Shown: positions 1 through 64,000 of the stretch, in pieces
Numbering within the stretch: the first letter of the stretch is position 1
Layout of the letters: each line of letters starts with the position of its first letter
From: Amoebophrya sp. A120
Taxonomy: Eukaryota; Protista; Dinoflagellata
Direction: 5' to 3'
Assembly: GCA_905178155.1 (NCBI GenBank)
Contig: CAJINV010000007.1
Coordinates: 3,299,800-3,363,799 of the forward strand
DNA length: 64,000 nt
The notes under the pieces: model-generated
Databases searched by the model: none
Told to the model about the DNA's origin: nothing
What the model saw: only the letters and a program-made list of their open reading frames with translations
Program-made: the position numbers and the translations under genes

Positions 1-339
1 TTCCGCAAGAACCCCGGGCGAAGAAACATGAGCAGGAGCGGTCGAAGCAGGCGACAACACCAACGGTGGGGACTGTGCGAAGGTCGCAAGTGGGGCCGTT
101 TGGCGGGCTCTCGCTCAGGTCGCTGTTTGAATGATTGAAGTAGAGCGAAGGTCGTGCAGTACTTAAGTAGTTGCGTTCGCTTCTGCCTCTAGTTTCAGTC
201 GAAATACTAGCTTTATTCTTCGGCAAGCAGAAAACCAAAACATCTAACCGAGCATAGAAGCAAACGACTAACGTAGCACAGCTAGGATCGCTAGAAAGTT
301 AGCATGGGCATTTCTGTTCAGTGAATTGATACAATGTTT

Positions 340-583
340 TGGATTTGGAATGATAGTAGATGGAAAGAACACGTTGGTAGCAGGAGAATATCGACGTACG
401 CGACGAGGATCTATGATGCGTTTTTGTAAAATTCGGTATCGGTAACGGTAATTTGATACAGTTGAGTTATGACCACTTTGAGTTAGAAAGGTAATGGCAA
501 TGGTTTGAGTTTGGAATGATAAATAGTAGCAGGAGGAGAAATTTGACGTACTTACACAGATTGTTGATGCGTTTTTGTAAAAT
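340..583. repeat. Degenerate intergenic direct duplication
   Basis: The ordered blocks tttggaatgata, gtagcaggag, gacgtac and tgatgcgtttttgtaaaatt occur twice, at about 344-433 and about 510-583. Confidence 0.7.
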
Positions 584-1118
584 TAATTTTAGTGCTCGGA
601 AGATATTCGTATTTCTTCCATGCTCAGTTTACAATTTCAATGTCCACATGATTTTTAGAGTTTCAATTGCAGTTTACGTCTATTGGTTTCCGAAGCGTGA
701 TATGGGCAGAATGCAAGCAGAAAACTGTATATTATATCAAGATGAAGTAGAAGTTTGTTAGATTGGATCGTCTCTTTACGAGGCCTAGATCATTATGCAC
801 ACTATGCACTCCGTTACCGTTTCCAACAGAAGGACCGGATATGACGGACTGTGTTTTTCGTCTCGTCCGTCCGCTTCGACAGACGACGACGAGAAAGGAG
901 AAACATTCAGCTCGATCGTCAAGAATTCGTTTAGGTCGATTCGTCTTTTCGCAGGCCTCGACGTTTGCGGAGTCGTTGAGAGGTTGTTCGCCGGCTTCGG
1001 ATGAACCTTGTACGACGAAATGCGAGAGCACTCGAACAATTTTCACTGATCCGTGATGTGGTCGTACTAGCTACCCGCACAGGAAGTAGAAAATCAAAAA
1101 GTAAAGGAAGCAAAGAAG

Positions 1119-1778
1119 ATGCCTCACCCGGCGGGTTTGCCCTGTCTTCTTTGCGGCAAGAGCGCCTCCGCTTGTTGCTGCAAGGTGGCGCACGGGGCGT
1201 GCACCTGCTGTGGGCACGTGTGCAAAGACCTCCTGACTTGTTGCCTCATGTGTTGTACGCCGACCTGCCCATCGGGCGGTGGGAGTGGCAATGGAGGGCA
1301 CCGGTCCTCGTCCGGCGCAGCACCCGGCGCTGGAACAACGACATCAATTGCTGGGAATGGTGCAGCACCCCCCAGGTCCGCGCAACAGGAACCTGGAGCG
1401 GCTTCGCGTTTCCCCGGAAACAAGGCTGCCACTCCGCTTACTCCGGGAGGTGTGATTTTCTATCCTCCGAAAACGCAACTGCAAAAAACTGCGCACGAGA
1501 TTATGGTGGACGAGCAGCTGCGGGAGAAGCACATCGAGGACACAGTGGAGCGCGGGCTGCAGATGTTTCGTCAGTACCACGAGTCTGAAACGGAATTCCG
1601 CGTCACCCCGGGCGAAAACCGCTACTACACCGGCTACTTCCCGCAGGCCGACCTCCAGGCACACGTGCAGCAGCACTGTGCGGGAAGTAGTCCCGAGGAT
1701 GAAGGGCAAGAGGACGAGTGCGTGAAACAAGTGCCGTCACCGACGCGGGAGCGGAATAAAAGTCCGAAGAAGGATTGA
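1119..1778 (+). CDS. Uncharacterised protein with Cys-rich N-terminus (219 aa)
   Basis: Single ORF with GC-rich codon usage between AT-richer flanks. N-terminus has CxxC/CCC clusters. C-terminal motif EDEG-x5-V-x2-VPSPTR-x-R is shared with the next gene. Confidence 0.7.
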   Translation: MPHPAGLPCLLCGKSASACCCKVAHGACTCCGHVCKDLLTCCLMCCTPTCPSGGGSGNGGHRSSSGAAPGAGTTTSIAGNGAAPPRSAQQEPGAASRFPGNKAATPLTPGGVIFYPPKTQLQKTAHEIMVDEQLREKHIEDTVERGLQMFRQYHESETEFRVTPGENRYYTGYFPQADLQAHVQQHCAGSSPEDEGQEDECVKQVPSPTRERNKSPKKD

Positions 1779-2602
1779 GGTTGAGCGGGGAAGAACAAAA
1801 GATGCGGGGACGAGTGAGGTGCTTTAATGAAGTTGGAATTATTGCGGGTAAAAAGTCGCTGACTTTCTAAGTAGAGGAATGTTATGTATGATCACCAGCA
1901 AAAGCAATTAGTTGAACGCTATCGGTTTTTGTAAATTACTAACACAAACAAGTCAAAGTAAGATGTAGCTCCAAGATTACGACTTTATTTCTGAATTTCA
2001 AGGACATGCTCCTGATTGATGTCCACTTCCTTTTACTATTACTGTATAATTTTCGATTTCGAAGACGCGTACCTAGTATCCCGTTGGTATGAAGGAATTG
2101 CAAAACACCTGCCTGTTTACAAAAATCAAGTCGCTAGTAGACGGCTAAAGCTGAATTCAGTAAATTGAATCTGAATGTACATGAAAATCCAAAAGATTGA
2201 CTTGCCACCTTTCTTCACACGGCTACGAATGTCATGCGTTGTCGACTTGGAGTTGTGTTGCGGCTTTGCATTTCTTGCTTCGTGGCCTCGTTGTCGTTGT
2301 GACGGTGCCTGGTCGTGCCTTCTTTCGATCGCAATTGGTTCGTCTTGAAACAAACTCTCTTATCGCTCCGAGTGAATCGCAATTCTGTCGTCGTCGTCAT
2401 GTTTGCGTTCGTCATCCTCATCGTCTATTCCATTTCCAGAAGATAATTGTTTCCCTCGCGTTCTTTCGATGCAGTAGGTACGGGATCACGGAACAATAAA
2501 TTCGCCTACTACAACATAGACCAGGACATACTCATTGTACAACGAACGGGTAGTCGCAGGCGCGCAGCTAGGTGAAATAAGTAGAAAGATTATCAGGAGG
2601 AA

Positions 2603-3721
2603 ATGGCCACCGTCGTCTCCCGGCCCACCCCGTCCTTCGGGCGCGGCGCGCTCGGGCAGAAACGGCTGCTGAAGGAGTACAAGCAGATGCAGGAGATGGC
2701 GAAGAACAAGGAGGATATGAACGGAATCTACGCCGAGCCCAGCCCGGACAACTTGTTCGTCTGGTACTTTTTGTTCGAGCCGGAAGAAGAGCCCTATTCC
2801 CGCGGCCAGTACCTCGGGAAGGTCGTGCTCCCGGAGGAGTACCCGTTCAAGCCCCCCGAACTGTACATGCTAACGCCGAACGGGCGGTTCGAGGTGAACA
2901 CGAAGATCTGCACCACCATGAGTTCCTACCATCCGGAAACCTGGAAGTCGATTTGGACGATCCGGACGGTTTTGCTAGGGTTGCTGTCCTACTTCCACGA
3001 AACCGGCTCCCTCGGAATCGGCTGCACGCTGACTCCGGAATTTCGGAAGAAGCAACTGGCCGAGCAGAGTTGGGGCTGGAACAAAAAGCACGTGGTGGCG
3101 GGGATGCTCTTTGCAGACCGGCTCTTCGACGAAAACCCGAAGGTGGAAAAAGCGGAGATCATGTTGAACCCGGTTTTTACTTCGTTTTTCCGGGCCGCGG
3201 GGGACTTTGTCATGGCGCCGTTCAAGGGGGCTGCGCTGGGCTGTGAGCAGTGTCAGAAAAACCCAGACACGAACAAGGAGGAAGAAGAAATCGAGATTTC
3301 GCCTGTGAAACCGAAAAGAGATGTTGATGACCCGGTAGTGAAATTCGAATCTGGCGGCGGGAAAAAGACGGAACAAGAGGAACATCAAGGGGGTGGAGAA
3401 ACGGGATCAACAGCGGGTCAAATGGGTGGCGGTCTGGGGCTTGTCGGAAAGCAGGACGGTGATGGCGAGGTCGAGGAACAGCTGCAGGCAGGGGAGTTGT
3501 TTAGACAGGTTCTCCCGGCGAAAAAATTGTTTGAGACGTCCTCGACTCACGACGAGCACGGCAACGAGCAGGTCAGCAGCAATGGCGGCGGTCGTGGTGC
3601 TTCTGCTTCCTCCGGTAAAGAGGTACCGCAGGAAAAGGGAGGAGAAGACGAGGGTGGTGATCTTCGTCGTGTTACGCACGTGCCGTCTCCGACCCGGAAC
3701 CGCTCCTGGTGGGCGTTGTAG
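2603..3721 (+). CDS. UBC6: Ubiquitin-conjugating enzyme E2, UBC6/UBE2J family
   Basis: RLLKEY...YPFKPP...TPNGRFEVNTKICTTMSSYHPETW: TPNGRF and the active-site Cys followed by MSSYHPE are characteristic of Ubc6/UBE2J. Long acidic/Gly-rich C-terminal tail. Confidence 0.92.
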   Translation: MATVVSRPTPSFGRGALGQKRLLKEYKQMQEMAKNKEDMNGIYAEPSPDNLFVWYFLFEPEEEPYSRGQYLGKVVLPEEYPFKPPELYMLTPNGRFEVNTKICTTMSSYHPETWKSIWTIRTVLLGLLSYFHETGSLGIGCTLTPEFRKKQLAEQSWGWNKKHVVAGMLFADRLFDENPKVEKAEIMLNPVFTSFFRAAGDFVMAPFKGAALGCEQCQKNPDTNKEEEEIEISPVKPKRDVDDPVVKFESGGGKKTEQEEHQGGGETGSTAGQMGGGLGLVGKQDGDGEVEEQLQAGELFRQVLPAKKLFETSSTHDEHGNEQVSSNGGGRGASASSGKEVPQEKGGEDEGGDLRRVTHVPSPTRNRSWWAL

Positions 3722-4820
3722 TGCCTGAAATGTCATGAAGACTTTGCGGGAAGGAGTTTGGAGGGATCATTTGGATGTGAGGTACTGGTGTTGAAGATGT
3801 CAGCTTACTACTACGTGTATTTTTGAAGAAAATATAGTAACAATCTCAGAGTGCAATAAAAACTTTGTTTGTAAACGTAAGAGCAATTATTTATGCACAA
3901 GTGCCGTTCGTACTAGAACTAGTGTAGTTGTAGAATTCAGTTTGCAGAACCAGAAGCAGATATAGGTAGTCCTGATTTGAAATTTCTGGATGAAGACGAG
4001 TTTGTAGGCGTTCTAAAGTAAGATAAACCTAAGAAGACCTGTTGTTGCTCTGACCATTGTGCAAAGTGAAAGACTGGAAACAGGACCCAGGAATGTGTAC
4101 GCCACTACCCCTGTGACCTGTTAGGAGTCGAGGCGACGGCACCAGCCCGGGATTCTCTGCCGGGCGATCTTCATCTTAGATCTTGTCAGTGTCGTGCACT
4201 TTAAAAATGAATGATTGTCTTCGCCAAAAGTTTTGCGTTCGTTCACCCGTTTAGCAGAACTCGTTCACCTTTCGTAAAATGGTAAGACTTTCGCTTCAAT
4301 CTCGTTTTCGTATTCGTCCAACGAAAGCCGTGCGCTTTTCAGCGAAAGATCGGTCGTAGAAGTTTATCTTGTGCAGGAGAAGTGTCAAATATTGTTGTTA
4401 TCGTTGTATGATGGGTCTCCTTCCCTCTCCGTGCGTCTTCTGACCTGTGCAGTCCGCTGGATTTCAAAAATGAGACCACTCATAATTGTAGCGACCATAA
4501 GATATGAGTATTACACGTGTGGAGTTCCACCTCCAATCGGATAAGTATGTTTCACGTACAGCCTGCAGTCACTTTTTACGTTTGACACAGTCCTCGGAAT
4601 CCAGCTCCCGTTTTTGATTTTCTCGCTATCGATTCACTACCAGCCCCACTTTCGTAGTACTTTTTGCACTTTATTTCCTCTTATTTCCCGACTCATCGAA
4701 CATCATTTCAGAAGAACTCCCGGTCTCACAACAAGGATGGAAGGACGAACCTTGGGCAATCCAAGTTTTCGCTTTCCGGGGCGGCCGAGGTACATTTCCA
4801 AGGGCGATTCCCGCGCCGAC

Positions 4821-6342
4821 ATGACAACTCGGAACAGCTTCTCTGCTCCACCGCCGTTGCTGCTGAAGGGCTCGACTCTTTGCCAGCTCTGCTGCTGGTT
4901 CTGCAGCTCGAGCAAGAATCCGGGCTTTTCCTTTGCGGCGCACGTCGTGCAGCAAGGGACGGACCAGCACGGAGGTGGTTTTCCAGCAGAGCCCGTTCCC
5001 ATCCAAGAATCCTACTTCGTGCCACTCGGAAAGGAGCGCGAGGCTTCTATGGGTGCGACGACCGAGGAGGGCGATGAAGCCAGCGCAGGCTGCGGTGACG
5101 CTTGCGGGACGGAGCAGGATCTAAAGGAGGAGACAGGGCCTGAAGGAGGCGAATTTTCTGGGGCCCCCCTCTTGGGTGGAGGTGGAGAGAGTGGAGCAGG
5201 AACGCTGTCGATACCGGAGTCGATCGATGTTTATCGAGGGACCGGCGATTATTACTTTAACACTGAAGATGTAGATCTTCCTTACGGAGAATGTAAGCTA
5301 CATCCCGGGCGCAAGGCGAACGTCTGTGTTCCACCGAGGGGATACGTTCCACTGTACACCAGTGAAAGAAGTGGATTACATCCATCGCTGCAAGGGCGAC
5401 CTACTTCAGATAGGTTCGTTGACAGAAAAGCACGTGGCAACGCTCAAGTTCAGGAAGGCACCCAGTGAAGATTCAGACGGATCTAGTCAGCACGGATGGG
5501 ACGAAGACAACCAGGTCATACTTCTCGCGAAGCCCGGCGGCTATGAAACAGAGAGAGCCGACTTCTCGTATTGGAAAACAGACCTGGGTTGGAGCGCAGG
5601 CGACACGACAAATGCCTTCTTCCAAATGGCCTGCAATCAGATAAATACCAAGACTGGCAAACTCACTGACCCCGACAAGGACTACTCTGTGTCGGAGTGG
5701 CGCCCGCCTGACAACATGTTATCTCAAAAATTGGGATTTGGCCCCGACGGACTCGAAGAATTTTGGAAAGGCAATGCCGGGGACCTCTTGCGCCTCGTTT
5801 GGGAGTCGACTGAGGCCCAAGAGGCAGGAGCAGTTCGGATCAGTTCCTACAACTGCGGCAACCGGACTCCGCAACCCGTGGCCGATGAGAACGGCTCCAC
5901 CGCCGTTTCTTACTGCAAGGAGGGCCAGCTGCAACGCCAGGACAGGTGCGACTGCCCAGGCGCCGCGGCTCGCTGCAGCAAGGACGCCCCGGACGGGCAA
6001 CTATTTTGTTTCAAACGGGACGACAACTGGGCAGGCTGCCTTAACTACTGGGACTGCTTGGAGTTCGATTATACCTCGTACACGTACACCGGGCGCAAAA
6101 TTACGTATCCCTTGAACGACGGAGTCTACTGGGATTGCAGTAAGCTGTCTGGGGCCAGCTCCTCCTTCCTGCAGCGCGACGATGCCGGGCTACCTGCCCC
6201 CGGACCGACGCCGGACCAAAACGACGGTCGTGAGCAAAAAACCGACGCTCGCGATGAAAATGATGGCGCCAGCACCAGTACATCTACGCAGCAGGAGGAG
6301 CTGGTGGACACGAAGAATCACAAAGCTGTGCTGCTTGTGTGA
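4821..6342 (+). CDS. Cys-rich, possibly secreted protein, split over two overlapping frames (frameshift or unresolved intron near 5275-5460)
   Basis: ORF 4614-5468 (ATG 4821) overlaps ORF 5326-6342. The latter has Cys/Trp-rich globular sequence (CDCPG..CSKD..LFCF..WAGCLNYWDC) and ends with an SSFLQ motif. Confidence 0.55.
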
Positions 6343-7893
6343 AGAGCTGAATACCTTCACACCACAGGGAGTTGTCGCTCCCTGTGGGGTAGACTTTCAT
6401 GTGCTTCTAGGCCGATCCCGAGCCTTTGTGCAAAACAGTTTTTATGAGCCTTCAAGACCAAGAGCGAGACCCGAACTGTTTATAGTTTTGAAAGCAGATT
6501 TATCCTTGAGCAAAAAAATGCCTGCGCATTATTAAATCGCAAAAGAAAACCGCATGACAGTACGCATCTGCAGCACGTCTTCGAATAATTATTCGATGTC
6601 AAAACCACTACAAATCCTTCCTTATTAAAGTATGAATGAGAATGTCAATGTTTCGATTTCAAAGCATTCATCCGATCCACGAACAAGACCAATATACAGT
6701 ACGAAATCCGATCGAATCTATTAAAAGCACTGTAAATCCAATACACAAAAATCTCGAGTACAACTACAAGTACGAATAAAACCACAATCCGCATGTTATT
6801 TCGTCGAGTGGAAGTTTCACATTTTCTTTTTCGTTACGCGCCGCCCACCCGACACCGACAGACTGCGACTGCGCTACAGAAAAGAAGCAAGAGCAATATC
6901 TTCAATCCCCCTCGAAAATCAATCCGACCCCCCGCCTAGTATGCTTGACTTTGACAACTACTTGAAAAACAAAAAGCCAAAGCACTACCCGACTGCGCGA
7001 AAAAAGTGGCAGCCCCACACCGAGAAAAACGCGAGACAACACTGGGAAAGTTAAGGACGCGAAACCGCAGCCACAGAAGAAAAGGACGAAGATTGTGTTC
7101 TACCTTTTACACTGAGCTACTAGCGCGATCAGCCTGCATGTTGCTCTGTTGACCAGTACGATTGCGCTTGGTACAAGTTGAGACAACAGGAAAGACTGGA
7201 AACGGGGCAGAAGAATTATATGTACGTGACAACATCTGACCTGTCATGACTCGAGGCCACGGTACCAGGACCAGCTCGGGATCCTTGGTCGGACATATGA
7301 TTGCGTCCTTCCTTGTATTCTGCGGTTTCTCTTACTCTTTCTCCGTCCACGTGATAGCCAGCGTCTTTTTGGTGCACTATTCTCTGCAATCGTTGCCATT
7401 CAAATCGTATTGTCGTGCCACTCAGCCTCAGGAGCGTATGTTTGTAGAAAAGATCAAAATTCCATCGTTCCATTGTCGTTCAGGAGGACTTTGCATCCGG
7501 AAGCTTCCTTCGTGCATCTTTTGTCACGCTTCGTTCTTTCTTCGTGCATCGTTTGTCACGCTACGTTCTCTTACTCACAGTGCTCGCTGCGTATTGTGCG
7601 ATCGCCAGTGAGTTTTAGTTCTCAAGAACACGGTAAAAGTAAGTATGTGATTCCCCAAATCCATCACAGCCAGGAGCTTGGAAACACGGAAAAACTTCCC
7701 TGCAATGCTACATTATCACCATGTTTTATGTTTATGAATGTATTAAGCTTAACGAGTCGTGCAGCGGCATGCATATGCATGAGTACCGTACTAGTACTCT
7801 TTCGTACCCACGTTTTAGTTGTTCACCAGCACAAGCACCGATAAAATCTGAAGCTGTGGTCCCCTAATCAAGTCTGAAGATTTTTGTGACAGG

Positions 7894-10800
7894 ATGTTAG
7901 CCTCCTCCCGGCGAAAGGGCCGAGCGGACAGGGCCAATGACCGCAGGCAGGCTCAGCGAACACGGGCCACCACGGACAGGAATTCTTTTCAAAATAACGC
8001 AGCATGGCAAACGCAAACGCAATCGACTCCAGATCTTCAAGAACAGCAGCCGTATTTGTCAAATCTAGCGTTGAGCTTGCTGTACCCAAATTTGCTACTT
8101 CCGGCGCAAGGTCAGCCGGAAGTTGTGTCAGCAGTACAAGAGGAACAAGGTCGGCGCAGCGGGCCGAGCAGGAACCACCACCCAGCAACGGATCTTCCAC
8201 AGACGAGCCTAACTAAAGCCCCTGTCATGATGCAGAAGCTACCTGAGCAGGGGGAAAGTCAAAGTGGAAGCAGTTCGGACCAAAACGATGGTAACGCGAC
8301 TTCCAGTACGGCCTATGACACAGCGCAGGAGGACGTTGACGCGGATCCAGGAGGTTATATTGTTAGAGGGCCGACCAGCACGACAAGAAACAGAAGCAAC
8401 AAAATCAAAAGCGAGAAGATGAATAAGTATAAGATGAGTGCCAACGACGAGACCTCCTCAGATAGAAGAGCTGCGTCAGTTCTGTCGCCGGTGCGAAGCA
8501 GGGACCAAGGACGCGGAAGAACTTCTTCCAACGGGGTTCAAGTAGACCGCATGAGTTCTACTTTCTCGACCTCTTCGATCCTCCTGGAGCAGGCTTTTGT
8601 TTACAATTCCGACGATGTCGTCCGTGCTTTCATGGAATTGCCAGCAACGGAGCGGGACCAGCTTCTACAGCATCCGGAGCACGGGTTGAGAATCAGGCAG
8701 CACATGGACGTCGCAGGAACACCAGCGGGAAAAAACAAGAAGCGCGGTGGATTTTTACCATCGGAGGAAGATAAGATCCTTATCAGCAACGACGAGGATT
8801 ACGCTGGGTATGGGAGCCTCGGCTTGCGAGTTTTCAGCCCGCGCGGCAGGAGCGATTCGCCCATGGCGAAAACAGGGAACAGGGCAACGGAGGAGATGCT
8901 CGTGCAAGCCACTGCGGGAATGTTGCGAGAACAAGGAACAAAATCGGACGGTGCTGGCAGAACAAAATCTAGATCACCAGTCCCGCGAGTTGCACACAGG
9001 AAAGAAGTTGGCGCAAGATCTTCCAATCAAGGGAACGCTTCGCCTGCGCCTGGGGTCGTGGGTACATCACAACGCGACCAGAAGGATCAGCCTGCAGCTC
9101 TTCCGGAAAACGAAAAAGCGCACACTGGAGATCGAGAACAACAAGGGCCGTCGCAAAACGTCCCCGGGACGGCGCACCGAACCAGCGGGAACTTAACCAT
9201 TGAGAGGAAAACTTCGCTGCAGAGCCAGCAAGGAGCAACATCGCAAGAGCAGCTACCCTATGGTTTTTTACCCGCTCCGGCAGCTGCAAAAGCAAATTCC
9301 ATATCCAGTCGTTCCGAGGGAAGGGGAGCAGCAGCAGGTGCCTCGCATCTTCAAAAGGAACGACGGAACAACCTTGGCAATGCTGATGGACAAAACAATG
9401 CCAATGATAGTCTTGTTGCGCAGACGTCCCCGTCCAAGAACGAGAAACCTTCAACACCAGCTACTTTCGCGGGGAATGAAAATCCAGTATCCCCCGATGA
9501 GGCCGACTCGAAAAGTGTCAAGGAGGGTAGAAGTGCTGGCACAATGACCACTGAAAGCATCGTCCCTCTTCCCGGCGACACTAGCGACAAAAGTGTGTAC
9601 GTTGTCATGAAAGAGGACGACCTGGTTCGGGCTTTGACCAGAGTCTCATCTCCTTCATCCACACCCGCAGCAGTTAACGATGGCATTTTTACGTCGTCCA
9701 CTATCATGATTCCTGGTAAGAATCGTTATAACGCACTTATTAGCAGAACGACAAGAAAAGCTTCGACTCCTGCAACAAAAGGTCGCGCGCAGACCACCAC
9801 GAATCTCGGAGGTAGTAGGAAAATGCACAGTGGGCCTGGAGCGCAGCCAGGAAGACAAGAACTTTTACGGAATGCGAAAGCGAGTCTTGACGAAGACGAG
9901 GAAGAGAAAAACGCCATTCCCTCCTACCAGGAGGTCGAACAGCAATACTTGCAGCGAAAAATGCAGCCTGCGCCAGTGGTGGAACCGGAATTTGACACGA
10001 GGGTAGGTGGAGGTTCGGTACTGAATCTTCAAACCAAACCTCCCGCTCAGCCGTTGTTTCAAGCTCCCCACGTGCCGCACGCGCACGTCCGATCTGCAGC
10101 GACGTCGCCAACTCCGTCGCCGCGGGCCATGATGCCATCGGTGATGCAAAAGTTCGACCCGAGCCAGCGCCAAGGTAAGACTGGTGCGATAGAGCGGACC
10201 CTGAAGGCCAGTACTGCAACCAAAAGTCGAGCGGGAGATGTTGCAAAGAAGGGATCGACTGCAGAAGAGTTGTCGAAAGAAGCACAACGTCCCGGGTCTG
10301 TGAGCGAGTCTGCTCCTACGAGAGGTGAAGTTTTGACCAGCACTGGCAGCACTGCCACGAAAACGGAAAAACCTGCACTAGCGTCGTTGATGACTCGCAC
10401 GACGATCGCGCCGCGACCGCAGACACAGTTCGTCCAGGCTGCTCCGACGATGACCTCTGAAATGAATGTTGGCAGCAAGGCCACCTCGTCTCTGGTGAAG
10501 TCACAGGAAACTGCTGTAGTGACCCCCAGTAGAATTTCGCAACAAGCACGATCAGCATCGACAAGAAGTGCTCCTCCAACAAAGCGAGACAGAACAAGTA
10601 AGGAATGGCGAGATGAAAGAAGTGCTTCAAGAGCCCTGCAAGGTCATGAAGCACCAGATGTTCCTCTTCTACCGGAGAACTACCCACAGCATCTAGGTTT
10701 CGGCCTTCGGTTCACCAGGAAACAGGACCTAAACACTGGAGGTACTACCTCCAGCACGATAATTGGCCGTGCCGCTGGCGAGGAGCAGTCCACAGCAGTA

Positions 10801-13800
10801 CTGTCGAAGTCAACTGGAGTGGCTTTTTCCTCCTCGCTCCTGCAAGGGAAAAGCTTCAGGACAGTTGTTCCGGACGACTACCGGAATATCAATGACAGTA
10901 TCCGAGAATGGAACCTGAGTAAGAACGTGGCGCAGATGCAGAAAAACCTGCCGCGGTCCTTCACGGCGTCGAAAACGACCACGTCGGACGGCGGCGGTGC
11001 GAACTACAGCCAAGTGGACGAAGACCTCGTCCAAGTTTTGTCGGAGTACGTTCAGGAGATTAAAAACGCATACGCAGCAGGCGAAACAACTAGTATTAAA
11101 GCGGGCTCGACACCAGCAGGTGCTGGTGACAGCTCCTCTGGAGTGCCAGTAGTAGACCTGCAGCCAGGAGACACAGAAGTAGATTTGGACGAATTGGTTC
11201 TCGCAAATAGTACGACCGCTGGAGCAGCGGGTTCGAAAGAAAGCACTTTTTCTTCGAGGATGTTTTACTTTCCGAAGAAGCGGACCTTCTCCAATTTGAC
11301 CGAAAAGCGCACACAGGACCTGTACCGCGAGAAGCGAGAACTGGAGGAAAAACTCCTGAAAACCGTGATGCGACGGGTGATGATGGAAAGAACACGCGCG
11401 AAGGTTAAGCAAAAGAAGGTGGAGGCGGAGGACCACCTACAGAGCGATTCTCGAACAATAGCGACCAGGAATTTGTTGTCCTCGCGCGAGTTGTTTTCAA
11501 GAAGAGCGACATCTTCGTCAAGGAGGCCTGGCGTTGTGGAGCGGTTGGAGCGGCAGAAAAAAATGAGCAACGAGAATTCCAGGAGCGTGGTTGAAGACGT
11601 AAGTAGAAGACCAAAACAGCGGGAACGCACCACTTATCGTGCAGCAAGAGACGGGGATGAGCAAAGGGCCTCCATGAACACGAGGAGAAAAAGCAGAAGT
11701 AGCTCACCCGAGGAGCAGACTTCAAGTCATGATGATCTTGCGAAGGATTACTACCACTCGCCTTCGCGTGCGTCAAGGGACGAGAGGCTCACGGCGGACA
11801 TGACGGTTGTTTCGCCGAAAATCTCCCGGGTCTTGAAGACACCGCATCGGTGGAACTCCAGATTTGGGGTGCAAAACCATAGAGTTTCTACGGGCAAGCT
11901 CTCCACGTCTGTGTGTCCATCCTCGCAGAAGTCCTCGCACAAAGGAGAGTATAATTCTTCGGGCCGTGTGCAAAACTACGACGGTTCTCTGCGCGATCAT
12001 TTGATTGACCAGTACGCAAAAATGCGGACGTCATCAAAAACAAGACAGAATAGCAGTGCAACGGATCTAGGAGCTTTCGCACAGCTTTCGAAGGCCGAAA
12101 ACACGAGGCCGTGGTCGTGGCAGAGGGTTCCTAGACTGTCAGCCGCCGCAAGAAATAAGGACTCTGCGGATCATGCTGTTGATAGAGAGTCGGCCTCTGC
12201 TGCCGAACAGAGAAGTTCAACTCCTCTTGCTCTTTCTGACCACGATGGTTTCGGTCAGGTGCTGAAGCTGCAACACGAGGAAGAACTACGCATGGGTCGA
12301 AGCGCCGGAACATCAACCCTGGTTGAGGCAAACACAAGAACCACGAGAAACATGCACAGCACCAGCCGTGAAAGTATCCTGGCAGCGGAACGGCACAGCA
12401 GTACTAGAAGAGATAGTGAACAAACAGTGAATAACAATAACTCTATGTCCAAGGCGGACTTAACACAAGAACCGCTAGTCGACCGTGCGAAGTTGACCAC
12501 ACAATATAGTACCTCGCCACCCTTCAGCACGAAACCGAGGCAGAGCGAAACCGTCGTTCCGGCTAAGCTGTCTCTGCACCTGCCGCAGGACAGGGACGTC
12601 GTGGAGATCAGATATTTGGACGGGAACTATCCGCCTTCGGACGATCTGTATTCGGAGCCGTCGGACATGCTGTTTCCCTCGGGGCGGGAGCAAGAGGACA
12701 CAAGAACTCAACATGTCCTCGAGCCTGGAACCTTTCGCAAAGAAGCAGTTTATGCAGGCGAACGAAAGAGAAGCGCCCAGGAATCGCGGGGGAAAACACA
12801 CGACCTAGAGCAGGTTGAGCACGACGAGAACAAAAAGAAGTCCCCGACCCGGCATCCCTCACGACTGAATTCGCGTCAAAACACGTTTTCCGCACCACAC
12901 AAGCGCAGTCGCTTTCTGTCCAAGAAGTTCGACACGCATAACGAGTTAGCTTCGCAGGCAAGCCTCGCGCTAGCAAAACACTCAACTACCGAAGTAAATA
13001 AGAGCACCTTTTTCAGACCACCACTAGTCCAGCTGCAGCCGCTACCCTCCACGATCCAAATTCCGGTTTTGGAGGACGATGAGAGCGCTTTGGAGGACCA
13101 GCACAACCAGCTTGACGATCTCGACCGAGACCCCCGGCGCACGAGCCAGATTCTCGCGGACATGCATCGCAAAATCGAGCACTTGGGTTCGCTGGTGAAC
13201 TTTGAGGAAAAGACCATCAAGCGCCTGAACACATTCCACCACAGCAGCGCCGGGTCGGTCGGGTCGCTGTCCATGATCTGGGAGCAATTAGATTTCGCGG
13301 AGGATGACGAGGAGGGTGATCAAGGGGAAAATGGAAGAAACGGCGGAACTACCAAAATGCCTGCTTCGCGGGCAAGAAATTATCGACGTTTAGTACAACT
13401 ACGTCACAGCCGCAGCACCGCAGATTCAGAATTGGAGGCGGCAGGAGAGGATCATCAGGACGACCACGAAATTGTAGAGGGGGCGCACCACGACTACACT
13501 GGTTCTGAAGAACACCAGCATCACCGCTCTATTCCGACGGAGCAACATGGGCACGAGCGACCTGACCACACGCACACCACACTCTCCCACAGTCGCGCTT
13601 CCAGTCTTGAGCACACAACAAGCCAACAGCCGACGGTCAGTCACGTTCCGAGTAAAAATGGAGATGTTTTTGACTACACATCTGAGGCAGAGAAACGACT
13701 TGCTTTGGTGGGCGGGTCAAACAGAAATCAAAACCATACCACGGCTTTATCGAGCAAGGGGAATGATTTTCCGAGCAGCAAAGATCAGTCAAGCTCGAAG

Positions 13801-16314
13801 TCGAGCGCTGGCACTCAACACGAACGAGGTCATACAACCGCGGTCATATCGTCATCACCTACCCATTACGAAGCACACCGAACGGTGCCCTCGCATCTGG
13901 TGCACACTACGGCAGTCGAGCGAAGTTTGTTGGACCACAGTCACGATAGCCACGGTGCGCTCTCGGGAAGCGGCCAGCGCAGCGGGCGCGCGTCTTCATC
14001 CGGAAGAGACAGTCACAGTGGGAACAAGAAAGCTGCGAGTAAAACTTCTAGTTCGAAGATCGCAAAGGAAGTGCCAGCACCTCCAAAGCGCAGTACAACA
14101 TCGCAAAGCAGTAAGGAGAGCCCGAATTATACCAGAACCAGCTCAACTACCCCGATTGATGTCGTGAAGCAAAACGCGACCGCGGTGACAGCTGCTGCTG
14201 CAACTCCCAAACCCGCTGCGATTTCGGATAAAATTAATGGCACTTCTACTGCCTCCAGGCCATTGCAGCAATCAAAAGGCGAGAGCTCGAAGGAGCTGGC
14301 GAGAAAGGGCAGTGCGGCACCAGGCAGAGCAGTACACGCGCACGGCATTAACGGTAATGGCGTGCCGCCACTTCCGCTGGGTGACATGCGCACAAACTAC
14401 GGAAAGAACAAAGCTCCTTCTACAACGACGCAAGGCCAGCCCTTGTTGGACAGATCCGTCGACACGCCGCAGGGTGAAAAGCACGCAAAACAGAAAAGAG
14501 CTGCTGCCACCACTCCCACCCCTCCTTCCGATATTAGTGGAACGCCCCGGACGAAAATAAAACCCTACTCAGAAGCGGACCTGGAAGAGGTAGACAAAAT
14601 ATTGAAGCGAAAAGTTGTCCACGTCGGTGGGGAAACGGACGTAAACAAAAACCTGCACGAATTCGAGCAGAAACATCATTTCGCTGCGGTAGAAAAAGCT
14701 AAGCGCGATACCGTTGTGCGCAGCAGCATTGTTGGAAGAGGATCTTCCTCTGCTGGTGCATCCACGTCCACAATTAGTACGCCTGCTGTCCAGATGAAGC
14801 TCCTGAACAAAGCCCCCAGCACGACCGCAGCACAGCAGGCAAAGCCAATGCAAAGTGTCTCCGCTGGTGGTAGGTCGAGCGTCGCCTCCTCCGCCGCTTC
14901 TGGACGTGCAGCGGTTACGGATAAGGCAAGCAACCCTAAGCTGCCAGCTGCTAAGACAGCAACAGCAGGCAGAACCTCGTCTTCAGTAGCGGCACCTGCA
15001 CAGTCTCCATCTGTCGGCGTCAAAATGAAAGCCGCGACCTCAAGCGCGACCGTGCTGTCAAAGGCGGCTATGACTCCTGTGGCTGGAACTGCAGGAAAAA
15101 CAAGTACTAGCGGCATCGGGAGTAAAGCGCCAGCAGTGCAGCTACCCACTACGTCTCAAACTGCGGCACAAGCATCAGTTACTCCTGCCAAGTCAATAAA
15201 GCCTGAGACTACGGCGAAACCTCCATCGGCGTCAGCAACTTCAAGACCACCTAGTGCGCCGGTCGGTGCTGCGACTTCCGCGAAGGCGACCTCTGTGACT
15301 GCGGATCGTTCGTCGAAAGCAGCCTCTGCACCGAGCAAGTCAGCTACCTCTGCGGCCAAGACAGCTGCAGCTTCAGGCACCTCCGCTTCTGGGAAGCTGG
15401 CGACTAGCTCTGCAGCAGCAAAACAAGCCGCGAACTCCAAAACGCCAGCCGCCAAGAATGGACCGGGTCCTCCTTCCGTTTCTAGACCTTCTTCGGCCAA
15501 GAGTGCCGTGCCATCGTCGGCAAAGAGTGTGCAACTGTTCATGACGGAACCCGAATCGGATCGGAGTTGCAGTAGCAATTTCACCCGCTCGTCGAGTTCT
15601 AGTACAACTTCTGCAGTAGTGAAGATGTCTTCACGAGGAGGACCTCATGATGGTCCTCTTCGCGGCGATATTTTTGCAACTTATGCTGGTCCAACCGAAG
15701 AACGGGACCAAGTCGTTCTAGTAGATCTGTACGGGCAAAGAAAGAACAATCCGGACGACTGCGACACCGAAGGAGAATGGTCTGAGGAAATCTGCGAGTC
15801 CTGCCAAACCATGATACCCTGCTCATCTGTAGGTTGCGAGAATTTGCCCACACAGGAGGTGGACCATTATTTCGAAGACGAGGCGCAATACCTCTCCGAT
15901 CCCGAGCCACGCGACCTTCTCCCTGCTCCGACAGCGCTGCTGCGTGACGACAAGAGAAGCAGAGAGACAACCAGTTCTCACGTGGTCGTTCGACCCAACA
16001 TCGAGTACGAGCAGGCCGACACGGGATTTCTCTCCCGGATCGACAACGACTGGAGCACTCTGGGGTTGCGGGAAAGCGCAATTGGCTCCAGGCACGCCGG
16101 ACCGGGCGAGCGGATGACGGAGGCGCGAAACAAGAGGAGTGGGATGTTTGAGGTTGTTGACAGTGTGCTCGTCAAGGGGGATGAAAAGAACTGTAGTACC
16201 GTTAGCAATAGCACAAAGCGCCGCAAGAGCAGTCGCAGCCCAGCTGCTCGATCTAGAATATCAGGTCAGTATGTGCGGGCGCCAGCGGCGGATCGTGATT
16301 TTTTTTCAAGTTGA
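7894..16314 (+). CDS. Very large low-complexity, Ser/Thr/Ala-rich, probably disordered protein (about 2800 aa)
   Basis: 8.4-kb uninterrupted ORF with short coiled-coil-like segments (DLYREKRELEEKLLK) and no recognised domain. True start and any terminal introns are uncertain. Confidence 0.8.
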   Translation: MLASSRRKGRADRANDRRQAQRTRATTDRNSFQNNAAWQTQTQSTPDLQEQQPYLSNLALSLLYPNLLLPAQGQPEVVSAVQEEQGRRSGPSRNHHPATDLPQTSLTKAPVMMQKLPEQGESQSGSSSDQNDGNATSSTAYDTAQEDVDADPGGYIVRGPTSTTRNRSNKIKSEKMNKYKMSANDETSSDRRAASVLSPVRSRDQGRGRTSSNGVQVDRMSSTFSTSSILLEQAFVYNSDDVVRAFMELPATERDQLLQHPEHGLRIRQHMDVAGTPAGKNKKRGGFLPSEEDKILISNDEDYAGYGSLGLRVFSPRGRSDSPMAKTGNRATEEMLVQATAGMLREQGTKSDGAGRTKSRSPVPRVAHRKEVGARSSNQGNASPAPGVVGTSQRDQKDQPAALPENEKAHTGDREQQGPSQNVPGTAHRTSGNLTIERKTSLQSQQGATSQEQLPYGFLPAPAAAKANSISSRSEGRGAAAGASHLQKERRNNLGNADGQNNANDSLVAQTSPSKNEKPSTPATFAGNENPVSPDEADSKSVKEGRSAGTMTTESIVPLPGDTSDKSVYVVMKEDDLVRALTRVSSPSSTPAAVNDGIFTSSTIMIPGKNRYNALISRTTRKASTPATKGRAQTTTNLGGSRKMHSGPGAQPGRQELLRNAKASLDEDEEEKNAIPSYQEVEQQYLQRKMQPAPVVEPEFDTRVGGGSVLNLQTKPPAQPLFQAPHVPHAHVRSAATSPTPSPRAMMPSVMQKFDPSQRQGKTGAIERTLKASTATKSRAGDVAKKGSTAEELSKEAQRPGSVSESAPTRGEVLTSTGSTATKTEKPALASLMTRTTIAPRPQTQFVQAAPTMTSEMNVGSKATSSLVKSQETAVVTPSRISQQARSASTRSAPPTKRDRTSKEWRDERSASRALQGHEAPDVPLLPENYPQHLGFGLRFTRKQDLNTGGTTSSTIIGRAAGEEQSTAVLSKSTGVAFSSSLLQGKSFRTVVPDDYRNINDSIREWNLSKNVAQMQKNLPRSFTASKTTTSDGGGANYSQVDEDLVQVLSEYVQEIKNAYAAGETTSIKAGSTPAGAGDSSSGVPVVDLQPGDTEVDLDELVLANSTTAGAAGSKESTFSSRMFYFPKKRTFSNLTEKRTQDLYREKRELEEKLLKTVMRRVMMERTRAKVKQKKVEAEDHLQSDSRTIATRNLLSSRELFSRRATSSSRRPGVVERLERQKKMSNENSRSVVEDVSRRPKQRERTTYRAARDGDEQRASMNTRRKSRSSSPEEQTSSHDDLAKDYYHSPSRASRDERLTADMTVVSPKISRVLKTPHRWNSRFGVQNHRVSTGKLSTSVCPSSQKSSHKGEYNSSGRVQNYDGSLRDHLIDQYAKMRTSSKTRQNSSATDLGAFAQLSKAENTRPWSWQRVPRLSAAARNKDSADHAVDRESASAAEQRSSTPLALSDHDGFGQVLKLQHEEELRMGRSAGTSTLVEANTRTTRNMHSTSRESILAAERHSSTRRDSEQTVNNNNSMSKADLTQEPLVDRAKLTTQYSTSPPFSTKPRQSETVVPAKLSLHLPQDRDVVEIRYLDGNYPPSDDLYSEPSDMLFPSGREQEDTRTQHVLEPGTFRKEAVYAGERKRSAQESRGKTHDLEQVEHDENKKKSPTRHPSRLNSRQNTFSAPHKRSRFLSKKFDTHNELASQASLALAKHSTTEVNKSTFFRPPLVQLQPLPSTIQIPVLEDDESALEDQHNQLDDLDRDPRRTSQILADMHRKIEHLGSLVNFEEKTIKRLNTFHHSSAGSVGSLSMIWEQLDFAEDDEEGDQGENGRNGGTTKMPASRARNYRRLVQLRHSRSTADSELEAAGEDHQDDHEIVEGAHHDYTGSEEHQHHRSIPTEQHGHERPDHTHTTLSHSRASSLEHTTSQQPTVSHVPSKNGDVFDYTSEAEKRLALVGGSNRNQNHTTALSSKGNDFPSSKDQSSSKSSAGTQHERGHTTAVISSSPTHYEAHRTVPSHLVHTTAVERSLLDHSHDSHGALSGSGQRSGRASSSGRDSHSGNKKAASKTSSSKIAKEVPAPPKRSTTSQSSKESPNYTRTSSTTPIDVVKQNATAVTAAAATPKPAAISDKINGTSTASRPLQQSKGESSKELARKGSAAPGRAVHAHGINGNGVPPLPLGDMRTNYGKNKAPSTTTQGQPLLDRSVDTPQGEKHAKQKRAAATTPTPPSDISGTPRTKIKPYSEADLEEVDKILKRKVVHVGGETDVNKNLHEFEQKHHFAAVEKAKRDTVVRSSIVGRGSSSAGASTSTISTPAVQMKLLNKAPSTTAAQQAKPMQSVSAGGRSSVASSAASGRAAVTDKASNPKLPAAKTATAGRTSSSVAAPAQSPSVGVKMKAATSSATVLSKAAMTPVAGTAGKTSTSGIGSKAPAVQLPTTSQTAAQASVTPAKSIKPETTAKPPSASATSRPPSAPVGAATSAKATSVTADRSSKAASAPSKSATSAAKTAAASGTSASGKLATSSAAAKQAANSKTPAAKNGPGPPSVSRPSSAKSAVPSSAKSVQLFMTEPESDRSCSSNFTRSSSSSTTSAVVKMSSRGGPHDGPLRGDIFATYAGPTEERDQVVLVDLYGQRKNNPDDCDTEGEWSEEICESCQTMIPCSSVGCENLPTQEVDHYFEDEAQYLSDPEPRDLLPAPTALLRDDKRSRETTSSHVVVRPNIEYEQADTGFLSRIDNDWSTLGLRESAIGSRHAGPGERMTEARNKRSGMFEVVDSVLVKGDEKNCSTVSNSTKRRKSSRSPAARSRISGQYVRAPAADRDFFSS

Positions 16315-16784
16315 TCTTGATTTCCTCGAAACATGTTGCACTCTTTCACGAAAAACACAACCAAGCACCAATAAAGCCTGTCGATCGCAGCCACAGGTTC
16401 TGAAACGTGTACGATAGTTTTGCCTTTCGTGTTCGTGGTTTGAGGTCGTGGTTACATTGGATAAAAACATCGTTTCCTTATCGTTACAGGGCATTGACCC
16501 GAAGTCGACCAGAAGTGAGGGGTGGATTTAAAGTCGTATTTGTATTTGAATCGATATCGAAATCGAAGTTCGTTGAAAGAGTACTACACCGAGTCGATGT
16601 TGATTCTCTCTGTAAAAGAAGACTCACCTCGTATTGCAACTTTCGCAATCGCAGCTTTTCAGTTTTCGGTGATTCGTGGATTTCAATTTTACCTATCGGA
16701 AGAACACGACACCCGACGGAATCCACAGGATAATTGCAACTAGAGTGTACAACAAAAAAGTACCTGTTGATTCTTCTTTTCAAA

Positions 16785-17096
16785 ATGGGCGGCGATTCGA
16801 TAAACGCTCAGACGCTGAGCAATCTCACCCCGGAGGAGTTCACGACGCCGATGCTGTGCTATGTCGTGAAAAAAACCAGTTCTGCCGGCACCGAACCGCC
16901 TCCGGACGCCGACTGCAGCGCCTTTTCCGAGCCGGTTTTAGCGGTTACCGCCGTGGTGCAGCAGCTTTATCAGAGAGTGCGAAACATGAAATTTGATGGG
17001 CGGTCGGTGAATGTAGCCTGTTCGTCCTCGTCCCGCTCGAACGGAGCGGAGCGGGAAGGATCCTTTTTGAAGAAAAGACCAAATAACTTCTTCTGA
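16785..17096 (+). CDS. Small hypothetical protein (about 103 aa)
   Basis: ATG in caaaATG context with GC-rich coding-like sequence. MKFDGRSVNV weakly recalls the end of an RRM/UHM domain. Confidence 0.4.
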   Translation: MGGDSINAQTLSNLTPEEFTTPMLCYVVKKTSSAGTEPPPDADCSAFSEPVLAVTAVVQQLYQRVRNMKFDGRSVNVACSSSSRSNGAEREGSFLKKRPNNFF

Positions 17097-17714
17097 GATT
17101 CTTGTAAGGTGGAACTATGCTAAAGCTGAAGCTGTTGGACGTACGATGGAAAATGAAACCGCGTCTCATCTAGTTGTACTTATGATGTTTCGTGTCGTTA
17201 TGCATGGTCAGTGAGGAAGAACCGGAACGAAAAGCAAGAATTATGCGAGCGATCTTGTACACTTGCTCTTGCAGCGAAAGCGAAATCCGTATCCGGGTCG
17301 TACTGATCTGCCTTTATCGGTCGTATTTTACCAGGTCCACATTTTATCCCTCGTGGAATCAATCTTCAATTGCTGGCACTGTTGCGATTCGGGAAGCAAA
17401 AAAGAAAAACTCGCGTAACCTATGCATACTTCGTCGCACATACGAATCGTAATGTAAATGTCGTCTGCTCCGGCTCTATCGTCATCGTGGCTCTCCGTCG
17501 TTGTCGTAACTACCAACCTAGCTGTGTCGGTCGAGGTCATCGCGAAATGTCTTATTCACATGAAATAAAAAGCGACAAGCATAGCGACAAGCATGTATAC
17601 TCTCTACTCACCTTTGCTAGCTGTGCGGCCAGAGGGGGCGATGGTCTCCTGTTTACACGTGTTTTTTTTCTTGAAAGATTCGTATATTTAGTTAAGTAGA
17701 ACGAACTCACCAAA

Positions 17715-20700
17715 ATGGCCCAGCAGCAGCAGCAGATTGAGTACGTGAAGCGTGAGCTTCGCGTACCGGCAAACACGCCACTGCCCCCCGTTCGCCAAAC
17801 CACGGTGCAAAAGACGGATGAGCTGTTTCATCAGGGCGACATAATTGTGCTCGTACATAACCAGAAAACGACGAACGAGAAGGACTTGAAGCAGGCGTGG
17901 AATGACTTAATCCCTTACAACAAGTCAGTCCTCGTTTACCGGGTGGATGGGGAGCACACCGTAGCAGCGCCCGGTCCAGCGGACCGCCTCGGCCAGCTGC
18001 CCCAGCATGCGAACCACGCAAGAGGGCAGAAGGTTTTACCGCAGATGACGTTGGAGCCGGTGAGGTTGCCGGAGCAAAACGAAAACCTGAACTTTTTCCG
18101 CGAAACGCTACTGAAAAAGGGGGGAACTAGTAGTGCTGGAACATCAAGTGCGATGATGAAAATGGAGCAGGAGCACCAGGGAACAGCAGAGCAACTTACC
18201 ACCGCGAGCGGAACCTCGTCATCTGGAGGCTCATCGTCTTCTAGCAGTGGCCCAGTTACCTCCTCCTCTAGTAGCTCGTCTTCTGGCGAAGAAAATCATG
18301 TGCAAGAAAATTCGAAAATGACAAAGGCATCTTCAACAACCTCTATCATGAAGAATTCCAGCCTTAAGCTCGCCGAAACCGACATGTACGAGCGGGAATT
18401 GAAGCCGAAACCGCGGGACGAAGTAACATTCAAAGTCCCCCGGCTGAATTCCGCCATGGCGGGGGGTAACAAAAATGCCGACTTATTTGCACCCTCTTCT
18501 AGTAGTAGTGCAACATCTACAACTTCAAGGCTTCCGCCGGGCGGCATGGTGGACGGCGGCGGTAGCTCCCTTGAAGAGTACTTGGCTGACCAGAAGACAA
18601 TGAAGGGTAGAAATCCAAATCCGAAACGGGTTAGCTTTCCGGCGAACGAGGTCGAGCAGGAGTTCCGCTTCACGGGGTCCTCGCCGCTGACCACGGATAT
18701 CAACCAACAGATGAGTCAGAATTTGACGGCGCAAGCCGTTTCGGGCAGCCCGATTCGGAGTATTCAAATGAACAAAAGGTATCCGCAGTTCCACAACGCA
18801 GATAGTACGAATTCTGCTGGTGGTGCAGCAGTTGTATCCACTGGGTCCTCGTCGGCGTCTATTAAGCCGGGTTCCCCGACAAAGCAGGAGGAAATCGAAA
18901 GGATCTGGACTGGTGCGGGATCTGCGGGGGGAGGTTCGTCTTCGAATCTCGGCATGAGTCCGAGCGAGGTGATGCTCTCGACCGCGTTCTCCCGGCCGCG
19001 GGTGCCAAAGTCGACAGTTTCGTCAAAACCCAGGATTGACCTGCCCACGCGGGAGGACGCGATGGCTGTCGGTACTGGTTTGTCTACTTTCGTATGCATG
19101 TTGACGTTCAAATCCGCTTATTGTTTGGTTTCGCTTGCCTAGATGATCGCTGTTCTTCTTTGTCGTGCATCAAAAATGCTGCCCGTGGTGTATAAGACTG
19201 AAACTGAAACACCCCATCTTCAGGTGAACTGCCTCCTCCCCTGCCTCCGCGGCACGTGACCCTTTATTCCCTGTCCGAAGAACTTCGCTCGCTTTCCTCC
19301 TCCGTGAAACTCCGACTTTCGCTGCTCCATCCCTCGCAGGGCGGGTTGGGTGGGGATATGAACCCCACGGAAAGCAGCGGGAGTGAAGATCAGTTCGAAA
19401 CGCAGAATCCGCAGAACAGCCAGAACAAGAACACGAAGGAGTGCCAGATGCTGGACGAAAGAGCGCTGTTATTGCTTCGGCAAGCGGAGCAGAACCTCGC
19501 GCTGAGTGATTTCAGCAAGGAATTGCGGAAAATTTCCCCCGATCTCGAATCCATTCTACTCCAAACCAACGAACTGACCACGAGTAACAACAGGTTATCC
19601 ACTTCCATCACGGAAAGGCTGGATTTCCAAAAACTGTTGAAGTTTGTGAAGAACTTGCAAAGCCGGAATCTCTACTTGGTCGACGAGTTCCAGAAGCAGG
19701 CGAACACGCTGCAGAAGCACTTGTTGCAGATTCTAGCCTCCACGCACCCGAAACGGCAGGCCGAGTTGGAAAGTCGGTGGAGGCAGAAGAACGCGCCGGT
19801 GGTAAAAACGACCGGGAGTCACGTGGACGTCGATATCGTTTCGCAACCGGACAAGTTGTCCGTGCTCCAAACGCAACTGTTTGACGTGGTTGAGGTTCTG
19901 CACGAGTTAAACAACACGATCAACAACAGTCACCAAGCGATCTACGATATTTTGCCGGATCGCGAAAAGCGGAAGCTGTTCACGCATTTGCCCCCCTTCG
20001 ACCGAAACGCGATTCTGCTATCCCCGTGGGAGTTGGCGGAACTGCAGAAAACGGGAACCGTAGCCTTGAAAGACGCGAAGCACGTGTCGATCCAGTTGAC
20101 CGCGCAGTTCCTGAACGCCTACTTGCAGAGAACCCATTTTGACGTCGCGCGGGATCTGGCTGGAGAACTCCCCGACGAGTTCGTCAGTCCCATCGACCGG
20201 GAGCTGTTGGCGAACGGGGATTTTTCCGTGTTGTCCAAAACGGTGCTGCCGATGCTGAAGCAGAAAGCGGACCAGGGGGTGGAAATGGAGCGCTTGGTGT
20301 TGCACAGCGGGCTACTGAGCTCGAAGAAATCCAACTTGCTAGTTGACGCGAAACAATTGGAGAAAACAATCGAGAATCAAAACAGCAACAACAGCAATCC
20401 AGACGACTTCTACACGGCACAGAACAAGCAGCAGAAAGCGAAGCTCGTTTTGCGGCAAGCAGCTGAAGAAGCGCGGGAGACGCTGGCGGCGAGGGATCGG
20501 CTGGCGGCTTTGCTGGACGGGCCGGCACGGAGTATGATTGCGGAGGAGCACGCGCCGGGCTTGCCTGCGGTCGTCGATGCGATAGAAACCGGGTTTAAAG
20601 GTATAAGTTTGTTTTGTTGTAGACTGTTGTATTCGTTTTTTACGTGCTTTGTCTGTGTCAGGTTTTGCAGGGGACAAATTATCACTGCCCGAACCTCGTC

Positions 20701-21851
20701 CAAACTACAGCCCACATTTCCGAGCTTGCGACTAACAAGGAAGAGAAAAAGGCGTTAATCGAGATGGGCGCGAAGAAGCAGCGGAAATTAGAGGAAGCCC
20801 TGCAGGAAAATAAGCAGCTGAAGGAGGAGCTGGAGCAGCAAATTAAACGGAACGAAGCCCTCGAACAGGAGTTTGACAGCAAAGAGCAGTCCTACCGCCG
20901 ACTTCTCGCTTCGGAACGGGCGGACAAGGCTACGGCGCTGGAACAGCTGCAATTAGAAAGTATGAAGCACACGGAGCTGATATCCTATGTAAAAACGTCC
21001 CCACCCCATAGTCAAGATGGGAAATCTGCAACACAAATCGCCAATTTTTGGGAGTTCGACATGACAAGTTTCCATCTGCAGTGTAGTGCTGGACAGCAAG
21101 GACAGCCGCATGAGAAAGCCATTTACTCATGCTGTTTGCAGCATTACAAATTCCAAAACACGACTGGAAATGCCTCTCAAGGAGATGCGCATTACAAATG
21201 TTCCTGTCATTGCACATTAGCATGACAACTCTAGTGTGGGGACGTTTTTACACACGATAGCTGAAGCAGAAGTCCGCGGCGTTGCTCGCGACCTTGGAAA
21301 CCGCGAACCAGGATATGGAGCTCTCAAATGATACATTCTCAACTGTTACATAAATTTGTAATGCAAGACTGGCAAAAGTGAAAGGAGGAAGATTGCGCCT
21401 TTTGCATTACAAGTTTGGCGCAGATTTAGATGCTGTTTAGCCCTTCCGAAATTTGTCATGCGAAGCAGCTCGATCATCTGGATCTGCCGGCTGAAGGTGC
21501 TTTTGCATGACAAATTCATGGGACACCCACACAACTTCCGTCGCAGCCGTCCCAGTAGTTGCTGTGGAGGCTCTTCGGTAGAAATCGCACTGCCCAATAA
21601 ATTCCGCTAGAGTTTACCGGGTATGCGGCTACTGTTTGTCGAAATAATTTACATGGAGACGCCCTGCCCTTAGCCTTCCAACATGACAAATTCATGGGAC
21701 AGCTGAGAGTGTAACGTTTGAGAACGCCATACAGGAGCTCACCGGGTTGCACCGAAAAACGAGCGAGAAAATCAACGTGTGTGCGGATCTGCGGACGGCC
21801 CTGAGTGACTCGCTCTCCCACACGGTGGACACGCAACTGATCGAAAACTGA
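17715..21851 (+). CDS. Multi-exon coiled-coil protein containing two introner insertions
   Basis: Inferred GT-AG introns at 19072(or 19078)-19223 and 20601-20710, plus TIR elements at 20981-21259 and 21314-21731. Removing all four gives a continuous frame ...TELKQKSAALLATLETANQELTGLHRK...LIEN*. Confidence 0.8.
20981..21259. mobile_element. Introner/MITE-like element A (279 bp) in an exon
   Basis: TIR tatcctatgtaaaaacgtccccac / gtggggacgtttttacacacgata (22/24). TSD GCTGA at 20976-20980 and 21260-21264. Removal restores the frame. Confidence 0.92.
21314..21731. mobile_element. Introner/MITE-like element B (418 bp) in an exon
   Basis: TIR tatggagctctcaaatgatacattctcaactgt / acagctgagagtgtaacgtttgagaacgccata (27/33, extends to about 50 bp). 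TSD CAGGA at 21309-21313 and 21732-21736. Can be spliced as GA-AG. Confidence 0.92.
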
Positions 21852-22578
21852 GGAGCCGGAGCGGGTGGGTCATGGTTTTCTTTGTTCGACCGACTAGAGC
21901 ATTTACTTATAATATACTTTCATCATAGAGATGGAACTGTTCTGTAAGCTAACGCTTCCAGAGCCCGTGTTACGAACAATGCAGCGCACCTATGATTTTG
22001 TGCTTTGGGAGTACGCGGAGGTGTAGTTTTTTCTGTACGGATTTTCAATTTCATTTTTGAGCTTACTGCAAGATTCATCTTTTTTGAACTAGCAAAAAAA
22101 TATGCGGATTTTTCACGATGGCCTGCTGTAACTGTATCTATCCTCGTGAAATACAAATAGTTGGAAAAGTAGCATAAATTAAGATTCTTGCATAAAATAT
22201 TTGAGTTTGTTTTGTTGGCCATCAAGATGAGTGGTGGAAGTGAAGGTGACCTGTACCTAGTATGGAGAAATTTTTATGGAGCAGCATCGTTTTCTTTTTG
22301 TTTGAAGGACGTGGACGAGCAATGGATTCATAGATACTTCGTCTTCGACGAAAGAAGATAGGCGAATCTTCGAATGAGTCCGTCATTCATAAACGTGTGC
22401 TAAACTTTTGCTTTTGGAGTGCCCCCCGACGAGCCCGAGGATTAGGACATTTCCTCGCGGCGAGAGATGTAGAAATAACATTTGCGACAGAACGAGGAAC
22501 AAGCAAGATGAAGATCGTATTGACAGTTGTGAGTCGTGGCCCGGATAAACAAAGTTTCAACGTAGAGCATCGAAAACC

Positions 22579-25500
22579 ATGGCCAGCCCCGCAGGACAAC
22601 GCCCGGCATCTTCTAGCTCGTCCTCGTCTTCGCCGCGAAGCCGGATGATGCAGCATGCAAACGACCACCCCGCCGTAGTTCCTCACCTGGACGAGGTTGC
22701 TTTTGCGGAGTTGGAAGTGAAGGTGCGGAAGATGGTTCTGGAAGTTTTGCAGCCGACTGTCGCGAAGAACAAGTCCTACGAGCAGGAGATAGTCAATCTG
22801 AAAAAGCAGCAAATATCGCAGAAGGAAGAAATTCTCTCCCTCCGCGACGAGACGAAGCAATCCACGCAGAAGTGTTACGCGATCGACCAGTTTCGGGAAG
22901 AATTGGTCCAGGCGGAGAAGGAGCGGAGAGAGCACCAGGAGTTTATGCGAGGGAATATTCGGCTGATCGACGACAAGGTCAGGAACAACAAAATCCAGTG
23001 TGAGCAACAAAACTCGTTAATTCAACAGCTCCAGAGACGGACCGAAGCCATCGAGGAGTCGGTGAAGGACTTGCAGGGAAGATTTGAACTGTTGAAAGCG
23101 CAATTGACCAACGAACTGGTGCAGAAGGGGAAGGAAATCACGGACACAAAAGCGGACATCGAATTGAAGTTCGCGAGAAGCGAATACTCGATTGCGAAAA
23201 CGGTGGACCAGGTGTTTGAGCAGGAGCGGCAGTTGGGAAAATTGTTGTTTCGCCTGGAGAAGGAGGAAAATTATTCCAAAAGCTTGAGTGGGAAGTTGGC
23301 AGAGCTGGGCGAAAAAGCGGTTTTCAGACTCGAAGTCGAGAAGAAGCTCAGCGTCATGCAGAAAAGAATTGACGAAGGTATAGAAATAAACTACTTGGCG
23401 CAGGAGCTTGTTGAATAAAAAACAAAATAAACCTTAACCTATAGTATCAAATAATGTGTTTTGCTTGTATGCATGTAGAAGAAATAAAGCAGCCCATGAT
23501 GCGAACGGGAAGATGAAGAGAACGCATAAAACATCCCAACTTTTAATTCTATCAGCCCGCGCCGACACCGCGGAGGTGCAGCGATTGATCACGGATACTT
23601 CGGAAAATCTGAAAAAACACTTCGAGACGGCGTCCAACGTGATTGCGGTGAACACGAACGCGAGTATCAAGGACGCGAGGGAGGAGTTTTCCCGGAAATT
23701 GTCAGAGAACAAGGATGCGCAGAAAAACATTGTGGACGCCGTGGAAAAATTGGAGGAGATGGACATCGACCGCAAGGTGGCCGAGCTGCGCGCGGACATC
23801 GACCGCGAAGTGGAAGTGGTACGCGAGGATTTGATCGCACGTGACCGGCGGTGGAAGAGGGACTTGGCGGATGCGAGGGTCTGTTGGTTGTTTTGGAAAT
23901 AATGGTTGTTTGCTGGGCAGTGACTGCAATGTTGAGAATAGCACAAGGAAGCTGCACTGGTCCTCTGTCTTGTTACGTCATGTTCCGCATGATTTCACCA
24001 AACAAACACTGAAACAGATCGAGCGCACCCACCTCGGCAAGGCCGTGACAAAGGCTATGTCGGCAAGCGGTTTGCTGCAAGAAAACCAGGACCGTATTTC
24101 CCGTGCGTTGGAGCTGGTTTTCGATGCCGCGGACTGCTTGTCTCAGCTGTTGGTCCAAGATGAGACGGATAAGGAGGGGTTAAGCTTAGTCGGCTTTCGC
24201 GATAAAAATAATCCGAATGATGGTAGCGGTGCGCTACGTGGGGGCGAGGTTTCTGGAAGTTCATCACCGATGAAGTCGACATCTTCGTCAAGTTACAGTC
24301 CCAGGAAACCGAATTACAGTGGGTTTCACAATACGGCCGACAGTTCCACTTTTCCAAGGGCAACTGCAGCTGCAATAAATTCGAGCAATTCACCAAGTCC
24401 GCGGAAGATGCACCTCGTCACCAACGCGCAACAGAGGCCGAAAAGCAGTAGCAGTTCTTGTTCCACGCGAAAAATGCAGCAGAAACACCACAACTTGCAA
24501 AACAAACCGTCACCCCCCGTGATCTCCCTCGATCCTCGCTGCCTGGCCTGCAGCGGGCAATCGACACAAATTCTGCAGGGCTTCAAAATGGCGTGTCTGC
24601 ACTACAAGCCGAGCCCGGTGAAGTGGCGGCAGAATCAGTACACAAGATTAGGTCTGTTGGAAATAAACCGACAGATTTTGGCTATCACACAGAAAAAAAC
24701 TGGCAGGTCATATTTGTAATGCAAAAATAAATAGACAAGAAAACTTGTATAGCATACCCGAAATAGCATGCTACGAGGTCGCCCATGACAGATTTTTCTG
24801 TGTATTTATTTTTGCATTACAAATATGCCCTGCCAGCTTTTTTCTGTGGGATATTGGCGCAAGCACGAACGGTGGCGGAGGCGTGCTGTTTCTTCGACAA
24901 TAGTACGCAACAAATATTCGGCGATGGTCCAGGAGCGTGGGCAACGTCAAGCTCATCGGCGTGTACCATTCCGAGCTTGACCACAGGCGTGATACCGGGG
25001 GGCAGTTTGGGGGGTATTAACCGAAGCGGAAACGAGACTCGTGAACCTCTACCGCGTGGGGGAGGAGCGGGTGGCGCACATCTGCACGACCGCCGACCGG
25101 CAGGTCCTCCGGGCAGTCTTGTTTTGACAAATCAGCATCCCGACGATTTTGAATTTGGATCAACACAGCAACCAAGCTGCGAAGCGGGCCCTGACTCAGC
25201 GCGGACGACTTACACAGGGCGTGCATCGTCCGCTGCTAAACCGGGAGCAGTAGTTCTTGAGGGTCGATCATCGGACGGGTTTGGAGGTGGGGACTTTTTC
25301 ACTAGTGAAGACTTAACAAGTACGGTCGCGCCCGATGCCACCGGAACAATTTTTCTTAGTGGTGGAACGGTCCTCTCCGGCACCGTTTTCAACTACGACC
25401 CCTCAGACGAATTGGACCTAACCTCACGGCCAAGTACCGCCGCAACGACTACCAAATGTAAAAATGTCTGGGTCTGGAAACTTGTGATGCTGGGTGGCAT

Positions 25501-26616
25501 ATCATGAGGAAGCCACAACTGCTGGCTCAGCATGAGAAGTTTCTGAGCTTCTAGGTGTTGCCTATTCTGCATGACAAACTCATAAAGAAAGAACTTCGTA
25601 AAGAAAGAACTTCGTAAAGAAAGAAAGAAGCAAGCACTTCGTATTTTGAAAGCGTCGCGCTTCGTAAAAGCACTTCGTTTGTTGGAGTCGCTACGTGATG
25701 AAGCAGATAGCTCATGTAGAAATAAGCAGCAGATACTTCAACGCGTGCGCAGCTTGCGGGGGGGTGACTCCTGTGGTCCCCCCCCACTCGTTGCGCCTTT
25801 TTCCAAAACTGCAGGGACTTGCTTCCTTTTTTTTCCAGCAGTGGCTGGCGGGGTAAGATCAAGGCCGGGGCTAGTGACATTGTTGCAAAGTCATAGGGCG
25901 CAGAGTCTGATAGCAGTAGCACACAGCACCAAAATACTTAGCCCATAGCGTTTTCCGAAGTTCCTCAGTGGCTGCACCTCGCCTCTCTGTCTTAGTCAAA
26001 AACATAAGCACAAAATGGACTGGCGTAGCCGCGCACATGCATGCACGCGGAGGGGAAGATGGAATAGAAGGGTGGCGGCAACGCGGGAGCCAGGACGCAG
26101 CCCGGATTTTATCAAAAAGGTACGGCCTAAGGCCTCGGGAACGCCGAGCACACCCGCGCACTTCTTCGTGAATCGCCCACCGCTTTTTTTGCGTCAGCTG
26201 TGTCGGAATAAAAAAAAAAAAGAAAAAAAGAAAAGAAAGAGGACGCAACAAAAAAAAAAAAGAAAAAATAAAAAGAAAAGAAAAAAGAAATCAGCGAAAA
26301 CCGACCGGCGTACGAATTGCCTAGCAAAAAAAAAAAAATTCTGCATGACAAACTGCGTTTCTGCATGACAGAAAAGTGGCGCTCTTTGGTAACGTGCATG
26401 ACAGATTTGAGAGTCATGCCAGACACGCATGACAAACATGGACTCTTCCAGACCCAGACATTTTTACATTTGATAACGACTGTCGCAACCCGACCGGGTA
26501 CGGCGAGACGACCGAGCACCGCTGGAGGGCGGCCAAGCACTGCCGGAAGGGCCGCCAGTACTGCAACGCCGACCGTTACGTGGGCGGCTGGGGAGGGGAA
26601 TGAAGAAAATGCATGA
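22579..26616 (+). CDS. Multi-exon coiled-coil protein with an ISLDxxCLxCSG...FKMACLxY motif and C-terminal RPST repeats, containing two introners
   Basis: GT-AG introns at 23378-23555 and 23879-24017. TIR elements at 24683-24853 and 25450-26475. Spliced junctions read QILAQARTV and RPSTAATTVATRPGTARRPST. Confidence 0.8.
24683..24853. mobile_element. Introner/MITE-like element C (171 bp), nearly a full hairpin
   Basis: TIR of about 54 bp (tatcacacagaaaaaaactggcaggtcatatttgtaatgcaaaaataaatagaca and its complement, 4 mismatches). TSD TTGGC at 24678-24682 and 24854-24858. Confidence 0.95.
25450..26475 (-). mobile_element. Introner family D copy 1 (reverse orientation, enlarged by a nested insertion)
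   Basis: TIR taccaaatgtaaaaatgtctgggtctggaa / ttccagacccagacatttttacatttgata. TSD ACGAC at 25445-25449 and 26476-26480. Internal sequence is colinear with the 34210 and 36184 copies when reverse-complemented. Confidence 0.93.
25581..26337 (+). mobile_element. Nested poly(A)-ended insertion (retroposon-like) inside the introner
   Basis: Flanked by the 17-bp direct repeat attctgcatgacaaact (25564-25580 and 26338-26354). Ends in an A-run and has an A-rich tract at 26208-26290. Removal leaves 252 bp, matching siblings of 250 and 259 bp. Confidence 0.7.
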
Positions 26617-27517
26617 TTCAGCAGTAGAGAACATTCGTTGTGTATTGAAGTGTTGCGTCAACATACATCCAGCCTTGAAGTGGAGTCTCACTGAGTTCTC
26701 TAAAAAGCGAGACTTCGTTCATTGTGACCAGCATGAGTCCTGTTTCCATACAGTTTCAGTTTCATCAAGAGCGTAAAGTAGCCAAGAAAAAAAACCAGAA
26801 AAATGCACACAGAATGATCTAGCACTATTGCACAAGAGATGACAGTTTCAAAAGTTTCATCATCAAGTAATGAACGGACACGACTCCTCGATGCTGCAAA
26901 GTGAAAGCGATTGACAATCAAAGCGTAAGCGAATCGCGTTCGAAAAAAGTAAACTCTACGTTTCGTTTGGTACCAGGTCGAGGACTTTCCTCAAGACCTG
27001 TAATGAAATGCTGTTTTACTGGCCGCTTTAATATTCGTGTTCCGACGTGCTATATTAAGTGCTAGTGCGGCGCTCTCGTCGTGTTTACAGCAGCGCGTGC
27101 GTGTTTTCGTATCGATCTCTCGAAGAACGAGATGAGTTGTGATAGGCTACTGACATAACGGCGAGTTTTGCGTTGTTGCTGCAGAACCGAAATCGAAAAT
27201 CGGCTCGAGAATGAACCATGAATCTTTCTTGTTGATGTTGCCAAAACCTTTCGATCTAAATAAAAATGTGTCACAGTGGTATTGCTAGTTAGAAGGAAAA
27301 CTTGATGATTTCCCGTCGACAGCATACAATTACGACGAAAATCTGGCATTTTAGCTTTCTTCCTGAAATTCAAAATCTGAATCACATGTATTACATGGAG
27401 AACCAGTCTCGCAACAGCAAAGTCCTACAGCCGCGGTCCTTGTAGCTCGACAACCTTCCGTTTCATCCGCGGAGCGCACGGAGCTACATCGAACTTGCGT
27501 CACAAGTACACCTACCG

Positions 27518-30500
27518 ATGACAGGCGGTGCACCAGGTGCAGCTGTGTCCTCTTCGAGTGCGGCTCCGCTGCGACCGGCCGAGGAAAGCGGGATCCAGCA
27601 GTTGACATCATCCACCGGAGCAGGAGGAGGAGCACCCTCTGCCACCCAAGATGGAGGTGGTACTTCTAACCCCATCGGGCGGGCCAGTGGTCGTTTCTCG
27701 TACGCGTCGATCGCAAACGCGCGGAGCAAAGACCTCCAATCCGTCGACGCGGCGGAGTTGGACGCCAGTGCGGCCAGCAACCGGAACAAGCGGCGGTTGG
27801 AGCGGGTTAGCGACCCGGAGCTGAACCGCACGCTGGACAAGATCATGGTGGACTGCAGCGGGTTGGGGTTCGACTCCTTCTCTTCCAGCAAGCGGGCAAA
27901 GGTGGCGGACGAGCAAGGCGGGGTAATGCTGTTTTTGGATAATAGTGAAAATCAAAATCTTCATGAGGATTCTTGTACAAGAGCATACCAGGAGAATAAT
28001 TATGATGATGTTCCTCATTCCTCTTGTCCTGACGGAGAGGAAGAAGTACTGCCTGTGCCAGAGGTGGTGGTCCTGGACCAGAATGCGGAAGAGGATCCGC
28101 CTAAGCAGGAGTCTTTTTTCGACGCAGCAGAGCTTCGTTCGTTGCCGCCAGATTTCGATTTTCCACATGGCAGCTGCACTAAGGGTAAGGACCGGCATAA
28201 GCACAGTTTTAGTACTCGGGGGAAGATGAACTACCTCGACCTGCTCAGTCCTTCGCACCAGCCCGGAGCTGAAAATGCGAAGAAAAGTGAACAAGACTTG
28301 CTACCCTTTTCCCCTCTAGTGTCGTGGAGAGATGACGATATCGATAGCGAGCGAGAGAACGCTAGTGAGATTGATGAACCAATCGAAATAACTGGGGACG
28401 AAAACAAGCAGACCCGATCTCCTACTCCTGGGAAGGAAGTTTTGCCACTGTCACCTCTGCAGCTAGACTCGTTGGAAGGCGAAGCGGCAGCAGGGCAGGC
28501 GAAGACTTTTGAGCCAAGGAGGAGCAGGTGGTTTGAAGAGTGCGTTGCTGGAGATGAAGCCAGGAGCCATGGCGTCGATGGAAAGACCATCATGATTACC
28601 AGACGAATGCAGGACCCCTGGAGCTACATCGACGGAGGACTCACGCGGAAGAACCACAGGAGCGGCCGGAACAATGACGCTGACACGGGGCTGGGGCAGC
28701 AAGGATCGTCGTCGGCTCGGCAAGTTCGCGACCTTGCGGAGGAGGCACAAGCGGAAGAGCACGCTGATAATCTCGATTCCTCAGCGCATTTGCTAAATAC
28801 CGCGTTGTTTTTCGGGCCGCCAATAACCTCGGAGACGACCAACGTTAAGCCTTGTCCGCATCAGAGTCGAACGCATCACGATAGATGCCCGCTTTCTGCT
28901 TCCTTCTCCACGACTGCCTCAAGTCCGTTTTATTCCTCAACCGCATCCTGCTCCCACGATGAGGGCAGCACGACTCTGGAACTGCACTACTACCTGCCAG
29001 ACACAGCGTATAGTTCTGACACGGGAACAAGAGAAGCTGATGCATTTCCGCATCGCGGGGGAGAGTGGGGCCCGGATGGATTTCTGGATGAGAGCCCGAG
29101 ACGGCCGCAGGAGCGTCGGACTGTAAAGGCAGGCACTTCATCATCTGCAGTGGGAGGGCAAAGAAGTGCGAGGGCCGCGAGGACCCCTGGACCACGGCGC
29201 CTCCAGAGCTCAAGTCTGACAGCGTCGCATAGTCTGAGAAACAGCCGCGAACCGTCTGCAACTACTACGCGGCGAAGTGCAGGGAACAAGATGGATCTCT
29301 TTACAACTTCGGGACGAGACGTGGACAATTTTTGTGGTAATGCATCTCGACGGCCTTACAGAAACAGATACAGTAGCTCGCCACTCCGACGCCCACCGTC
29401 CGCTTCTGCGAGCAAAGTGAAGCTGGATCAGCCTAAGGCCCTGTCCGCTTCCTACCCGCCGCCGTCCCCGTCGAGAGTGCAGCGAGGCGGTCTCGCAGAG
29501 GCAGCCACTGGATCATCGTCCACTTCCAGGTTGGTGGCAAGGGTCCTGCCCTCGAGAATACCGCAGCCTCGAGGACTGCCACAAGCCGCTGCGCCACCAA
29601 TACCACTAGCTAGGTCCCCCTACCCTTTGCGCTTATCCTTACCAGCAGAAAATCAAGACTTGGCATCGCTATTGCACATCAGCCGCAGGAGTTGCAGCAG
29701 GAGGAGCGTCACTGTGCGAAATCGGGATTATGACAGCTGGAAAGCTCAGTCTCAGAGACAGAGTGTGGACAAACCTTCGGCGCGAGGACATGACGACAAC
29801 TTACACTTGCAGCGGACACAAATGGGCAGCGAAAAGAACGGTTCAACTATGAAGGGTTCCGGCGGTCCGACCTGTTTACATCAACCTAGGATAAGTGTAA
29901 GCAGGCGAGCGGAAATGAGAGAGCATAACGAGCGAGCACCTTCGACCTCGATATCGATCGAAACTGAATCGAACGCAAAAAATCAAGTGCCAGACGACCC
30001 AGATGAAAGCAAGCCCACCTCCCGGGCGCGACCCTCTCAATCCCTGAGGGCCAGTCTTCTGCGCCTTCCCTCTGTGAAGGTAGTCCGAGATGATGCCACT
30101 ACTTCGACGGAAATTGTTGCACAAAGCGTGAGCCACAGCAGTTGGAGTTGCAGTGCCCATACAGAAGACAGAGATCATAGAGATAAGAAGCAGCTCCAAA
30201 TATTACAGCATCAAGAAAATTTACTACCCGCGCTTCTGAACGACCTAAAATCCTAAAATCGTCTTCTCAGGTCCGCGCTGTAGCGCCGCAACGCTTGCAG
30301 CAGCAGGACTTGTCGTTACTCAGTCTCTCCGGCGCCAACAGCTCGCTACTCAACTCCTCGGCTGCCGTGGGCGCCGCAGCCATCGGGAACAATACGTCGG
30401 CTTCGAGCAGCGGCCTCCTCTTGCCCGGTGCGAGCGAACAGATTGGCGGCTCCTCGGCCTCCTCCTCGTTTCACAAGTACAACCCGCCGTTGCGGCGCAA

Positions 30501-32918
30501 CACCCCGCCACGGCAGGGACCCCCAGCGCGACATGGCTTGTACGCGAACGCACAAAGCAGCGGGTACGGACCGCCGATCGGCGCGAAAGCAAGGGCGGGA
30601 ACGCCGCGGAGCGCCACCGGGGATATGACCTTGGTTGGGCTGGGCTCGGTTGCAAAGGCGGGAAGACCGCCCTCTCCGAGATTGGTAGAGATTTTCATCT
30701 TGATGTTTGGTGTAACCTGAATTGGTATACTGTTCAACTGTGCACGGATCCCCATTCCTCTGAAATGTCATGCCTTTTTAGTCTCTACTATCTGGAATGC
30801 ACAATTTCCACATGCCGATGACTCGTCAAAAACTCCACCTCTTCCTTCTTCCCAGGGCCAACAACCGGCTTCCGCGAACAACCCGGAACAACAGGGAAAG
30901 CGCGTGGGCGGGTGGACCGCGAAGTTGGCCGCGAGTACGGCGATTACCGCGGAAACGAAGGAGCTTGAGGAGGAGAGGAACAAACTCAACCTGGAGATCC
31001 AGGAGCTCTCGGAGCGGCGGAAAAAGGCGGAGAAGACGGTGCAGGAGCTGCAACGCGAGGAAGCAGAACTAACGATTAAAGAGGAGGAAGCAGTGATGCA
31101 ACGCGACGAGTTCATCGAGAGACTCAAGTCCGCCCGCGAAACGTGGCAGGCGAAGATCCAGGCGAAGAAAAAGCAGAAGGACGAGATGGAGCGGAAGGTG
31201 GAGATTAGCCGGAAAGAGCTCCGCTACGCCACGGAGCGGTTTGATACGCTGCAGCGGACGAAGCAGCTGGAACTCGAGGAGATCGCGAAGCACAACAACC
31301 GGAAAAAGTGCATTGAAGAGGAGTTCAAACTGCGACACAAGGAGGAGATGGCGAAGTTGAAGGAGATCGAGTCCTGGAAGGCGCGCATCGAGGAAGCGCA
31401 ACTGTACAAGCAGAAGATCCAGCAGAAAAGGTCGCTGTTGGTGTTGAAAACGAAGGAACGGTATCCTGTGCAAAAGTATCGTACTCGTACAAATGCAAGT
31501 CTTGCATTACAAATCTTGTTTCCAAGGCAAATCTGCATATACAAATTTTATTTCTCATGCTGAGGAAATTTGTCATGCATTTATACGAATAAGATACTTT
31601 TGCAGTTCATAAACAGTTCAACGAGTACATTGAGGTGAAGGGGAACATCCGGGTTTTCGTCCGGATCCGCCCGATGACGCCAGCGGAGGAATCCAACAAG
31701 GAGAAGGCGGCGCAGATGAAGATTGACGAGCGCAGCGGGAACATGGAACTGGAAAGCGCATCGTTTTTAAACGTGAGCGGGTGCGAGAAACAGACGAACA
31801 AGTGGACGTTTCACTACGACCGGGTCTTCAACACGGACGCAAGCCAGAAGATCGTGTTTGAGGAAATCTCGCAGCTGGTCAAATCGGCGCTGGACGGGTA
31901 CAAGGTCGCGATATTCGCCTATGGGCAGACAGGTAATGTGGATTTTTGTTCTCGAGATCGCATTTGTTTTGTTTTGCGGTCGTTCCGTACTGCACTTCTT
32001 AACTGAAACCATGCATAAGCATCAGCAACTGAGCGGCAAATGTCCATCACAGGCAGCGGCAAGACTTACACGATGGAGGGCCCCCCTCAGCAGGCGATCA
32101 CGGAAAAGAATTTCGAGCGCAACGCGGGCATGATCCCCCGGGCGGTAAAGCACGTGTTTCAGCACATGCGGAACACGAGCGGGTGGCAGTTTGAGTGCTC
32201 GATCAGCTTCATGGAGATCTACAACGAGAACATCCGGGACTTGCTGAACAAGGGCAAGGACGTCAGCGTCATCATGGCCCCCGACCACGAGAGCACCACG
32301 AACGCCAGCACGTTCAAGGTGGAGCGGGAGGAGGACGTCCGCGACGCCTTGCAACGAGCGCACTCGCTCCGGTCCTACGCCAGTACCGCGATCAACGACC
32401 GGTCCTCGCGGTCGCACACGGTGTTCCAGCTGAACCTCCACGGGAAGGGGCCCCGGAACACGACCTTGAAGGGGCTGCTGTCTTTGGTGGATTTAGCCGG
32501 CTCCGAGCGGGTGGAGAAATCAAAAGCGACCGGGGATCGGATGAAAGAGGCCCAGCACATCAATAAGTCTTTGTCCGCTTTAGCAGGCGTGATCACGGCG
32601 CTATCGGATAACAAGTCGTCGCACATCCCCTACCGGGACAGCAAGCTCACCCAGATGCTGAAAGACAGTCTCGGGGGGGACAGCAAGACCTTGATGTTTG
32701 CGAACATCTCCCCGTTGGACAAATACTTGTCGGAATCGATCAACAGCTTGAGATTCGCCGCGCAAGTGAACTCCGTGCACCACTCGCAGTCAACGGCCAA
32801 GCGGGGCACACCGGCCGGAAGTAAGACAGGAGCGGCAGCAGGGAGTGGTGGTACCGCGGGTGCCGCCGCGTCGAGCAGCAGTGGCGCGACCGGGGGTGCG
32901 GCCGGACCCAACAAGTGA
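27518..32918 (+). CDS. KIFC1: Kinesin-14 (KIFC1/Kar3/Ncd-type, C-terminal motor) with a long disordered N-terminus and coiled-coil stalk
   Basis: Neck NEYIEVKGNIRVFVRIRP, P-loop YGQTGSGKT (split by intron 31933-32052), SFMEIYNENIRDLL, NDRSSRSH, LVDLAGSER, HIPYRDSKLTQML. Other introns are 30080-30270, 30685-30855 and the TIR element 31462-31611. Linkage of the 27518-30079 exon is less certain than the motor part. Confidence 0.88.
31462..31611. mobile_element. Introner/MITE-like element E (150 bp) in the kinesin neck
   Basis: TIR tatcctgtgcaaaagtatcgtactcgtacaaatgca / tgcatttatacgaataagatacttttgcagttcata (29/36). Imperfect TSD AACGG/AACAG. Removal gives KE(R/Q)FNEYIEVKGNIRV. Confidence 0.92.
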
Positions 32919-34126
32919 GTGGATTGATGGTGCGCCGCGCAGGGGAAAGTGCTTGTAAAAGTCGCAGCAGTACAAACAATTTTCGATCGTACACTACATC
33001 TCGAGCTTTTTCTCGTAACCTTAATACTTGTAACAAACCGAAATAACACTTCCCGGTCGAACTCGAACGCCAGATTTGACCGCAGAGCTTGTTTCTATTT
33101 CACAAATATTAACCGAAGCGACCGAAACCGAAGGTGAATATCCGAAGCAACCAGATTTTTTGGAAATCATCAGCGTATTTTGTAGTCGAAGCACAGTAAA
33201 GTGATACAGGAAAATGTATGGCTCCATGCGGCCGAGATTCTGTGTGGAGTTCCTGAGTAACATCGAAATCAGTCGAAACAGATAAAGAGAAAAAAGAATG
33301 TCTGCAGGAAATAATTGTCCACGGTGGAACCTCCACTTGATGAATCATCGACAAGGTCCAGGGTCCAATCACATGAAAAATACAGTCGCAGCAACAAACC
33401 ACGAACAAGCTTTCTGTTTTCGGAAAGTGATTTACGCTGCCTTAGACTTTGTCAGTTCACAGGTGGCTATGCAGCTGTAAATGCTCCAGTTTTATTTGTG
33501 TTGCTTTTCTACCATGGATGCTGCTATCGCAATATCGTCTCACCGATCCTTCGTCGTCTTGCTCCGCTTCGATTTATTCGTAATTACACGGGATATTCCT
33601 GATCGGTTCTCGGTTTTCATCGTAGCTGTGATTTTGACTTTCGCCTCGTGACAACAGATCTACTGGCTGGTGCATCCATTTCGTTCGCGGTCAAGATTCG
33701 ACAGTCGCTCGCTGTCGCTTTTTGGCAAGGCGAGCAGCGCGTCGATGTGACTGAAGGTCGTGCGGTCTTCGTTGGTGCTTTATTGACGAGGAGGCAATAA
33801 GATGTGAGAGCTCGTGGAGTTGCTGCGGCTAGTAATTCTTTTCGCTTCATTTTCTGCTCCCGTCGCTGTGATAATGAGTATGTATCTATCACATTGTTGA
33901 AAAGTTGTAGCTTAGAAGACTCACTCTGAACAAAACATAGTTGGAGAGCGATGTAACTGCTGTCCAAGTTGTCCAAGACAAAAATGAAGTGATAAAGAAG
34001 GCCCTCAGAAGAAACTACTGAAACAGATTCCACTGCTCGAGCAATTACTGAACATTTCCGTTCGGTTTCGCTCCTCCACAGCTGCTGCTTCCCGCCCGGC
34101 GCTGACAGCTCTGTTTCGTCGTCAAG

Positions 34127-37100
34127 ATGATTTCCGCCAGTCTGGACCATGGGGCGAGCGGCAGCTCGCTGGCGATCGGTCAATCTTCGTCGCCAAACAA
34201 GGAGTCGGGTATCAAATGTAAAAATGTCTGGGTCTGGAAGAAAGCAAGGTTGTCATGCTTGTCTGGCATGCCTCGAGGATCTGTGTTGCATAGGCACGAA
34301 AAGGTCCTCTTATCTGTCATGCAAAAACGCAGTTTGCCATGCGGAATACGTAACACATGGCAGCCAAAAAATTGTCATGCGTCGCTGCGTATTGCAGTGT
34401 GTCTATCGTTCACTTTTAGCATTACAAGTTTCCAGACCCAGACGTATTTGCAATCCATATCGGGGTTTGACGAGCAATTTCTGTCGAAATACGTGCAGCA
34501 GCGGGATGAAGCGGCGGAGGCGGTGCATCTACAAAGCGCGGACGAAGACGCAGCCTTGAATCTGGTTAGAAGCAGCTACTTACTTGCCTGCTAGTTTTGC
34601 ATTTTTATATGCAGGAGAACTCATGACCATGACCTTGACCTCATGTATGAAGCGCATAAACTTAAACATGCAGATTCATGTTCATCTTTCTCCACGAATG
34701 CTCTAAGTACTGATCTCGCTGCTTCTATCGTCACACGAAGATGTTGTAGTACAAACTACCTTCTTCAAAACTACAGGGGAACGACGCTGGTTCGAACGCC
34801 GATAGTGAAGAGGAACACGGTTTGAATGTCGAGCGCAAACTGTGCCTGTTTCAAACCCCGGCCATACAGCAAACGCTGCTCAAGTTCTGGCGCACGCTTC
34901 TGAAAACCGCAGCGAGTAAGGAACAGAGGGAGAGGGATAGGGAGGCAAAGCAGTCGGGAAGGGCTGCTACTCCAGTGGTGGAGTCGAGCACGATTGGGAT
35001 GGGTAATTTCTTTGTGAGGTCTGTTCTTGACGTCGTGGTTGTCGTGTATCCTGTTCTTCACACCAAGATCAAGCAAAATCAGTCGCGATTATGCTACAAA
35101 TGAATTCAACAGATACCTTCCTCCAGTTCAATATCTTGCTCCAGCGCGTTCTCCTCCAAGAGCAAGAACTCGACTTAAGTACGGCCCGCGCATCTGCGGT
35201 TACAGACTGGCTGGAGTCGACTACCATCGTAGCCGCGGATAACACTACTTTGACGTCGGACGATTCCCAATCGCATCAGTCGAGCATGGAAGACCAACGT
35301 AATTTAGGAGTTTTGTACGCTTGCATACCTCCGAGATGATTTTTTGATGCAAGCTGTCCTGCATTGTTTTCTATCAATCTTCAACATTCGACAGAATCCG
35401 CCAATCGTTCTACTGCATCAAGTACTGGCACGGCTGAAATTGAAATCAATAAAGTACGCCTTAAAGGTCCCATCGACGAACGGCGGATGACGATCGACCA
35501 ATTTGCGCTTTTTCTGTTTGACCTGACCGTGATCTGGTGTCACTTGAGCTACAGTTCCTTCCTCTTCTTCCTCGGCACCCTCTTCCTTCACACGACCAGC
35601 GCGGACCACTTGGAGACGGTCGAATTCAAATTGGAGGACGTGAAAAAAGTCCAGCCCTTGCCGCAGCAATTTTTCCAGATGGCGGCGGATGACTTTGAAT
35701 TTCCGACCATCTCCTCCAGCAAAGTGGTAGGTGTAGATCAACACGCCGATAGTCCTCACGCCGGGTTCTTTGAGCCGTCCCAGTCTACTACGGAGCAACT
35801 GCACACTGGCATTGGCGGGATTCTAGTCGGCAAAGGCGGGGCTTCGTCGTCCACATCTCTTAGCTCGCCCAGACAGTCGAACAAGTCCATGACAATCGCC
35901 GCAGCGCCACACTTACCCAGCTCGCTGGCGAACAGTCGTGCGTTTTTAGAAGGACAAGGAACTACAACAGCAGCTGACGCGGGGACTTTTTCACAGCAGA
36001 ACTTGTTTTCTGCGGCAGTTTCAACCACCGAGGTCTTCGGGGCGGGAACAACTAGTCAACAACAACAGCACACCTCCCGGAAGCAGGTAGAGCAGCAGCT
36101 ACAGGAAGAACAACTGCTCCACGACGAGCAAGACGAGGCGAAGCAGTTTGAGAAATGGTACCAGATGAACTTCCAGACCGAGGTATCAAATACGAAAATG
36201 CGTGGGTCTGGAAGATTGCGAGATTTGTCATGCTTGTCTGGCATGACCAAAAAGTTTGCGATGCGTATCCAAGAAGAGACTCTTTTGCCTGTCATGCAAA
36301 AACGCAGTTTGTCATGCGAAAAAGAAAAACGCAACACAAAGAAGCGCAGATATTTCTCATGCTTGGCTGTGCATTACAGAGCATTCATTATACCCAACGC
36401 AGCATTACGAGTTTCCAGACCCAGACATTTTTGCAATCCATACGAGGACGAAACGTTATTGTTCGTGCAACGGCAGATGTTCGAAGTGACCAGGGATATC
36501 CGAGCGGTTTTTCTCTTCCCCGGACCATCCGGCGGTAAGAACAACAAGCTGACGAACCGCGCACGGATACTGGAGCTCTTGGACGCAGCAAAGAGGCTGC
36601 AAATGGATTTGGAGAAAATTGCGCCGGTATATTGATTTGGAATGATAATTTGTGAGACTGAGAGTGAGCGTGAAGGGACTCCTCGTATGAAGAAGCATGC
36701 TCATGGTCATGAGCACGGCGCATTTTATTTAGAATATGTTGAATGACCCAACATGACCATGCATTGGAACTAGAAGTGGGAGTTGTCGGAACGGTAGCTG
36801 CTGCTTGATGATCATTCCGTCCTTTCAGGTCAAGGCTTCGGCGCTTCTCACCAGCGTCGGTCCGTACAACCGGGTAGAGCGGGCGGCGGCGATGAAACAG
36901 TCCATGTCTTCCCCTTCCACTAGCCCGGGAAAACATCATCAACCAGTCGCAACATCACCTGCGAGTCCTGGCAAGAAACATCAAGATTTCAGCCTGATTC
37001 CGAAATCCCTTCGCCCCGGGGGCGGCCGAATGCCACAGGACAAAGACCCGCACCCCTTCTACCAGACCCAAACGGAGGCGGCTGGCATGTACTTTTCCCA

Positions 37101-38781
37101 GGCGAAGAGACGGCCGGACAAGTACTTGGTGGTGGGGAAAGTCGAGGACTTCCGGCGGCGAAGGGCGAGCGGTGCGGCTGGCAACGTCAACATGTTTCAT
37201 CAACAACCGAAGGCCGGGGGGTCATCATTACATCATGGGACTGCTGCATCAAGTCCGGGGAAAACGAAGTTGTCCAGCTTGCACTCCGGGCAGGAGATGA
37301 GCAGCACGGTCGCCGATAGCAAGGGGAAACGGACCATGCTGGTCGAGACCGGCCACGGGTGGCGATCCGGGTTTTCCACCACGCAAAATGAACTGCCCCT
37401 CGGCGTGCCGCAGCGGTTCGGGGCGCCGGAGTTCCTGCGTTTCCCCTCGCAGGATGACGTGGAGCAGTGGAACCGGCCCAGGAGTCACAGTCCACCAAAA
37501 CTCAGCAGCAGCGTCGGGTTTCAAGTTCAACGCCAAAATCCCACGAGCGGGAGTGCAGGTGAAGCAGCTGCTCTATCAAGTACAACTTCTAAGGTCAACG
37601 CTTCTACTGCTGCGCTTGCCCCTGCTGCGAAACTACACGCATCCTCCGCCGACAAACTTTTACCTGCAGTGATGTCGCCCACAAAAGAGGCAGAAACGGT
37701 GCGGGACTTCGTGGCCAGGTTTGAAGTGTATTTGCGAGAGCAAGGACAGGTGGAAGAGCCGTTGCCGACTTACGATCTGCCAATAAGGATACCAGAGGTG
37801 AGTGGGAGAATTTTGGCAGCGTGTTTTGTCAAAATATTCCGTTTTGTTTTGCATAGATTTTGGTTCGTATAATGCTTATGCTATGCATCCCAGAAATGCG
37901 TTGTACCCCACCCAAATCTATCAGGTTTATTCGAACCAGCTGAAACCTTGGCTCGCAACGAAAGCGGACGATATCCTTTACTGGGTCAAGGGACAGGAGG
38001 AGCAAGTGGTGGAGAAAACGCGGAAATTCCAGTCCATTCAGGGGCTCCCCGGTCCCCTGGCCAACGGCTCCGCCACTGTGTGGAGCGACATGCGGGCGCG
38101 CTTGGCCCGGATCCTGGCCCGGGGCGAGAAGCGAGTCGAGCGGAAAAAGAAGAAGAAGCAGCCGGGCGCGAAAAAGAAAAAGCGCGAAATGGCGGAGCAG
38201 CACGGCGGGACGGAGAAGATGCAGACGTTTGTCGTGCCAAGCAGCGTGAATGTGAGCACTGGTGCGGGTTCTGCTGCTGGAGACAAGAGTAACAGTGCAG
38301 CGGCTGCTGGTGCTGCTAATAAAATGAACTATCAGCAATTCGCGGACGCGAAGGCGCATATAAATCGCCTCGCCGACCCACCAAATGCTGCGAGCAAGGG
38401 GACCAGGAGAGGTACTGTAGTTCTTCCCTTCGTAGAATCGATTCATTTCACAAATTTTCCGCCCGAAGAGGAAGCAGAACTTTTTTGCTTTGAGACGACT
38501 CTGTATTCAACATCAACATTCATTGTGCAACTACAACACCAGGTCGCGGCGCCGGCGGGCCGGACAAGAAACTGCCGACTTGGGTTAAAGACCTCCCAGG
38601 GCGCGAATTCGCGTCGTTCCTCGCCCAGAAAGTGGTCGATGAGCAGAACCTGTTGCAGAATGTGTCACAGGCAGAAAGGATACGCATTTCGCCGAACGAT
38701 GAAGAGATCTGCAGTCCGGGGATGCCGACGCCGAACGATTTGCCGTCGGTTTTGTGGAAGCCCGGGGAGAGCTATGCTTGA
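34127..38781 (+). CDS. Large multi-exon uncharacterised protein containing two family-D introners
   Basis: GT-AG introns at 34565-34776, 35003-35112, 35299-35394, 36627-36828, 37798-37924 and 38412-38542, plus elements 34210-34459 and 36184-36442. All junctions are in phase, and the protein ends ...VLWKPGESYA*. Confidence 0.78.
34210..34459 (+). mobile_element. Introner family D copy 2 (250 bp)
   Basis: Ends tatcaaatgtaaaaatgtctgggtctggaa / ttccagacccagacgtatttgcaatccata. TSD TCGGG at 34205-34209 and 34460-34464. Removal gives KESGFDEQ. Confidence 0.95.
36184..36442 (+). mobile_element. Introner family D copy 3 (259 bp)
   Basis: Ends tatcaaatacgaaaatgcgtgggtctggaa / ttccagacccagacatttttgcaatccata. 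TSD CGAGG at 36179-36183 and 36443-36447. Equivalent to a GT-AG intron at 36183-36446, giving QTEDETLL. Confidence 0.95.
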
Positions 38782-39819
38782 GTAATTAAGCGAGGCTTTT
38801 CGTAATTTTCAACACGCACTACCCCTACGGTCCGAAGCAAATTCAAATCAAATGCTAACGTTATAGATACTACTAGGATGCATCGAAACGAAACACAAAC
38901 AAGCTGCTGTCAAAAATGATCCAATTGCGAAGGAGAGCAAGATCGAACTACGAGCGCTCGACAGCAGCCTGAGGTCGTAGAAGCTAAATGTAGAATTGAT
39001 GAACGCAAAAGAAGAACAGTAGGACTAGCATTGTGCCTACGCTGAATGTAGTCTCGGAGGTTTGCCAAGTTTCAAACAATAGCACCACGAAGAAGAATAG
39101 GTGAAGAAATTATCTCGTTGAAGATGTTGTACTTGTACAAATGGATTTAACACGAACACGATGGCCAAAAGAAAAAGCCTATGCGGCCGCAAAGAAAACC
39201 TGAACCGCCGAAACGTATTTCGCAAAGCACATCAGGAACTGCATGTGGTTGGCTCTTCCTCTCTTGATGTTGGCGCCTTGTTTGGTCCGCCTTCACGTTT
39301 TCATTTTGTGCGGGGTCGTCGCTCGTGGTCCACCTTTGTGAGGTTTGATGTTGATCCATCTCGGTGGAAAGTTCATCCTCATCGATAATTTCACTTGTCC
39401 ATCGTTCAATGCAAAGTTCAAGGTCAATTTCAGTCGTGAACAAAAAGGGACTCTTCGCTTCTCGGAATTCAAGGGCCTGGGGGGGATATTTCTGAGCTCA
39501 TAGTCGTCCTCTGTTAAAATCATCATTATCATTTCATTTTTTGTGACAACGCACATATATACCAATACGAAGCCTTCATCGCCGGGACGAGTTGTAGCAG
39601 TCCGTCTAGGTTTTTTTTTTCTAAGTAATGGTCGACTTTACAGCTAGGCCTAGGACAACCACAACTCCAAGGTCTAGCGTGCCTCCACGAGCAGCCGCTC
39701 TCGTCAATTCGGATGTTTCGGGCATCGTCTACCTAAAAGATTTGGTGCGCATCTTTCAAAAGGTTTCGAAATAGTAGCTGCTACTGCTACTTCTCGGAAA
39801 TAAATCAAGGTTGAAAAGA

Positions 39820-41604
39820 ATGAACAAGCAGGTGGAGATCCAGCTCCAGCCGGGTTCGAACCCTTTCTGGTTCGCCATTCTCGACGGGCTGCACCCCCTC
39901 CGGCCGGAGGAACGGTTGTTCCGTGCAACCAGATGCATCATGACGCAGGTGATCGTGGAAAGAGATCATGACAGCCGACGCGTTTTCGAAGCGGACAATT
40001 TCGTCAACGAGGATTTTTTCAGCTCCAACGTGCACGTGTTCGAATACTACGGGGCGAAGGCACCCAAAGCGGAGCAGATCCGCGACTTCCACGTGCGGGA
40101 TTTTGACAAACACTTCCTCCTCGACCCGTCTTCGTTTCCGAAAATCACCGACGTCAACAGCGGAGTCGGGCAGGGTGCGCACTTCAACCCCTTAGCCCCC
40201 GACGTGGGCGGGAGTTGTCCGGTGGAGGCGTTGCCGCGGGACGAAGACTGGACGTTCATGGAGGAACTGGACACGGATTTACCAGAGGATTCCGTGATAG
40301 ACAACTTTTTGAAGACCAAGATGCGACTCCGTGACGACTGCCGGAAAGATTTGCTGGCGCAAGCCGGGGTGTTTTCCTACGTCAAGATCCAGATTCAAAA
40401 CAAATTTCTCCCAAGGCAGACGTTTGAAACGTATCAATGTTTTTCATTGCGCCCGCTCGTTCCTCGATTCGGATGTACTGTAGGATGAAAGTTAGTATAG
40501 AGATCATGCCATCGCGGCATCACAAAAATGAAGCATGTGTGCAGCACGCAGTAGGAGATCGATCCAAAAAATCAAAAGGTACGTGAGCTTACGTGCAATT
40601 CTGCAAGACCCCGGGCGCTGGTTGAAGGGCGTTTGGCTAGACCTGCTCCCACCAAACGCTGGCCTGGATCCGTCGGTGATGCACAATTTGTCACTGCAGC
40701 GGGGCCGCTTCAAGACAAACACACCGAAAGTATAATCATGATTCAATGGTATTGTTGGTGTGCAGCTGGTGACGAGTTTTTCATTTTTGCTTCATTGTTC
40801 CACTTAGAAGAAAGCCTCGCTGTTTATTTTCTCGAGTGGCCTCCTGGGCATTAATATCGAAACTGGAAATCAAGATCAACAGTCTTTCTAGAAGCTGTGG
40901 AGATGGTCGTTTCAACCCCACATGATCTTCTTCAGATCAAAGTCTGCGCCGGTCTGGGTCTCTCCGACGCGCATATCCAGTCCCTCCTCGAGCCCAACCT
41001 CGGCCCCTCCTGGACCGACGTGCTTAGGGAGGGTTTTCAAGAGACCGCACACCAACTTTCCATCGCGAGGGCGGAGCTGGCCAGCCACGGCCTCGAACTC
41101 TCCACCGGCGGCGTGGCAGGCGGAACATCAAATGTAGGCGACAAAAACAAAAACCCGAACGAGTTTTCCTCCGCCGCAACAACCACCAGTGGCGCCACGG
41201 TGAGCAAGCGACCACGGTCGGACGCGAAGTCTTTGAAGCACTTGCACCTCGAGAAGGAAGAGTGGCGGTTGCACACTTGGAACCTGGCCTCGTTGGTGGA
41301 CCAGCTGAGACGAGATGTGTTGCAGAAAGAACAGGACGTGCGGGACTACTTTCTCCGCGATCAACCCCTGAAGATCAGCATACCAATCGTGGACAGCGGG
41401 ACCTCCGGGACGAGCGGAGAAATACGGGGTGCTAGTGGTGCAGCTGTGATGAACGCCGGCAGCATGCAGCAGAAAAATAAGCCAAGCGGTGCGGGCGGAG
41501 GTGGCAACTCTGGGCGCGGGACGGAAATGCAGAGGCCAGTGAAGAATGTTCCTGTAGTCACGAAAGTTGCCCAACGGAAAATGGCCAGGATGCAGTATGT
41601 GTAG
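39820..41604 (+). CDS. Three-exon uncharacterised protein
   Basis: GT-AG introns 40431-40578 and 40730-40935 join ORFs 39811, 40535 and 40897 in phase (FETYVSLRAIL, TPKIKVCAG). Confidence 0.72.
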
Positions 41605-42242
41605 ATGAAATTTTGTTCTTTATTTCGGGGCCCAGGAGAACAGGCGTACTGCTTTTGCGACCCCACGCAACCAGCCAAACAAAAAATTATATGCTCTTTT
41701 TTGTAAAAAAATACTCAACTACTAACAACTACTCCCTCGTGAATATCAATTTCCTAGAAACCATTTCGCCATCGTGTATGATCATGAAACTGAAAGGGTG
41801 GAGTGCCACTTCTTTGTACAAAACGATAGAAACATGTCGAACAATGACAGCACACTACTTTTTCCCGACTGTGACTTAGCAAGTCTCTTGATGAGCCTAA
41901 GTGCTCTATTTCAGTTGGTTTTCAACTGCTCTTCCTTCTGTTCATGTTCGAGATGAAAAGATGCCTGTTCAACGACGCAAAACCAAAACGCAAAGTGGAA
42001 GCATGTGCATGTCTAATTCAGTTGGTGAACAACGGCGAGATTGATTTGGTACCTGAAGAACAAGACGTAGAAGATTCGTAGGCGTATGCAGGATGATCTT
42101 GGCCTTTAGCGAACGTCGGTCCGCGACGCATTGCTGAAGCGAATACGTAAGTCTGCATTGATGCTCGTGCTATCAAAGCGAGTCTGAAAAGTTCCTCTTC
42201 CAAGTTCTCGCAGCGATCTCTTCCGAACATACTACACTCGTC

Positions 42243-42391
42243 TCTACGTGAGGCTCGAGACGCATCTTCCCATGATCTACGTGAGGCTGACGAGGTACCT
42301 GGGAACCGCATCTTCCCATGCGAGGTGAGACGCAAATTTAGGCCTTTGCCCCCCCCTTTTTGGGACCTGCACACAAAAAACGTTTTTTGTG
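42243..42391. repeat. Intergenic mosaic repeat plus a 20-bp perfect palindrome
   Basis: tctacgtgaggct twice (42243, 42276), cgcatcttcccatg twice (42261, 42307), and palindrome cacaaaaaacgttttttgtg (42372-42391). Confidence 0.75.
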
Positions 42392-42666
42392 AACAATTAT
42401 TGTATTGTATTGTATTGTGGCGATACATGAGTTTTGATCTGCTACACATTTTTTTCTGTTGCTCTACGAAATATAGATGCGACGGCATGATGAAGATGCA
42501 TGTTGTGATATTACAGAGTATGAGTATGTACATTTAAACTACTCGCTTGTGCTTCCTTGTGCTACGTTGGCACAACGCATGATTTTCTCGGCCATATGTG
42601 CAGATAAGTATGATCATCATCACCAGGAGGTTAGTGTCAGCTTCCTCGCCGAAAAAGAAAGTAAAA

Positions 42667-43970
42667 ATGCAGGACGTCGACGCCCAGTCTTATGACGCGG
42701 TAACGCCAGTAGCCGCGCCGGCGAAAGAGCGACGCCGCTCCGGCTCAGCAGCTTCCTCGAGCCCATCGCGTTTATGCGCGACGAGTCCGAAAAATGCAGC
42801 TGGCAGTTTATTGTCCACGAAAGGTGGCAGGAGCAACGCGCCGAGGTCTCCGAAACACCAGATGAATTTATCATCCTCCAGTACAACAACTTCTGCTGCG
42901 AAAAGGTACGAAGTGAAAGATCACTACCCCGAGTTTTCGCCTGCCTCGACCGGTGTGCCCACGCCCAGTGGTATTACATTCATACTTTTCTTTTGTGGTA
43001 TCTGGTGTCCTCTCTGGGAGAAGGACTAAGTAAGTACGTAGGATTGTACCTTTCGAGGTTGTTGTTCCTTGTTGTTCCAGTTGGCTTCTAGTGCTTGGAT
43101 TGACGCAACTTCTGCACTCTTACATTCTCGAAGTCAACGATTGAATTCCGTCTACTTGACTCAGACGGCGCTCCTTCCCTCGGTGCTTCCCACCCGAACC
43201 TCGTGCAGCCCTCCGTGATCCAGCTCCCGCGTGCGCTCACGGAGGAAAAAGCGCCTCGTCCGTTTGTGGACAAAAAACTCCAGGAAGAGTTGCTCGAGCA
43301 GCAGTATTCACCCTCTCTACTCTCGGAGGAGGAGGACTTTGGGAGCTTTACCGAAGACGAGGAAAGCTCCTGCTCCATCGGCATCCGCAGCAGTCTCTCG
43401 CCGACGCCAAGGGTTTCGTACCACATTGCGGACCAGGTAACCTTCGACGGCTGGCGGGATGAGGACAGCGACGAAGAAATAAGGGAACAATTGTCAGCAA
43501 GGAAACCGGATGACGTCGTTTTGGCGAGGAACCCCGGGAGTGTGATCAGGAACAGGAACGGTGTGTCCAGTTTGGACAACTACTTTGACGACGCGAGGAA
43601 GGAGGAAAGAGGTATTCTATTTCTACAACTTAAACTTTTCGTTTTCCCTATGAGGTTTTGCACTTTGTTTTGCTGGATTTGAACGAGATTCAGAATGTAG
43701 CTTGAGCTTTCCGGATCAGAACTATCAGAATTCCATTTTCTGCGCATGCATTTCCGTGAAATTACGAATGTACTCGTTCCATCTTGTTCAGGTCCTTTGT
43801 CCAATCTCCTTCCTGATTACCTTCTCTTCGGCTGCTGCACTACAAATTGCGGGAACCAGCACTCACCACAGCGGTCTTCGCCGGAGCGGATCAATAGCGC
43901 TTTGCCGCAGAATACGCCGCTGCGGAGACGGAGTGTTGGGGGAAACAGTGCGCGGAGTGAAGAGCTGTGA
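42667..43970 (+). CDS. Three-exon Ser/Pro-rich, acidic hypothetical protein
   Basis: GT-AG introns 42971-43164 and 43612-43791 join three ORFs in phase. Confidence 0.65.
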
Positions 43971-44550
43971 TGTAATAGTACACCTGAATTTGATTCATAA
44001 AATGTAGGCATAGACAGTTTCTCGTTCTATCATCTTTTTTTATCTTGAGCTTGATGGTTGGTTTTCTTGACGCTTTTGGTTTCCGAATGATCTTCGCCAT
44101 AGCTAATAACTACACGGCTTTTTTGTGACGTGCATTCACCACTATTCTGTCATGCTACAGGACATGTAAAATAGATTTGTTAGGACCAGGAGTGTAATAG
44201 TAGCAAGAATGCAAAACCACGTTGGCTCTACTTCTGTACGATTTCGACCCTGGAGGACTACATTGATGACGAAATTAAAATGTGTGTACTCGACTGATTT
44301 TGGTAAAATTTGTGCAGCATTTGTGTAGTTTGGTGACACTTCCGCCCAGTAAAAAGGAACTAAACATGGACATCATCGGGATCAACAAAACCCGAAAAAG
44401 AATCAGTCGTGTTCAGGAGCAGTAGGTACTACATCAAGTAGCGCGATGTTGCCGAGGTCTCTCTCTTTGCAATTTCTATGGTCACACCGACCCGCGGCCG
44501 TGATCGTGAAAAAGAGTTTGTGCGCATATAATCGTCTTCCGAATTGGAAA

Positions 44551-45618
44551 ATGGCCACGAATACCCTCCCCGTGCTGAATCCCAACAACACAGCCCAGTA
44601 CCTCCTTTCCCTCGATCGCAACCCAGATGTGTTTCTTCACTACTTTGGCGCCGGGCAGCTGTTTCAGCTCGTTCTTTCGGACGCGTTGAGGAAGCATTTG
44701 CAGGAGGTAAGCAAAACGCCTGGGAAAGGACGGGACTCAAAGCAACCGGTGCTGTTTTCTTCTGACACCTCATGGACGGGCTCCGATGGGGGCTTCGACT
44801 TTGGAAAGGCAGCGTATTTTGGGAATCACGTTGACATCGGCGGGTCTGGAGGAGGTAAAGGTAGTGCGACGACGAGTTCGCCTCCTACGGCTGGCGCCGA
44901 GGAAGCTGTCATGACCGAAGCCATTCAGGGCTTTCCCACTTGGACTCGAGGTTCCAGCGGAGATGCACCACCTTCAGCTTCGACCAATCGCGTTGCCGCC
45001 GCGGACAACCGTCTCGTGTTTCTCGGACGTGAGGTGCGGCAGGTTTGCAACCCAGATCTGGAGGCGTCGTCGAGTACGGGGTTGGTCATACAGCTTGTTT
45101 TAGCTCCGACGTACGAGACGGAGATTCAGCAAGAAAGCACAGACGGACTGAAAGCCTATCTAGAGCAAGAGCCCGCTGCCTGGACCGCGGAAGAAATCGA
45201 AGAAAATCAGCTCTTCGGAACAGCCGTGGAGCAACAGGGTTTCGACCCGGATTGCGCCCCGGCCTCCCCTTTAGCGCCCAACGTCGCTGTCGTGAAAGTT
45301 TTGTCGGATCGCAAGCATCGGCATTGGCGAGGAGAGGGCATTTCAGGAGCGACTGCGACACCAAGTGAGTCGTCTGGTACTTGTCCCACTACGCGTCCTT
45401 ACCCAGGTTTGTACCGAGATTTTGGCTCAAATGCTTACTCCAAGGCACACAGGTTTGTATTGCGGTTGTATGATACAGAAGCAGAGTGGAAAAAGGCGCT
45501 AACGGAGGGCAAGGTGTTTGAGAAATTTGGGGATTACCCGAAAAAAAGACCGGAAACGCGAGAGATTGTATACCTGGAAGCTGAGGACGGCTGCAAGGGA
45601 ACGCCAAGTCCTATTTGA
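44551..45618 (+). CDS. Single-exon uncharacterised protein (about 355 aa)
   Basis: ORF 44446-45618 with likely ATG at 44551 (aaaATGg). Globular-looking segments such as FLGREVRQVCNPD..GLVIQLVLA, WTAEEIEEN and FGSNAYSKAHRFVL. Confidence 0.72.
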   Translation: MATNTLPVLNPNNTAQYLLSLDRNPDVFLHYFGAGQLFQLVLSDALRKHLQEVSKTPGKGRDSKQPVLFSSDTSWTGSDGGFDFGKAAYFGNHVDIGGSGGGKGSATTSSPPTAGAEEAVMTEAIQGFPTWTRGSSGDAPPSASTNRVAAADNRLVFLGREVRQVCNPDLEASSSTGLVIQLVLAPTYETEIQQESTDGLKAYLEQEPAAWTAEEIEENQLFGTAVEQQGFDPDCAPASPLAPNVAVVKVLSDRKHRHWRGEGISGATATPSESSGTCPTTRPYPGLYRDFGSNAYSKAHRFVLRLYDTEAEWKKALTEGKVFEKFGDYPKKRPETREIVYLEAEDGCKGTPSPI

Positions 45619-45839
45619 CCATGATGGGCCGTGCAAAATGATTTACATCATGGTCATCTTGATGATGTTTCGGTAGAACATAGCTCCGAAACGCTTATGC
45701 CTAGTGCTAATACAGTACCGGCGAGCTTCAATATACCATAGAAAGAAAGCATAAAAGAAGTCCATGGCATGCTCGACGCCGACGTTGTGGTTGTTCATTT
45801 TTGACACATGCTGTAAAAAGTAAGAATGATATCAGTCTG

Positions 45840-48010
45840 CTTCTGCAGCGAGTGCGAGTGCGCGCGTCCGCGTGCGACTATAGAGAATTCAAAAGGCTGA
45901 GGGGCAGCGTTTACGTCGAGGGGTCGCGCCGGCTGGGCCGTGTTGCGCCTGCATCTTTTGGCCCCAGCAGCTGCGCCGCCGGCCGCCCCCGCTTGGGCGA
46001 TTACTTGGCGCGCCTTTATTACCAAAGCAGCGCGCGCATACGTCTTCAGCACGATCGCGAATCCGTTGGACATCACCGGGAACGTCGGCCCGACATCCCG
46101 GGCGAAAGGGGAGCGCGGCGACTTTCTGAAATTAAGCGGAGAAGCCCCGGCGTTTTACAATCGTGGGCCCCTCCTCGGCACGAATCCCCCGCAGGGCTGG
46201 CGTGGTTCCCCCACCGAGATCCAACAAACGCGGAGGATCTGGGGCGTGTGTTGGTCCAACTTGCAGGAGGTTCGCGGCGGTTTTGCTTGTGCAGTTGGCA
46301 GCCTTTTGCTCGACTTGGCTCGCTTGCCCAGTCGCTTCAGACGCTCGCTGTCCTATTCGTCCGCCCAGTGGCCCCCCGGGGCTCGGGTGATTCACCTGCC
46401 TGCGCGCTCCCCGGAGGGAGCACGCGCCCCATTCATTTTTTCGCCCCCCGCTTGTGAGGCTCACGGGCAGGCGGCCCGGCGATCTATTAAGCGACGGGCC
46501 CGGCCGACACTCGGCCGACGAGGGACGATCGCTCGAGGGCATCTCGTAGGTAGCTCGTTGCCATGGATTAGGCGCGCCGCCGCCGGGCGTGATTTGGCGA
46601 GCGCCGTGGCCCCAGGGGTTTTCTACCTGAACATGGTGGCGCTTGTGGGTGGGTCTGCCATCGGGTGGAACCGGGACCGCTTCCCGGGTTGGGACCATGG
46701 GCGAAGTGTTGGCGAAACTGGCGAACATGGAGAATACCGGCAAGGGCGCAGGGCCCATGAAGGGCACAGGAACCGTCATCGCGCTCTGTTGATTGTGGCC
46801 ACGGCGCTCGCTGCATAGGTCGCCCGCCCGGAGGTTTTGAATCATGCGCGCCGCAGCCTAGCGGCGCGGAGAAGTTTGGCCGCGCTGCTACCAGCGCCCC
46901 TGCGCGGTTGCCCCAGCCAGTGTTGCTTTTATGCCATGCGTGCAGCGTTGGGCGGCGCGATCTTTCGCGCCCGGGGCCGGCCCCTGGCCCGGCCGTCTAT
47001 GGCGGGGCGCGGCGGGCTAGCTAGGCGGCGAGGCTTCCGAAGATGCCTCCGCCAGGCAGGCCGGCGCCCGGCTACGAGACCCCTGGCCCGCCTGCCTGCT
47101 CTGCGCAAATGGGCGCCGGGCGGCCGCGTAGCCCATGCCGCGAGCCGATGGATGTGCAACGATTACGCCGCCCAAAAGACCCTCCGTCCCTCCGCCTGGG
47201 GGCAGTGCCTACGAGGAAGGCGTCATACATCCTGCAGCGCGCGGCCTTCGGTTCGCGGCTCGGTCAGTCATGGGGGCACCGGAAGGCGGGGAGCATACGA
47301 TGAAAAACGCGCGCCAGCTTTTTGCTATTGCTGGCACGCAGACGCGGCGACGGACGTGGCCACGTGTGAGGCGCCCGGCTCCGAATTCGGCCGGCGGCGC
47401 CCCGAAGCGGAAAGACGGGCGGGCCGGTCGCAACAAGACCAATGCGGCGGATCTGATTCGGAAGAGTTTTCTGGTGATTCGAGAACATTTGGACGGTGTT
47501 CCAAACTTCGGGCTTTCGCAATCAGGCTGGTGGCCATAGTATCCGGCGACTGGCTGCAACCTTGGGAGAATGAAGCGCGCGACGAGCGCAACTGGTTCCA
47601 CCAGAAGGACATCTTGACCGACGCGCAGAAGAGTACGACATACCTACAAGAAGCCTGCGGCCGGCGCCCGCGGGCCCCCTGGCCCGCCCGCGTGGCGTTG
47701 CTTGGTTGCCCGGATGCCCCAAGCCCGGGGGCATGTTCAGGCGGGCCGCCCCAAAGGGGAAGGCAGGGGCTGGAGGGGGTGCGCCAGCTCCCGCGCACCC
47801 CGCGCGCAGGCGAAGTTTCCTCATTTCGCATCGACCCCGGCAGCGGGTCGACTAGTTCCCTGGCGGGGGGGGGGGCGCGCAGTCAGGTGCGCCTTTTCGC
47901 CTCCGGCGCCGGTATTAGTTTCCTTCCTTGTTGTTGGCCGCAATGTTGCCGCGCCGGCAAAGAGGGTTGCGGCCCGCGCCACTTTGCAGCCGTGCCTAAT
48001 CTGGAGCGCC
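45840..48010. other. GC-rich island without convincing genes (possible decayed mobile element)
   Basis: Abrupt shift to very GC-rich sequence with G/C runs. ORFs in all frames are Arg/Ala/Gly/Pro-rich and lack the codon style of neighbouring genes. Boundaries are approximate. Confidence 0.5.
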
Positions 48011-48840
48011 CTTTCCATTTATCAATTCGGATTGTGCTTGATGCGGGCAGATTTAGCTATGCGTACTCTGTGTCACAATGTGTCATGTGTTGCTCGTCGG
48101 CTGGCCAGACCAGTATTCAACCTGGTATACAGTTCTCGTGCTTTATGTTTTTGAGTTTTCCGCACGTAGCCTCGTTCAAGGCCTATGGCTCCAGTGCCTT
48201 CTTTTTTTCGATGCACTTTTTTTCGTGACGATCGTGCAGACCTTTTTTTCGTCCTTCACATCGCTCAATGCACCACCGGTCGCGTACGCGTTGGTGCTCA
48301 TATTTTGCAAGAGACATTGATGCTGGCTCTTCATATATCTAAACTAAAGGTCGGCGCGGCCGCTACTTATCTGTGTGCTACTTACTTACTAGTAAAGGAA
48401 TGCGTGGTTTTTCCATCTCATCGTACTGTTTCTGAGGTCCGCCATCGCGAGCTCGTATCGTGCAACTGTAAGCATGAAGGGTAGTTTCCGTTCACCTACC
48501 ACACTACATGTGCGGCTGTAGCCTCATCAACTTTTGAAGATCCTTTGGAACAAAGTTCTGAATAACGATCGCCAGGGCCTCTTTTTGATCCGTTTTGTAC
48601 CCCCATTTCAAAGCTGTAAAGTTTCAAAAGCAAGAACAAAAAATAAAAAAGTTTTCTGTCATCAAGTAGAAGTTTGTATTTGCCTTTATTGCAACTGGCC
48701 CAGCAAACCTCCTAGGTGGGGTGTGGTCGGAGGTTTCCGACCGGGTTCTTTCGTTGGATTTTTTTTCAAGAATTTTTTTTCAAGTAATTTCAACATCCCT
48801 ATCCTTTAGCTTCTTCTATCCCCATAATTCCCGCGACAAG

Positions 48841-51243
48841 ATGTCTGCCCCGGTCCCGCCCGTTTGGAGCAAGGCGGCGAAGAACTCGGAGGAGTACAAG
48901 AATTACATGGCGGCCAAAATTTTTATGTGGCTGACCCGCGCGAAGATCACGCGGCTGTACCGGCGGGTGTACCCGCTGTGCGAGGCGCTTTTCCGGGACC
49001 ACGTGCACCAGAAGGGGAAAAGAGCCTTCGAGGACGGCGACGAGGCGTTCGAGGTGCTCTCCGTCGCGCCCGAACACAAAAAGCAGCAGTACGACTTCCA
49101 GTGCGTGTTTGGGCTCTGGGAGGAGGAGGAGCTTTCCGTGAAGATGTTCCGCACTTTATTTCGGGTTTGGATGACGCGCAACGTCGAGACCGCGCCGAAG
49201 ACCCACGTGAAACTGCTGCTGTACCGGTTGCCGAAACGGGACCAATCCATCCTGTATTCTCCGTCGGACTCCGAGGGCGACAGCGAGTCCGAGTACGAGA
49301 AGATCGGCGAGATTGAGGTGAAGGTGAGGTCCAGAAAGACGAAGTTGGAACGGCGCGCCGCGCGGAAGGACGTGGATGGGGCAAACACGTTACTCGAATA
49401 CGTGAAACGGAAGAAAAACTGGAAGAAGGGCTGCCGGCCCGACCCGGCCTGGACGCAGCCCCACATCAACTACACGCTGTACGAGAAAGCGAAGAAAGCC
49501 TGGGAAGCGGAGCGGGCCGCGCACCACGGCCTGACCGCGAAATTCCAGAATTTCGGGGCGGAAGAAGCGGATGGCAGTACTTTGATGAACGGGGTGAAGC
49601 GGTCGCTGCAGATGAAGCACTCGAAATTGGGATTTCGCGGGAAGCATGAGACGGAATTCCTGAAAATCATGAAGGAGCGCGACGGACACGACAAAAGAGA
49701 TTTAAGAGACGCAGGGTTGGAGGATGTTCACGAGGCCTTTCACTGTGGGAAATGCTTGGAGGAGCAGGGGTGGAGACCGGTATTTCTACCTTTTGCGTTT
49801 ATTCTATGTATGATTGAATGCTTTGTGTATTGCGTTTGCGTGGTGATCATGCCCTTTAGGTTTAGTGCGGAAACCTGGTCGTGCTACGCTGCTAAGGATG
49901 ACCCAGCACCCGCAGAAGTCACGCTTGATCCCACCATCTCTACCAATTTTCCAAAACTCTTTTCTCAGGACTACGTCTATCACGTGGCCTCCCTGTCCGG
50001 TGAGCAGGCCGCCCAGGGTTTGAACCCGAAAAGACGCATTGTGATTGACGAGTCGCTAGTCGATCTGCTCTGCGACGGCGTCTGCAGCTACGCGCGGGTG
50101 TACAAACTCGCGAAAGGCATTGCGGACGACATGGAGTGGCGCACCACAGAGGAGTTTGACCCGGATTTGTACAACCCGAAAAAGCGCAAGCACAGTGGCG
50201 ATTCCGGCGCGAACGGAAACGGAAATGGGAACAACAACAACTCCGGGTCGCTACTGGATGAGGAGGAGGACGACAAGCACAAATCTCTCTTCGAACTCCC
50301 GGAAGAGAAGGAGAAACTCCCCTGTAAAACCCTCTGTTTGGTTCTCCCGGACAAGTACTGTGTGTATTTATCCACCTTATTCACGATGGACAGCCGGGAG
50401 ACGCCGCAACTGAACCCGGGGGACGTTGCGTGCTACCAGACCTTCGAGCCCCTGCGCAACTACAGCGCGGGGACGCTGTGGGGGAAGATTCTATACGGCA
50501 GCTGCTTCGACGGGGAACAGTCCATGTTTGGCACCAAATCCTCCCGGAGGACGAGTTTGCTGTCCTCCATGGGCATCAGCTCGGACTATCGGGGTTCGAA
50601 CCGCCCGAGCTCCGCGCAATCCCGAAACAGCAACAGCACGACAAACTCCGACCACTTCCACACGCATCATGGTCAACATCACAAGCAACCGGCCCGGAAC
50701 CCGCGGGAATTGATCTTTCCGGAAAAGGTGTTTTTCTCCCGGAAGCAGAAGCTGATCGAGTTCGCCCGGAGTTGGATCGACACGCCGCATTTGCCGAAAG
50801 AGAGCTACTGCGAGGACTATTTGTGGTACGGGACGAGATCGCTGTGGGACCAGAACATCGGGGCGGGCATGGTCTGGGACGAACCGCCGAAGTACACACT
50901 GAACATGGTGCAGGAGGAGTGCGAGAAGCAAGCCTCGTTGCTCGCGACCTTTGAGAAGGACCCGCTGCGACAGTGGCGGTTTTGGACGTTCCGGAAGCAG
51001 GATTTTCGGTTGGGCGAAAAGTACGTGGGCGAAGCGAACGAATTTCTCGACCAGCGCGCGGCCTACTTCGAGGAAAGGAACCAAAAGGCGGAGGGGGGCG
51101 GGAAGAAGAAGGCGGGGAAGAAAGATAAGAAGGAATCCCCGGGCAAAAAAGCGAAGGCGGGGAAAGCGAAGGGCGGAGGTGCCAAGCCCGACGCACAGGA
51201 GGGGCCGGACCCAAATGACTACCTGGACTTCATCACGGGCTGA
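48841..51243 (+). CDS. Protein with a degenerate histidine-phosphatase (SixA-like) domain, probable in-frame intron 49780-49968
   Basis: KRSLQMKHSK (cf. LxLxRHAKS), DKRDLRDAG..EA..CGKCLEEQGWRP|DYVY (cf. DRPLxxxG...GWxPDxI), IVIDESL, KTLCLV, LNPGDVACY. The intron is GT-AG, 189 nt, stop-free and T-richer than the exons. Confidence 0.6.
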   Translation: MSAPVPPVWSKAAKNSEEYKNYMAAKIFMWLTRAKITRLYRRVYPLCEALFRDHVHQKGKRAFEDGDEAFEVLSVAPEHKKQQYDFQCVFGLWEEEELSVKMFRTLFRVWMTRNVETAPKTHVKLLLYRLPKRDQSILYSPSDSEGDSESEYEKIGEIEVKVRSRKTKLERRAARKDVDGANTLLEYVKRKKNWKKGCRPDPAWTQPHINYTLYEKAKKAWEAERAAHHGLTAKFQNFGAEEADGSTLMNGVKRSLQMKHSKLGFRGKHETEFLKIMKERDGHDKRDLRDAGLEDVHEAFHCGKCLEEQGWRPVFLPFAFILCMIECFVYCVCVVIMPFRFSAETWSCYAAKDDPAPAEVTLDPTISTNFPKLFSQDYVYHVASLSGEQAAQGLNPKRRIVIDESLVDLLCDGVCSYARVYKLAKGIADDMEWRTTEEFDPDLYNPKKRKHSGDSGANGNGNGNNNNSGSLLDEEEDDKHKSLFELPEEKEKLPCKTLCLVLPDKYCVYLSTLFTMDSRETPQLNPGDVACYQTFEPLRNYSAGTLWGKILYGSCFDGEQSMFGTKSSRRTSLLSSMGISSDYRGSNRPSSAQSRNSNSTTNSDHFHTHHGQHHKQPARNPRELIFPEKVFFSRKQKLIEFARSWIDTPHLPKESYCEDYLWYGTRSLWDQNIGAGMVWDEPPKYTLNMVQEECEKQASLLATFEKDPLRQWRFWTFRKQDFRLGEKYVGEANEFLDQRAAYFEERNQKAEGGGKKKAGKKDKKESPGKKAKAGKAKGGGAKPDAQEGPDPNDYLDFITG

Positions 51244-51775
51244 TAGAAGGCACTTCCAGATGGATTTTTTGAAGACGCTCTACAGAAAAATGTTTCTGTT
51301 TCGCATTACAATTTTTCGTTTCGAAGTTTATTGATCGAGCGCAGCAAAAAGGTCAACGTTGTGGATTTTTCTCCACTCCGAGCTAGATGATCGGATAGTC
51401 CGTCCGTTTCAACACTCTCCCTTGTTCGTTTTGTTCGACAATGCGTTTGTGTGCGGGGGAAATTTTTGGTTTCATCTCAAACCGCATGACAAAAACAAAG
51501 TCAATGAGGCACCTCCAGTCTCAGTGTAGTTCTTTGTCTGCTTTACTTGCTCTGTGTTGTGTTTGAGCGGCGCGAGGGCGCAACACGACATCAGTACTAA
51601 GTCTGAGAGGGAGAGGGGGTAGAACAGAGAACAAGGTAGAGAGTGAAGGATTTTTTCCTCCACGGCTGACACTTTTTCCAACAAAATTACTTAGCCCATT
51701 TCAACTAGGCCTGCCAAGCGCTCTTCACAATTGTTCCCTATTTCACCTCTCCCACTGCAAAATGTGGATACCAGG

Positions 51776-54700
51776 ATGAAGCAACCTGTGGTGCACATCG
51801 GCGTGGCGATAGCCGGTGTGCACGGAGTGCTCGTGCAGCAGGGCCTGCAAAACCAGAACTCCCACACGATAACCCTGCACCAGCACGCCTTTCAACAGCA
51901 GCAGCAACAGCAGGGAACTACAAGAGCAGCGAGTCGAGACCAGCATGGTCGTCAGTTCCAGTTCCCCGGTGGCAGCACCCCCGCGGGCAATGTTGCGACG
52001 ACCTACGGGGCGTACGCCGGCGGGGCAACCATGCCCGTGGGCGGCCCGCAGCCGCCCATCACCCCGCCCGACATCTACCCGCAGTTGACCGCCGGGCTCC
52101 CGGCCGGATCGGTGCCGCAGCCGCCACCGAGTCGGCCGGAGCAGCAGGTCCTGGCGCAGAAGGGGACGGAGGATTTGGTGGCGACGCTGTCGCAGCCGAA
52201 GATGGATGACACCGGCAATTTGATGTACTTTGCCGCCGTAAACTCGGCGGGGCCCTTGAGTAATCCCGACAACGTGAAAAAAGCGGCGGAGGCAAACGAG
52301 AAGCTGCTCGCGCGGTCATTGGGGACCAGCGGGGGAAACGGAACGGCCGACATCGGAGGGTTCACTTCGGTATGTAGAATTCTAGAATTTCTGTGGTTTC
52401 TTTACAACTGTGACGCACGACGTTTATTTGACCTGCACACGTCGCATCAACATGAGAAGCTGAAGCATTTACTGCATCAAAAGATAAAGATCACGACGAT
52501 TTGTCCTGAGTAATTACAGGCTATCAAGAAAGCAACCGCGGGCGTAATGGCGCAGTATCAGAAGATGGTGGCGCAAAAGGCCTCGACGGACAAGGCCCTG
52601 GCGGATATGACCAAATCCCTGAAGGAAATGGTGGACTGCGAGGAAAAAACGGTGGAGGACGCGACCGCGTTGAACCCCGCCGCAGCGCAAACCTTCCCGA
52701 CCCCGCAGCAGCAAACACCGCCACCGCCCCTGCCGAGTGGGATGACGCCACTGGACGCGGGTACTATACGGATTTGAGATACATGTATGACATGACATGT
52801 AGTTCTCTGACGTCTGCGCAACACGTCTAGTATCCGTCTGAAGTTTTACTTTGAGTTTGGTCACTCACTTCTAACCTGCACAAGAACCTTTACAAAAATA
52901 CAAACCGGCAGCTTCCGCCAAAGCCGCGGCCGCAACGGGGGGAGCTACTGCACCGTCGACCGGCAACGCCGCACTGGTGCAGCACAGACGCGACGAGGCT
53001 GCGTCGCCTGGGATTGAGCTGAGTTTGTCGGAGACAGGCAGGAGAATGACTGACGGACAAATGAGCATGAGAAAGAAGAAGAAGAAGAACGACAGTCACG
53101 AGAACAATTTGCAGAAAAACTACAAAAAGAATCCTTTCGGCGTCGCGCCCTCGCTAGATGCGGAGGAACAGGACTGGTCCGGGCCGGACGAAGATAGTAC
53201 AACTACTGAATCCGACTACTCCGAAGATTTTCTCGAGCACCAACGAGACCAAAATGCGGCAGAAGAAGGACAAGGAGCAGACGCTGAGTCAGAAGCCAGC
53301 ACCGAAGGAGCGGCAAGTGAGTCCACAGTGGCTGACCAAACTACGTCAACAGAATCGTCCTCGCAGCAAACAGCGTCGTCCTGCGAATACGAAGAAGCGG
53401 AAGTCGGGTACTGCCGCGAGCAGGAACTCGGATTCGACGAGAACCAATTTTCGTTGTCCCAACAATCCGCCTCATCTCAACAAAAACATAAAAGCAAAAA
53501 GACTGCACAGGAGGAGTTTCAGCAGGCCATGGTGAGCCCTGACTTCGCCCGGTGCAGCTACAGCGATACCGTGCAGGACTGCAAAAAGCTCTGCGACAAG
53601 ACCACCGGGTGTAAAGCCCTCGATCATTCCGCCGAATCTGCAGTCTGCTGCCTGTACAAAACGGGCTTGGTGCGGGGAAACCGGTCGCTGGACAAGCAAG
53701 TGAGCTGCACCAGGAAAATCAACGGGAACTGCAAGATCGACGAGAAAAAAGCTGCTGTAGCAAGCGAAAAGAAGCAGGAAAGTAGAAAAGGTGTGAAAAA
53801 GACAAAAGCAGCAAATGCGGGGAAAGGGAGAAAAAAGAAGGATGACTTGAAATTGAACGCCAAGAAGCAAAAAGAACAGGCAGCGAAGAAAAAGAAAAAA
53901 CCTCACCCGGTATTATGGAATCGCTATGGAATGCGAAAATGATAGCGAAAGGAATTTTCGTAACGCTGCTGCTCTGCAATTGCAAGTGCATGACAGAGCA
54001 TTTCTGTCATGCAGTAGAGGCAGAATTGGAATTCCGAAGAGCAGAAATTCCGCGCAATTTTTCTTTGATGCTACCTGGGAAGACACCCTTCTTGGTCGAG
54101 AGTATCCGGTAGTTTGAGATGGAAATTTTGTACGTTGATAGTACTGAAGTTGGATTCCCAAGCTCGTGACGCAACACCGCAAACGCATGGCATGCATTCG
54201 TAGTTACCGCCATTTGTCATGATCCTTCAGAACAATATGAAAGAGTCAAATGCACATACATCTTGATCAGGTCGTCCGCCCCACGCTGAATGTCCTTCAA
54301 ACCGGCGAGGACCTGCTCTCCCCTGCGGAAGCGGCAGCCGCCATGTTGGATCGACCAATTGAGCCGATGCCACAACGAACGGACTATTACCCAAGCATGC
54401 AGGGCGACTTTCTGGCGGGTACTATGCATACATGAAGCCCCAGTATACATGCAGCAGTTGTTCGCTTGTTTTGCAGAATTTTGTTCGTGCTAGCAGTTTT
54501 ATTGGACAAGAATGAAGTAGAGTTTGACCGAGATTGGAGAATAAAAGAAAACGCAAACATGTTCTTACCGACCACAGGTGCCCACCCGACCCTATTCCCG
54601 AGTCACCTCCACCGCCAAGAAGCAAAGCAAGATGCATCAACAAAAAGCGCAGAGAAGGATGACGCCGAGCAAACCTCCGGCGCCATTGAAAGACTGAAGG

Positions 54701-56010
54701 CCGAGGCGCGCGCGAAGGAGCACCAGCTAGAGGAGCAGATGCACTCTTTGGAGGCGGAAAGGGAGGAAAGTCAGCGGATTCAAAACGAGCAGAAGCGTGA
54801 GCTGGCGGAAGCCCAAAACGCGGTCGAGGAGTTGCACCGACAAAATGTGGAACTGCAGCAGGGCGCAACAAGTAGAACACGAGCACCCATGTCAACAACG
54901 TCAGTATCATCTCCCTCGAAGCTAACCAGTATGAGTTTAGTGGAAAAGAGCAGAGCGGAGATGATGACCTCTACTTCTGCTCTGCAGTCTGCCCGGGAAG
55001 GTCTCACCTACGACAATACCAACGAGCAGATGTTCCTCCAACAGGCGTCCGCGATGATGCGCACCGCGGGGAAGTACACGCTTGTCGAGAAGTCCTCGGT
55101 GATCAGCAAGGAACAGTGCGACATTCCGGTGGACAACCGGGCCACCTGTTTGGAGGACGTGATGTTCGACGCCCACACGCTGCGGAAGGAGGTCCGACTA
55201 TCGACAGCGCCGCACGGGTGTAACTGGTTCCGGTCGAAATCTAGCAAAAAGCACGGCCCGATCGTGTTTTGGAACGATTTCAACCCGGACGCGCAGGAGT
55301 TGGAGGTCACAGCGAAAGAATCGCACCCCATGATGCAGATGCACGGCGGCCCGGTGTGCGTCAACAACGAGGACAGGAGGAAGAGTAGTGACCTGTCAAG
55401 GTTCAACACTCCGCGGAGTAGCGAAGATTTGAACGGCAGGAAGATGAATGGCGGACAAATAAACCAGGCCTACAGCAATGATTTGTACCAGATGACATCA
55501 AATCCTGCTGGTTCCACTTCCAACGCCCTGTATCGCGATGAACAAATCGATCCCAGATCAACCGCCAATCAGAACATGCAGATGCTGCAAATGCAGGATC
55601 AGCAACAGCAGGGTCTTTTGGAAAATCCACAACAAGGACAACTACTCCAGGGCGGAGTTGTGGCCGCACCAGGGCAAGAACTGCAACAGGCCACGTCCTT
55701 CACGGGATCCGCGCCGCCGGGAGCTGGTAGTCAAGACGGGTCATCATTTTTCGGGTCCACAGAACAAACAGCAGCATTTCAGCGCCCTTCGGAACAACTA
55801 GTACAGCAGGCCGCTCCTGATGGTCGACTGACGACGCAAGAACAGTTCGTAGGGCAGGGGCAGGAGATGATGCAAACATTTGAACAAGAACCCTCGCAGA
55901 TGATGATCATGCAGCAGCAGCAGCAGCAGCAGCTGCAGCCCGGGCAAGTGATGATGCAACAGGTGCCAATTGTGCAGCAGCAACCACAGGGAATCATCTA
56001 TCCGATGTAA
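51776..56010 (+). CDS. Multi-exon, probably secreted protein with a PAN/apple domain, coiled coil and Gln-rich tail
   Basis: Hydrophobic N-terminus. GT-AG introns at 52370-52519, 52761-52884, 53910-54270 and 54419-54577 are in phase. DTVQDCKKLCDKTTGCKALDHSAESAVCCLYK fits the PAN C-x3-C-x5-C...C-x-L pattern. Confidence 0.68.
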
Positions 56011-57380
56011 GCAATACGGACAAGATGAAAAGACGGTGGAGAAGCAGTTTCCAGCGAGGGCAGGTGTAGTGGAGCGGAGAAATAAGGGCAACGGGGTCCT
56101 CGAGAGGCAGGATCTTCTTTTAGATTAGATTGACAAGAAGGAGGAAATCTAACGAAAAGTGCGGAAGCGTCAATTTTGAATTTTTTTTTGAACTCGGGAC
56201 ATCAAGTGTCGCATTGAGTCTCACGCTATCAACATCAGGAAAACATCATGTGATTCAACATCTATGCAACCCTCTTAACTATTCTATTCAATTCAACCGA
56301 AATACAAATTCGTCAAAAGTAAGTCAAGACTTCACGAAAGCTCTCAAATCTAGCGAGAGCATTCTTGGTGGAATCTCAAGAGTGCGATACATAGTTTCGA
56401 ATAACCATAAAGCATCCACAAACGAATATCAAATATTTACCGAGCTGCAACACCTAGCGATGACTGACAAGGATGCTGCTGAAATGTGACGAATGCCAAG
56501 ACTTTTTTTCATCGGGGCACGGAACTATGCCAGATGAAAGGTGTATGATTTTGATTCAGAAATAAACTAGTACTGGGCATCAAGAACAATCTTTCGCGTC
56601 TGGCAACGGCAGTGGTGTTGTGGCTCATGTGCAGAAATGAGAGGAAACTACAAGCTCGAAGTGCAACAAAAAAAAAAGTATGCCAGTGCGCGACCGACGT
56701 GGATCTTGATGAGTGGCGTTGAGTTGCAATTGCAGAACGGTCATGGAGTGACAGAAGAGGCACATAGGCTACCGATGCGGTCCGCGTTGCCTCCTTGAGC
56801 AGGGCCGCGCTAGCCGATAGCGCATTTCCGAAAGTGGGTCGATGTGTCGCGTCGGCGTGCGCGCGGCCGTTTTGTCCCTCTTGGCGTGCAAGGATGTAGC
56901 TCAGCGACGCAGGTGTTCGCAATCTTTCGCAAGCACCAATCTACGCCGCAGTACCAGCCGAGTTTGGGGCGTTCGCGTTTATTTGCGGTCGTCGACGAGG
57001 ATTGAAAGACAAATACTGTCTTGAACCTCTTGGCCGCTGGATTTGCATTTCGCCTTCAATAGCAAGTGGACCTGGACCAGTTTCATATGACGCCTTGTAT
57101 AGGTTGGAGCGAAGCTGCTGCACGAACAGTATCTATGGACACGGTACTAACTGGATATACAAGATGAAGATGCATCAACATAGGGACGGTAAGACCGTAG
57201 ATTTAGGCCTGCTAGCATCACAGCAGAAGCAGTCGAAAAATGTGAGGCGCGAGGCGTGTTATGACTGAGATGGGGCCTTCGCCCTCGCCTGGCCGCGGCC
57301 AGGCGAGGGAACAGCGCGATCTTCTCCGGCCGCGGAATTGTTCCCGGAATAGAAAACATTGCTTTGCGGCCAGCAAAGGA

Positions 57381-60300
57381 ATGCTCGTTCTGCCTGGACG
57401 CGGCTCGTCTTTCGCCCTGGCGGCCTGTGTGGCGTTCTCGTTCCTTATGCAGCATGAAGTTGTTGCCCGGACGAAAACAAAAAACTCTTCCTCCGCCGCC
57501 AGTTTGATACGCGCGAAAGCCCGAGCACACAGCAAAAGCGCGTCGCAGAAGAACAGGGAAAACCAAAAGGAAAAGAATCAAAACCAACAAAATAAGAGCC
57601 AGAACCCGAGCCCGCCGCCTCCTCCCAGCCACCGCCATAAAGTTGCGAAGCAGTACAAATTTCCCCACCGCTTTTCCCGCCCCAAGCCGCTCTACAAGGC
57701 GGCGAAGCGGCAAGCGGAGGTGAAGCAGGTGCAATTGCTTGAAGACCAGCGGGAAATCCCCCCGGAGCCGCCAAAGCGGAGACGCGCGGAATTTTTCGAG
57801 AAATTGCGACGACAGGAGGAGGAATGGCGGAAGAATGTGGACAAGAACGGGAAGCACTACTACCCGAAGTCCAAGAAGTTGGAAATGCAGCAAACCCTCG
57901 CGAAGGCGATTGCGGAAAAGAAAAAAAGCATCCCCAGCACGGAAACGATCGCGAAGCAGTTGATGTCGCCATCAACAGCGCCGAAGGCGGCGGCCGCGCC
58001 GAAGTCTCCTGCTGCTGCGTCAGAACTACAAACGAAGGTCGCTCTTGCGGCCACTCCGGCGGTAGAAGATGTCGGGATCAGTATGCTGAGCACAGGAAGG
58101 AAAGCGATCTCATCCGCATCCGCGGCGGCGATGAAATTATCGACGGAAGCTATTTCTAGCAGTGGGAAATCTGGTTTGGGTAGCAGTGCAAAAACAGCTT
58201 CTACTACTTCCTCATTGTCTTCGACGACAAGTAGCGAAACCGCTGCTGCCTCAAACATGCAGAATCAAAAGCGACAGGAGCAGTTGCGCAGCAGAGAATT
58301 ATCAAAGTCGAAAACAGAAACGGGGACTTCCTCGTCGAATAGCCAGACCACTGCAAAGAGTGCGTCGTCGTCTTCGTCTGTGGCAGAAAAGGCTACTTTG
58401 AAGAAAGCCCAAGCGGCGACTTCTGCGTCCGCTGCGACAGGGGCAAAGCTGCATTCGCTGCGAGCTAAAACCACTACGCTAACTCAGCAACGGCAAGAGC
58501 TGCAGCGGTTGGCCCAGAAAAAGAAAGCAGCCACTTCTACTGCTGCAGAAGAACTACAGAAGAGCGAAACCTCACTTGCTTCACAGCAAACTAGCCTTCG
58601 CACGACAACTTCAACGGAAACAAAACAAAATATCGATCGTGAAGCGTCCAAGTCGACTTCTCTTCGCCGGAGCTTGACCACGAGAGAGCAGAATGGGCAA
58701 CAGGGACTTGCCTACCGTGGCCGGACGATTGCGTCGAGCACCAGCAACTACAAAGGGACGATGAATCTCCGGCACCAACTAGCGCAAGCTCCAACAAAAA
58801 CGCCTGCTACGCCAGCGACTGCCGCAACTACACCCGCGGCTTCTACAACTGCTGCAACTACTGCACCAGCAGCCGCGGAAAAGGCGAAGATTCCCAAACC
58901 AACGATGCCCTACTCCGTCGCCACGGAGCCCGACGACACGCCGAAGTGGCTCGCCCACATGGCGATCCAGAACGCCATCACGGAAAACCAGAAGACGCAC
59001 ATGGTCGCGCAAGTCCAGCCTCTCTACACGGAGCCGAACTTGGAGACCGGGGAAATCGACCCGGTCTACGCCATCGCGGTCACGCCCGTGACCTACACAG
59101 TGGAATCCCGGATGGCGCAGCAAAAGAAAATGCAGGAGGAGCGGGCGAAGGCGGTCCGGGCGATGCAGGCCCCCTGCGCGGCTTGCGACGAGTACACGGG
59201 CGCGACAGGGAGCGCGAACGAGAAGACCGGGAACGACGACCTGTTGATCCCGAAGGTGGTGCCGGCGTCGGACGTGATTCCCCTGTCCGAACTCGGGGTT
59301 TACAAGGACACCCCGCCGGCGGTGACCCCGGTGCCGTCGATCGATCTGCTGACGTACCTGAACAAGATGGAGAACGTGCAGGACGGATTGAACGAGAAGA
59401 TGGACGTGCACGAGAAGAAGATGGACGTGACACGACAGCAAATCCGGAGCACGTCGACGATCATCGACCGGATTAGAAGGATGCTGACCGCGCCCGCGCC
59501 GAAACCAGCCAAGCCCGTCTTCAAAGAAGATCCGGAGAAATACACGACGGCAAGTATAGGATTAGGAACTGCACCGAATTATGATTGCTGCGGTTCTTAC
59601 TTATTTTTGTCTGCATTGGAGGTTGCAAGAATGAAGATTTTGTAATGAGCAGCTTGGATGGAGGATGACATGGTGTTGGTGACAAAGTTGCGCCCTCCAT
59701 GGTTCCAACATAATCTTAATCCGTGCTGTCATGATGCGGCAAGGAAATGAAATGCAAATTCAAATCGTGCAACATACGTGCAGGTTGTCTCGCAAGCGCC
59801 AGCGCGATCTGGCTTCCTGTCGCGGTGGACAAGGGCGAAGAAAAAGCGGCGCAGAAAACCGAGCTAAGCGTGTACCGCCCCCTGGAAACCGACGAAGTCT
59901 GCCGGTGCGGTTCGGTGAAAGTGGGCGGCTTGACCGGGTTGACCATGGAGCAGGCAACGGGGGACATGGAGCAGGTGGACCATTTCGGCTGCTTTTCGGA
60001 CGGGAAGGTCCTGCGGTGGATTCCGCCCTGGAATTTGCAGCCGAAGGTAAAAAAGCTGATGACGGAACGGAGCACGGTGGCAGGTATATCTATCATTCGT
60101 GTTTTTTTGCTGGATGCGCAAAAATTAAGATGGTGCAATTCATAAGTACACAGCATGAAACCAGGATAACGTCGAGGCTTAGTCGTGTCGCTTGTGTTGG
60201 TGGCGGGAAGAACTGTAGTAGCTTCGGCAAAATATTAAAGCAAATTTCAGATATGCTTTGCTCCGAAGTAGCGCCGGCCATGGGTTTCTGTGCGAAGGAA

Positions 60301-60384
60301 GCGACCATCGCGGGCAAGAAGTGCGACCCGATCTACGGTTGCAGGAGGGAAGATTGTTGCTTACCTGTTTCCAGATTCAGGTAA
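57381..60384 (+). CDS. Probably secreted Ser/Thr/Ala-rich protein with coiled coil and Cys-rich C-terminus
   Basis: Signal-like SFALAACVAFSFLMQHEVVA. Introns 59550-59743 (GC-AG) and 60084-60250 (GT-AG). Ends KKCDPIYGCRREDCC. A further 3' exon after 60524 cannot be excluded. Confidence 0.68.
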
Positions 60385-61650
60385 TAAAGAGATCTTTAGC
60401 ATGCACCTGAAGTGACTTGTCAATTCGAGGAGGAATTTTTTTTTGAAATCAAATGCACATGTACAACTCGTCCAGCAGCCAAAGTCACGGCATATATCAA
60501 CGTCCAGTCGATTTTTCCTCTCAGGTATACGAAACTAACACGAGAAAAATCATAAGGTCAAACCAACAAAGAAAGAGATGCGTACGAGCCAACCCAACCT
60601 TTTAAGGGCCGCAATATTAACGCTGCAAGACTACGAGCGATTCACATGAGAATACAGATTCAGATGGTGTACGATTCTAAGAACTGCAGTATGTGGGTTT
60701 TCGTTTCCAAGAAGATTTACTGACATAAGGAAGACGTTTCAGGAAAACAAAGGTAAAGCTTTCGGCGTTTGGAGCCGCGCTAGGGAGTCCTTTTTTGTGG
60801 TAGCGCGTTCTTCGTCGGATCGCAGTAACGAAGCTACTGCTCTTTGCATATGCGGCACTTACTTCTCTCTGCAAGTGTAGTGCCCACTCTCTCGGTGTAG
60901 CAAGCTCGTCTTCCAGATGTCGTCGGAACGTGATCAGGATTGACTTGGAACGTAAAACAAGTTTTTTTTCAAATTGCTTCACGCACCAAAAAAAGGCAAA
61001 CGATCGAAGATCGGTCCAGAAACCTCACTGATCTGATTGTTCTGTGGTGAAGCAACAAGAAAAATACTTAGTTAAATGAAGATCCAGCATGTTCCAGAGT
61101 TGATCTTGATGTACGAACACAAATAAATCGACGTAGCTGTTCTTGTACAAGTAGAAATAGCCCCCGTGGTCGAAAAATACAATTTTCTACTTGCCTTTTT
61201 AGAGAAGCTCCACGCTTATCGTATCATGTCTAAAAATCCTTCATTCTCTACTCTCTCGCTCTCGACGTCCTCGACAGCCATTCCGAAACTACAAACTAGA
61301 TGAACAACTCGAGAGCTTTCTCAGAGCTTGTGACTTTCGACTCTTCGATTTCCTTGTACAATTTCGTGTGAAGCTAACTTTAGAATTAGAGGGAGTCAGT
61401 ACATGCATGTTTGCTGACTTTCAAGTACCTAGTCACATACACATCAAAACAATACAACTTGTTTCTTTGCTCCCGATTACTTCACAAATTACAATTAGCC
61501 CGTGAAAAATACAAAATACCTTTACCTGGTGGTAGTACGAGTCGTAATCTGTCCTTCTACTACCTGGCATTCAACAAGAGCCGAGGTACTTATATCTGCC
61601 CGCGCACAACAAGGTTTTGTTCTCTATTATGTTTCGACCAGCGGTTAAAC

Positions 61651-63361
61651 ATGTCGAGCATGCTCGTTTCCTTTGTCTTTCTGGTCTGGATGCATGGCTG
61701 GCTGCCCAGAAGTCAACTTCTTCTCGTGGAAGCTGCTACAACATCGTCAGCCCCTGCTGCATCAACCCCTGCTACGAATAACACGCCTGTAGTAGAAGTT
61801 CGAAATTGTTGCCGGGAATTTTGTGCGTTGATATTACCACGCTGCCGTCCCGCAGCTCGTCAAGCGGAAGATGCACTTCTCGAACAAAGAACAACGACTT
61901 CCGCTGCGGCAGTAGTTTCGTCGGCCGCAGCTCCCCCGCGGCTAGCCCGTGAGCAACCTAGCGTGTCAACTGGGGTTCGGGGCCAATCCGGCGGAAGGCG
62001 AAGGGCAAGGGGAAGCCGGGAACGAGCGTCGGAAACGTCTCCTGTTCGACGCGACAGAAGCAGTTCGGCAACTACATCTTCGCATGTTGACTATGCTCAT
62101 ATTAAACGGTCTGCATCCCCAGCCCCAGCATCCCGGGCACCAAAGCTGCAAACCAAGCTAATGGAGGTGGAGCAACTCGCTGCTGACCTCGAGCGACGCA
62201 CGCAGCAACTCGCGACCGAAACGGGCGTCTCGGAGGCAGATATGGTTGCGAAGATCATCCCGTCCGGACTAACGTACGAGGAAGATGAGCTCAAGGTACT
62301 GCAAGAGGTTGAAGAAGAAGCGAGAAGGACTCCTGAAGATGCTACTGAACAGGATCAGAAACTCCCGGACTGGTTTTTCCAAGATCCACGTTTTGACGCA
62401 ATGAAACAGGCGTGCACGATAAACAGCAAGAAGGACTTCAAGATCGCTGATTTGTTGGGCGACTCTGAGTCTGATGTCGTCTTCTCGCAGACTGCAGAAA
62501 AAGTACATCGTCGTTCTGAGAAAGACTGGACCGCGAACGAGGATGATACGATGATGAGCCTCCCCTTATTCAAAAAACTGTGGCCGGTGGTACTGAAAGC
62601 TTTGCGCAACGCCGCCCAGTTTTTAAGCGAAAACAAAACGCGCTGGGGATGGGAAAGTGCTCGCTACAATGCGGCTGATCGGACGGAAGAAGAAGGTTTT
62701 GAGCCACGTATGGAGTTCTCGCTGCGACTACTAAAGAATATAAATTCCGAGATCGAATGGCATATCGACGGCCCTAGCGATTTTGTGTCGGCCAGGATTT
62801 CTATTCCATTGTTCGGCGCACCTACGAAAGCTGTGATGAGCAGCATAGCCCCGGCATGTAGAAATCATGATTACATCAAAGAGCGCGAGAAACTTTGGGC
62901 GGACCGTATCATAGCTCCTGAATCACCTCTCGAGGCCCTGGTATTTCACGCGGTCCGGATAATATGCAAGTGGACAATACCTTGACCGCTGTTCTTGTTT
63001 TCCTTTTCTCTGATATTTTGCCAAATCCTATCTGTCAGTGTTTGCGGACCGACAAGTAGCTTATAATGGCTCAAACAGTTGTAAGAGAGTCAGTCTGAGC
63101 TGCTGTGCGAGGAGTCGTTCTTTTTGTGGTAGAGCCTGCAGAAGTTTTGAAACTGGAGTGTCTGCTGCTGTATATGCCTTGCGAATCAGGGGGACGGCCA
63201 GCAGTTGTCCACTTGCATATAAGGGCGAGAGTAGAAACGGGAGCGGCACTTGGCACCGGGGGCCGACGATGGAGGAGTGTGGCGCTGTTTTGGACGATGT
63301 CACGCAAGAGTATATCGAGTACCTTCAGCCACGCCTGCTTCTCTTGATTTCGGTTTTATGA
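61651..63361 (+). CDS. Signal-peptide protein with a DUF1826-like 2OG-Fe(II) oxygenase-fold domain
   Basis: WHIDG..ARISIPLFGAPT (HxD motif), then across intron 62953-63223 FHAGESRNGSGTWHRGP...RLLLLIS. This resembles the DUF1826 pattern FHVD..RLLCTYxGxGT..KGE..HRSP..RLLLT as recalled. Confidence 0.65.
62953..63223 (+). mobile_element. GT-AG intron with a perfect 16-bp subterminal inverted repeat (second introner-like type)
   Basis: atatgcaagtggacaa (62962-62977) pairs with ttgtccacttgcatat (63205-63220), with weaker pairing inward. No clear 5-bp TSD. Confidence 0.7.
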
Positions 63362-63936
63362 GAGTGCATATACTTTCCCTCATCTCCCCCGGAGTTTTAG
63401 TTTCGTTTAAAGGCATGAGCAGCAACAGAAGAGAGGTCACAAATGCAGCCTTCGCACGACAAAACCCGCACGCACAGATAACTGCAAGTGAAAAACTGCT
63501 TGGGCATGGCGCTACGAAATTTCAAATTTGTCAGACAGGAAGTTCTTTAGGGCAATAGCCAACGATAAGGAAGCGCATTTCTTTCGTCTTTTCTTGCATG
63601 TAGACAAATGAGGGGGACGAGGGGGAGTTGTGCTTTCATCTCATGGACTTGAAGAACTAGGATCCACAATCTAGGATGACCGTGCAGCCGAGGCAAGAAA
63701 AAGCAGCGGGGGAAAGCTATCTGTTATGTCACTTCATCTACATCTCTTGTCTTCTTTTTATGCTGTCTTTCTTTTTCCTGTTGTTCTTGCGTATGATTTT
63801 CATTCGCTGTATAATGAACTACAACTAATGTCATATTGATCATCATCATGCTGCACAAACTAGAACTACAAGTCGGCAGGTTATGTCGCCACAGTGTGTC
63901 GATCAACGAGAATCAGGAAAGCGAGGGCCCGCGAAA

Positions 63937-64000
63937 CCGAGAAAGCCGAAAGGCCGAGAAAGAGCCGAAAGGCCGAGAAAGAGCCGAAAGGCCGAGAAAG
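63937..64000. repeat. 19-bp tandem repeat running off the window
   Basis: Unit gagccgaaaggccgagaaa with perfect copies at 63962 and 63981 and a near-complete copy at 63944. Confidence 0.9.

Follow-up and report, generated by a model that had tools for sequence, protein, structure and literature searches.

What kind of sequence can lie within a coding exon, mostly without the usual intron ends, and nevertheless be absent from the protein, and how does it leave the message? The question is raised by a 64-kb stretch of Amoebophrya sp. A120 DNA (the window), in which four genes carry seven such inserts in addition to their GT-AG introns (Table 1). The class of element is already published and annotated. 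A literature search found no paper that determines the removal mechanism (the figures of Farhat 2021 and the datasets of Gozashti 2025 may show the register or the superfamily), and reviews written five years afterwards, in the portions available, still go no further than hairpin joining and the absence of U1. The reading that we prefer, with moderate confidence, is that the inserts are A120-introner miniature DNA transposons, and that they are likely removed, together with one copy of the flanking direct repeat (TSD), by a relaxed spliceosome that reads their inverted repeat (TIR).

Table 1. Elements and host genes, in coordinates of the window
Feature	Position	Strand	Remarks
Host gene A, coiled-coil protein of unknown function (P0174)	17717..21851	+	2 GT-AG introns and elements 1-2
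Element 1	20981-21259, 279 bp		TSD GCTGA at 20976-20980 and 21260-21264; frame shifted if retained; P0174 lacks the element
Element 2	21314-21731, 418 bp		TSD CAGGA; 3n, stops inside; GA-AG register possible
Host gene B, coiled-coil protein with conserved Cys-containing domain (P0021)	22579..26616	+	2 GT-AG introns and elements 3-4
Element 3	24683-24853, 171 bp		near-complete palindrome; TSD TTGGC; within conserved domain
Element 4	25450-26475, 1026 bp		TSD ACGAC; ~750 bp of additional, non-coding cargo
Host gene C, kinesin-14-type motor (P0001)	27518..32918	+	3 GT-AG introns and element 5
Element 5	31462-31611, 150 bp		kinesin-14 neck; TSD copies AACGG / AACAG, mismatch at position 4
Host gene D, function unknown, conserved in Amoebophrya (P0171)	34127..38781	+	6 GT-AG introns and elements 6-7
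Element 6	34210-34459, 250 bp		TSD TCGGG; 3n, stop-free if retained
Element 7	36184-36442, 259 bp		TSD CGAGG; 3n, stop-free if retained; GT-AG at register 4

All seven elements with TAY...ATA ends and 5-bp repeats that a first-pass annotation of this DNA had claimed are present, with starts and repeats as in Table 1; a 5-bp direct repeat flanks every one of them, one pair being mismatched. The inverted arms measure 29-66 nt in six elements and about 50 nt in element 2, and each of the seven is predicted to fold into a hairpin (z -3.0 to -9.7 in the six tested). An unanchored scan for TIR plus TSD returns noise for the most part, and an anchored scan with shuffles was used instead: at a TIR of at least 14/20 with an exact TSD it gives five matches in the window and none in any of 20 shuffles, while the remaining two elements pass at TIR 13/20 (element 7) or with a 4/5 TSD (element 5). 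Elements 4, 6 and 7 constitute one family, with element 4 in the opposite orientation to the other two (81% over 139 nt with element 6, on the reverse strand). The site of element 4 is in the poorly conserved tail of the gene B protein, and its five internal ORFs match no Pfam family above cut-off. The three host exons that were queried are 100% identical to annotated Amoebophrya A120 proteins, and the fourth gene is A120 protein P0021. No Rfam family was found in the 64-kb window.

The same families are represented by 274 copies in a second assembly, 158 of them confidently coding and 116 not; families of 7-45 members take in all window elements except element 3. TAT stands at 161 of 165 5' ends (the search itself demanded TAY ends), and A at TIR positions 11, 12 and 13 in 146, 149 and 158 of the 165. 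Among 408 TIR pairs, an exact 5-bp TSD occurs 221 times and an exact 6-bp TSD once. Strand calls scored from coding potential agree with Pfam-defined strands in 15 of 15 cases, and orientation counts in the four largest families are 27:19, 19:15, 10:5 and 6:6. The longest paired copy has 1031 bp, transposase families are absent from the 112 ORFs scanned of 235 listed, and no copy of the TIR motif was found among viral contigs. The elements are thus MITE-like: they have a TIR and a TSD of fixed length, are short, and no coding capacity was found in them. If retained, 154 of the 158 confidently coding copies would entail a frame shift or an added stop; one exon of RPB1, corresponding to residues 830-1068 of yeast Rpb1, has a copy on either side.

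In the window, deletion of the element with one TSD generates a junction peptide that is present in the annotated protein in all seven cases (gene annotation in A120 is transcript-based; Farhat 2021, PMC7789003). The claim of the first-pass annotation that this deletion restores the frame stands for the seven annotated junctions; it needs qualification for elements 6 and 7, whose lengths are multiples of three and which contain no stop in the host frame: retention would not break it (ORFs 34106-34594 and 35340-36635 stay open). It is the orthologues, rather than the frame, that show these two to be extra sequence. Orthologous proteins lack an insert at elements 3, 5, 6 and 7, in a comparison at protein level that is compatible with an intron at the same place in relatives. 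In particular, the A25 orthologue P0022 and nine other homologues are continuous through the site of element 3, P0172 and P0173 lack the 85-residue insert of element 6, orthologues are unbroken across the site of element 7, and the A25 and AT5 orthologues of the kinesin have, at the junction of element 5, an Arg that is encoded by the left TSD copy only. The orthologues thus fix the junction to the residue at elements 3, 5 and 7. A search for orthologues of P0174, the host of elements 1 and 2, found none.

Sliding the junction across the TSD gives GT-AG for element 7 only and GA-AG for element 2 only, and no GT/GC/GA-AG solution for the other five, just as the first-pass annotation had it. In the second assembly the target profile comprises 135 sites (the 158 coding copies minus 23 with a TSD mismatch). 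A GT/GC/GA-AG register is lacking in 119 of the 135; the canonical or dinoflagellate G[TCA]-AG pattern, found in two of the seven window elements, is available at 16 sites, with 16.1 expected, and G..G at 36, with 35.5 expected. None of 21 target positions departs from the phase-matched background (lowest p 0.07, n=135), and 13 tests reveal no register-specific excess. Candidate signals fare no better: the G at TSD position 4 (6/7) and the GG within the TSD (5/7) of the window elements, considered as a hidden splice signal, vanish in the 135 copies, and an excess of GT-AG or AT-AC at register 4 (10 cases where 6.5 are expected, p 0.12, and 10 where 7.9 are expected in a wider set) was likewise discarded. 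Insertion phase is biased (33/47/79, p 3e-5). This is equivalent to a phase-0 excess at register 4, but was rejected as support for that register: insertions in that phase also have the TSD centred on a codon, and a symmetric target preference could give the bias. (The target profile of non-coding copies, n=34, failed to predict it.)

The two TSD copies are mismatched in 23 of the 158 coding copies, at all five positions and at about the rate of non-coding copies (0.12 vs 0.16); 12 of 25 mismatches are non-synonymous. As a guide to the cut, these mismatches favour registers 3-5 over 0-2 by 1-2 log units only (n=25). Three coding copies without a TSD are still best fitted by removal of length+5, though they may be assembly chimeras. 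A TSD at background composition, occurrence in both orientations and mismatched TSDs together imply that exon dinucleotides are irrelevant and that TSD identity is not needed. The proposal of the first-pass annotation that hairpin and TSD, and not dinucleotides, guide removal is accordingly borne out in that no exon-side role of dinucleotides is detectable, and is not supported with regard to identity of the TSD. Since exon-side dinucleotides, orientation and TSD identity all seem not to matter, the information should reside in the inverted repeat.

What in the inverted repeat is read? Selection on pairing at the RNA level leaves no sign: G-U pairs (143) are about as frequent as A-C oppositions (137), with no excess at 10, 15, 20 or 30 positions, and coding copies (0.84) equal non-coding ones (0.86) in stem quality. 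Pairing is poor over the outer 10 positions of the stem, at 46-62% for positions 4, 5 and 7. The terminal TA shows a weak asymmetry between the two ends: among 198 coding-scored copies it is lost from the sense 5' end in none and from the 3' end in 8, among 203 copies in 1 and 9 (p 0.02), and in the strictest set in 1 and 7 (p 0.07). A re-run that allows end shifts gives 3 vs 8 (p 0.23), two of the three 5' cases proving mis-registered on inspection. Non-coding copies have lost TA at neither end (0/40, and 0/37 in the re-run), which fits poorly with a simply neutral 3' end. There is thus a weak signal of a linear, donor-like TA at the element's 5' end, a feature that the first-pass annotation did not consider. 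This strand asymmetry, and the TSD mismatch in the kinesin gene, where register 4, 5 or 6 is needed to keep the orthologous Arg, suggest a donor mimic, N|TA, beginning one base before the element. The sole GT-AG solution in the window (element 7) falls at register 4, and GTA begins 10 of the 13 canonical introns of the four host genes.

The removal scheme that we favour would run as follows. Miniature DNA transposons of many families, with TAT-N7-AAAAA ends and a 5-bp TSD, would be mobilised in trans by a DDE transposase and enter coding-exon sites in both orientations; with an identical repeat at both ends, the 5' end should read TAT in either one. The last TSD base and the adjoining TA(T) would form a GTA-like donor whose first base is free, and the cut would fall between TSD bases 4 and 5 (N|TA). 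By drawing the two ends close to each other, the predicted stem would fix the 3' cut at some four bases beyond the element, making AG unnecessary. In its sharpest form, an acceptor-less, ruler-type A120 spliceosome that reads only N|TA, supplied by the TIR whichever way the element lies, and uses the hairpin to gauge where the 3' cut falls, this is a tentative proposal to which we give appreciably less than an even chance. We know of no close precedent for a spliceosome devoid of any 3' terminal nucleotide preference, and neither a branch point nor a transposase was identified for the elements. Published data bear on the proposal from both sides. In Table S4 of Farhat 2021 (PMC7789003), T occupies +2 in 9/9 of the commonest non-canonical classes in A120 and in 9/9 in A25 (classes that may reflect alignment conventions). 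Of 89 spliceosomal proteins, 83 were found in A120 according to the same source, as were U2, U4, U5 and U6; U1 snRNA was not found, which counts against spliceosomal removal. Fritillaria provides an example of a spliceosome retooled to deal with non-canonical introns (PMC13326754). The published model, that of Farhat 2021, already has both hairpin joining and an altered spliceosome; not found in the available text of that paper are the neutrality of the TSD against a phase-matched background, the orientation counts, the G-U/A-C test, the 5'/3' TA asymmetry and the placing of the cut from mismatched TSDs.

Removal need not be spliceosomal. The work might be done by a structure-specific endonuclease that cuts the hairpin at its base, followed by an RNA ligase that joins the exons, as has been proposed for euglenid nonconventional introns. 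The lack of a terminal nucleotide preference at every register, the indifference to orientation, the strong predicted stems and the U1 snRNA not found in A120 (Farhat 2021, PMC7789003) all fit, as does the departure of euglenid introns with TIR and TSD-like repeats as circles and not lariats (PMC11282704). However, a pure reader of structure predicts more G-U than A-C in the sense strand and better stems in coding copies, neither of which is seen; it must also contend with the poorly paired outer 10 positions and, if the 5'-biased conservation of TA is real, with a linear signal. We consider this route unlikely, if a serious contender. A further possibility is that the direct repeat drives a jump of RNA polymerase over the hairpin, with re-annealing at the second TSD, or DNA excision in the expressing nucleus, and that template switching by reverse transcriptase might add false junction reads. 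A hairpin with a short direct repeat is the setting of such template switching, and the product, exactly the element plus one TSD, is the expected one. Mismatched TSDs at about the non-coding rate, and TSD-less coding copies that still fit length+5, make it improbable, and an artefact of reverse transcription cannot rescue the kinesin or RPB1 frameshifts.

Two explanations dispense with exact removal at the RNA level. If the ordinary spliceosome used nearby GT-AG sites, or the elements were retained, the exact junctions would be an annotation convenience. Frame-keeping GT-AG pairs, 6-15 per element, occur within about 60 nt of five of the seven elements, element 7 has an exact GT-AG, and elements 6 and 7 are open when retained. 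Against this, no such pair lies within the same distance of elements 1 and 2, orthologues pin three junctions to the residue (two orthologues rule against the kinesin pair GT 31441-AG 31616, seemingly nearer to the usual neck), and non-canonical introns constitute >60% of the RNA-seq-supported introns of the lineage (Farhat 2021, PMC7789003); the explanation is very improbable. Alternatively, the element is kept in the message and the ribosome bypasses it, leaving a codon of the first TSD and landing on its counterpart in the second. The geometry is suitable, in that a 5-base repeat should always include one whole in-frame codon. Phage and mitochondria offer known cases of translational bypassing over hairpins between matched codons. 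With inserts of up to 1 kb, non-synonymous TSD mismatches that are nevertheless tolerated, and published junction reads and transcript-based models without the elements (Farhat 2021, PMC7789003), it is hardly credible here.

Should the preferred spliceosomal reading hold in its N|TA form, with the 3' end left free, no spliceosomal chemistry known would be more relaxed, and the tolerance of thousands of insertions into essential exons would have an explanation. On the ruler-type version, a TA..TA MITE could insert at any position of a coding exon, even one of RNA polymerase II, and would make a perfect intron whatever the target site. TSD-mismatched copies (about one in eight) break the sliding ambiguity, and existing RNA-seq could therefore place the cut to the base.

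Among known systems, U12-type introns, whose donor motif is RTATCCTT, were considered and set aside: only two of the seven elements start with TATCCT, and positions 4-10 vary between families. Minor snRNAs are reported absent in A120 (Farhat 2021, PMC7789003). IS3EU/GingerRoot elements share TA..TA termini with TIRs (PMC10045372), but their TSD is usually 6 bp, as against 5 bp here; no IS3-like DDE transposase was found in the ORFs of element 4 or the scanned ORFs of the second assembly, and the elements are not filed under that group. Fritillaria borealis also has transposon-derived introns without GT-AG, which a modified spliceosome handles, but it keeps U1, preferred classes of ends and a duplicated U2AF (PMC13326754), whereas in A120 no U1 snRNA was found and Table S6 of Farhat 2021 (PMC7789003) lists one U2AF65 and one U2AF35; SF1, Prp38, Prp43 and Brr2 appear in that table as duplicated. 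Euglenid nonconventional introns resemble the A120 elements in their non-canonical ends, TIR stem, TSD-like repeats and unknown machinery, and differ in having a Y|R junction consensus and leaving as circles (PMC11282704); no junction consensus is seen here. The introners of Polarella, Symbiodinium, Aureococcus and Micromonas are likewise MITE-like, with a TSD, phase bias and, in some, both orientations, but they take G[TCA] and AG from the TSD or the element (10.1101/2020.10.14.339549; PMC11282704), and their TSDs are constrained for that reason, whereas no TSD constraint was detected in the A120 copies. The A120 introners of Gozashti et al. 2025 (PMC12130899) come from the same genome and are of TIR type; their family 38 has an integrase-like ORF, while no ORF-bearing copy was found here. 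Closest are the A120 introner elements of Farhat 2021 (PMC7789003), and the statement of the first-pass annotation that Amoebophrya introners with inverted and direct repeats and non-canonical ends had been reported is correct for A120 itself: an inverted repeat that starts with TAT, followed by seven loose bases and then at least three As, direct repeats of 3-5 nt, non-canonical ends, a median length of about 260 nt, a hairpin model and strain-specific gain are common to both, and there is no difference in kind.

The seven window elements, named here by their start positions (first table rows), are real members of a class already described by Farhat et al. 2021 (PMC7789003, here as in what follows in its available portion), as the first-pass annotation had said of Amoebophrya introners in general; what was found is thus a group of elements known beforehand. 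All lie where that annotation placed them; each has TAY...ATA ends and is flanked by 5-bp repeats, and sliding the junction across the repeat does yield GT-AG for 36184 only and GA-AG for 21314 only. At least 14 of 20 complementary terminal bases plus an exact repeat occur in five window elements (and in 0 of 20 shuffles). The window contains six occurrences of a 20-base TIR motif, and internal TGT(A/C/G)ATG motifs also recur there (28 in 2.6 kb of elements versus 33 in the remaining 61 kb). Element 25450 is reversed relative to 34210 and 36184. Removal had further been said to restore the frame every time: the junctions are as claimed, but 34210 and 36184 are stop-free in the host frame and their length plus one TSD is a multiple of three, so that the frame makes no demand for their removal.

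Features of the window and their positions
Feature	Window position	Description
Elements 20981, 21314	start 20981; 21314	gene A
Elements 24683, 25450	start 24683; 25450	gene B
Element 31462 (element 5)	start 31462	gene C, kinesin-14-type, neck
Elements 34210, 36184	start 34210; 36184	gene D
Cargo of element 4	25580-26340	16-bp tandem repeat, GC-rich hairpin-like stretches, 81-bp A-rich tract
Eighth candidate	62963-63219	TAT...ATA ends, 16-nt perfect inverted repeat, at end of long ORF
Lone arm-like stretch	63594-63633	same family as eighth candidate, in non-coding DNA
Open frame, kinesin gene	27446-30256	936 codons, spans annotated 2.3-kb first intron
Long ORF	7852-16314	2820 codons, uninterrupted, no element inside

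Pfam and Rfam searches with the element 4 cargo, and a Pfam search with the first 1383 residues of the 2820-codon ORF, gave no match. The eighth candidate is without an exact 5-bp TSD; similarity to a family of the second-assembly loci is seen in the right arm (74% over 62 nt), and removing the candidate's length+5 or +2 reaches the better-scoring downstream frame.

Element plus one TSD is absent from all four host gene models (7/7 junctions) and, since the A120 annotation derives from transcript alignments (Farhat et al. 2021), these junctions constitute indirect RNA support. At 100% identity, three queried exons (kinesin and two others) match proteins named Amoebophrya sp. A120, a name that the fourth host protein also bears; the other introns of these models are all GT-AG (13/13), ten of them beginning GTA. 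Orthologues are, at the level of compared protein sequence, support for removal that is independent of annotation. Those of A25 and AT5 match the spliced kinesin neck exactly through the 31462 site, ruling out a tempting canonical alternative (31441-31616), and orthologues are also unbroken across 24683, 34210 and 36184. The 25450 site lies in a poorly conserved tail, and an orthologue search for the gene carrying 20981 and 21314 found none. (A long open frame runs through the kinesin gene's annotated first intron, and the A25 orthologue has a long, low-complexity N-terminus, so that this intron may stay in the message or be subject to alternative use.)

The sample was enlarged by searching with the 20-base TIR motif, which located it in one other assembly, at 150 loci spanning 406 kb; the motif was absent from the viral contigs searched. 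These loci do not overlap the window and have families in common with it at ~70-89% identity. They hold 274 distinct elements (0 calls in shuffled loci), and exact repeats among 408 TIR pairs are of 5 bp in 221 cases, 4 bp in three and 6 bp in one. A retrained coding model scored 212/274 insertion sites as coding versus 146/356 random sites, with strand calls agreeing with Pfam in 15/15 cases; 158 copies make up the confidently coding set. One RPB1 exon, bounded by two copies, aligns to yeast residues 830-1068, presumably in the bridge helix and adjoining the trigger loop; within about 6 kb of RPB1 (L073-L075), exons hold four elements and a GT-type intron holds one more. Three coding-scored elements (L071:3889-4170, L031:4122-4321, L028:2376-2525) have no TSD at all and are still best framed by length+5 removal, reflecting either TSD-free removal or chimeric assembly. 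The TSD-start phase of coding insertions shows a strong bias (33/47/79, p 3e-5), with no accompanying bias in single-base composition.

Exon-side dinucleotides, fixed orientation, TSD identity and an intact 3' ATA all seem dispensable for removal. That splice-site dinucleotides do not guide it, as first proposed, agrees with TSD and flank positions, none of which departs from phase-matched coding background, and with registers at chance (G[TCA]-AG in 16/135 copies, 16.1 expected; no single register tested is enriched). Large families insert in both orientations (27:19, 19:15, 10:5, 6:6), two small ones in one (4:0, 2:0), and the 3' ATA is no longer intact in 8 to 10 coding-scored copies. The proposed guidance by TSD identity is not supported: 23/158 coding copies carry a TSD pair differing at one base, with mismatches at all five positions and at about the frequency of non-coding copies. 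Skipping guided by the repeat, excision from DNA or an artefact of RT fits poorly and is improbable; the TSD-mismatched copies make the removal mechanism directly testable.

Hairpin guidance, the published model being that a hairpin brings exon ends together (Farhat et al. 2021), stands in part. A fold that pairs the ends is predicted for all seven window elements (six of them with z -3.0 to -9.7), but the sense strand has no excess of G-U over A-C mismatches (143 versus 137) and stems of coding copies are no better than those of non-coding ones; the hairpin would thus be available, but these counts give no sign of selection on it. Table S4 of Farhat et al. 2021 has T at +2 in all 18 commonest non-canonical classes, and prompted a comparison, fixed in advance, of terminal TA losses at sense 5' and 3' ends: 0 versus 8 in one count, 1 versus 9 (p 0.02) in a second, and 3 versus 8 (p 0.23, two 5' cases mis-registered) in a further run, with losses at neither end of non-coding copies. 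Element 5 requires register 4, 5 or 6 for the orthologous Arg, and the 25 TSDs with a mismatch weakly favour registers 3-5. Taken together, these results suggest, short of showing it, a donor N|TA (register 4, the cut after TSD base 4) mimicking the local GTA. The only copy with its first T altered (to C; L125:79-330, strand call weak) is preceded by G, which makes the donor GC at register 4. Private changes at TIR position 6 number 13 in the sense 5' arm versus 2 in the 3' arm, an imbalance that may be noise (one of 30 positions tested); at positions 3-10 they number 52 versus 31.

A relaxed spliceosome is, on balance, the likelier agent: it would read the inverted repeat at its 5' end as donor, cutting one base beyond the element, with the stem positioning a 3' cut that is sequence-free. 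The main rival, an endonuclease-ligase pathway of the kind suggested for euglenids, is possible by analogy, if rather doubtful; U1 snRNA was not found by Farhat et al. 2021, who count non-canonical introns as >60% of those with RNA-seq support, and the available part of a 2024 review (PMC11282704) gives no further removal mechanism. Retention or use of nearby canonical sites fits poorly and is very improbable; retention would break 154/158 confidently coding copies, and a frame-keeping GT-AG alternative sought within ~60 nt of 20981 and 21314 was not found. Ribosome hopping is likewise a poor fit, and extremely improbable.

Firmer than the removal mechanism is the identity of these elements as non-autonomous TIR elements with common TAT-N7-AAAAA ends. 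Farhat et al. 2021 describe A120 inverted repeats as TAT, seven loose bases, then As, with direct repeats of 3-5 nt in Amoebophrya introners, and A120 introners as MITE-like, without a transposase in A120; the available part of Gozashti et al. 2025 (PMC12130899) reports that A120 has introners of the TIR type, one of which carries an integrase-like ORF. A transposase sought in five internal ORFs of element 4 and in 112 of 235 listed ORFs of the second-assembly loci was not found and, the TSD being 5 bp as against usually 6 bp in IS3EU/GingerRoot (as described in the available part of PMC10045372), no superfamily is assigned, although TA..TA ends are common to both. Polarella-type introners have their splice sites supplied by their own TSDs (10.1101/2020.10.14.339549, available part), whereas the TSDs of the second-assembly copies are at coding background; the lack of an exon-side dinucleotide signal sets these elements apart from that type.
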